Source: Acidobacteriota bacterium | Lineage (GTDB): Bacteria; Acidobacteriota; Thermoanaerobaculia; Multivoradales; UBA5704 | NCBI GenBank assembly: GCA_040005235.1 | Contig: JBDTZG010000065.1 | Span: 1-27,794 of the forward strand | Direction: 5' to 3' | Length of the DNA stretch: 27,794 nucleotides | Shown: in pieces, positions 1 through 27,794 of the stretch | How the letters are laid out: every line of letters starts with the position of its first letter | Numbering within the stretch: position 1 is the first letter of the stretch | Program-made: the position numbers and the translations under genes | The notes under the pieces: generated by a model | Database searches by the model: none | What the model was told of the DNA's origin: nothing | Seen by the model: only the letters and a program-made list of their open reading frames with translations

Positions 1-1508
1 GCGTCTTCGAGCAGCTCGGAGAAGGTGCTGTAGCCGTAGTAGCCCTCGTTGAAGGCCGGCTTCTTCCGCTGCATGGTCTGCTTGATCATCGAGCCCCAAA
101 GCACGTCTTTGTTCTCGCGCAGCAGGGCCTGGATCGATTCGACCATCAGGCTGAACGCCTCGGTGCTCTTCTTGTTGACGCCGACCACGTGCGGCGCTTT
201 TTGCTGATCGCGCCAGACGTCCTCGTAGAAGATGAACTCGTCGCAGTTGTCGATCAGCAGCGCCGACGAAGAGTTCTTCACGCCGATCCCGATGACGTAC
301 TTGTTGTTCTCCTTGAGCTTCGAGACCAGCGGAGAAAAGTCGCTGTCGCCCGAGAGCAGGACGAACGTGTCGAGGTGCTCCTTCGAGTAGGAGAGATCCA
401 TCGCGTCCACCACCATCTTGATGTCCGCGCTGTTCTTGCCCGAGTAGTGCTTCTGCGGAATGTCGATCAGCTCGATCGCCGCCTCGTGGAACGGCCGCTT
501 GTAGTCGCTGTAGCGCTCCCAGTCGGCATAGGCCTTCTTGACGATGATCTTGCCTTTTTCGAGCAGCCGTTCGAGCACCAGCTCGATGTCGAACTTCTTG
601 ATCTCGGAGTCGCGCACGCCGAGCGCCACGTTTTCCAGGTCGCAAAACAGCGCGATCTTGCGCTCGTCGGCGCTGCGCCGCTCGGGCATGGTGACGACGA
701 TCTCGCGGGGGCCCATGCCGTCGTAATCGAACGCCGTCTCGCGGCGGCGCAGGACCATCTCTTCCTGCACGGGCGCGCGGCGGGTGGGCGGAGCGATCGG
801 GACCGGCATCGGGGCCGGCTCGATCTCTTCGTCGTCCTCGTCCTCTTCGTCGGGTGACGCGAGCGAGGGGTCGGCAGCCCCGGCACCGCGGCCGTTGCGC
901 CGACGGCCGCCGCGGCGACGGGAACGGCGGCGACCCTCGCGCGCTTCTTCGGTCTCGGGAGTTTCAGCAGCCGCTTCGGTCGCTTCGGCCGGTTCGACGG
1001 CCAGGTCGGCGGCCGAAACGGTGGCTGCCGGCAGGATCGGCTCGATTGGCACGACGGGAGCGATGGGGGCTACCGGAGTCATCGAAACCGGTTCGCTAGC
1101 AATGGGCTCGGCGGGTTCGATCGGCTCCGCCACGAAGGGCGACGGCGGAGGAGCGAAAAAAGCCGGCGCCGGTTCGGGCTCGTGGTCGAGCAGGGAGGAG
1201 ACCGGCGGAGCGATCTCGTCCGTGGTCGTGCGCCAGGGGCGCCAGACCGGCTCGGCCGGCGCGGCGGTTTCGACGAGCGGGGCGGGCGGCGGCGGCAGGA
1301 TCGGGGATTCGGTAATCAGCGGGTTCGGCGGGAACGGCGGGAACGACGGGGCCAGCGGGGCGCTGTCGACGATCGGCGCGGCTGCTGCCGCTTCGACGAC
1401 CGGTTCGGAGCTCTCTGCGGGCTCGGGGACGGAGGGGACAGCGGGTTCTTGTTGGGTTTCTTCCTTCGATGCGCCCTCTGCCGTGGGGCGCAGCCACCAT
1501 GGGGTCAA
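1..1508 (-). CDS. NYN (LabA/DUF88, PIN-like) domain protein with C-terminal OST-HTH/LOTUS-like region and ~280-aa low-complexity N-terminus; runs off the window edge
   Basis: Absent from the ORF track (no stop in window). Manual translation: TTG at 1508 with AGGAG 7 nt upstream; KIALFCDLENV...KKAYADW...GKNSADIKMVVDAMD...LLSGDSDFSPLV..LKENNKYVIGIG...CDEFIFY (NYN motifs), then WGSMIKQTMQRKKPAFNEGYYGYSTFSELLEDA (LOTUS-like). Confidence 0.9.
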   Translation of the reverse strand, partial: MTPWWLRPTAEGASKEETQQEPAVPSVPEPAESSEPVVEAAAAAPIVDSAPLAPSFPPFPPNPLITESPILPPPPAPLVETAAPAEPVWRPWRTTTDEIAPPVSSLLDHEPEPAPAFFAPPPSPFVAEPIEPAEPIASEPVSMTPVAPIAPVVPIEPILPAATVSAADLAVEPAEATEAAAETPETEEAREGRRRSRRRGGRRRNGRGAGAADPSLASPDEEDEDDEEIEPAPMPVPIAPPTRRAPVQEEMVLRRRETAFDYDGMGPREIVVTMPERRSADERKIALFCDLENVALGVRDSEIKKFDIELVLERLLEKGKIIVKKAYADWERYSDYKRPFHEAAIELIDIPQKHYSGKNSADIKMVVDAMDLSYSKEHLDTFVLLSGDSDFSPLVSKLKENNKYVIGIGVKNSSSALLIDNCDEFIFYEDVWRDQQKAPHVVGVNKKSTEAFSLMVESIQALLRENKDVLWGSMIKQTMQRKKPAFNEGYYGYSTFSELLED

Positions 1509-1671
1509 AACTAGGCTCCTCTCTCGTGCGCGCCCAATGAAGGCGCTAAGGATGCTGTGAAACAACGTCGCTTCGCTCGAAGCGCCCTGCCGCGAGGCAA
1601 CCCCAAACGACCGGGGGGCGCGGTCCAAAAGCGTTCGGCGGGGGCCCCATGAGGGGGCCAAGCGGAGGGTT

Positions 1672-1679
1672 AGTTTACC
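1672..1679 (-). promoter_or_regulatory. Putative -10 element (GGTAAACT) for the NYN gene, implying a ~155-nt 5' leader
   Basis: TAAACT fits TAnnnT; the same GGTAAACT octamer lies upstream of two other minus-strand genes (4298-4305, 27729-27736). Confidence 0.45.
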
Positions 1680-1710
1680 TCAAGTCTTTGATTCGGAAGC
1701 GGATCGAACC

Positions 1711-2019
1711 CTAGTCGAGATCGAACGGCCGTTTCGGCGGACCTTGATCCGGATCTTCCTCGGCGCGCTTCATCGCTTCGCGGAACTTTTCTTCGAGCAG
1801 CCGATCGCGGTCTTCGAACGCCGCCTTCTCCCGCTCGAACAGGGTCTCCGCCTTCGCCTTGCTCTCGTCCATCTCGCGGAACAGCGAGGCGAAATCCCGG
1901 CCGCCGGCCAAAGGCGCCTTCGGCTTGCGGTGCGAAAGCACCTCGCCGGTCGCGGCATCGATGACCAGGTCGGAATTGCAATCGGGACAGCGGACGGTGA
2001 GCTTGCGGGTCTCGGACAT
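1711..2019 (-). CDS. Small hypothetical protein, N-terminal CxxC (Zn-ribbon-like) plus charged helical C-terminus
   Basis: MSETRKLTVRCPDCNSDLVIDAATGEVLSH...; protein-like composition; -10-like TAGAAT 6 nt upstream of the ATG. Confidence 0.8.
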   Translation of the reverse strand: MSETRKLTVRCPDCNSDLVIDAATGEVLSHRKPKAPLAGGRDFASLFREMDESKAKAETLFEREKAAFEDRDRLLEEKFREAMKRAEEDPDQGPPKRPFDLD

Positions 2020-2025
2020 GCGGTG

Positions 2026-2031
2026 ATTCTA
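2026..2031 (-). promoter_or_regulatory. Putative -10 box (TAGAAT) giving a leaderless transcript of the 1711-2019 gene
   Basis: Minus strand reads gcTAGAATcaccgcATG; no SD sequence; overlaps the YfhO stop codon. Confidence 0.55.
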
Positions 2032-4287
2032 GCCGCCGCCGGCCTTTTGGGGTGCGCGTCCGCGAAATGCGGCCGCCCGATATGCGGCGAGAAGAAGAGC
2101 CAGGGCGGCGAGCAGGCAGCCGGCCAGAAGCCCCGGCGGGCGGTAGGAGATTTCGATCCGTTCGGTGCCCGACGGGATCTCGGCCGAAAGCAGGGCTCCC
2201 AGCTCCCGGCGGGTGGCGACCGGACGGCCCGAAGCGCGCACCCGCCAGCCTCCTTCGTCAAGAATTCCGCTCGAAAGGTGCCAGGCCTCGTTGCGCAGCA
2301 CCGGGGGCACTTCGATCCGAAGCGAGGCGGGAGAGAGGCGCTCGATCGCGAGCCGGGCCTCCGGCTCCAGCCGGCCGGCGGCGAACAGGAGGGGGACCGG
2401 ATCTGCGACCTCCCAGATCCTCGCTGTCGGATCGGCGAAAACGAGAGAGAGCGGCGGCGGGAGTGTCGTACCCGGCTCGCTCAACAAGAAGCGAACGCCG
2501 AGCCGGGGATAGAGCGGATCGAGCGGCCGGCCGAACGCGGGGACCTCGCCCTGACCGGGACTTGCCTTCCGACCGGCGACCAAGGGAGCCACCAGGTTTT
2601 CCCATGCCGCGGGCATCGCCGGGTTGTAGATCCGCAGGTCTCTGAGTCCGTAGAGGGTCGCAAGATTCGGCGGCAGCGCCCGGCCGAGCGCGGCGACCCG
2701 CTCCCCGCCTTCGGTGTGGCTTTGCAGAAAACGGATTGCCGGAGGGGTCGGAAACAGCAACCGCTTCGGCATCGGCGGGTTGGCCGGGCCGTGGATCAGG
2801 AAAAGCTCGGCGGCGAGGAGCGGCGCGAGGAGGAACGGCAGGAACCGCCGCCCACGCGCCAGAACCAGGATCACCAGGCCGGCGCCCAGGAACCTGAGCT
2901 GCCAGCGGAGCCAACCGAAGCGGAAGATCGCCATGCGCTCCGGGTCGCCCGGGTAAGGGTGCGCCACGTAAGCCCAGGCGATCGCCCCGGCGAGTCCGAG
3001 ACCGATTGCGATCGCGGCGAGGCGCGAGCTCTCGCCGCGAGAACCCTGGGTAAACCGTTCGACGGTCATCGCGCCAACGCCGGCCACGGCGAATGCGGCG
3101 ATAAAAAAAAGGCGGGGTCGGCCGAGGACCACCGCGCCGCCGAGCGCCAACGCCGCCGAGCCGAGCAGAAGCAGCTCCTGCGGAAAGCGGCGACGGGCGG
3201 GGAGGGCGGCGAGCAGGGCGCCCAGGAGGAGGATGGTTCCGACGAAGCCGGAAGCGTCTTCGTTCGTGTTGTTCGGTCCCCAATAGTCGAGATAGCGGCT
3301 GTTGCCTTGGGCGTTCGGCGCCACCAGTGGTATCGCCCGAGCGGAGAGGGCGGCGGCTGTCGGCGGCTCGCCAAATCGCGCCGCTTCGCGCATCGCGCGG
3401 GCCGAGTGCGGCAGGTAGAGCGCGGCGGGCAGAAGCGTCGGGGCGCTCACCCCCAGGGACAGAGCGAGCACCCAGGAGGCACGGACCGCGAAGGGGCGCC
3501 GAGTGTCTTTGGGGCGGCCAAGCGCGCGGGCCGCGCCGAAAGCCAAGGCGAGCACCAAGGCATAGGCGATCGTTTCCGGATGCCCCCCCTGGAGCAGGCC
3601 GAAGAGAGCGAGCCCGAGCAGCAACGCGTCACGCCGCGCACCGCGCAAGTCGAGCAGGACGACACCGTAAAGGACCGCAGGGAGCCAGGCCGCCGAGTTG
3701 GCCATCGGCCAGCCGAGCCAGAGAAGAACGAACCCGCCGAGACCGAAGCCGAGAGCGCCGCACAGCGCCGCGCCTTGCCCAAGATCGAGCCGGCGCAACG
3801 AGAGAAAGGTGAAGACCAGGGCGAGAAGTACGCGAAGCGCGCCGGTGACCCCCGCCGCGGGGCCGAGCGAAAACGGCAGCGCCAAGAGAACGAGAGGCTG
3901 GAGCACCTGCGCCTGAGGATCGGCGAGCAGCGGCATTCCGGCCCCCACCCGGTCGTTCCAAAACGGCAGCCGTCCTTCGGCGAACGCCCGCCGCACCTCG
4001 GCGTTGCTCGGCGCGATCAGTTGGATCAGATCGCCTTGGATCAGGTTGCCGTGCGGCACCATCGGAGCGAGTTGGCGAAACGGCGCTTCGCCGCGCAGGT
4101 TGTCGAGCGGCAGGAGGATCTCGCCGCGGAACAACACGCGGCCGAACAGCGCGACCAGCAACAGGCCGAACGCCGCGGCAACCCAACCCGGCACGGCGTC
4201 CCAACCTCGGCGCAGGGCGGCGAGCAGCAACGCGGCGAGGACCGCGACGTAGAGGCCCGGCAGAAGGTCGGAGACGGCGGAGGACAT
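2029..4287 (-). CDS. YfhO-family / GT-C-type polytopic membrane protein (putative membrane glycosyltransferase)
   Basis: Many TM segments; GDLIQLIAP...GRLPFWNDRVGAGMPLLADPQAQVLQP, GGHPET and C-terminal GWRVRASG...IEISYRPPG motifs typical of YfhO-like proteins. Start moved to ATG 4287 (MSSAVSDLL) because the longer ORF overlaps wzm. Confidence 0.75.
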   Translation of the reverse strand: MSSAVSDLLPGLYVAVLAALLLAALRRGWDAVPGWVAAAFGLLLVALFGRVLFRGEILLPLDNLRGEAPFRQLAPMVPHGNLIQGDLIQLIAPSNAEVRRAFAEGRLPFWNDRVGAGMPLLADPQAQVLQPLVLLALPFSLGPAAGVTGALRVLLALVFTFLSLRRLDLGQGAALCGALGFGLGGFVLLWLGWPMANSAAWLPAVLYGVVLLDLRGARRDALLLGLALFGLLQGGHPETIAYALVLALAFGAARALGRPKDTRRPFAVRASWVLALSLGVSAPTLLPAALYLPHSARAMREAARFGEPPTAAALSARAIPLVAPNAQGNSRYLDYWGPNNTNEDASGFVGTILLLGALLAALPARRRFPQELLLLGSAALALGGAVVLGRPRLFFIAAFAVAGVGAMTVERFTQGSRGESSRLAAIAIGLGLAGAIAWAYVAHPYPGDPERMAIFRFGWLRWQLRFLGAGLVILVLARGRRFLPFLLAPLLAAELFLIHGPANPPMPKRLLFPTPPAIRFLQSHTEGGERVAALGRALPPNLATLYGLRDLRIYNPAMPAAWENLVAPLVAGRKASPGQGEVPAFGRPLDPLYPRLGVRFLLSEPGTTLPPPLSLVFADPTARIWEVADPVPLLFAAGRLEPEARLAIERLSPASLRIEVPPVLRNEAWHLSSGILDEGGWRVRASGRPVATRRELGALLSAEIPSGTERIEISYRPPGLLAGCLLAALALLLAAYRAAAFRGRAPQKAGGG

Positions 4288-4402
4288 TGAGAGCGGCAGT
4301 TTACCTTTCGGTGGTTTGAGGGAAACGCCCGAGCTGCGCATGCTGAGCCGCGTCGCCGGGTCGTGAGAAGATGCGGGGGCCGCCTTTCGGCCCCCGCACC
4401 CC

Positions 4403-5206
4403 ATGCTCCAGGTCGCCGCCCAGATCTTCCGCTTCCGCGCGCTCCTCTGGACGCTCACCACCCGCGAGCTCAAGGCGCGCTATCGCGGCTCGGCGCTCGG
4501 CTATCTCTGGTCGCTCGCCAATCCGCTGCTCCTGCTCGGCGTCTATACCTTCGTCTTCAGCGTCGTCTTCCGTCCACGGGTGGCCGGCGCTGACCCGTAC
4601 GCCCTGTTCGTGGTGAGTGGGCTGTTTCCTTGGGTGTGGCTGTCGACCTCGCTGCTCGAAGGGACCGTTTCTCTCACCGCCAACTCCGGCCTGCTCCGCA
4701 AGGCGGTCTTTCCGGTCGAGCTGCTGCCGGCCGTCGCCGTGCTGTCGAACCTGTTCCATCTTCTGTTCGCCACCCCGGTGCTCGCCGGTGCGATCCTGGT
4801 CGGCCGGTTCTACGGCCATCCGGTGGGCGGCTGGGCGACTCTGCTCACCCCTCTCGTGATCCTCCTCGAAGTGCCGCTGGTGGCGGGCTTGGCCCTCGGG
4901 CTTTCGGCCTTGAACGTGCATTTCAAGGACGTCCGCGATCTGCTCACGAACCTGCTCGCCCTGGCGTTCTTCCTCACCCCGATCCTCTACCGGATCGAAG
5001 CGCTCGACGCTCTGCCGCGGGTGCAGATGGCGATCCGCGCCAATCCGTTCGCGCCGTTCGCGCTCGCCTATCAGCGGACGATCTTCGAGGGGCGGGTGCC
5101 GGAGCCTTCCCTCTGGCTGCACATGGCGCTGGTCTCCGCCCTCGCCTGGATCGCCGGGGCGTGGTTGTTCGACCGGCTGCGCGAAACGCTGGTGGAGGCG
5201 GCATGA
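4403..5206 (+). CDS. wzm: ABC-2 polysaccharide export permease (Wzm/TagG type)
   Basis: RELKARYRGSALGYLWSLANPL...YTFVF, LLRKAVFP, FKDVRDL, FFLTPILY, NPF motifs. Confidence 0.92.
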   Translation: MLQVAAQIFRFRALLWTLTTRELKARYRGSALGYLWSLANPLLLLGVYTFVFSVVFRPRVAGADPYALFVVSGLFPWVWLSTSLLEGTVSLTANSGLLRKAVFPVELLPAVAVLSNLFHLLFATPVLAGAILVGRFYGHPVGGWATLLTPLVILLEVPLVAGLALGLSALNVHFKDVRDLLTNLLALAFFLTPILYRIEALDALPRVQMAIRANPFAPFALAYQRTIFEGRVPEPSLWLHMALVSALAWIAGAWLFDRLRETLVEAA

Positions 5207-6531
5207 GTATCGGGAGCGGCGGGAGCGGCGGGGGTTCCGGGAGGGAGCCGGCGATCCGGGTGGAGGGGCTCGTCAAGCTCTACCGCCGGACCGCGCCGCG
5301 CGACCAGTTCCGCACGCTCAAGAGCGCCTTGGTCGAGCGCAGCCTGACCCGCAACCTGTCGCGCGAAGAGGCGATCGTGGCGCTCGACGGGATCGACTTC
5401 GAAGTCGCCCGGGGCGAGGCTTTCGGGGTGGTCGGCGGCAACGGCTCGGGCAAATCGACGCTGCTCAAGCTGATCGCGGGGATGATCCGGCCGAGCGAGG
5501 GCAGCGTCCGCACGGCCGGCCGGGTGGCGGCTCTGATCGAGCTGGGCGCCGGGTTCCATCCGGAGATCTCGGGGCGCGAGAACGTCTACATCAACGGCGC
5601 GGTGCTCGGGTTGTCCCGGCGCGAGATCGACCGGCGCTACGACCAGATCGTCGAGTTCTCCGGCCTCGCCGAGTTCATGGAGGAGCCGGTCAAGAACTAC
5701 TCCTCCGGCATGTACGTGCGGCTCGGCTTCGCGGTCGCGATCCACACCGATCCAGACATCCTGCTGGTCGACGAGGTGCTCGCGGTGGGCGACGAGCAGT
5801 TCTCGCACCGCTGCCTGCGCCGAATCGAAGAGCTGCTCGTCCAGGGCAAGACCGTGCTGTTCGTCTCCCACTCGCTCGACCTGGTCGCCGGGCTGTGCAA
5901 CCGGGCGCTCTGGCTCGAAGGGGGCAAGCAGCGTCTGGTGGGCAACCCGCGCCGGGCGATCGACGCCTACCGCCAAGAGGTCGCCGAGCGCGAAGGCGAA
6001 GCGCACCGGGTCGAGAGCGATCGGGCCGACGGCACCGAGCGCGGCGAAGACGGCGAGCCGCTGCGCTGGGGATCGCGCGAGGCGGAAATCCTCGCGGTCC
6101 GGTTAAGGGTCGGCGAGGGGGCCGCGGCAGAGGAGCGATACCTGCTCCCCTCCGGCGCGGCGGCGACGTTCGAGATCGACGTGGTGGCCCACCGCCCGCT
6201 CGACGATTTCGTCTTCGGCATCGCGATCGCGACGCCGCGCGGCATCTCCTGCTGGGGTACCAACACGGATCTCGGCGGTTGGCGGCCGGACCGTTTGGAG
6301 GGCTTGGGGAAGGTGCGCATCCACTGCCCCGCGCTACGCCTGGCGCCGGGCGAATACCTGGTGGACGTCGCGGTCCATGCGAAGGACGGCGCGCCCTACG
6401 ACTACCGGCGGCAAGTGCTGGGCTTTACCGTCACCTCGGAGGAGCGGGGCGAGGGGGTCTACTTCCCCGAGCATCGCTTCGCGTTCGAGGGGGGCATCGC
6501 CTGGCGCGAACCCGACCGGGACCCGGTATAG
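5203..6531 (+). CDS. wzt: ABC polysaccharide export ATPase with Wzt C-terminal carbohydrate-binding domain
   Basis: ATG at 5203 overlaps the wzm stop (ATGA); Walker A GGNGSGKST, ELGAGFHPEISGREN, YSSGMYVRLGF, DEVLAVGD, SH; beta-rich C-terminal domain (RWGSREAEI...LAPGEYLVDVAV). Confidence 0.93.
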   Translation: MSIGSGGSGGGSGREPAIRVEGLVKLYRRTAPRDQFRTLKSALVERSLTRNLSREEAIVALDGIDFEVARGEAFGVVGGNGSGKSTLLKLIAGMIRPSEGSVRTAGRVAALIELGAGFHPEISGRENVYINGAVLGLSRREIDRRYDQIVEFSGLAEFMEEPVKNYSSGMYVRLGFAVAIHTDPDILLVDEVLAVGDEQFSHRCLRRIEELLVQGKTVLFVSHSLDLVAGLCNRALWLEGGKQRLVGNPRRAIDAYRQEVAEREGEAHRVESDRADGTERGEDGEPLRWGSREAEILAVRLRVGEGAAAEERYLLPSGAAATFEIDVVAHRPLDDFVFGIAIATPRGISCWGTNTDLGGWRPDRLEGLGKVRIHCPALRLAPGEYLVDVAVHAKDGAPYDYRRQVLGFTVTSEERGEGVYFPEHRFAFEGGIAWREPDRDPV

Positions 6532-6651
6532 ACTCCTCCTCGAGCCCGATCGGAAATACCGGGGTAGTCAGAAACCCCAGGCGACTTTGACCCTTAGTCG
6601 CAGTCTCCTAGATTTGCCGACCGCGCTTGAACCTCAAGGAGGCCACTTCCC

Positions 6652-6933
6652 GTGCCGCCGACCGACGAACCGTTCAACATCAAGATCGAGGACGAGGAGC
6701 TGAAAGGCCGCTACTCGAACCTCTTGCGCATCCTGCACACGCAGGAGGAATTCATCCTCGATTTCGTCAACCTGGTGCCGCCGCAGGGGATCGTCGCCGC
6801 GCGCGTGATCACCAGCCCCGGCCATTTGAAGCGCATCGTCCGCGCTCTGGCGACCAACCTCGAACGCTACGAGCAGACCTTCGGACCGATCCCCGAGGCC
6901 CCCGGCCCGGAGGGGGACGACAACGTCCATTGA
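6652..6933 (+). CDS. DUF3467-like small protein
   Basis: GTG start with AGGAGG SD; GRYSN...HTQEEFILDF...ARVITSPGHLKRIVRAL..NL.RYEQTFG.I pattern. Confidence 0.85.
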   Translation: MPPTDEPFNIKIEDEELKGRYSNLLRILHTQEEFILDFVNLVPPQGIVAARVITSPGHLKRIVRALATNLERYEQTFGPIPEAPGPEGDDNVH

Positions 6934-6937
6934 GGCG

Positions 6938-7561
6938 ATGGCGAGGCGCCTGCCGCGCGCCCTGCTTTTCTGCGCGCTGCTGCAAGCCTGCGCAACCGGC
7001 GGAAGTCCCGCCGAGGCGGCGCGCTCCTGGGCGGAAGGCCCCGCGCGCTGGCTCCTGCTTCCCGACGAGATCGGGGAGATCCGCCACCTGCGCGACGATC
7101 GCGCGGTGCTCGCCGCGATCGACCGCTTCTGGCAGCGTCGAGACCCCGATCCGGCGGTCCCCGGCAATCCGGCGAAGAAGGCCTTTACCGAGCGGGTGGC
7201 CAATGCCGACAGCCTCTACGCGGACGGCGACCGGCGCGGCTGTCTCACCCCGCGGGGCCAGGCGCTTGTACTGTTGGGACCGCCGCCCGCCCTGCGCTAC
7301 AACCAGCGCGAAGTGAAACAGCTTCAACCGCGGCGGGTGGCCGGCGAAGCGGTGACCGCCGTCCACATCGCCTCGTTCGAGGCGTGGATCTACGGCCCCG
7401 ACGACCTCTCGCCGACGCTCCAAAAGCTGCTCGAAGACGCCGGGCGCGAGGCCTCGATCTCCCTTCTCTTCGAGGATCTCGGCGACGATCGCTCCCGGCT
7501 GATCGAAGGGCGGGAGTTTCTGGCACTCGCGGCCAAATCTTGGCTGCGCGACGGAGCGTAA
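6938..7561 (+). CDS. GWxTD-domain-like lipoprotein with degenerate signature
   Basis: Lipobox LQAC; W.EGP..WLL..DE...FWQRRDP.P....N.....F..RV..AD..Y then GCLTPRG...VLLGPP (canonical GWxTDRG...GxP). Confidence 0.75.
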   Translation: MARRLPRALLFCALLQACATGGSPAEAARSWAEGPARWLLLPDEIGEIRHLRDDRAVLAAIDRFWQRRDPDPAVPGNPAKKAFTERVANADSLYADGDRRGCLTPRGQALVLLGPPPALRYNQREVKQLQPRRVAGEAVTAVHIASFEAWIYGPDDLSPTLQKLLEDAGREASISLLFEDLGDDRSRLIEGREFLALAAKSWLRDGA

Positions 7562-7623
7562 GGGTCCCCCCCCGCGGTTGTGAGATCCTTCCTCTCGGAC
7601 CGAGAAGGGCAAGGGAGATTCCA

Positions 7624-9324
7624 ATGAGCATTCGTACGATCCGGCAGGCGACTCTTCGCTCGCTTTCGACTTCGACCCTGGGCCTCGGGCTGCTTGCGCT
7701 CGCCGCCTGTGCCCCCTCGGCAGAGCCGCCGCCCAGCGCGGCACCCCAAAAGGCGGAGGGAACCGTGATTTCCGACATCGACCAGCGGCTGGCGAAGTAT
7801 TCCCCCGTTCCGCTCGAACCGGACCTCTCCGCCCTCTCGGCCCGCGACCGCCAGGCGCTGGACAAACTGAACGAGGTGTCGAAGCTGATCAACGAGATCT
7901 ACCTGCGCCAGGCATGGGCCGGCGGCCCGAAAATGCGCGAGGAAATCGCCGCTTGGAAGGAGCCGAAAGCGCAAGCGGCGCGCGACTTCTTCGCCGTCAA
8001 CTTCGGACCGTGGGACCGGCTGGACGAGCGCAAGGCGTTCATCGGCGACACGCCCCGGCCGAAAGGCGCCGGCTTTTATCCCGAGGATCTGACCCAGGCA
8101 GATTTCGAGGCCTGGATCGCGAAACACCCTGAGGATAAAGATGCCTTCTCCTCAGGAGTCACCGTGATTCGGCGCGAAGGCGATCGGCTGGTGGCGATCC
8201 CCTACTCCAAGGAGTACAAGGAGTGGCTGGAGCCCGCCGCGAAGCTGCTGAACGAGGCCGCCGATCTGACCGAAAACGCCTCCCTGGCGAAGTTCCTCCG
8301 CTCGCGCGCGGCGGCCTTCCTGTCCGACGATTATTTCCAGAGCGACGTCGATTGGATGGACCTCGACGCGCCGGTCGAGGTGACGATCGGCCCCTACGAA
8401 ACCTACGAAGACGATCTGCTCGGCTACAAGGCCGCCTTCGAGTCCTATGTCACGGTCAACGTCCCCGCGGAGGCCTCGAAGCTCAGCCGCTTCAAGGAGC
8501 GCCTCCCCTGGCTGGAGCGCAACCTGCCGATCCCGGACGCGATGAAGAATTTCGACCGCGGAACGGAGAGCCCCATCCGGGTGGTCGACGTCGCGAGCGC
8601 CGCGGGAGACGCCCGGGCCGGCGTGCCGGCCATTGCCTTCAACCTGCCGAACGACGAGCGGGTGCGCGAAGCGAAGGGCTCGAAGAAGGTGCTGCTGCGC
8701 AACCTGATGCACGCGAAGTTCGAGCGCATTCTGACCCCCATCGCAGCGAAGGTCCTGGCGCCGTCGCAGGTGGCCGAGGTGACGTTCGACGCCTACCTAA
8801 ACGAGATCCTCCACCACGAGCTGTCGCACGGCCTCGGCCCGGGTACGATCACCAAGGACGGCAAAAAGACCGAGGTGCGGCTGGAATTGAAAGAGCTGTT
8901 CTCGACCATCGAAGAAGCGAAGGCGGACGTGATGGGGGTGTACAACATCCTCGCCCTGATCGATCAGAAAGAGATGCCCGCCACCTTACGCTCCGCGCTC
9001 GAACCCACCTACGTCGCCGGCCTCTTCCGCTCCGCCCGCTTCGGAGTCGACGAAGCCCACGGCCAAGGCGTGGTCGCGCAGTTCAACTACCTGATGGAAA
9101 AAGGCGCGCTCAAAGTAGACGCCGAAGGCCGCTTCCAAGCCGTCTCCGAAAAGTTCCCCGGGGCGATCAAAGACCTGCTGCACGACCTGCTGATCCTGCA
9201 AGGCCACGGCGACTACGCGGGGACGAAGGCGTTTCTCGAAAAGTACGGCAAAGCGGGCCCGGAGCTGCGGGCGGCGATTGAGCGTTTGGCGGAGGTTCCT
9301 ACGGATATTCGGCTGGTGCCGTGA
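7624..9324 (+). CDS. Peptidase M49 (dipeptidyl peptidase III-like) lipoprotein, HEXXH type
   Basis: ATG 7624 after GGGAGA; lipobox LAAC; GPYETYED, AFNLPNDERV...KGSKKV, HHELSHGLGP, EEAKAD, RFG..EAHG.G motifs. Confidence 0.88.
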   Translation: MSIRTIRQATLRSLSTSTLGLGLLALAACAPSAEPPPSAAPQKAEGTVISDIDQRLAKYSPVPLEPDLSALSARDRQALDKLNEVSKLINEIYLRQAWAGGPKMREEIAAWKEPKAQAARDFFAVNFGPWDRLDERKAFIGDTPRPKGAGFYPEDLTQADFEAWIAKHPEDKDAFSSGVTVIRREGDRLVAIPYSKEYKEWLEPAAKLLNEAADLTENASLAKFLRSRAAAFLSDDYFQSDVDWMDLDAPVEVTIGPYETYEDDLLGYKAAFESYVTVNVPAEASKLSRFKERLPWLERNLPIPDAMKNFDRGTESPIRVVDVASAAGDARAGVPAIAFNLPNDERVREAKGSKKVLLRNLMHAKFERILTPIAAKVLAPSQVAEVTFDAYLNEILHHELSHGLGPGTITKDGKKTEVRLELKELFSTIEEAKADVMGVYNILALIDQKEMPATLRSALEPTYVAGLFRSARFGVDEAHGQGVVAQFNYLMEKGALKVDAEGRFQAVSEKFPGAIKDLLHDLLILQGHGDYAGTKAFLEKYGKAGPELRAAIERLAEVPTDIRLVP

Positions 9325-9526
9325 GGGGGGAGTGAAGCAGGTGGTTTTCTGGTTCGGTTTCGATTGCATAACAGGGATCGGAGCTTTCAATTTGTGGGAT
9401 TCTGCTGCCGTGAAGTTCTCTTCCCCTCCGAAAGCAAAAACGAAGAGTGTACGCAAATCGGATCGATAGCGCTTGGGTTGCAATAGGCCAAAATGGCTTG
9501 ATTATCAAAGCTTGAGGGTTACAAAC

Positions 9527-10021
9527 ATGAAGCTTATTCCATACAGCATCTCGGATCGCTTATACCTTCTCACCCTACCAATTTTTGTTTTAAGCCTTGC
9601 TTTTTCACTTTCAACGGGCCGCTATTCGATGGCTGTCATGTCGGGCGTTGGGATTTTCACAGTCTTCATGTCGTCTTACGTTCTTCAAGATCAGCCCCCT
9701 CAAGAATCTTCCGTAAGTGAGTACTCAGAAGTGATCGATAAGATTTCTTCTCTGGGAAAGGAGCTTGGGCAACTTGGTCGCTTTTTAGATCGTGAGCGCT
9801 CGAGGGTTGCTGCTACCGAGGACACAATCCGTAAGCTCGGTGAAGAGCGGGCAAGGCTTGAGCCTCTGGTACAGACAAACAGAGAGACTGTCGATGCGAT
9901 CCTCGGCGCTCACGCCAATCGTGCTGCTCGGACTGCGTGGAAGGAACGGCTTATTGGATTTGCATTGGGCGTTTCGGCATCACTTATTGCATCGTTTATC
10001 TATGGGTACTTCAAGAGATAG
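9527..10021 (+). CDS. Hypothetical membrane protein (2 TM, coiled coil, 1 TM), lower GC
   Basis: 164 aa from ATG 9527 (GAGGG upstream); two hydrophobic stretches at the N-terminus and one at the C-terminus, heptad-like charged middle; visibly more AT-rich than the flanks. Confidence 0.65.
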   Translation: MKLIPYSISDRLYLLTLPIFVLSLAFSLSTGRYSMAVMSGVGIFTVFMSSYVLQDQPPQESSVSEYSEVIDKISSLGKELGQLGRFLDRERSRVAATEDTIRKLGEERARLEPLVQTNRETVDAILGAHANRAARTAWKERLIGFALGVSASLIASFIYGYFKR

Positions 10022-10604
10022 CGCAGCGCCTCGCCCCAGCCGAGCGCGGTCCGATGGCCATAGAGTGCGGCGGAACTAGGGCTTCGCCTTTCCGGCGATT
10101 ATTACTAACTTGCCAGGGTTTTGACGAGTACCAGAAATCCCAAGGACAACTATCTCCGCTACCATCCCCTTGACTGGCGATGTCCGGGTAGCGCAAGAGG
10201 TAACGGACGTCGTCGAGGTCGTGAAACTCCTCGCCCAGCCGCATAGGGGCACACTTCATGGCGAGAAGGTAGACCGGCCGGGCCGCGAATACCTTCAGGT
10301 GGTCGAGCTCAAGGTAGGGGTCGAAGTCGCCCCGCGGGCTCAGGTATCCCTTTACCGCGTCGTTGAGCCAGTTGTCCGGAACTCCGGCCCGTGCGGCAAC
10401 CCGGCTGGCGGCCTGCCTGACCGCTCCGGTCGGCAGGAAGTAGCCGTCCACGTCGCGCGTCGCGTGTCGGGCGTCGAGGGCCAGACACATCACGGCTCCT
10501 CCCACCAGGTAGAGCTCGCCCTGAACGTTCTCGGCGGCCAACTCTGTGTTCAGAAGATCGAACAACCGGAGCATGTCCGACCGGGTCAGGCGGGAGCCGG
10601 CCAT
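10011..10604 (-). CDS. Pol-beta-like nucleotidyltransferase (AbiEii/DUF6036-like), C-terminus possibly disrupted
   Basis: LYLVGGAVM...RHATRDVDG, WLNDAVKG, YLLAMK...R...DLDDVRYLL; after about LRYPDI the sequence loses protein-like character and overlaps the convergent gene by 11 nt. Confidence 0.7.
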   Translation of the reverse strand: MAGSRLTRSDMLRLFDLLNTELAAENVQGELYLVGGAVMCLALDARHATRDVDGYFLPTGAVRQAASRVAARAGVPDNWLNDAVKGYLSPRGDFDPYLELDHLKVFAARPVYLLAMKCAPMRLGEEFHDLDDVRYLLRYPDIASQGDGSGDSCPWDFWYSSKPWQVSNNRRKGEALVPPHSMAIGPRSAGARRCAIS

Positions 10605-10607
10605 CGT

Positions 10608-11003
10608 TTACACGCGATCGCCGACCGACGAGTCGACGAAGATGTTGCGGCGTTTGAAGGGGACCGGCGAGTTCCGCAGCAGGTGTAGTCGCAGGCCCGG
10701 AAGCGAGGTGGCGAAATGCGGTGTCGTCTCTAGAGGCACGACACCGCGCACCCAGGCGGGGGGCGGTACGTTTCGCTGGTAGGCGGTCAGCTCGACCATG
10801 GCCGCCACGTAGTTCTGTAGGTAAGGAGTAAGGCCCGTCACGTCCGCCTGCTCCACAGCGTCGCCGAACTCTTCAGGCGTGAGGCCGGCAAGAAGGTCGT
10901 TGAGCTCCGCCAGCACGAAACCGGGCTGGGCGTCTTCGCGCAGCGCCTCCAGTAAGCGGGCGAAGCACAATTGCTTGTCGGGCAGCGCTGATCTTTCGGC
11001 CAT
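10608..11003 (-). CDS. Putative antitoxin-like partner of the nucleotidyltransferase
   Basis: 3 nt upstream of the NTase start; NYVAAMVE...PPAWV..V.PL..P.F...LRLHLL..SPVPFKRRNIFVD resembles C-terminal domains of partners of DUF6036-type NTases; no HTH seen. Start uncertain (ATG 11003 or GTG 11021). Confidence 0.55.
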   Translation of the reverse strand: MAERSALPDKQLCFARLLEALREDAQPGFVLAELNDLLAGLTPEEFGDAVEQADVTGLTPYLQNYVAAMVELTAYQRNVPPPAWVRGVVPLETTPHFATSLPGLRLHLLRNSPVPFKRRNIFVDSSVGDRV

Positions 11004-11094
11004 GGACTTAGGTTCACACAAGGGCAGGAGGGCGTCAATATGCCGGTGCTAGAAACTCGCTCTGGTTACCCCAGAAACTCCCGGCAGGACCGCT

Positions 11095-11181
11095 TTGGAG
11101 TGCGCCGACGCGTCGGCGCTTTGGACGAACGTGGTGAAGTAGCGACTCCGGTCAAAGCGGCGACGCGTCGCCGCACTCCAA
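11095..11181. repeat. REP-like inverted pair (REPIN/BIME-like), GGAG-footed palindromes
   Basis: TTGGAGTGCGCCGACGCGTCGGCGCTTTG (11095-11123) and CAAAGCGGCGACGCGTCGCCGCACTCCAA (11153-11181) are 29-bp inverted repeats with 2 mismatches; each arm holds a perfect 18-bp palindrome. Confidence 0.8.
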
Positions 11182-11287
11182 GACGGTCCACTTTAGGCGC
11201 TCGCGTGGAGGAACCTCTCGTGCCCGCGTCCGGAGAGGGAGCCGTGCTCCCTTGATCCAGTTCGGAGGAACTCTAAGGCGGAAGGAA

Positions 11288-11316
11288 TTTACCAGCGGTT
11301 GAATGGGAGCTAGAAT
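11288..11316 (+). promoter_or_regulatory. Sigma70-type promoter for the small peptide gene
   Basis: TTTACC (11288-11293), 17-bp spacer, TAGAAT (11311-11316); 47 nt upstream of the ATG at 11364. Confidence 0.6.
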
Positions 11317-11363
11317 ACTTCGGCCGGGGCCGATCCCTGGCGCAATACCCTAAGGAGACCATC

Positions 11364-11525
11364 ATGAAGAAGACGAAGAAGAAGCTGGCGCTTTCAAGGG
11401 AGACGGTTTCGCTACTGGTGAACCCACAGTTAGCAGGCGCTGACGGTCCGCTTTGGTGGAACACCCATTCCTGCGGCCCCGAGGGCTCGATTTGCCTTCC
11501 AATGGACGAGTCGATGACCTGCTAA
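11364..11525 (+). CDS. 53-aa RiPP (lanthipeptide-like) precursor peptide: MKKTKKKLALSRETVSLLVNPQLAGADGPLWWNTHSCGPEGSICLPMDESMTC
   Basis: Below the ORF-track cutoff. Strong SD (TAAGGAG) 6 nt before the ATG, upstream promoter, KKLxLxRETV leader motif, AG/A small-residue junction, core with 3 Cys and 5 Ser/Thr. Confidence 0.75.
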   Translation: MKKTKKKLALSRETVSLLVNPQLAGADGPLWWNTHSCGPEGSICLPMDESMTC

Positions 11526-11622
11526 AGCCCAAACCCTATTGATGGTGGAGGGTTGCAGCTTTGATCGTCGGGCGCGACCGAAACCGGGCCGATGACTTGA
11601 ACATGAGACCGTATTCGCGCCG

Positions 11623-11734
11623 CGATTACGGCAATTGGCGTGCGATTGCGGAAAAACTATCTCGCGACTTCGGTAATCGCCGGCCGATTACGGTCTCAGC
11701 GGGCTAACTACCGAGATCGCCGAGCGGATTACGG
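11623..11734. repeat. Degenerate ~20-22-bp-phased repeat with CGATTACGG core
   Basis: Cores at 11623 CGATTACGG, 11643 CGATTGCGG, 11665 CGACTTCGG, 11685 CGATTACGG, 11705 TAACTACCG, 11726 GGATTACGG. Confidence 0.6.
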
Positions 11735-11751
11735 AGAATCGGTATCCGCCC

Positions 11752-12033
11752 GAGGGAAGAGCGATTCTGGCCCAAAATCGGTGATCCTTCCGCAGGGAGG
11801 AGCGATTCTGGCCCAAAATCAGTGATCCTTCCGGAGGGAGGAGCGATCCTGGCTCAAAATCAGTGATCCTTCCGGAGGGAGGAGCGATCCTGGCCCAAAA
11901 TCAGTGATCCTTCCGGAGGGAGGAGCGATTCTGGCTCAAAATCAGTGATCCTTCCGGAGGGAAGAGCGATTCTGGCCCAAAATCAGTGATCCTTCTGGAG
12001 GGAAGAGCGATCCTGGCCCAAAATCGGTGGTCC
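11752..12033. repeat. Tandem repeat, ~7 x 41 bp (consensus GAGGGARGAGCGATYCTGGCYCAAAATCRGTGATCCTTCCG)
   Basis: Units start at 11752, 11793, 11834, 11875, 11916, 11957 and 11998; no spacers; ends 4 nt from the type III PKS stop codon. Confidence 0.95.
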
Positions 12034-12037
12034 CCCC

Positions 12038-13099
12038 TCACCAGCGCAGCAGGACCAGCTCCGAACAGAACCCCGGCCCCATCGCGGTCAGCAATCCCCA
12101 CGAACCGGGGGCGGGGCGATGGTTTGCCATCGTCTCTTCGAGCACAATCAGCACGGAAGTCGAGGAGAGATTGCCCACCTCGCGCAGGCTTCGCCAGGTG
12201 ACGTCGAGCGCGCCTTCGGGAAGCTCCAGCGTCTCCTGCATCGTTTCGAGCACTTTCGGTCCGCCGGGGTGGCAGACCCAGCTGGCAATGTCGGCACGGG
12301 AGAGGCCGTGGTCGCCGAGGAAGGAATCGACGTCTTCCTTCATGTGCTCTTCGACCACCTTAGGCACGTCGGCGGAGAGGACGATCTTGAAGCCGGTCTC
12401 TGAGATGTCCCAACCCATCACGCGCTCGGAGTCCGGGTAGAAGATCGAGCGGGTGGCGACGATCTCCGGGCCGGAAGGCCCCTTGAGATCCTTCCGCTCG
12501 CTCCCGGCGACCAGAACAGCCGCCGCGCCGTCGCCGAATAGGCCGGAGGCGATCAGGTTAGGAATCGACAAATCCTCCCCCTGGAGGGTGAGCGAGCAGA
12601 GCTCGACCGAGAGCAGCAGCGCCACCTGATCGGGATAGGCGCGCACGTAGTCTGCCGCCCGCGCGATGCCCGCAGCGCCGGCGAGGCAGCCGAGGCCGAA
12701 CAGCGGCAGCCGCTTGATCTGCGGCGACATGCGAAGGCGGTTGATCAGCCGGGCGTCGATCGACGGGGTCGCAACCCCCGTCACCGTGGTGAAGAAGAAG
12801 GCCGAAACGTCGGTGGGGGCAAGCCCCGCGCGATCCAGCGCCTGGCGGATCGCCGCGTCCCCCACCTCTTGGGCGACGCGGATCCAGGCGTCGTTGGCTT
12901 TCCCCCAGGTGGTCAGCTGGTCGTATTCCTCGATTGGCAGCGCCAGGTGCCGGCCGCCGACCAGGACGTTCGCGTGCAGCCGCTGCAGCCGTTCGAGATT
13001 GAACAAGCGATCCTTCCATCGCCGTTCGAGCGCCGCGAGCAGGGTGGCCTGGTCGTAGAAGTGGGGCGGCAGAGCGGTGCCGACGGCGGCGATCTTCAA
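12038..13099 (-). CDS. Type III polyketide synthase (chalcone-synthase-like; alkylresorcinol/alkylpyrone synthase type)
   Basis: TTG start at 13099 with GGAAGGA SD, overlapping the upstream stop; catalytic triad GLGCLAGA (Cys), CHPGGPKV (His), GNLSSTSV (Asn); VELCSL, LFGDGAAA, AMGPGF motifs. Confidence 0.92.
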   Translation of the reverse strand: MKIAAVGTALPPHFYDQATLLAALERRWKDRLFNLERLQRLHANVLVGGRHLALPIEEYDQLTTWGKANDAWIRVAQEVGDAAIRQALDRAGLAPTDVSAFFFTTVTGVATPSIDARLINRLRMSPQIKRLPLFGLGCLAGAAGIARAADYVRAYPDQVALLLSVELCSLTLQGEDLSIPNLIASGLFGDGAAAVLVAGSERKDLKGPSGPEIVATRSIFYPDSERVMGWDISETGFKIVLSADVPKVVEEHMKEDVDSFLGDHGLSRADIASWVCHPGGPKVLETMQETLELPEGALDVTWRSLREVGNLSSTSVLIVLEETMANHRPAPGSWGLLTAMGPGFCSELVLLRW

Positions 13100-13536
13100 G
13101 CAGTGGGTCCTTCCGGATCCGGCGGGGAAACGAGGACGGACGGCGGGGGCGGAAGGGGCGCGGCCGGCCGCGCGAGCGCGCCGAGCACGAGGCCGCAGGT
13201 GGAGTAGAGGATCCACCAACGGAAGGTCATCGCCCAGTACGGATTAGGGTCGAGGCCCGCGGCGGCGATCGAAACGACCAGCAACGGCCCGCGGAACACC
13301 CAGGCGATCCACCCCGAGAGCAGTCCGGAGAACCAGACCGAGCCCCCCTCTCTGTGGATCAAAAGGAAGAGGGCGGCGAGCCCCAAAGCCTCCAGTCCCC
13401 AGGCGCCGAGCTGGACTCGGGGCGGCGACGAAGGGGGAGCCCCCGGGGGGAGCCAACCGAGCGCCGCGAGGCCGAATTGAAACAGGGCCATCACCAGAAC
13501 GAGGAGGACGATCGAGAGGGCGAGAAAGCGGCTCAA
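13096..13536 (-). CDS. Hypothetical 4-TM membrane protein, translationally coupled to the type III PKS
   Basis: Only the last 146 aa of ORF 13096..14784 look real: TTG 13536 (LSRFLALSIVLLVLV...), four hydrophobic segments, Pro-rich tail; TTGA overlap with the PKS start. Confidence 0.7.
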   Translation of the reverse strand: MSRFLALSIVLLVLVMALFQFGLAALGWLPPGAPPSSPPRVQLGAWGLEALGLAALFLLIHREGGSVWFSGLLSGWIAWVFRGPLLVVSIAAAGLDPNPYWAMTFRWWILYSTCGLVLGALARPAAPLPPPPSVLVSPPDPEGPTA

Positions 13537-13545
13537 AGCTCCGGG

Positions 13546-13593
13546 ATCATAGCCGACCTTCCGTCCTTGGGCCGCTCCCCGTTCGTGTACACT
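13546..13593. promoter_or_regulatory. Back-to-back -10 elements of divergent promoters
   Basis: Minus strand TATGAT (13546-13551) 9 nt before TTG 13536; plus strand TACACT (13588-13593) 9 nt before ATG 13603; 66-bp intergenic gap. Confidence 0.5.
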
Positions 13594-13602
13594 GCGGCTC
13601 TC

Positions 13603-14487
13603 ATGATCGCCGCGGAACCGCAGCCTCTGCCGCCTCCCCGGGTCGAGCTGGGCGCCCTCGACACCCTTTGGTTCCAGGTCGCCGGAACGGTGTGCAATTT
13701 GGCCTGCACCCACTGCTTCATCTCCTGCTCGCCGACCAACCATACCCACGAATTCATGTCGCTCGCCGAGGTCTCTCGCTACCTCGAAGAGGGCGCCGGC
13801 TTGGGGGTGAAGGAGTACTACTTCACCGGCGGCGAGCCGTTCTTGAATCCGGACATGGAGGCGATCCTCGAAGCCACCTTGCGGCTCGGCCCGGCGAACG
13901 TTCTGACCAACGGGCTGCTGCTCGACCCCGCCCGGGCGCAACGGTTGAAGGGCCTGGTCGACGCCTCGGAGTATTCGCTCGACCTGCGCGTCTCGCTCGA
14001 CGGCTTCGACGCTGCCACCAACGACCCGATCCGCGGCCCCGGCACGTTCGACCGCATTCTGGAGGGAATCGCGAACCTGGTGGCCGCCGGCTTGAATCCG
14101 GTGATCACGGTGACCGAGGTGCATCGGGAATCCGGTACGGACGAAGGCAAGGCCCGGTTCTTCGAGCTGTTGCGCAGCCTGGGGATCGAAAAGCCGCGGC
14201 TCAAGATTCTGCCGGTGTTCCAGATCGGCGCCGAGGCGGAACGCGGCGGCGCCTACGAAACCTGGCAGCGCCTGAGGGAAGGGGATGCCCCGGAGGGAAG
14301 CTGGGATCACCTGCAGTGCAGCGCCTGCCGGATGGTCACCGATCAAGGAGTGTGGGTCTGCCCGATCCTGGTCAACGAGCCCGACGCCAAGATGGGCGAG
14401 TCGCTCGCCGACACACTCGGGCCTTTCGCGCTCGATCACCCGGCCTGCTGGACCTGCCACGCCTACGGCGTGAGCTGCAAGACCTGA
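13603..14487 (+). CDS. Radical SAM protein with Cys-rich C-terminus, resembling arsenosugar-type (ArsS-like) rSAM enzymes
   Basis: CNLACTHC (CxxxCxxC), FTGGEPFLNP, LTNG, RVSLDG...NDPIRG.GTF; C-terminal LQCSACRM..VCP..ACWTCHAYGVSC. The rSAM call is secure; the subfamily is inferred. Confidence 0.85.
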   Translation: MIAAEPQPLPPPRVELGALDTLWFQVAGTVCNLACTHCFISCSPTNHTHEFMSLAEVSRYLEEGAGLGVKEYYFTGGEPFLNPDMEAILEATLRLGPANVLTNGLLLDPARAQRLKGLVDASEYSLDLRVSLDGFDAATNDPIRGPGTFDRILEGIANLVAAGLNPVITVTEVHRESGTDEGKARFFELLRSLGIEKPRLKILPVFQIGAEAERGGAYETWQRLREGDAPEGSWDHLQCSACRMVTDQGVWVCPILVNEPDAKMGESLADTLGPFALDHPACWTCHAYGVSCKT

Positions 14488-14515
14488 GGCGCAGTACCTG
14501 AGGCAATCCCGCGCG

Positions 14516-15541
14516 ATGGCGAATCGACCCCCGCAAAGCCTGGTGGATCCTACGGAAGAGGCGCTGCGCACCCTGCACCGGGAAAAGCTCGCGGCGCATC
14601 GCGGCCTTGCCACCTGGGGTGAAAAACTCGTGCCGCTCGGCAGCTTTCGGGCCGCGACGCAGAATGCGGGGCTTGCCCTGTCGGCCGAGGAGCGCGGACG
14701 GCGGGTTCGCGAGTTTCTCGCCGCGGGCACCGATCCGACCCCGGTCGAAGGTCCGTTTCGGCGCATCCTGGTGTTCGGCGGCATCTACAACAACCACCTG
14801 GCGCTTGGCCAGCTGCTTGAAGAAGCGGCGCGGCGGCAGGTCGATGCGGTCTACTGCCTGGGCGATCTCGGCGGTTTCGGCCCGAACCCGGAAAAAGTCT
14901 GGCCGCTGCTCCTTTCGGGAGGCGTCCGGGCGATTCAAGGCAACTACGAGGAATCGCTCGCCTCGGGCCGCGAGGACTGCAACTGCGGCTACACCGATCC
15001 CCGCGACAATCATTTCGCCGAGGTTTCCTACCGCTATACCGAGCAAAACTGCTCCGCCGACTTCAAATCCTGGATGGGCGCGCTGCCGAAACGGCGACGG
15101 GTTCAAATCGGCGGGCGCGAGCTGCTCCTGGTCCATGGCTCGCCCCGGCGGATCAATGAGTTTCTGTTCCGTTCCACAAGTCCGGTACCGTTCCTCGAAG
15201 TGTTGCTCGACCAGGAGCGGGCGGACGCCCTGCTCTGCACCCACACCGGCCTTCATTGGCATCGTCGCCTCCCCTCGGGCCGCGACGCGATCAACGTCGG
15301 CGTGATCGGCCGGCCGGCCAACGACGGCGACGTCCGCGTTTGGTATGCGATGGTTGAAGAGGGCGAGGCGGGCGATCTCGCGTTCGAGCTTGCGCCGCTT
15401 CGCTACGACCACCGGGGGCTCGCCGCCGAGATGCGCGCGGAGCGCCTGCCCGAAGAATTCGTCGAAACCGTCACCTCCGGCTGGTGGACCACCTGCCTGG
15501 AGATCCTGCCGCCGCGCGAGCGGGCGGCCTCGCGGTTCTAG
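14516..15541 (+). CDS. Calcineurin-like metallophosphoesterase-family protein with altered metal ligands and a CxC motif
   Basis: CLGDLGGFGP, IQGNYE, LVHGSPRRINEFL, CTHTG, INVGVIGRP, Y-D near the C-terminus; first motif FGGIYNN instead of xDxHxN; DCNCGY insert; ~80-aa N-terminal extension. Confidence 0.8.
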   Translation: MANRPPQSLVDPTEEALRTLHREKLAAHRGLATWGEKLVPLGSFRAATQNAGLALSAEERGRRVREFLAAGTDPTPVEGPFRRILVFGGIYNNHLALGQLLEEAARRQVDAVYCLGDLGGFGPNPEKVWPLLLSGGVRAIQGNYEESLASGREDCNCGYTDPRDNHFAEVSYRYTEQNCSADFKSWMGALPKRRRVQIGGRELLLVHGSPRRINEFLFRSTSPVPFLEVLLDQERADALLCTHTGLHWHRRLPSGRDAINVGVIGRPANDGDVRVWYAMVEEGEAGDLAFELAPLRYDHRGLAAEMRAERLPEEFVETVTSGWWTTCLEILPPRERAASRF

Positions 15542-15608
15542 GATTCGGCCAGTGCAGACCGGCGATCATCCAAAAGGTCCGTTGCCTGCGTACTCTGTAG
15601 ATACGCCG

Positions 15609-16361
15609 ATGCGTGGCCGTCCGACCCTCCTCGTCTTTTCCCGTGGCGCCTCGGCCGAGAGCGCCCGGCGGCGCTTGCTCCCGGGGCGCTTCCGCCACCT
15701 GGAAGACGAGGCCCACCGCGAGCTGCTGGAGGCGGTGCTCGACGCGGGTCGCGAAGCCAGCTGCGCGCTTGCGATTTCGAGCCCGCGGCCGCCTTGCGAA
15801 CGGTCGGGCGTCGAGCATCTGCCGCAGGCGGGCGAGACCTTCGGCGTCCGGCTGGAGGCCGCCGTGGGCGACGCGCTCGCCCGCGGGCCGGAAGTGCTTC
15901 TGGTGGCCGCGGCCGACGTGCCGGGGCTGACCTCAGAGCACGTCGAACAGGCGGTCGCGTCGCTGCGGGAAAATCCCGACCGGGTGGTCCTCGGCCCCTG
16001 CCCCGACGGCGGCCTTTACCTGATCGCGATGGCGCGACCGATTCCGGGCCTCGCCGACGCGGCACGCTGGTGTCGTCGCGCCACCCGGCGCGACCTGGAG
16101 CGCTCGCTGCTGCTTGCAGGCCGTGAAGTGGTTCGCCTCGCACCGCTCTGCGACCTCGACCGCCCGGCGGATCTGGCGGGCTGGCTGAAGCGCGGCGTCG
16201 GCGAGCAAGCGCTCGAGCGCCTCGCGCGGCTGGCCGGTTTTCTCCGCCACGCTCTCACCGCCCTTCGGTCCGGTCCGCCTCGCGACCTCGGGCTGGCGCT
16301 CGCGGGGGTCGCCCCGCTTTGTGTCGGGCGCGCTCCTCCCGCCGCTCTCTCCTTCCGCTAA
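15609..16361 (+). CDS. DUF2064 / TIGR04282-like (CofC-like GT-A fold) protein with C-terminal RAPP motif
   Basis: PQAGETFGVRL..A, AADVPGL, VVLGPCPDGGLYLI, W, LCDLDRPADL match DUF2064; the tail extends to ...LCVGRAPPAALSFR. Start placed at ATG 15609. Confidence 0.8.
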   Translation: MRGRPTLLVFSRGASAESARRRLLPGRFRHLEDEAHRELLEAVLDAGREASCALAISSPRPPCERSGVEHLPQAGETFGVRLEAAVGDALARGPEVLLVAAADVPGLTSEHVEQAVASLRENPDRVVLGPCPDGGLYLIAMARPIPGLADAARWCRRATRRDLERSLLLAGREVVRLAPLCDLDRPADLAGWLKRGVGEQALERLARLAGFLRHALTALRSGPPRDLGLALAGVAPLCVGRAPPAALSFR

Positions 16362-16464
16362 GTTTCCGTTCGCCGCTTCTGTGCGGAGCCCTGCCGTCAG
16401 CGGCGGGTGGTTCGCTCGCGTATTTCTATTTCCCGTGCGTCTCTAGAGGCGCTGGAGGTTTCTC

Positions 16465-17622
16465 ATGGCAACCCTCGCCGTCGATGACGTGGTCAAGGAT
16501 CGGTACCGTCAAGGCGCTCAAGAGCGGGTGGCCGAGCTCTGCTGCCCGGTCGAATACGACCCTAAGTATCTCGCGGTCATCCCCAACGAGGTGATCGAAC
16601 GCGACTATGGCTGCGGCGATCCGAGCAAGCACTTGAAGCCCGGCGAGACCGTGCTCGATCTCGGCAGCGGCACCGGCAAGATCTGTTTCATCGCCGCCCA
16701 GGTGGTGGGTGCGGAAGGCAAGGTGATCGGCGTCGACATGACCGATGAAATGCTCGACGTGGCGCGAAGGAACGCTCCGGTCGTGGCCGAACGGCTTGGG
16801 TTCGCAAACGTCGAGTTCCGCCGCGGCCGGATCCAGGACCTAGGCCTGGACATGGACCGGTTCGACGCCGAGCTGGCAAAGGATCCCATCCGCTCGACCG
16901 AGGGTCTGCTCCAGGCGACGACGCGCGCCGAGCGGCTGCGCCGCGAACACCCGCTGGTGGCGGACGATTCTGTCGACGTCGTGGTTTCGAACTGCGTCCT
17001 GAACCTGGTCGACGGGCACGAAAAGCCGCGCCTGTTCCGCGAGATCTTTCGCGTCTTGAGGAACGGTGGCCGGGCGGTGATCTCCGACATCGTCTGCGAC
17101 GAGGAGGTGCCGGTTTCGATGCAGCTCGACCGCGAGCTGTGGAGCGGCTGCATCTCCGGCGCGCTCACCGAGGTCGGCTTCTTGGAAGCGTTCGAGGAGG
17201 CCGGCTTTTACGGTATCCGCGTCCTCGAACGGCAGCGCGAGCCCTGGCAGACGGTCCAAGGCATCGAGTTTCGCTCGCTCACGGTCGAGGCGTGGAAGGG
17301 CAAGCAGGGGGACTGCCTGGAGCGCAACCAGGCGGTCGTCTACCGCGGCCCGTGGAAAGAGGTGCTGGACGACGACGGCCACCGCATGCTGCGCGGAGAG
17401 CGCTATGCGGTCTGCGACAAGACCTATCGCCTTTACCAGCGGGAGCCGTACGCCGGGATGTTCGACCTCGTCGATCCCCGGGTCGAGGTGCCGCTCCACG
17501 AGGCCGGACCGTTCGACTGCTCGCGCACCCTTCGTCGTCATCCGAAAGAGACCAAGGGACAGGACTACCAGGCAACCACGGAGGCTTCCACATGCTGCAC
17601 ACCCGGCTCGGATTGCTGCTGA
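16465..17622 (+). CDS. arsM: Arsenite methyltransferase-like SAM-dependent methyltransferase
   Basis: GGAGG SD; LCC, DYGCGDP, VLDLGSGTG, IGVDMTDEML, VVSNCVLNL, ISD, LWSGCISGA (ArsM-type Cys positions); extended C-terminal domain ending STCCTPGSDCC. Confidence 0.8.
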   Translation: MATLAVDDVVKDRYRQGAQERVAELCCPVEYDPKYLAVIPNEVIERDYGCGDPSKHLKPGETVLDLGSGTGKICFIAAQVVGAEGKVIGVDMTDEMLDVARRNAPVVAERLGFANVEFRRGRIQDLGLDMDRFDAELAKDPIRSTEGLLQATTRAERLRREHPLVADDSVDVVVSNCVLNLVDGHEKPRLFREIFRVLRNGGRAVISDIVCDEEVPVSMQLDRELWSGCISGALTEVGFLEAFEEAGFYGIRVLERQREPWQTVQGIEFRSLTVEAWKGKQGDCLERNQAVVYRGPWKEVLDDDGHRMLRGERYAVCDKTYRLYQREPYAGMFDLVDPRVEVPLHEAGPFDCSRTLRRHPKETKGQDYQATTEASTCCTPGSDCC

Positions 17623-18449
17623 TCGCAGCGTTTGCCGCAACTTCAGCGGCTTCCGCCCAACCCCTACGAATCAACGGCTCGACCACGGTCAATCCGGTGG
17701 TGGTCGATGCCGCAGAGCTCTTGCGGGCGGAAAAGAAGGCGACGATCTTCGTCGATACCCAGGGGGGAAGCTCGGGCGGCATCGCGGCTCTCGGCGAAGG
17801 GCGGGCGGAGATCGGCATGATCTCGCGCGAGCTGGAGCCGGACGATTCCAAGAAGTTTCCAGGCGTCCACTTCCTGGCGACCCGGATCGGCATCGACGCG
17901 CTCGCGCTGGTGGTCTCAAAGGACGTCTGGGACGGAGGGGTTAAGGTGCTCTCCCGCTCGCAGGTGCAGGAGATCTACGAGGGAAAGATCACCAATTGGA
18001 AGGCGGTCGGCGGCCCGGACCGGCGGATCGTCTTCTTCAACAAGGAGCCCGGGCGCGGCACCTGGGAGTCGTTCGCCAAGTGGCTCTACGGCGACCCGAA
18101 AAAGGCGCCTGACGTCTCGCACCCGGAAGTCGGCGCGAACGAAGAGGGGCGTAACAAAGTGGCCTCGACGCCGGGGTCGATCACGCAGCTCTCCGCCGCG
18201 TGGGCCGACCAGAAGACCGTCTTCGGGGTGGCGATCCGGAGGGGCGACGGCAAGGTCGTTTCGCCGACCCTGGCCGCAATCGCCGACGGCAGCTACCCGA
18301 TCACCCGGCCGCTTCAAGTGGTCACCGACGGGCCTCCCAAGGGGCTGGCCAAAGAGATGGTCGACCTGCTGCTTTCCCCGCGCGGGCAGGCGCTGCTCGA
18401 AAAGCACGGCTACCTGAAGAATCCTGGGGCGGGTCCGAAAGGCAAATGA
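17592..18449 (+). CDS. pstS: PstS-like periplasmic oxyanion-binding protein with altered binding residues
   Basis: ATG 17592 with a GGAGG SD inside arsM (31-nt overlap); signal peptide; INGSTTV, GGSSGG, GMISR, DALALVV, IYEGKITNWKAVGG, YPITRPL. Confidence 0.8.
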   Translation: MLHTRLGLLLIAAFAATSAASAQPLRINGSTTVNPVVVDAAELLRAEKKATIFVDTQGGSSGGIAALGEGRAEIGMISRELEPDDSKKFPGVHFLATRIGIDALALVVSKDVWDGGVKVLSRSQVQEIYEGKITNWKAVGGPDRRIVFFNKEPGRGTWESFAKWLYGDPKKAPDVSHPEVGANEEGRNKVASTPGSITQLSAAWADQKTVFGVAIRRGDGKVVSPTLAAIADGSYPITRPLQVVTDGPPKGLAKEMVDLLLSPRGQALLEKHGYLKNPGAGPKGK

Positions 18450-19372
18450 GCCGGGGCCGAAACGTTGCCGGGCGCGGCGATCAGCGGACGCCGGACTTCC
18501 TCCGGCTCGCGGCGTTCGGCTTGTCCGCTCTCGCGCTCGCCTCGTTCGCCGGCCTGGTCGCGGTGTTCGTCAACCAGGCTTGGCCGTTCTTTAAGGCCCA
18601 GGGACTTGCCGGACTGTTCGGCGTTCATTGGTCGTTCCGCTCGGAGCGCTTCGGCGCGCTGCCGATGATGTACGGCAGCCTCGCGGTGTCCGCCATCGCT
18701 CTCGTCGTGGCCGCGCCGATCGGTTGGGGCGCGGCGGTCTTCTTGGCCGAGGTCCTGCCGCGCCGCGCGCGGATCGCCGCCAAGGTCGGCGTCGAGCTGC
18801 TCGCGGGAATCCCTTCCGTGGTCTATGGCCTGCTGGGCGTTCTCCTGCTGCGCGACGCGGCGATGCGCCTCTTGCGGCCGTTCGATCCGATCTCGGGCGA
18901 TACGCTCGCGACCGGCGGCCTGCTGCTTGCGATCATGATCCTTCCGACCGTCGTTTCGCTGAGCGACGATGCGCTCGCCGCAGTGCCGAAGAGCCAGCGC
19001 TCGGCGGCCCGGGCGCTCGGGCTGGGTAAGGCCGAGACGATCCTGCGCGCCGTCGTTCCGACGGCATTGCCCGGTCTCGCCTCCGCCCTGCTGCTCGGGC
19101 TCGGTCGCGCGCTCGGCGAAACGATCGCGGTGTTTTTGGTCATCGGCCGGCAGGACAACCAGTGGCCGGAGCGTCTGTGGACCTTCGATCCGCTCGCCCG
19201 GGCAGGGCAGTCGGTCACCTCGAAACTGGGGGGTTCAGAAACCGCCGTCGCCTACGGCGATCCGATCCACTGGGGCGCTCTGCTCGGGCTCGGACTTCTG
19301 CTTTTGGCGGTGGTCGCCGGGCTCTCTTTCGCCGGTTCCTGGCTCGCGCTACGGCGGGCACCCCGTGCGTAA
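18446..19372 (+). CDS. pstC: Phosphate-type ABC transporter permease, PstC-like
   Basis: ATGA overlap with pstS; FGALPMMYGSL, ELLAGIPSVVYGL, LAIMILPTVVSLS.DAL.AVP, GLGRALGETIAV. Confidence 0.88.
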   Translation: MSRGRNVAGRGDQRTPDFLRLAAFGLSALALASFAGLVAVFVNQAWPFFKAQGLAGLFGVHWSFRSERFGALPMMYGSLAVSAIALVVAAPIGWGAAVFLAEVLPRRARIAAKVGVELLAGIPSVVYGLLGVLLLRDAAMRLLRPFDPISGDTLATGGLLLAIMILPTVVSLSDDALAAVPKSQRSAARALGLGKAETILRAVVPTALPGLASALLLGLGRALGETIAVFLVIGRQDNQWPERLWTFDPLARAGQSVTSKLGGSETAVAYGDPIHWGALLGLGLLLLAVVAGLSFAGSWLALRRAPRA

Positions 19373-20216
19373 GTGGCTCGGCAGAGGTTTTCTCGCCGCC
19401 GCGGCGCTCTGTGCCCTGGTGGTCTTCGGGGTTCTGGCGGTGGTCCTTTACGAGGTGGTCGGCCGCGGCCTTCCCGCCGTCGATCTCGCCTTCCTCATCC
19501 GCCCTTCGGTCGGCTCGGGTGGCGAAGGAGGCGTTCTGTTCGAGATCCTCGGCACGCTGATCCTGATCGGTTCCGCGTTGGCGGCCAGTTTGCCCCTCGC
19601 GGTGGGTTTGGCACTCGCGGCGACGATCTACCTCCCCTCGCCGAGGCTTCGCCGGCTCACCCTTTCCGCTCTCTATACCGCGAATTCGATCCCCTCCGTG
19701 CTGCTCGGGATCGGTGGTTTCGTCGTGTTCGTCCATGGGTTGGGGTGGGGCAAGTCGTGGCTGGGCGGCGGTCTCTTGTTGGGGCTGATGATCCTCCCCG
19801 CCGAAGCGGTCGCCCTGATCGAGCGGATCGAAGCGCTGCCGCGCCGCTATCTCGATGCGGCCTACGGCCTGGGGCTTACACGCGGCCAGGTCGCCCGGTC
19901 GATCGTGTTGCGCCAGAGCCTGGGCGGGCTGTTCTCCGGCGCTCTTCTCGGCCTGGCCCGGGCGGCCGGCGAGACCGCGCCGATCTTGTTCGCCGCCGCG
20001 GTTTTCTCCGGCGCCCGGATTCCCCAAGGGATACGGGAGAGCCCGGTGCTCGCATTGCCGTACCACATCTTCGTGCTCGCCCAGGATTCGTTCTCCCCGG
20101 CCGGGGAGCGGCACCTCTGGGGCGCCGCCCTGGTGCTTCTCGTGCTGGTAGCGGTGTTGAGCTCGATTGCACTACCCGCCCGCTTGCGGGCCCACGAGGA
20201 GTCGCGGCATGGCTGA
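19365..20216 (+). CDS. pstA: Phosphate-type ABC transporter permease, PstA-like
   Basis: GTG 19365 overlapping the pstC end; GGV...ILGT, SIPSVLLG, LGLMILP, AAYGLG, LARAAGETAPILF, LPYHIF. Confidence 0.88.
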   Translation: MRKWLGRGFLAAAALCALVVFGVLAVVLYEVVGRGLPAVDLAFLIRPSVGSGGEGGVLFEILGTLILIGSALAASLPLAVGLALAATIYLPSPRLRRLTLSALYTANSIPSVLLGIGGFVVFVHGLGWGKSWLGGGLLLGLMILPAEAVALIERIEALPRRYLDAAYGLGLTRGQVARSIVLRQSLGGLFSGALLGLARAAGETAPILFAAAVFSGARIPQGIRESPVLALPYHIFVLAQDSFSPAGERHLWGAALVLLVLVAVLSSIALPARLRAHEESRHG

Positions 20217-21090
20217 GCTTTCTCTTGCGGAGCCGGCGCTTCCGGCCGACCTCTGCTGCCCGGTGGCCGATGGAGGCGCGGCGGTTGCGGCGGTCGAGGC
20301 GAGGACCGGAGCACTCACCGCTCCGGCGCTCGAAACTCGCGGGCTCGGCGTTTCTTTTGCCGGTCGGCCGCTGCTGCGCGGCATCGACCTGCGGGTCGAG
20401 GATCGCCGCGTGCTCGCGCTGATCGGCCCTTCGGGCGCCGGCAAGACCACACTGCTGTTTTGCCTGAACCGGATGATCGAGCTCTCGCCGGGCCTGCGGC
20501 GGCAGGGCGAAGTGTTTTTGTTCGGCGAGCCCATCGCGCGACGCGACGCCGATGCGGTGCGGCGGGAGGTCGGCATGCTGTTCCAACAACCGGTGATCTT
20601 CCCGGGCGGGATCGCCGACAACGTTCTGTTCGGCCTCCGTCATTCGGGGCTCGCGCCACGGAAGAGTTTCCCCGAACGGCTGGAAAAGGCGCTTGCCGAG
20701 GCGGCCTTGTGGGACGAGGTCAAGGATCGGCTCGGCGAACCGGCCGCGAGCCTTTCGGTCGGCCAGCAGCAACGGCTATGTCTCGCCCGCGCGCTCGCGG
20801 TCGAGCCGCGTGTACTGCTTTTGGACGAACCGACCAGTGCGCTCGACCCCCGCTCCACCGAGGCGATCGAGGACCGGATTCGCGAGATTTCTAGGACCCG
20901 GGCGATCGTCCTCGTCACTCATTCGCTCGGTCAGGCGCGCCGCGTTGCCGACGAGATCGCCTGCCTCGATCGCCGCGACGGACCCGAGGGGTCGGCCGGC
21001 GAGCTGTTCGAGTGCGGCCCCTGCCGGGAGCGGCTGGAGCGACCGCTAAGCCGGGAGCTCGCCCGATTCCTCGAGAGCGAAAGAGCCTGA
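20209..21090 (+). CDS. pstB: Phosphate-type ABC transporter ATPase, PstB-like, with extra Cys motifs
   Basis: ATG 20209 overlapping pstA; ALIGPSGAGKTT..CLNRM, VGMLFQQP, AALWDEVKDRL, LSVGQQQRLCLARALAVEP.VLLLDEPTSALDP, VTH...QARRVAD. Confidence 0.9.
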   Translation: MAELSLAEPALPADLCCPVADGGAAVAAVEARTGALTAPALETRGLGVSFAGRPLLRGIDLRVEDRRVLALIGPSGAGKTTLLFCLNRMIELSPGLRRQGEVFLFGEPIARRDADAVRREVGMLFQQPVIFPGGIADNVLFGLRHSGLAPRKSFPERLEKALAEAALWDEVKDRLGEPAASLSVGQQQRLCLARALAVEPRVLLLDEPTSALDPRSTEAIEDRIREISRTRAIVLVTHSLGQARRVADEIACLDRRDGPEGSAGELFECGPCRERLERPLSRELARFLESERA

Positions 21091-21128
21091 AACTTCACCC
21101 ACTCCCCAGAAAACCAGAGGAGAGCGCC

Positions 21129-22322
21129 ATGTCGAAACCTCAGATCGCGATCCTGGGCGCCGGGCCGACCGGGCTCGAAGCAGCCCTTGCCGCCGCGGAG
21201 CGCGGCTTGCCGTTCACCCTATATGAGGCGGCGCCGCGGCCGGCGGGCCACGTCCGCTCGTGGGGGCACGTCCATCTATTTACCCCCTGGTCGATGAGCG
21301 TCTCTCCGCGGATGCGCGCGGCGCTCGAATCGGCGGGCGTTGCGGTTCCCGACGGCGAGGCCTGCCCCACCGGCGACCAGCTCGCGGAGGGCTTGCTCGA
21401 TCCGCTCGCCTCGCTTGCCGCCATCGCGCCCAATCTTCGGCTCTCCGCGCGGGTCAAGGCGGTCGGCCGCGAGGGGCTGCTCAAGCACGAGGAGATCTCA
21501 ACGCCCGCCCGGGCGGCCCGACCGTTCCGGTTGCTGGTCGAGGACGGTGAGGGCAACGAGCGGATCGAGCACGCGAGCGTCGTGATCGACACGACGGGGA
21601 CCTATTCGAACCCGAATCTGCTTGGCGACGGAGGCATCCCCGCCCCGGGCGAGCTGGCGCTCGACGGCGAGATCCGTCGGCAACTGCCGAACTTCGCGCG
21701 GGAAGGCGATTGGGCGGGCAAGACGATCCTGGTCGCCGGAGCGGGCCATTCGGCGCAGACCGCGGTTCGCGACCTGGCGAGGCTTGCCGAGAGGGCGCCC
21801 GGCACCCGGGTGATCTGGGCGATTCGCGGCGCTGCTCCTTCCCCGGCCGCGGACCACCCCGATCCGCTCCCCGAGCGGAGCGAGCTGCTGCGCGAAGCCG
21901 CGGCACTTGGGGCCGGCGGTTCGCCGGCGATCGAGGTGAGGTCCGGCGTCGCGATCGAATCTCTGCGCCGAGACGGCGAAAGAGTCGAGGTTTCGCTGCG
22001 CTCCCCCGCCGGGCAGGAGACGATCGCGGTCGATCGCATCCTGTCGCTCACCGGCTTCGTTCCGAACGATTCGATGTACCGCCAGCTCCAGATTCACGAG
22101 TGCTACGCCTTCTCCGCGCCGATGAAGCTTTCGGCGGCGCTGCTCGGCGCGGCCGGCGGAGGGGGAGACTGCCTCTCCCAGACCAGCCACGGCGCCGAGA
22201 CGCTGGTTAATCCGGAGCCGAACTTCTACATCCTGGGCATCAAGTCGTACGGCCGAAATACCAATTTCTTGATGCGGGTCGGCTGGGAACAGGTGGCGGA
22301 GGTGTTCGGCCGAATCGAATAG
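21129..22322 (+). CDS. FAD/NAD(P)-dependent oxidoreductase (flavin monooxygenase-like), of the family often seen in ars operons
   Basis: GAGGAG SD; GAGPTG (FAD), WGHVHLFTPW, VIDTTGT, GAGHSA (NAD(P)), LTGF.P, YILGIKSYGR...FLM..GWEQV. Confidence 0.8.
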   Translation: MSKPQIAILGAGPTGLEAALAAAERGLPFTLYEAAPRPAGHVRSWGHVHLFTPWSMSVSPRMRAALESAGVAVPDGEACPTGDQLAEGLLDPLASLAAIAPNLRLSARVKAVGREGLLKHEEISTPARAARPFRLLVEDGEGNERIEHASVVIDTTGTYSNPNLLGDGGIPAPGELALDGEIRRQLPNFAREGDWAGKTILVAGAGHSAQTAVRDLARLAERAPGTRVIWAIRGAAPSPAADHPDPLPERSELLREAAALGAGGSPAIEVRSGVAIESLRRDGERVEVSLRSPAGQETIAVDRILSLTGFVPNDSMYRQLQIHECYAFSAPMKLSAALLGAAGGGGDCLSQTSHGAETLVNPEPNFYILGIKSYGRNTNFLMRVGWEQVAEVFGRIE

Positions 22323-22381
22323 TGCCGTGCGCTAGACTCTTGCGGCTCAGGAAGCCTTGAAACCCTAGAGGAGAAGAACCG

Positions 22382-23227
22382 ATGAAGAGAAACGCCCTTC
22401 GGGCTTTGGCCCTTTCGACCCTCGCCTTTTCGGCGATCTCCACGAGCGCGCAGCCGCCGCAGCTGTTCGCTCCGCGCCCCTCGCCGAATGCGAGCGTCAC
22501 CCAGGCGGTTGGCCTAACCGACATCACGATTCGCTACAGCCGCCCGGGGGTCAAAGGCCGGAAGATTTGGGGCGGGCTGGTGCCTTACGGCGAGGTCTGG
22601 CGCACCGGAGCGAACGAGAACACCACGATCAGCTTCTCGACCCCGGTCAGGGTCGAGGGTCATGAGCTGCCCGCCGGCACCTATGGCGTGCAGACCATCC
22701 CGACCGAAAAGGATTGGACGCTGATCCTGTCGAAAGACGCCGACGAATGGGGCGCTTTCTCCTACAACCCGGAGCACGACGCGATGAGGGCGACCGTCTC
22801 GCCGGTTGAGAGCGGCCACGCGAAGGAGCGGATGGAGTTTTATTTCGACGACCTGACCGACAACTCGGCGACGGTCAAGCTGGTCTGGGAAAAGCTCTCC
22901 GTGCAGTTCAAGATCGAGGTCGACACGGCCGCTCAGGTGGCCGGCAAGCAGCGCTGGCAGGGACTTTTCCAGGGAGCGAACTGGTGCATCGACAATGGCT
23001 GCGCCGACAAGGCGGAGAAATGGCTCGACGCCTCGATCGCTCTCGACGCGAACTTCAACAACCTGCGCGCCGAAGCCACCCTCTACGCCAAGAACGGTCG
23101 GACCAAGGAAGCGATCGCCGCGGGTGAGCGGGCGCTCGCCGCGGCAAAGACGGCGACTCCGCCGCCGGCCGCGGACCAGGTTGCGGCGCTCGAAAAGCTG
23201 GTGGCTGAATGGAAGGCGAAGAAGTAA
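22382..23227 (+). CDS. Secreted DUF2911 protein with TPR-like C-terminus
   Basis: GAGGAG SD; signal peptide; SP.ASV.Q.VGLTDITI.YSRP.VKGRKIWG.LVPYGEVWRTGANE.T...LPAGTY; helical tail. Confidence 0.88.
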   Translation: MKRNALRALALSTLAFSAISTSAQPPQLFAPRPSPNASVTQAVGLTDITIRYSRPGVKGRKIWGGLVPYGEVWRTGANENTTISFSTPVRVEGHELPAGTYGVQTIPTEKDWTLILSKDADEWGAFSYNPEHDAMRATVSPVESGHAKERMEFYFDDLTDNSATVKLVWEKLSVQFKIEVDTAAQVAGKQRWQGLFQGANWCIDNGCADKAEKWLDASIALDANFNNLRAEATLYAKNGRTKEAIAAGERALAAAKTATPPPAADQVAALEKLVAEWKAKK

Positions 23228-23257
23228 GCGAGAAGAACGAGAAGGTAAAAGCGGCGC

Positions 23258-23292
23258 GGGCGGGGCTCGAAAGGGTCCCGCCCTTTCTTTTT
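23258..23292 (+). terminator. Intrinsic terminator after DUF2911
   Basis: 11-bp stem GGGCGGGGCTC / GGGTCCCGCCC (2 G-U pairs), GAAA loop, followed by TTTCTTTTT; lies between convergent genes. Confidence 0.85.
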
Positions 23293-23304
23293 CAAGCGGC
23301 GATT

Positions 23305-23982
23305 TCAGCCGGCGAGCCAGGCCGGAACGTCGGTGACGACGGCGAGGCAGGCTGCGGCGCCGGCCCCTTCGAGGTCTTCGCGGGTGTGGGTGCCGGAGAG
23401 AATTCCGACCGCGCGGGCTCCCGCGTTCATCGCCATCCCCAGATCGTAGGTCGTGTCGCCGATCACCAAGGCTTCGTGGGCTCCGGCGCCGAGGTCTTCG
23501 AGGATGTCGAGCAGCATCTTGGGGTGCGGCTTCGAGGGCGCTTCGTCGACCGTTCGGGTGGCGTGAAAAACCCCTTCGAGGTTGGTTTGCGCGATGGCGT
23601 GATCGAGCCCTCGGCGGCTTTTGCCGGTAGCGACCGCGAGCAGGTAGCCGGCGTCCGCCAGGCCGCGGAGCATCGCCTCGACGCCGGGGTAGAGGATCGG
23701 CTTATCGCGAAACGTCTCCTGCCAGTGCCGCCGATAACTCTCGCGAATCCGATCGAGGCTTAGGGCATCGCACTCCGGCCAAAGCTCCTCGATCGTCTCG
23801 CGCAGCCCCATGCCGATCACCCGCCGCACTTTTTCCTCCGGCGGCGGTTCCAAGCCGAGGTCGGCGAGCGCCGCCTGGGTACAGGCGACGATCGTGGCGA
23901 TCGAATCCATCAGCGTTCCGTCCCAATCGAAGACGAGCAGGCGGATGTCGCGGACGGTTGGGCTGGGAGGATCGTTGACCAT
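23305..23982 (-). CDS. HAD-IA hydrolase, phosphoglycolate phosphatase-like
   Basis: FDWDGTLMDS, VATGK, SKPHP, IGDTTYD motifs. Confidence 0.9.
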   Translation of the reverse strand: MVNDPPSPTVRDIRLLVFDWDGTLMDSIATIVACTQAALADLGLEPPPEEKVRRVIGMGLRETIEELWPECDALSLDRIRESYRRHWQETFRDKPILYPGVEAMLRGLADAGYLLAVATGKSRRGLDHAIAQTNLEGVFHATRTVDEAPSKPHPKMLLDILEDLGAGAHEALVIGDTTYDLGMAMNAGARAVGILSGTHTREDLEGAGAAACLAVVTDVPAWLAG

Positions 23983-24004
23983 GGCGATGGCGGACTCCTG
24001 AATA

Positions 24005-24967
24005 TTAGCCCAGAGCCTTCCGATCCGCTTGCCGGACCAGCAACTCTCCGTCGACTTCGCTTTCCGGCGCGATGGAGACTCCCGGCCCGATCAGGGCGGA
24101 TCGCAGCACGCTGCCGGCGCCGATCACGGCCCCGGGTAGGAGGATCGATCGGTCGAGCGTCGCTCCGGCTTCGATCCGGCAGCCGGCTTCGACGATCGAC
24201 CGATCGATCGAAGCGGTCGGGGAGACTTCGGCGGCCGGGGAGATCCAACTCCCTCCGGGCCGGCCCTCGACCCAGGCGAGGGCTCCGTCGAGGTAGCGCT
24301 GCCGCGTTCCGAGATCGTGCCAAAGAGCCCGGGTTGGAGAGGCCTCGATCCGCTCTCCGCGCGCCAGAAGGGGAAGGTAGAGACTCTCGACGATGTCGGC
24401 CGGTCCTTTAGGTACCTCGTCGAGCAGGTCCGGCGTGAAGACGTGCATTCCGGCAAACGCCCGGCGGCGGGCGACGACTCCCGCGGCCGGCGCGTCGCGC
24501 ATCTGGACGATGCGTCCACCGCGGTCGAGGCCGACTCCGCCGCCAAGGTCCGCGGGGTCCGGGCGGGTTGCCACGAGCAGCGTCGCGCGCGCGCCGGTTG
24601 AGCGATGCCGCGCAATCAGCGACTCGACCGGCCAGCGGCAGAGGCTGTCGCCGTTGACCAGGACTACGAGGTCGGCGGTGCGGAGAAAGCCCCGCATCGG
24701 CGGCAGTGCGCCGAGCGTTCCCAGGATCTCCGGCTCGTCAAAGTACTCGATCGGCATTCCGCGATAGGCGCTTCCGATTACGGCGCGGATCTTTCCGCCG
24801 AGATGATGAAGGTTGATCGCCACGGCTTCGCACCCGGCCCGTACGAGAGCATCCAGGGTGCGCGCGAGGATCGGCCGGCCGGCAACCGGCAACAGAGGCT
24901 TCGGGATTTCGTTCGTGAGGGGCCGGAGCCGGGTCCCGAGGCCCGCGGCGAGGATCACTCCGCGCAA
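24005..24967 (-). CDS. NDP-sugar pyrophosphorylase / nucleotidyltransferase family protein with C-terminal hexapeptide repeats
   Basis: ILAAGLGTRLRPLT..PKPL.PV, INLHH, EILGT.G, VNGD, WHDLGT...Y; LbH-like tail. Confidence 0.88.
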   Translation of the reverse strand: MRGVILAAGLGTRLRPLTNEIPKPLLPVAGRPILARTLDALVRAGCEAVAINLHHLGGKIRAVIGSAYRGMPIEYFDEPEILGTLGALPPMRGFLRTADLVVLVNGDSLCRWPVESLIARHRSTGARATLLVATRPDPADLGGGVGLDRGGRIVQMRDAPAAGVVARRRAFAGMHVFTPDLLDEVPKGPADIVESLYLPLLARGERIEASPTRALWHDLGTRQRYLDGALAWVEGRPGGSWISPAAEVSPTASIDRSIVEAGCRIEAGATLDRSILLPGAVIGAGSVLRSALIGPGVSIAPESEVDGELLVRQADRKALG

Positions 24968-24977
24968 GGGCGAGGCC

Positions 24978-25538
24978 TTACCGGCTGCCGGCGGGAAACA
25001 CCATCTCGGGGAGCGCCTCCGGATGCTCTTTGAGGTGATCTTCGTACAACCGCAGGTAAGAGCGTTTTTCGCCCTGCTTCGCGTCGAAGCCGCACCGCTT
25101 GGCGACGGTTTCGGCCCCTTCGCCCTCGAACTCGGCGAAATCGCCGATCGGCGTATGGTCGAGCGCGATCGTCACTCCCCCGAGCTGCCACTCTTCTCGG
25201 ACTTTCTGGTAGCGGCTGACGATCGCGTAACCGAGCCCCAGGAGCAGGGCGCGCGCCTCTTCGGCGTCGTTCACGCCAAACTCGATCTCCTCGCGGACCT
25301 TCACGTTGCCTTCGAGCTGGAGCGGCCCTTTGAGAGTGACCCGACCGCCCGAGCCGTCGATGCGCAGGCGGAGGACGCGACCGCCCGAGCGCAGCTCGCC
25401 ATCGCGATCGAACACCCAGTTGTCCTCGAACGCTCCGGGAGCCCGGCGCTCCGATTCGAGCTCGATGAGGCGTTGGCGCAGCTTGTCGAGCTCGACGCCG
25501 GGAAACTTGATTTCGCGCTCGATGCCTTTGGCCCGCAT
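24978..25538 (-). CDS. CYTH-domain protein (class IV adenylate cyclase-like)
   Basis: EREIK (ExExK), LRLR, TLKGP, KVREEIE, YQKVREEW, LDHTPIGDFAEFEG, SYL.LY. Confidence 0.9.
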   Translation of the reverse strand: MRAKGIEREIKFPGVELDKLRQRLIELESERRAPGAFEDNWVFDRDGELRSGGRVLRLRIDGSGGRVTLKGPLQLEGNVKVREEIEFGVNDAEEARALLLGLGYAIVSRYQKVREEWQLGGVTIALDHTPIGDFAEFEGEGAETVAKRCGFDAKQGEKRSYLRLYEDHLKEHPEALPEMVFPAGSR

Positions 25539-25550
25539 GGTGCTCCGGAT

Positions 25551-26936
25551 CTACCGCACTTCTCCGACCCGGTCCAAGAGCCGGGCGATGGCCCGGATGC
25601 CGTTGTAGAAGTGGCTGATGTTGAACTTCTCGTTGGGCGAGTGGAGCGCATCGTCGTTCAAGCCGAAGCCGAGCAGAAGAACCGGGACGCGAAGCACGTC
25701 GGTGAAGGTCGCGACGATGGGGATGGAACCCCCTTCGCGTACGCGCACCGGACGCTTGCCCCAGATGTCTTCCATCGCCGCCAGGGCCGCTTCGACGTAC
25801 GGACCTTCGGTCGAGACGCCAACCGCCTGGCCGCCATGAAGGTATTCGACCTCGACCTTGACCCCGTGGGGGGCGATCGAGCGCACGTAGTCTTCGAACT
25901 GACGGGCGATCTTTTCCGGGTTCTGGTCAGGCACCAGGCGCATCGAGACTTTTGCGCCGCACCACGAGGGAAGGACGGTCTTCGCCCCTTTGGCCTGGTA
26001 GCCGCCGAACAGGCCGTGCACGTCGCAGGTCGGGCGGGCCCAAGTTCGCTCCCGCACCGTGTAGCCCTGTTCACCCCAAGTTTCGGTCAGCCCCAGCTCG
26101 GCGCAATACTCTTTCTCGTCGAAGGGGAGCTGCGCGAACTCCTCGCGCTCCCAGGCTTCGAGCGGCTTGACGTCATCGTAGAAGCCCGGGATCTGGATCT
26201 TGCCGGTTTCGCGATCCTGGAGCTGGGCGATGATGTGACCGAGAGCGTTCAATGGGTTTGCGACCCCGCCGCCGTAGGTTCCGGAGTGCAGGTCGCGCGC
26301 CGGCCCCGTGACTTTGATCTCCATGTAGGCGAGACCTTTGAGGCCGTAGACCAGCGACGGCTGGCCGGGTGCGTACATCGAGGAATCGGAGATCACCAGG
26401 CAGTCGCAGGCGAGTCTTTTGCCGCCGTCTTCGCGGACATAGCGGTCTATCGACTCGCCACCGGACTCCTCTTCGCCTTCGACGAGGAATTTGACGTTCA
26501 CCGGCAGGGTACCGCGCTCTTTCAACATCGCGGCGACTCCCTTCACGTGAGCGAACGACTGGCCTTTGTCGTCGGTGGCGCCGCGCGCGTAGAGCTTGTC
26601 GCCCTCGACCGTCGGCTCGAACGGCGGGTTCTTCCACTCGGAGAGCGGATCGGCCGGCTGGACGTCGTAATGGCCGTAAAAGAGCACCGTGGGCTTGCCC
26701 GGGGCGCCGAGCCATTCGGCATAGACGAGAGGGTGGCCCTGGGTGGCGATCTTCTCGACGGTCAACCCCGCTTCGCGGAGCTTTCCGACCAGGAAGTCCG
26801 CGGCGCGGGAAACCTCGGCGGCGTATTCCGGATCGGTCGAGATCGAGGGGATGCGGATGTAGTCCTTCAGCTCTTCGAGGTAGCCCTCTTTCTCGGAGTC
26901 GATGCGGGCGAGGACGTCGGTCGATTCAAGGGCCAT
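25551..26936 (-). CDS. M20-family metallo-dipeptidase
   Basis: YGHYDVQP, ARGATDDKGQ, EGEEESG, DLHSG.YGG, GGSIP, HSPNE; AGGAG SD. Confidence 0.93.
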   Translation of the reverse strand: MALESTDVLARIDSEKEGYLEELKDYIRIPSISTDPEYAAEVSRAADFLVGKLREAGLTVEKIATQGHPLVYAEWLGAPGKPTVLFYGHYDVQPADPLSEWKNPPFEPTVEGDKLYARGATDDKGQSFAHVKGVAAMLKERGTLPVNVKFLVEGEEESGGESIDRYVREDGGKRLACDCLVISDSSMYAPGQPSLVYGLKGLAYMEIKVTGPARDLHSGTYGGGVANPLNALGHIIAQLQDRETGKIQIPGFYDDVKPLEAWEREEFAQLPFDEKEYCAELGLTETWGEQGYTVRERTWARPTCDVHGLFGGYQAKGAKTVLPSWCGAKVSMRLVPDQNPEKIARQFEDYVRSIAPHGVKVEVEYLHGGQAVGVSTEGPYVEAALAAMEDIWGKRPVRVREGGSIPIVATFTDVLRVPVLLLGFGLNDDALHSPNEKFNISHFYNGIRAIARLLDRVGEVR

Positions 26937-26979
26937 CGGTGAACGCTCCTAGTTCGTCGTAGGGTCGGGGAGTCTATCG

Positions 26980-27642
26980 CTACTTTTCGTCGTCGAACGA
27001 GCGGCCGGTCTTCTTCCAGTCGGAGAGGAAGCGATCGAGGCCGAGGTCGGTCAGCGGGTGTTTGTACAACTGCTCCAGAACCTTGAACGGAATCGTCACG
27101 ACGTCCGCGCCGATTTGCGCCGCCTGCACGACGTGAATCGGGTGGCGGGCCGAGGCGACCAGTACCTGGGTCGCGAACTCGAAGTTCTGATAGATCCCGA
27201 CGATATCCTCGATCAGCTTCATCCCTTCTTCGCCGACGTCATCGAGACGCCCGACGAACGGGGAGATGTAGGTGGCGCCGGCCTTGGCGGCAACCAGCGC
27301 CTGCGCCGCCGAGAAGCAGAGCGTCACGTTGGTCTTGGTTCCTTCGCCGCTGAGCGTGCGGACGAGCTTCAAACCCTGCGGGTTGAGCGGCACCTTGACC
27401 ACCACGTTCTCGGCAAGCGCGGCGAGGCGGTGCGCCTGGTCGAGCATCTCGGCGTATTCGAGGGCGAGCACCTCGCCGGAGACCGGACCGGGCACGAGAT
27501 TCGCGATTTCTTTGACCGTCGGCAGGTAGGGCTTGCCCTGCTTTGCAATCAGCGACGGGTTCGTGGTGACGCCGTCGATCATTCCCCAATCGAGGGCGGT
27601 CTTGATCTCTTCGACGTCGGCGGTATCGAGGAAGAACTGCAT
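26980..27642 (-). CDS. tal: Transaldolase (short TalC/FSA-family form)
   Basis: [20 protein letters not shown] (Schiff-base Lys), NVTLCFS; Glu in SGEV and Phe in YISPFVGR point to transaldolase rather than FSA (Gln/Tyr). Confidence 0.9.
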
Positions 27643-27726
27643 GGTCGTAGAAGCCTCCGCGCAAGGGTTTGCGCCGTTGCGGCGGAGGAGCGGCGGCGGG
27701 TGTGCCGCGCTCCTCCGAATTTGACC

Positions 27727-27794
27727 CTAGTTTACCGGCTCTTCCGGCTTGGGGCCGATTTCCCCCTCCAACAGCTCGTCCAGAGCGGTGATGG
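27727..27794 (-). CDS. 3' end of an upstream gene (...ITALDELLEGEIGPKPEEPVN*), unidentified
   Basis: Open frame with typical GC3 codons running in from the window edge to TAG at 27729-27727. Confidence 0.5.
   Translation of the reverse strand, partial: ITALDELLEGEIGPKPEEPVN

Follow-up and report, generated by a model that had tools for sequence, protein, structure and literature searches.

The 9-gene operon described here very probably encodes an arsenic-transforming pathway built on its radical SAM (rSAM) enzyme, judging from sequence comparisons. As the earlier note had proposed, and as is supported here, it has the character of an arsenic-centred, biosynthesis-like cluster rather than a resistance operon, and each of its non-transport genes can be linked to arsenic independently. 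That the accompanying PstSCAB transporter carries arsenate we regard as only somewhat probable, and a similarly modest leaning applies to the full reading, in which arsenate would be imported, reduced, and made into an organoarsenical; if that reading is true, the cell takes up arsenate on purpose. The argument draws on gene content, conservation, gene fusions, homologies, and a loop signature in PstS, all of which are directly observed. The gene set had been presented as one with no described pathway, and a literature search found no paper on it.

The 9 genes fill positions 13603-22322 of the window (the whole 27,794-nt stretch of DNA analysed), all on the + strand and in one direction; the host is a soil acidobacterium. 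In order, they encode the rSAM enzyme (13603..14487, 294 aa), a metallophosphoesterase (MPE; 14516..15541, 341 aa), a DUF2064/TIGR04282-like protein (15609..16361, 250 aa), an ArsM-type SAM methyltransferase (16465..17622, 385 aa), a PstS-family periplasmic binding protein (17592..18449, 285 aa), the permeases PstC (18446..19372) and PstA (19365..20216, with a GTG start), the ATPase PstB (20209..21090), and an FAD/NAD(P)H flavoprotein (21129..22322, 397 aa). These coordinates confirm both the shared orientation and the unbroken overlap from arsM through pstB noted earlier, since the overlaps in that run are 31 nt (arsM/pstS), 4 nt (pstS/pstC), and 8 nt at each of pstC/pstA and pstA/pstB; the remaining junctions are gaps of 28, 67, 103, and 38 nt. 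A tenth co-oriented gene (22382..23227, +) encodes a DUF2911 protein (182.8 bits, Pfam) with a signal peptide and lies upstream of a terminator-like hairpin (23258..23283, +; 11 pairs, 9 of them G-C, then a T run). This hairpin, the strongest of 13 terminator-like sites (mean in shuffled sequence, 8.3), likely marks the end of the transcription unit. The DUF2911 gene comes after the flavoprotein gene in many loci, with or without Pst, and is a conserved neighbour whose belonging to the module is uncertain. ArsR, ArsC, Acr3/ArsB, and PhoU domains, reported missing by the earlier note, were likewise not found when the window's 34 other ORFs were scanned with Pfam. The rSAM, ArsM, DUF2064, PstS, PstA, and PstB proteins all score under the NCBIfam cut-offs.

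The rSAM protein has a CX3CX2C motif (C31/C35/C38) and matches Radical_SAM at 77.4 bits (Pfam); among NCBIfam models it is best matched by the Rv1681 family (99.4 bits; cut-off 380). ArsS and ArsL were the candidates for its placement, and it is neither: the ArsS model TIGR04167 gives it 47.2 bits (cut-off 300), and it falls in a separate, ArsS-related family. By profile comparison it belongs to a large unnamed sister family of ArsS. In hhalign, the family alignment A1 matched two ArsS halves, one over 269 columns (98.6% probability) and the other over 267 (98.5%), and the likeness extends over the full length, including the 5 C-terminal cysteines (C239, C253, C282, C285, and C292, with the tail C282-x2-C285-x6-C292), which align with those of ArsS; in contrast, a SPASM-type control rSAM aligned over 157 columns, in the core only. 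C239 and C253 are kept in 101/101 sequences and C282 and C285 in 100/101. Moreover, phyla beyond the host's supply fusions of this family to each of the operon's other non-transport proteins: to an ArsM-type domain (P0141 and P0273; NF008823, 237-239 bits), to DUF2064 (P0250, which passes TIGR04282 at 163.6 bits), to Metallophos_2 (P0270), and to the flavoprotein (P0126 and P0147). The rSAM-ArsM fusions, which occur in Planctomycetota homologues, bear out the functional tie that had been drawn between these two enzymes. Among proteins of solved structure, the rSAM protein is closest to BlsE, viperin, and MoaA, which act on nucleosides or nucleotides.

The MPE matches Metallophos_2 at 35.9 bits (Pfam), and an NCBIfam search with it gave no match. 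Its motif I is degenerate, with GGIY replacing D-x-H, its motif III reads GNYE, an N-terminal extension of ~80 aa is conserved, and C155-N-C157 together with C327 is kept in 95/95 sequences. A Hymenobacter plasmid carries an ars operon ordered ArsR-DUF6428-MPE-GNAT-ACR3, whose MPE shares 32% identity with the one here (E 8e-39) and has a C74-G-C76 that aligns with C155-N-C157; the Hymenobacter homologue retains motif I, whereas the MPE here has lost it. In that operon the MPE occupies the place of the reductase. Cys74 and Cys76 are reported as essential in the Car1 arsenate reductase, in the accessible part of that account (PMC12124457), and C155/C157 match them. The CxC alignment makes a Car1-type arsenate reductase the probable identity of the MPE, in place of the processing of a pathway intermediate suggested in the earlier note; and since it is more likely this missing reductase, the absence of ArsC would leave no gap in the pathway. 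The flavoprotein is a two-Rossmann protein (Pyr_redox_2 and NAD_binding_8, Pfam) with C325 and C348 kept in 75/75 sequences, and in fold it most resembles the YpdA/Bdr disulfide reductase, with TrxR-like FNRs and N-hydroxylases ranking next. Homologues were found in 153 plasmid records, with at least 80% query coverage in 147, and all 5 that were inspected sit in ars operons; the protein belongs to a family that occurs in such operons.

The gene set recurs far beyond chance, and its entire arrangement is found again in relatives. Of 80 related loci, 75 have the rSAM and MPE genes side by side, and in 3 of the 5 misses less than 350 nt of the locus lies beyond the rSAM gene. Across the 47 complete loci (at least 9 kb on each flank), MPE is present in 46, the flavoprotein in 42, ArsM in 28, DUF2064 in 22, and Pst in 13. 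ArsM accompanies Pst in 12 of those 13, and the proposed ArsM-Pst link is in this sense conserved; in G011 (L082 and L221), Pst adjoins the rSAM gene without ArsM. The rSAM gene is found in 54 of 61 genomes, at 66-96% identity across the order, a degree of conservation more typical of housekeeping than of secondary-metabolite enzymes. An ArsM orthologue is found in 25 of the 61, on the same contig as the rSAM gene except in G047 and G055. Locus L036, from the same genus, keeps the core and lacks the DUF2064-ArsM-PstSCAB block, and elsewhere that block adjoins the core in 2 distinct arrangements. The conserved core is rSAM-MPE-flavoprotein, and DUF2064-ArsM-PstSCAB is an optional cassette. Co-conservation of the set thus holds for the core but not for ArsM, DUF2064, and Pst, and because these are optional, the "methylated and adenosylated" arsenical of the earlier note is not established. 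The occurrence of the core without ArsM in many genomes speaks against the pathway reading.

The ArsM protein scores 326.1 bits with NF040538 (cut-off 500), 210.1 with NF008823 (cut-off 263), and 121 with NF038099 (cut-off 400), and it is closest to the arsinothricin-type ArsM. It has CC pairs near both ends, and C26/C27, C50, C177, and C229 are kept in 48/48 sequences, with spacings of 24, 127, and 52 identical to those of Cys30/54/181/233, given as catalytic for BgArsM in the part of PMC8552651 available. The DUF2064 protein (64.3 bits, Pfam; TIGR04282 at 81.4 bits against a cut-off of 134) is of nucleotidyl- or glycosyl-transferase fold, and the expectation that such proteins accompany ArsS-type genes held. 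The Cys motifs singled out earlier are all present as described, and those of the rSAM, MPE, and ArsM proteins are conserved; the CC and CxxC cysteines of PstB, kept in 6 to 14 of 16 sequences, vary and are therefore noise.

Contig C56 carries a second pstSCAB, and C76 and C118 carry PhoU genes, which makes the Pst system of the operon an accessory paralogue; its PstB shares 41% identity with the housekeeping copy on C56. This context, together with a genome in which neither Acr3 nor ArsB was detected, fits the pathway reading. PstC passes its family cut-off (TIGR02138, 218.9 bits against 196.45), and PstS (TIGR02136, 159.5 against 206.6), PstA (TIGR00974, 157.8 against 193.45), and PstB (TIGR00972, 253.7 against 343.2) fall below theirs. 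PstS has a signal peptide, and of the structures in the PDB it is most closely related to 4GD5 and 4Q8R, both S-type. S-type PstS proteins are reported, in the accessible part of PMC13614923, to be poor at telling phosphate from arsenate, but at the Ser position the housekeeping copies of this genome are S-type as well, so this status fails to single out the operon copy. What does set it apart is the anion loop, NKEPGRGT here. The clade form [NS]KE[PA]GRGT, which stands where R…SGT is usual, is kept in 19/19 orthologues from the neighbourhoods and in the 120 top-ranking homologues from the database, while the organism's housekeeping PstS proteins retain R…SGT. The change replaces Arg by Lys and Ser by Arg, giving one extra basic side chain; the change alone does not specify arsenate. 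The other pocket motifs (GSTT, GGSSGG, SR, and RP) are of the phosphate/arsenate binder type. In favour of arsenate, the PstS clade follows arsenic genes elsewhere too: it adjoins clusters of ArsL-like rSAM and ArsM-like genes in G013 and G026, it lies within an ArsR-headed operon inside an ars island on a Streptomyces plasmid, and the same K/R swap (NKAEGRST) is seen in a cyanobacterial ArsR-pstSCAB operon.

We infer all of the chemical steps, and above all the transported anion, from sequence. PstSCAB, with its altered loop, most likely imports arsenate as feedstock, and the MPE would reduce As(V) to As(III) via the Cys155/Cys157 pair. With As(III) bound by its C-terminal cysteines, the rSAM enzyme would probably use a SAM-derived radical to forge a carbon-arsenic bond. 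The ars-type, NAD(P)H flavoprotein might restore the reduced form of the reductase or of the Fe-S cluster, or set the redox state of the product, and the arsinothricin-type ArsM would methylate the arsenical. The end product would be an organoarsenical of an undescribed kind, methylated in this genome.

Rather unlikely, in our estimate, is an unchanged arsenic pathway with Pst as a phosphate importer, which would secure phosphorus when the housekeeping transporter faces competition from arsenate, so that the operon detoxifies arsenate that has leaked in and is not deliberately fed with it. Arsenic islands are known to have pst and pho genes next to them, according to the accessible part of PMC3834237, and PstC clears its equivalog cut-off. 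An arsenic-induced, phosphate-selective Pst would be expected to show identical gene linkage, and the ArsR-headed pst operons of the cyanobacterium and the Streptomyces plasmid would fit such a protective supply. Arsenate import would also be hazardous for a cell with no detected Acr3 or ArsB. The binding-protein gene of the S. lividans cluster is reported to be induced by high arsenate with low phosphate (PMC4943196, as far as accessible), which is equally compatible with arsenate import. Yet the canonical Arg and Ser are swapped clade-specifically in a PstS that, being S-type, lacks the aspartate to which high selectivity for phosphate is attributed (PMC13614923, same part), and the clade, found in 17 of 61 relatives, stands beside an ArsM-type methyltransferase in 16 (beside the rSAM gene alone in 1) and with an efflux gene in 0 of the 17. 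The Streptomyces pst operon, of the same PstS clade as the operon here, adjoins gpmI/aroA homologues of bisenarsan genes, though that island includes ACR3, and the bisenarsan pathway takes As(V) itself as its starting substrate. Nor would general phosphate protection lead one to expect the block to be absent from L036, which has the core.

Import of arsenate is also to be weighed against that of some other oxyanion handled by the ArsM-type enzyme or the rSAM enzyme, such as methylarsonate or another organoarsenical (salvage, which the earlier note also raised), antimonate, or a reduced phosphorus compound. We consider this improbable. The remodelled loop, with its added basic side chain, would suit it, as would the reported preference of the arsinothricin-type ArsM for methylating an organoarsenical and not arsenite, but the remaining pocket motifs are those of phosphate/arsenate binders, and inorganic As(V) is indicated by the putative Car1-type reductase in the core and by an ArsR-ArsC fusion, found with a GNAT gene in one of the clusters of ArsL-like rSAM and ArsM-like genes that the PstS clade adjoins in G013 and G026. 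More improbable still is a core with a non-arsenic housekeeping role, for example in nucleotide or cofactor modification, beside which the ArsM/Pst cassette has landed. The breadth and identity of the core across the order, its stable syntenic region, the nucleoside- or nucleotide-acting solved relatives, and the uncharacterised Rv1681 family as top match are what such a role would predict; it sits poorly with the full-length ArsS-like architecture of the rSAM protein, its family's fusions to ArsM and TIGR04282 in other phyla, the Car1-type CxC pair, the MPE and flavoprotein homologues inside ars operons, and the placement of the cassette beside the core in 2 different arrangements.

Nine genes transcribed in the same direction occupy positions 13603-22322 of the forward strand and encode, in order, a radical SAM enzyme (rSAM, 294 aa), a metallophosphoesterase-fold protein (MPE, 341 aa), a DUF2064 protein, an ArsM-type methyltransferase, PstS, PstC, PstA, PstB and a two-Rossmann flavoprotein. 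The gene coordinates bear out both the common orientation and the chain of overlaps from arsM to pstB described in the earlier note, the overlaps amounting to 31 nt for arsM/pstS, 4 nt for pstS/pstC, 8 nt for pstC/pstA and 8 nt for pstA/pstB. A tenth gene, encoding a DUF2911 protein, follows 3' of the flavoprotein gene, and directly 3' of it lies the strongest terminator-like hairpin of the region (23258-23283). Scans not tuned to Acidobacteriota found neither a sigma-70-like promoter nor an E. coli-type Pho box, and Rfam and tRNA scans of the window gave no match. The frequent cysteine motifs that had also been remarked on fared unevenly: those of rSAM, the MPE and ArsM are kept across orthologues, as are those of the flavoprotein, but the PstB cysteines are not. 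The window has a G+C content of about 64-70% and is contig C58 of a 6.2-Mb genome of 140 contigs with a completeness rating of 100%; the names borne by its close homologues put it in Thermoanaerobaculia (Acidobacteriota).

A gene-neighbourhood survey established that the set recurs in relatives, with a constant part, rSAM-MPE-flavoprotein, and a remainder that is optional. Among the 61 genomes of the order, rSAM is present in 54, at 66-96% identity, and the same three genes are the constant unit in the 20-kb neighbourhoods of 20 of these genomes and in 80 loci taken from a scan of species-level genomes, which was run with the smaller of two rSAM family alignments (A2) because the other (A1) was too diverse. 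Counts for complete loci refer to the 47 of these 80 in which rSAM is flanked by 9 kb or more in either direction; in these the MPE is found in 46, the flavoprotein in 42, ArsM in 28, DUF2064 in 22 and PstSCAB in 13, 12 of them with ArsM. Orthologues of ArsM (at least 68% identity) occur in 25 of the 61 genomes and share a contig with rSAM in all except two, one of which (G047) has ArsM and no rSAM match, while the other (G055) has the genes on separate small contigs. The DUF2064-ArsM-PstSCAB block takes two placements, either 5' of rSAM or, as in the window, between the MPE and the flavoprotein; in a locus from a same-genus genome (L036) it is missing, and the MPE and flavoprotein genes lie 24 nt apart. 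From the neighbourhood counts, the two block positions and the absence of the block in L036, the operon is resolved into a stable three-gene core and an optional cassette. This nesting of core, ArsM and Pst is new here.

Placement of rSAM relative to the two known radical SAM families of arsenic pathways, ArsS and ArsL, gave a divided answer. By score it belongs to neither. The ArsS model TIGR04167 gives 47.2 bits against a cut-off of 300, in a match that covers model positions 6-147 of 303 only, and the ArsL model NF040542 falls outside the best 25 of 38 NCBIfam matches, so its E-value must be worse than 8.5e-10. Within NCBIfam it comes closest to the uncharacterised Rv1681 family (99.4 bits, cut-off 380), Pfam gives no DUF3641 call, and the nearest solved structures, BlsE, SkfB, viperin and MoaA, match the core only. 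The CX3CX2C motif (C31/C35/C38) stands at residues 31-38, as against an ArsL layout with about 190 aa ahead of the motif. The relationship to ArsS, on the other hand, extends over the full length: when the family profile is compared by hhalign with two ArsS halves taken from ArsS-ArsM fusions of metagenomes, the alignments reach probabilities of 98.6% (269 columns) and 98.5% (267 columns) and pair the C-terminal cysteines one to one, whereas the alignment of a control, a SPASM-type radical SAM protein from the same genome, is confined to 157 core columns. C31/C35/C38, together with C239, C253, C282 and C285, are invariant in an alignment of 28 family members. We read the family as a probable sister of ArsS with the same architecture.

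The family abounds in soil metagenomes, which hold 6581 of its proteins at E <= 1e-10 among 8000 scored, and species-level genomes hold 583 confirmed relatives. A search of 50%-identity representatives returned 125 clusters at E <= 1e-30, several of which are fusions: rSAM-ArsM (Planctomycetota, Brocadiales), with a methyltransferase half that reaches 237-239 bits against the arsenite methyltransferase subfamily; DUF2064-rSAM, with a DUF2064 half that passes TIGR04282 at 163.6 bits; MPE-rSAM; and flavoprotein-rSAM (Zixibacteria, Planctomycetaceae). A metagenome scan with the rSAM-ArsM fusion recovered mainly plain ArsM, both halves being matched only by the loci L139-L142, L146, L147 and L178, and neither an MPE nor a flavoprotein was seen downstream of the fusion in L139. 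The protein at L146 (a metagenome contig, 9581-12703; 1041 aa) combines Radical_SAM, Methyltransf_31 and DUF5714 domains and is a radical SAM-methyltransferase fusion of a different kind. In a literature search that left most subscription journals outside its reach, neither the rSAM family nor the gene set nor the PstS loop type described below was the subject of any paper found.

The constant partner of rSAM, the MPE, gave no NCBIfam match whatsoever, and TIGR04168, which we had taken to be a candidate family for it, was dropped. Set beside the canonical relative 3RQZ, its motif I no longer has the D-x-H (the sequence is GGIY), and GNYE stands in place of GNHD. New relative to 3RQZ are an invariant D-C-N-C-G-Y and a conserved extension at the N-terminus, about 80 aa long; a third cysteine, C327, is invariant as well. 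A tblastn search of plasmids with the MPE returned 84 records, 12 of them from Hymenobacter. On plasmid pHA of Hymenobacter sp. APR13 the homologue (32% identity, E 8e-39) lies in an ArsR-DUF6428-MPE-GNAT-ACR3 arrangement with no ArsC among those genes, and its C74-G-C76 aligns with C155-N-C157 of the MPE. Car1 of Rufibacter tibetensis is an As(V) reductase of the metallophosphoesterase family for which Cys74 and Cys76 are essential (Shen et al. 2024, as cited in the available part of PMC12124457). The likeness to Car1 comprises the fold, a CxC at the Cys74/Cys76 position and GNY in place of GNH, where the CxC alignment is to the Hymenobacter protein rather than to Car1 and the two residue numbers are those of Car1 as quoted in that source; moreover, a homologue from the bacterial family of Rufibacter occupies the place of ArsC in an ars operon. 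Differences from the Car1 type are the missing motif I D-x-H, the extra N-terminal extension, C327 and a constant pairing with an rSAM gene rather than with an efflux pump. Homology and the ars-operon context of the Hymenobacter homologue point to the MPE as the probable arsenate reductase in this operon, and its apparent possession, by alignment, of the Car1 CxC pair is new here.

The ArsM protein falls below every NCBIfam cut-off to which it was compared, scoring 326.1 bits on NF040538 (cut-off 500), 210.1 on NF008823 (263) and 121 on NF038099 (400), and its closest model is the arsinothricin type, at 326.1 bits. The four catalytic cysteines (C26/27, C50, C177 and C229) are retained without exception in 48 of 48 sequences, in a spacing identical to that given for Cys30/54/181/233 of BgArsM in the available text of PMC8552651. 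The same source, so far as it could be consulted, places ArsM after the radical SAM step in the arsinothricin pathway, ArsL alone giving AST-OH. Such an rSAM-then-ArsM order would explain the genomes that have only the core, and thus why ArsM is optional here. A second ArsM-like gene of the genome, on contig C102 (34% identity), has a sigma-54 activator and a Ser/Thr kinase as neighbours and is outside any ars operon. The DUF2064 protein passes Pfam DUF2064 (64.3 bits against 25.8) and is below the cut-off of TIGR04282 (81.4 against 134).

For the flavoprotein, 153 plasmid records contain homologues, 147 of them with at least 80% query coverage. Five were inspected (33-36% identity; Arthrobacter, Nitrobacter, Shinella, Rathayibacter and Dietzia), and all five lie in ars operons, the five having been chosen from the top 20 and not at random. 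An assignment as ArsO was rejected at 23.5 bits on NF040505 against a cut-off of 425. A predicted model (pLDDT 74.3) comes closest in fold to the YpdA/Bdr disulfide reductase, with TrxR-like FNRs second and N-hydroxylases third; this ranking gave no separation of reductase from monooxygenase, and the segment with C325 and C348 is modelled at pLDDT < 50. In loci L224, L225 and L228, from Nitrobacter, Shinella and Streptomyces plasmids, an ArsR-flavoprotein-MFS unit recurs, with no named ars gene matched.

The importer presents a different problem, that of telling a specialised system from an ordinary phosphate transporter. Only PstC passes its subunit cut-off (218.9 against 196.45), with PstS (159.5 against 206.6), PstA (157.8 against 193.45) and PstB (253.7 against 343.2) below theirs. 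The search for a separate housekeeping system succeeded: a second pstSCAB is present on contig C56 and two PhoU loci lie elsewhere in the genome, and hence the Pst of the window is not the housekeeping one. Its PstS, with 4GD5 and 4Q8R as best PDB relatives, is of the S-type, which is without the low-barrier-hydrogen-bond aspartate and, according to the available part of PMC13614923, discriminates much more poorly between phosphate and arsenate. The other PstS copies of the genome have the same Ser, and so S-type status alone does not set the window protein apart. With PBP-1 of C. perfringens (4GD5/4Q8R), SphX and Sll0540 (PMC13614923), it shares the GSTT, GGSSGG, 'SR' and 'RP' motifs and the Asp-to-Ser exchange. 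The anion loop differs: it reads SREDGSGT in PBP-1, R…SGT in the housekeeping copies and NKEPGRGT in the window, where the loop Arg has become Lys, the Ser has become Arg, and the canonical R-x3-S-G-T is absent. Loops of the NKEPGRGT type are carried by all 19 neighbourhood orthologues and by the best 120 of 1926 database homologues (E <= 1e-20), and in the literature no study was found of any PstS with such a loop.

Searched genome-wide, this PstS clade (at least 55% identity) occurs in 17 of the 61 relatives, 14 times beside an ArsM orthologue, once beside rSAM without ArsM and twice in another cluster altogether. The latter two are L219 (G013:C3:2039000-2057000), with a NifS-like desulfurase, an rSAM of ArsL-like/CUAEP-tail type, an ArsM-like methyltransferase, an M20 deacylase and PstSCAB with NKEPGRGT, and L220 (G026:C4:2271000-2290000), with the same set plus a GNAT protein and an ArsR-ArsC fusion. 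Their ArsL-like enzymes score 304-318 bits on the ArsL model (cut-off 450), and the cluster resembles an arsinothricin-type pathway equipped with an importer of its own. Among plasmids, the best PstS match, at 46% identity against at most 35% for the next, is on a Streptomyces plasmid, in an ArsR-PstS-PstC-PstB operon within an ars island, with aroA and gpmI homologues adjoining and a KEPGRGT loop; the island also contains ACR3. Homologues of aroA and gpmI are the signature of the bisenarsan cluster, which starts from As(V) (PMC4943196 and PMC12159101, from the parts available), and the binding-protein gene of that cluster is reported in the accessible sections of PMC4943196 to be induced by arsenate at low phosphate. 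Three other plasmid PstS proteins served as controls. Two of them, one from a Bacteroides pst-phoU locus and one standing alone in Salinivibrio, have R…SG[TS], and the third, from plasmid pPg_02 of Pseudanabaena galeata (L231, 3408-7281), belongs to an ArsR-headed pstSCAB and has the loop NKAEGRST, in which Lys replaces Arg and Arg replaces Ser just as they do in the window clade. The loop signature and its recurrence beside three kinds of arsenic cluster are new here.

Taken together, these assignments suggest a pathway in which arsenate would enter through a specialised PstSCAB, the Car1-type MPE would reduce it, the ArsS-related rSAM would alkylate the As(III) with a SAM-derived radical, ArsM would methylate the arsenical, and DUF2064 and the flavoprotein would take further steps; we infer every one of these steps, from arsenate entry to methylation. 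The main rival keeps the same pathway and has Pst import phosphate, guarding the phosphorus supply under arsenate stress, and gene linkage alone does not separate the two readings of the importer. On the available sequence comparisons we lean slightly towards a PstSCAB that carries arsenate rather than phosphate. In the 61 relatives the clade tracks ArsM-type and rSAM genes and not efflux operons; the Streptomyces plasmid copy stands beside bisenarsan-type genes, though with ACR3 in the same island; one partner pathway takes As(V) directly; and the PstS is of the poorly selective type. Against arsenate import stand the composition of the genome, which at a completeness of 100% has no match to any of the three families searched, Acr3 (TIGR00832), ArsB (PF02040) and Grx-type ArsC (PF03960), and in which an ArsR-ArsC(LMWP)-like fusion (C59:70081-70806) is the only such gene found; the very wide distribution and high conservation of the core without ArsM; and the fact that most family scores lie under curated cut-offs.

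A broader form of the arsenate reading is that the whole [NS]KE[PA]GRGT PstSCAB clade might be dedicated to arsenate uptake, feeding at least three unrelated routes to a C-As bond (the ArsS-related rSAM, the ArsL-like rSAMs and the bisenarsan-type AroA/mutase), and that rSAM might be a third C-As-forming class of radical SAM enzyme with the Car1-type reductase as its obligate partner. This we hold tentatively, as somewhat likelier to fail than to stand. To our knowledge, arsenate is held to enter cells only accidentally, via phosphate transporters. If the broader reading were true, the clade would be the first known transporter to have evolved to bring arsenic in and not to keep it out. A PstS clade that accompanies arsenic-building clusters in both Acidobacteriota and Actinomycetota, with a similar loop in a cyanobacterial ArsR-pst operon, would open deliberate arsenic acquisition to a direct test. 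With ArsS and ArsL counted, the rSAM family would be the third kind of radical SAM enzyme to partner ArsM, and it could be the source of organoarsenic species in soils that still lack an explanation, among them those of paddies, whose arsenic speciation has consequences for crops. The pairing with a putative Car1-type reductase would take that recently described class beyond resistance operons.

Each of the known organoarsenical systems resembles the window set in part. ArsS transfers a 5'-deoxyadenosyl group to dimethylarsenite, and the ArsM/ArsS arsenosugar cassette (Synechocystis type; TIGR04167 and TIGR04282) likewise combines an rSAM with CX3CX2C and a C-terminal Cys-rich region, ArsM and DUF2064. 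The partners at ArsS loci are, however, non-orthologous, the window having the MPE for a DSP phosphatase, another class of flavoprotein and Pst for PiT; its ArsM scores 326 bits on the arsinothricin model as against 121 on the arsenosugar model, and is optional. True ArsS(DUF3641)-ArsM fusion proteins are encoded on two metagenome contigs (L141, 7796-12634; L142, 7153-12353), where the neighbours are a GT2, a class-I flavoprotein disulfide reductase, a DedA/VTT membrane protein and DUF2064, with a PHO4 phosphate permease (in one of the two loci) and a DSP phosphatase additionally in L141; the gene composition is analogous, not orthologous, to the window set. With arsQML of Burkholderia gladioli, as set out in the available part of PMC8552651, the window shares an rSAM and an ArsM-type methyltransferase with the same four-cysteine spacing, and in relatives of the window organism the PstS clade of the window is linked to an ArsL-like cluster. 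In contrast to BgArsL (428 aa, CX3CX2C at 194-201, in the same text), the window rSAM has 294 aa with its motif at 31-38, and in place of the ArsQ exporter the window set has an importer, a putative reductase and a flavoprotein. The bisenarsan cluster of S. lividans and S. coelicolor (BGC0001283) resembles it as an organoarsenical cluster with a binding-protein-dependent ABC transporter and also has ArsR regulators (PMC4943196 and PMC12159101, in the parts available), the S. lividans transporter having first been annotated as a phosphonate transporter (available part of PMC4943196). The link runs through the Streptomyces plasmid PstS (46% identity, same loop), which was compared in place of S. 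lividans SLI_1099. In the bisenarsan pathway, by contrast, the C-As bond forms without SAM enzymes, according to the accessible passages of PMC12159101, and the host phylum differs.

Upstream of the operon, on the reverse strand and divergent from rSAM, lies a type III polyketide synthase gene (12038-13219), whose best NCBIfam match is DpgA at 197 bits (cut-off 425). It was considered as a pathway member and set aside: a divergent copy is the neighbour in 35 of the 47 complete loci, yet it is absent from remoter loci that keep ArsM-rSAM-MPE-flavoprotein, and its proximity is treated as synteny. Between this gene and that of an M49 peptidase, the G+C content drops over some 2.7 kb (9300-12030; 0.54-0.58 versus about 0.67), a segment containing small ORFs, including 10011-10604 and 10608-11021, both on the reverse strand, without a Pfam match. 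In a same-genus genome the peptidase and polyketide synthase genes are 11 nt apart, and the segment is therefore an insertion.

Follow-up and report, generated by a model that had tools for sequence, protein, structure and literature searches.

A tail-bearing branch of the DUF2064 family with a conserved C-terminal R-[A/G/S]-P-P motif: probable arrest leaders upstream of arsenic-metabolism and transporter genes

Introduction

Why should a gene that encodes a complete nucleotidyltransferase fold run on well past the end of that fold and finish, a few codons before its stop, in Arg-Ala-Pro-Pro? The question is raised by a DUF2064 gene in a 27,794-nucleotide stretch of acidobacterial DNA (contig JBDTZG010000065.1; 'the window' refers throughout to this whole stretch), which lies directly upstream of an ArsM-like methyltransferase gene.

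Arrest peptides of the RAPP/RGPP class have been studied by Morici et al. 2024 (PMC10951233) and by Fujiwara et al. 2025 (PMC12992588). According to the main text of the latter, mutagenesis of ApdA and ApdP shows the arginine to be irreplaceable, the exchange of alanine for glycine to be fully permissive, and serine, aspartate and proline to be partly so, with RSPP and RPPP partly active in arrest; random-library screens yielded RxPP in which x was G, A, S or P; RGPP and RAPP are the tetrapeptides most avoided across phyla; and all seven of the Streptomyces lividans proteins with a C-terminal RAPP or RGPP were arrested in vitro (7/7). As far as this literature describes it, the arrest-supporting segment N-terminal to the motif may vary in sequence.

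Results

A tail-bearing branch of the DUF2064 family

The gene occupies 15609–16361 on the forward strand and encodes a protein of 250 amino acids, with a coding-frame GC signal that persists until about 16300; a minus-strand ORF with high GC3 (15933–16442) was set aside as an antisense shadow of the kind that high-GC genes commonly produce. The product passes the Pfam gathering cut-off for DUF2064 (PF09837; 65.2 bits against 25.8) and falls below the curated NCBIfam cut-off for TIGR04282 (82.7 bits against 134), as does a relative from a second clade described below (locus L103; 102.2 against 134). TIGR04282 is labelled 'arsenosugar biosynthesis glycosyltransferase' and rSAM/selenodomain-associated transferase 1, and NCBI ties the family to arsenosugar biosynthesis. 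Residues 1–195 (15609–16193) form a MobA-like nucleotidyltransferase fold in the AlphaFold2 model, mostly with pLDDT above 90, for which Foldseek ranks 3cgx highest (E 2.8e-13, TM 0.69–0.74), with a further match to CofC/FbiD (6bwg, 1.7e-10). There is no signal sequence, and residues 6–10 instead form a core beta-strand (pLDDT about 95). The residues conserved in the family (Q73, R81, D103, DGG133–135 and W154) are retained, and because of this the domain may simply be a working enzyme.

The initial annotation had remarked that the usual N-terminal loop is missing, and an alignment of ten sequences from the window's clade (clade A), twelve from the second clade (clade B) and five canonical members agrees: the canonical proteins have P-x2-G-x2-K-[TS]-R-L, whereas the window protein has the diverged loop FSRGASAESARRRLL (15636–15680), which includes G-A-S-A-E-S-A-R-R-R-L. 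Clade B is altered likewise, and the two clades share x-x-[AS]-E-[AS]-x-x-[RK]-x-L at this position. Canonical DUF2064/TIGR04282 members have the fold (3cgx) and core motifs in common with the tail-bearing proteins, as well as what appears to be the same neighbourhood theme of ArsS, AhpD-like and ArsM-like genes. They stop, however, about 10–20 residues past an S-D-I-D motif, whereas the tail-bearing proteins have a tail of some 55 residues that includes RxPP; and several of the canonical genes, with their P-x2-G-x2-K-T-R-L loop, abut the next gene, whereas those with the changed loop are followed by a long 3′ spacer. The window gene is a member of this distinct tail-bearing branch of the nucleotidyltransferase-fold family.

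Genomic context in the window and in clade A

On the same strand and in the same cluster lie a radical SAM gene (13354–14487) and a metallophosphoesterase gene (14516–15541), both recognized with Pfam and NCBIfam profiles and both co-located with the DUF2064 gene in most related loci. The radical SAM protein scores 47 bits against the ArsS profile (TIGR04167; cut-off 300). Directly downstream is the gene of the ArsM-like SAM methyltransferase (16465–17622, forward strand), whose assignment rests on NCBIfam scores below the cut-offs (NF040538, 326 bits against 500; PRK11873, 210 against 263) and whose translation contains Cys-containing motifs that we take to be typical of ArsM. The phosphate-type ABC transporter genes pstS, pstC, pstA and pstB follow on the same strand (NCBIfam and Pfam; 17640–21090, starts approximate), and in many related loci, too, the methyltransferase gene is followed by pst genes.

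In the 69 motif-bearing clade-A loci the next gene encodes a methyltransferase in 47 cases and a radical SAM protein in 13, and the spacer between the DUF2064 and methyltransferase genes has a median length of 98 nt (interquartile range 87–105). The nearest upstream cluster gene is a divergently oriented type III PKS in 47 of the 69 loci, so that the DUF2064 gene is there the first of its operon. No ArsR-like domain was matched among the scanned part of the window's ORFs, Rfam and tRNA scans of the window gave no matches, and a sigma-70 promoter scan of 13000–18000 returned no sites, which says little for Acidobacteriota.

The RxPP motif is conserved and selected

The core motif R241-A242-P243-P244 (cgc gct cct ccc) lies at 16329–16340 on the forward strand, and is followed by the CU-rich and unconserved codons for AALSFR and a TAA stop (16341–16361); translation thus reproduces its earlier placement six residues before the stop. 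In the family as a whole the post-motif segment has 1–15 residues, most often five. More than 200 tail-bearing sequences were seen in total, from Acidobacteriota, Bacteroidota and one Myxococcota MAG, at least three phyla. Among 185 distinct tail-bearing homologues 178 have RxPP 1–15 residues from the stop, x being alanine in 122, glycine in 37, serine in 16, proline in two and arginine in one. The column frequencies in these 178 sequences are 0.99 for the arginine and 1.00 for each proline, with A at 0.69, G at 0.21 and S at 0.09 in the second position, and in an alignment of 54 sequences R241, P243 and P244 are the sole invariant columns of the tail. Each of the four codons varies synonymously (CGC, CGG, CGT, CGA or AGA for Arg; GCC, GCT, GCG or GCA for Ala; CCG, CCT, CCC or CCA for Pro), and the conservation, as read from these sequences, is at the amino acid level.

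It might be argued that RAPP is a chance product of a tail rich in Pro, Arg and Ala in a genome of 66% GC, as all three residues are frequent at high GC and abundant in this tail. We regard this as extremely improbable. The annotation's reading of the motif as a selected one of arrest type and not an accident of GC is borne out by its retention in 178 of the 185 homologues, and its proposed check, that R[AG]PP should persist although the linker diverges, gave a positive answer: of 120 database homologues with 37–85% identity, 108 have R[AG]PP within their last 30 residues, eight more have RSPP and two RPPP, and a low-GC sister clade has it as well. Moreover, in a crude set of 3,818 ORFs from the window genome (1.64 M residues) RAPP occurs 21 times where 72 are expected, 3.4-fold under-representation, RGPP 12 times against 53 and RSPP 16 times against 33.5, and each of the three is the rarest among its 12 permutations.

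A second clade in low-GC genomes

Clade B is found mainly in Bacteroidia genomes of 37–56% GC, and its tails are rich in K, N, I, F and Y; since this low-GC clade retains the same tail, GC-driven chance is effectively excluded. Homologues of the protein from an Owenweeksia MAG have R[AG]PP 1–11 residues from their ends in 21 of 31 cases, and five are canonical proteins without the tail. A set of 31 loci from 351 Bacteroidia genomes comprises 17 with R[AG]PP, one with KAPP and 13 tail-less canonical genes, and 36 metagenome loci include 20 with R[AG]PP and four with RPPP. In a domain-only tree from a quick search all tail-bearing sequences fall together on the same side of a single branch (SH-aLRT 91).

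The next called ORF lies at least 46 nt downstream in 16 of the 18 tail-bearing Bacteroidia loci; the next-ORF calls of loci L122 and L128 overlap, and are altered on re-calling with ATG starts only. Of the nine canonical paralogues with a called next ORF, five are within 12 nt of it. The downstream genes differ from those of clade A: a TonB-dependent receptor is encoded downstream in all ten of the loci tested among these 18 and also in L103, AhpD-like (TIGR04169) and ArsS (TIGR04167) genes, both above cut-off, lie downstream in L118 and L128, and BLAST matches to ArsS adjoin the tail-bearing gene in L145, L151, L156, L161, L162 and L164.

Anatomy and geometry of the tail

Four elements follow the DUF2064 fold in order: a short stretch that varies, a helix that is conserved, some 21 residues of linker whose length is fixed, and R-[A/G/S]-P-P within a few codons of the stop. 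The fold of the window protein ends at DLDRPADL (residues 182–189), which gives a tail of about 52 residues as far as RAPP, in good agreement with the 55 or so first reported. The C-terminal helix spans residues 203–219 (16215–16265, forward strand; DSSP, pLDDT 75–82) and is closed by R220-P221, and in the 178 sequences its best conserved positions are L212 (0.88) and L216 (0.94), with R220 at 0.81 and P221 at 0.88. In the linker (residues 220–240, 16266–16328, same strand) length is kept and sequence varies, most columns having a top-residue frequency of 0.2–0.5, such that the span from L216 to R241 is 25–26 residues in 173 of the 178. The part adjoining the motif is weakly conserved at fixed length, with G240 at 0.72 and a weak [FL][AV]P[VI]xxG pattern; the glycine before the arginine is not retained in RGPP-type homologues. 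Counted from the end of the fold, the arginine is reached after a median of 55 residues in clade A, and after 48–54 in 35 of 38 clade-B sequences (those matched by the anchor pattern). Model confidence is above 90 until about residue 195, and in the tail pLDDT is 67–70 and not below 50.

The fixed spacing and the conserved glycine may just as well be explained by structural needs of the folded protein, and G-R-A-P-P may then serve the mature protein as a functional motif, for instance as a partner docking tail or an active-site lid, with no meaningful arrest. A tail that is not fully disordered, the constant spacing from the helix, and the co-occurrence of cluster partners (the radical SAM enzyme and the methyltransferase) would all fit such a role. 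We nonetheless think it unlikely, as the residues found naturally at the second position (A, G, S and P) are those that permit arrest in the published mutagenesis (family comparison; main text of PMC12992588), RAPP and RGPP show the strongest depletion among their permutations in the window genome, neither the length nor the sequence of the post-motif segment is conserved, the preceding glycine is lost in the RGPP forms, and the motif stays even though the partners differ between the clades, a methyltransferase in one and an outer-membrane receptor in the other.

If R-[A/G/S]-P-P is instead a RAPP-class nascent-chain arrest sequence, the ribosome would halt at the gene's 3′ end, Pro243 occupying the P-site and Pro244 the A-site, an assignment predicted from ApdA, ApdP and CruR (as described in the main text of PMC12992588). 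At the point of arrest the whole domain would be outside the tunnel and only the last helix within it; that the tail is long enough for this had been suggested before, and the geometry of the AlphaFold2 model supports it. With the domain outside, the folded and possibly ligand-bound protein could set how long the stall lasts.

The spacer RNA

The RNA between the motif and the methyltransferase gene has several features on the forward strand. The C-rich, G-poor tract that had been pointed out at about 16331–16380 is real by base count (24 C, 8 G, 16 T and 2 A in 50 bases; 48% C, 16% G), and an excess of C over G occurs family-wide, peaking 0 to +45 nt from the Arg codon. Both of the proposed hairpins are present in the spacer, and their pairs are kept through compensatory changes in seven close relatives: the first, CCTGCCG-tcag-CGGCGGG (16390–16396/16401–16407), has changes on both sides in four of six pairs with 95% of cells paired, and the second, GCGTCTC-ta-GAGGCGC (16437–16443/16446–16452), in two of five pairs. 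Hairpin 2 adjoins the Shine-Dalgarno sequence GGAGG (16454–16458) of the methyltransferase gene, which starts at the ATG at 16465, and in the single-sequence fold its stem extends such that UUUCCC pairs with the Shine-Dalgarno; AGGAGG-like sequences are present in most clade-A loci. Terminator-like sites at 16302–16317 and 16403–16419 are weak.

The Pro codons of the window motif contain CCTCC (16335–16339), and this pentamer occurs in 33 of 75 post-motif segments, against 13–22 expected. Its suggested pairing with the Shine-Dalgarno is weakly supported: RNAalifold on the seven relatives does pair the CU-rich codons before the stop with the Shine-Dalgarno, but without two-sided covariation, and the Shine-Dalgarno of the window pairs locally. 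The region from motif to methyltransferase start in the window folds no better than shuffled sequences (z −1.09), and the median z for 47 clade-A loci is −0.61. A simple model in which the stalled ribosome unmasks the Shine-Dalgarno was rejected for clade A, since masking the ribosome footprint raised accessibility by more than 0.2 in just four of 48 loci and the window's Shine-Dalgarno pairs locally. Cognate complementarity in clade A was likewise no better than non-cognate (p 0.98), with upstream control windows pairing even better, but this test says little, given that a CU-rich tail and a GGAGG Shine-Dalgarno are common to all the loci.

In clade B the motif-to-start region has a median z of −1.32 relative to shuffles, and the cognate partner ranks first in nine of 31 loci for complementarity between the post-motif segment and the downstream start region, whereas each of the two upstream control windows gives one of 31 (permutation p <1e-4). 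The helix is strong in the genome set, where it ranks first in seven of 16 loci, and replicates weakly in the independent metagenome set alone, with three of 15 (p 0.25).

These observations bear on whether a pause or stall at RxPP might serve the protein itself, by keeping its level low or by allowing time for folding or for assembly with partners encoded nearby, and not control the next gene at all. The window's clade has no consistent structure for unmasking a Shine-Dalgarno, the domain retains the residues conserved in its family, and a fixed distance from fold to motif would suit co-translational folding or assembly equally well. Against this, the motif never lies more than 15 residues from the stop, and beyond it come a long spacer and another gene on the same strand, whereas paralogues that lack the tail directly adjoin the gene next to them; in the sister clade about a third of the loci show predicted pairing between the post-motif RNA and the start region downstream; and regulation by CruR and by the Sec/YidC monitors has the same layout. 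A stall for the protein's own sake therefore seems to us improbable.

Discussion

Because the tail is kept in relatives from at least three phyla, upstream of arsenic-metabolism or transporter genes, we consider it probable that the window protein is a built-in translational switch, a RAPP-class arrest leader for the next gene. The DUF2064 gene would act in cis, on the ArsM-like methyltransferase gene and then pstSCAB in the window, and in its relatives on a radical SAM gene, on AhpD-like and ArsS genes, or on a TonB-dependent receptor gene. From the sequences we infer that ribosomes stall, that the stall alters downstream expression through some RNA route, and that a ligand is sensed.

The closest precedents are ApdA, ApdP and seven uORF proteins of S. 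lividans (Fujiwara et al. 2025, main text of PMC12992588), which share with the DUF2064 family the C-terminal R-[A/G]-P-P near the stop, the invariant arginine, small residues at position 2, a variable N-terminal side and a same-strand downstream gene. Known leaders of this class are mostly small secreted or membrane proteins that are freed by the pull of translocation, with localization signals in six of the seven S. lividans proteins (as given in the main text of PMC12992588), unlike the 250-residue cytoplasmic DUF2064 protein, which has a complete nucleotidyltransferase fold and no evident pulling machinery, and for which arrest is predicted from sequence. CruR of Bordetella pertussis (DUF2946; Roy et al. 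2022, PMC9426467, as far as described there) resembles it in joining a ligand-related domain to a C-terminal RAPP upstream of a TonB-dependent receptor, the type of gene that clade-B members likewise precede. CruR is, however, short, exported and copper-sensing (its RAPP arginine is residue 139; arrest data in the main text of PMC12992588), whereas the DUF2064 domain is unrelated, cytoplasmic and derived from an enzyme; judging by the neighbouring genes, its ligand, if any, is more likely a nucleotide, nucleoside or organoarsenical than copper.

Two other systems suggest how a stall might reach the next gene. In SecM-secA, the ribosome stalled at R-A-G-P unfolds a hairpin that otherwise conceals the secA ribosome-binding site, and here too the predicted arrest point is a few codons before the stop, with RNA 3′ of it predicted to pair with the downstream start in about one-third of clade-B loci; unlike in SecM, the window's clade has no demonstrable pairing and there is no link to secretion. 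In TnaC-tnaA the stalled ribosome hides a Rho loading site beside the stop codon. The C-rich, G-poor and weakly structured tract from the motif to beyond the stop is similar, its rut-like role here being putative. TnaC itself is a peptide of 24 residues that needs free tryptophan in the tunnel.

To judge by its sequences, the window's family probably adds to the known RAPP-class arrest leaders a new type that is cytoplasmic and has an enzyme fold. No tail-bearing DUF2064 arrest leader was found in the literature searched, including the main text of PMC12992588, whose supplementary lists of RAPP/RGPP ORFs might include members. The 2025 survey leaves open whether force-dependent release extends beyond protein localization and where the force comes from (main text of PMC12992588), and a family of more than 200 sequences in which the motif is fixed to a complete cytoplasmic enzyme fold makes the question of force directly testable.

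A more tentative proposal, possible but rather less likely than not to hold in full, is that the DUF2064 domain senses a ligand in the cytoplasm while translation is still under way: binding would alter the pull on the nascent chain, set the lifetime of the RAPP stall and so switch the genes for arsenic organification and uptake. The last helix would sit in the tunnel at a fixed 25–26 residues from the catalytic centre when the domain has already folded, and candidate ligands would be a nucleotide, a 5′-deoxyribosyl compound or an organoarsenical. The plain 'glycosyltransferase' annotation of this sub-branch of TIGR04282 is in any case probably incomplete, and the arrangement suggests a route of regulation for organoarsenical (arsenosugar-type) gene sets and transporters where no ArsR is seen. 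If the sensor proposal is true, it would explain what pulls on arrest peptides that undergo no export, and these proteins would be a protein-made counterpart of the riboswitch, conserved from Acidobacteriota to Bacteroidota.

Architecture of the DUF2064 protein

The DUF2064 gene (window 15609-16361, + strand) encodes 250 residues and matches the Pfam DUF2064 model at 65.2 bits against a cut-off of 25.8; the score against the NCBIfam model TIGR04282 ('arsenosugar biosynthesis glycosyltransferase') is 82.7 bits, under its cut-off of 134. An AlphaFold2 model built from 54 homologues (mean pLDDT 89) gives residues 1-195 as a confident MobA-like nucleotidyltransferase fold, the closest solved structures being 3cgx (a DUF2064 representative) and CofC/FbiD, followed by a helix at residues 203-219 and a coil at 220-250 with pLDDT values of 67-70. 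The coil contains the sequence RAPP (residues 241-244, 16329-16340, + strand), which lies six residues ahead of the stop codon. The N-terminus had been described as diverged from the canonical loop, and the clade alignment bears this out: P-x2-G-x2-K-T-R-L is replaced by x-x-[AS]-E-[AS]-x-x-[RK]-x-L, a form common to the window's own branch of tail-bearing homologues (clade A) and to a low-GC sister branch found mainly in Bacteroidia (clade B).

An open reading frame of 170 codons with high GC3 (15933-16442, - strand) runs antisense to the spacer and to the 3′ half of the preceding DUF2064 gene; we set it aside as the usual antisense shadow of a high-GC gene.

Conservation of the C-terminal motif

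The initial annotation proposed testing whether homologues with divergent linkers keep a C-terminal R[AG]PP, and they do. Among 120 proteins (the query and 119 homologues, 37-85% identity), R[AG]PP lies within 30 residues of the C-terminus in 108, RSPP is present in eight and RPPP in two, and the motif is absent in two, one of which ends short at the end of the fold. R241, P243 and P244 are the sole invariant tail columns in a 54-sequence alignment. When database proteins and translated loci are pooled, with duplicates dropped and both a fold-end anchor and a tail no shorter than 35 residues required (n = 185), RxPP is present no more than 15 residues from the C-terminus in 178, as RAPP (122), RGPP (37), RSPP (16), RPPP (2) or RRPP (1). 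The seven that lack it are five distant paralogues, one RAAP sequence and one that is apparently frameshifted, and the tallies are unchanged without the related locus L007. Because the codons vary synonymously at all four motif positions, selection acts on the peptide rather than on an RNA or DNA word.

Codon usage at the motif is skewed across 75 loci (window 16329-16340 and 74 related): CGC encodes the Arg in 60 (background 0.47); at the P-site Pro, CCT is used in 17 (background 0.06) and CCC in just four (background 0.37), and at the A-site Pro, CCC is used in 44. This may reflect tRNA-specific stalling effects or selection for CCUCC. Some members have RAAP, RGSP, KGSP, KAPP, KSPP or RPPP at the motif position (loci L004/L090, L109, L110, L128, L150, L151, L157, L161, L164 and L168; proteins P0145-P0147), and these could be decayed or weakened switches.

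The DUF2064 protein of an Owenweeksia MAG (locus L103) is 32% identical and has the C-terminus LRGPPHILQA. Its own homologues have R[AG]PP 1-11 residues from the end in 21 of 31 cases, within tails rich in K, N, I, F and Y; the remainder include three with KAPP and five canonical members that are tail-less. Of 351 Bacteroidia genomes sampled, 79 gave a match, and the 31 loci fetched (genome GC 0.32-0.56) comprise 17 with R[AG]PP, one with KAPP and 13 tail-less canonical paralogues, while 36 metagenome loci comprise 20 with R[AG]PP, four with RPPP, three with KGSP or KSPP, seven with other forms and two that are unusable. A chance origin of the motif in high-GC sequence is excluded, since it is kept both in the 178 pooled sequences and in the low-GC clade.

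A quick maximum-likelihood tree of the domain only, with tails removed (90 rows, including a random sample of 18 of the 69 clade-A loci), separates the 39 rows labelled tail-bearing, without exception, from 45 canonical rows by a branch with an SH-aLRT of 91. Six rows labelled canonical by a length rule also fall on the tail side; four of these (L112, L119, L121 and L129) carry R[AG]PP, and the tails of L109 and L110 end in RGSP or KGSP. This split in a domain-only tree makes a single origin of the tail-bearing branch likely but not proven.

Geometry of the tail

A conserved R220-P221 closes the tail helix. Of 178 sequences, 173 have L216 and R241 25-26 residues apart, although the top residue in most linker columns has a frequency of 0.2-0.5; the stretch ahead of the helix is variable, at 14 to 40 residues. 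The distance from the fold end to the Arg has a median of 55 residues in clade A. Among the 38 clade-B sequences matched by an anchor pattern it measures 48-54 residues in 35, with 27 further sequences unmatched and uncounted, two of which measure 50 by eye. The ribosome exit tunnel holds roughly 30-40 residues. By the predicted structure the domain, up to residue 195, is 48 residues or more away from the catalytic centre when Pro243 is in the P-site, and the helix 24-40, so that the domain would be outside the tunnel at arrest, in agreement with the earlier proposal that the tail is long enough for the fold to form there, and the helix would still be in the lower tunnel. The last helix might then dock onto the folded, perhaps ligand-bound, domain and so pull on the arrested chain, and the fixed tail geometry is the layout that such a model would predict. 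The tail would equally have a fixed length if it served a structural role in the mature protein, and RxPP could likewise be a peptide motif of the mature protein, although we consider this unlikely.

Gene neighbourhoods

The gene order in the window is radical SAM, metallophosphoesterase, DUF2064, ArsM-like methyltransferase (16465-17622, + strand), PstSCAB, FAD oxidoreductase and DUF2911, with a type III PKS gene on the opposite strand. This is a minority form, seen in five loci. In 69 motif-bearing clade-A loci from named MAGs (mostly Thermoanaerobaculia, plus Holophagales, Vicinamibacteria and one Polyangiaceae), the gene after DUF2064 is the methyltransferase in 47 and a radical SAM gene in 13, the other nine having a different or unknown gene there. 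A divergent PKS is the nearest upstream cluster gene in 47 of the 69, and the DUF2064 gene is therefore normally the first in its operon. The spacer between the DUF2064 and methyltransferase genes has a median of 98 nt (IQR 87-105), and where radical SAM is next the likeliest candidate start codons, read by eye, are about 58-276 nt downstream. In locus L045 (6726-6830) the methyltransferase gene is gone, with its Shine-Dalgarno (SD) sequence and approximately its first dozen codons remaining before the radical SAM gene; from the sequence, the leader-proximal RNA has outlived the deletion.

In tail-bearing Bacteroidia loci the next called ORF is at least 46 nt downstream in 16 of 18, the exceptions (L122 and L128) being overlapping ORF calls that are altered on re-calling with ATG starts only; for canonical paralogues it is no more than 12 nt away in five of the nine with a called next ORF. 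A TonB-dependent receptor is the downstream ORF in 10 of 10 tested among the 18 tail-bearing loci, and also in L103, with SusD behind it. Loci L118 and L128 have downstream an AhpD-like TIGR04169 gene (190 and 186 bits against 120) and an ArsS TIGR04167 gene (316 and 387 bits against 300). Among the metagenome loci a TonB receptor is next in 14 and AhpD-like or ArsS in six, and ArsS is immediately upstream of the DUF2064 gene in L156 and L162. The neighbours thus suggest a link to arsenic organification in both clades. With genes so placed behind the spacer, we think it improbable that a stall would serve only the DUF2064 protein's own biogenesis.

The clade-A genes belong to a conserved set (window 12038-23227 and loci L032-L101) recovered from dozens of the Thermoanaerobaculia and Holophagales loci fetched, consisting of the divergent type III PKS, DUF2064-RAPP, ArsM-like methyltransferase, radical SAM, metallophosphoesterase, FAD oxidoreductase and DUF2911 genes, with PstSCAB included in about half. 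The best match of the radical SAM enzyme is the Rv1681 family, not ArsS or ArsL. The set has the look of a biosynthetic cluster whose product would be an organoarsenical, perhaps an arseno-polyketide or lipid. The Bacteroidia neighbourhood (L103:1377-11414, and also L114, L116 and L120) contains a NupC nucleoside transporter, a RihC-like nucleoside hydrolase, a protein resembling S-methyl-5-thioribose kinase, a radical SAM enzyme and an ABC transporter, then the TonB receptor and SusD. Such neighbours suggest that a 5′-modified ribonucleoside, possibly arsenosugar-related, is taken up or salvaged.

Coupling to the downstream gene

In several clade-B loci the codons that directly follow RxPP are predicted to pair, in long helices, with the stretch immediately ahead of the next gene's ATG. 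The mean duplex energy is -11.4 kcal/mol for cognate and -7.0 kcal/mol for non-cognate partners, the cognate partner ranks first in 7 of 16 loci, and two control windows upstream of the motif lack a cognate pairing signal. In an independent clade-B metagenome set the cognate ranks first in 3 of 15 (p 0.25), and with the sets combined in 9 of 31 versus 1 of 31 per control (permutation p below 1e-4). About one-third of the clade-B loci, rather than all of them, thus appear to have a SecM-like unmasking layout.

In the window, the CCTCC within the Pro codons of the motif, the C-rich, G-poor tract, the two spacer hairpins and the GGAGG SD upstream of the methyltransferase gene (16454-16458) all lie where the initial annotation placed them. 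The pairing proposed between CCTCC and the SD is weakly supported. An RNAalifold consensus of seven close relatives has the SD paired to the CU-rich codons ahead of the stop, with 86% of cells paired and changes that are one-sided, never two-sided; against this, in the single-sequence fold the window's SD is bound by a nearby UUUCCC at the foot of hairpin 2, and masking the footprint of a stalled ribosome raises SD accessibility by more than 0.2 in just 4 of 48 clade-A loci. Folding of the window's motif-to-methyltransferase-start region is no better than that of shuffles (z -1.09), and the corresponding region in 47 clade-A loci has a median z of -0.61. Both hairpins are backed by compensatory changes, in four of six pairs of hairpin 1 and two of five of hairpin 2, in seven sequences, two of them nearly identical, whose alignment also supplied the structure. 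CCTCC is present in 33 of 75 post-motif segments versus 13-22 expected, and an excess of C over G spans about -90 to +45 nt around the Arg codon. In tnaC, the stalled ribosome occludes a Rho loading site. For clade A two candidate routes of coupling remain: the CU-rich tail may act as a weak anti-SD mask, or a Rho loading site may be blocked in the tnaC manner.

Relationship to known arrest motifs

In RAPP-class arrest the Arg is irreplaceable, and at position 2 the change of Ala to Gly is fully permissive or stronger, with Ser, Asp and Pro partly so; random libraries yielded RxPP with x = G, A, S or P (Fujiwara et al. 2025, PMC12992588). The same study places motif residue 3 in the P-site and residue 4 in the A-site of the stalled ribosome, reports no relief by EF-P, and describes in vitro arrest in 7 of 7 S. 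lividans proteins with C-terminal RAPP or RGPP and likewise in CruR. The natural spectrum of the DUF2064 family (A, G, S and rarely P, with Arg at a frequency of 0.99) matches this permissive set.

RGPP and RAPP are also the most avoided tetrapeptides across phyla (PMC12992588). A crude ORF set from the window's own genome contains 21 RAPP against 72 expected, 12 RGPP against 53 and 16 RSPP against 33.5, each the rarest among its 12 permutations, and many of these few hits sit in doubtful N-terminal extensions. Apart from a 673-residue ORF whose very last residues are RGPP (contig C77:10068-12089, - strand), the sole other ORF of the crude set with a near-C-terminal motif, here RAPP, is a VapB-like antitoxin ending in DLRAPPRRRSSA (contig C138:76988-77239, + strand). 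The stop codon of this antitoxin ORF overlaps (TGATG) the start codon of the following ORF, whose first residues alone led us to read it as a PIN/VapC-like toxin; with no spacer between the two, this is probably a different case from DUF2064.

Published work has already described the motif class, shown that proteomes avoid it and found it in use ahead of diverse genes, with TonB receptors the class most enriched behind RAPP/RGPP ORFs (PMC12992588), and CruR combines a ligand-related domain with a RAPP ahead of a TonB receptor. In the literature we found no arrest motif fused to a complete cytoplasmic enzyme fold, no connection of DUF2064 or TIGR04282 with arrest (the TIGR04282 papers listed being unrelated by title and abstract), and no link between arrest peptides and arsenosugar-type genes. 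The term DUF2064 is absent from the main text of PMC12992588, whose supplementary lists could contain members; as that survey retained only ORFs annotated hypothetical, unknown or uncharacterised, proteins named 'DUF2064 domain-containing' may have dropped out. That the DUF2064 domain itself senses a ligand and tunes the stall is a tentative suggestion, on the doubtful side. As judged from sequence comparison, the tail is probably a RAPP-class arrest module, and the gene that carries it probably also acts in cis, as the leader of the organoarsenical and transport genes that follow.
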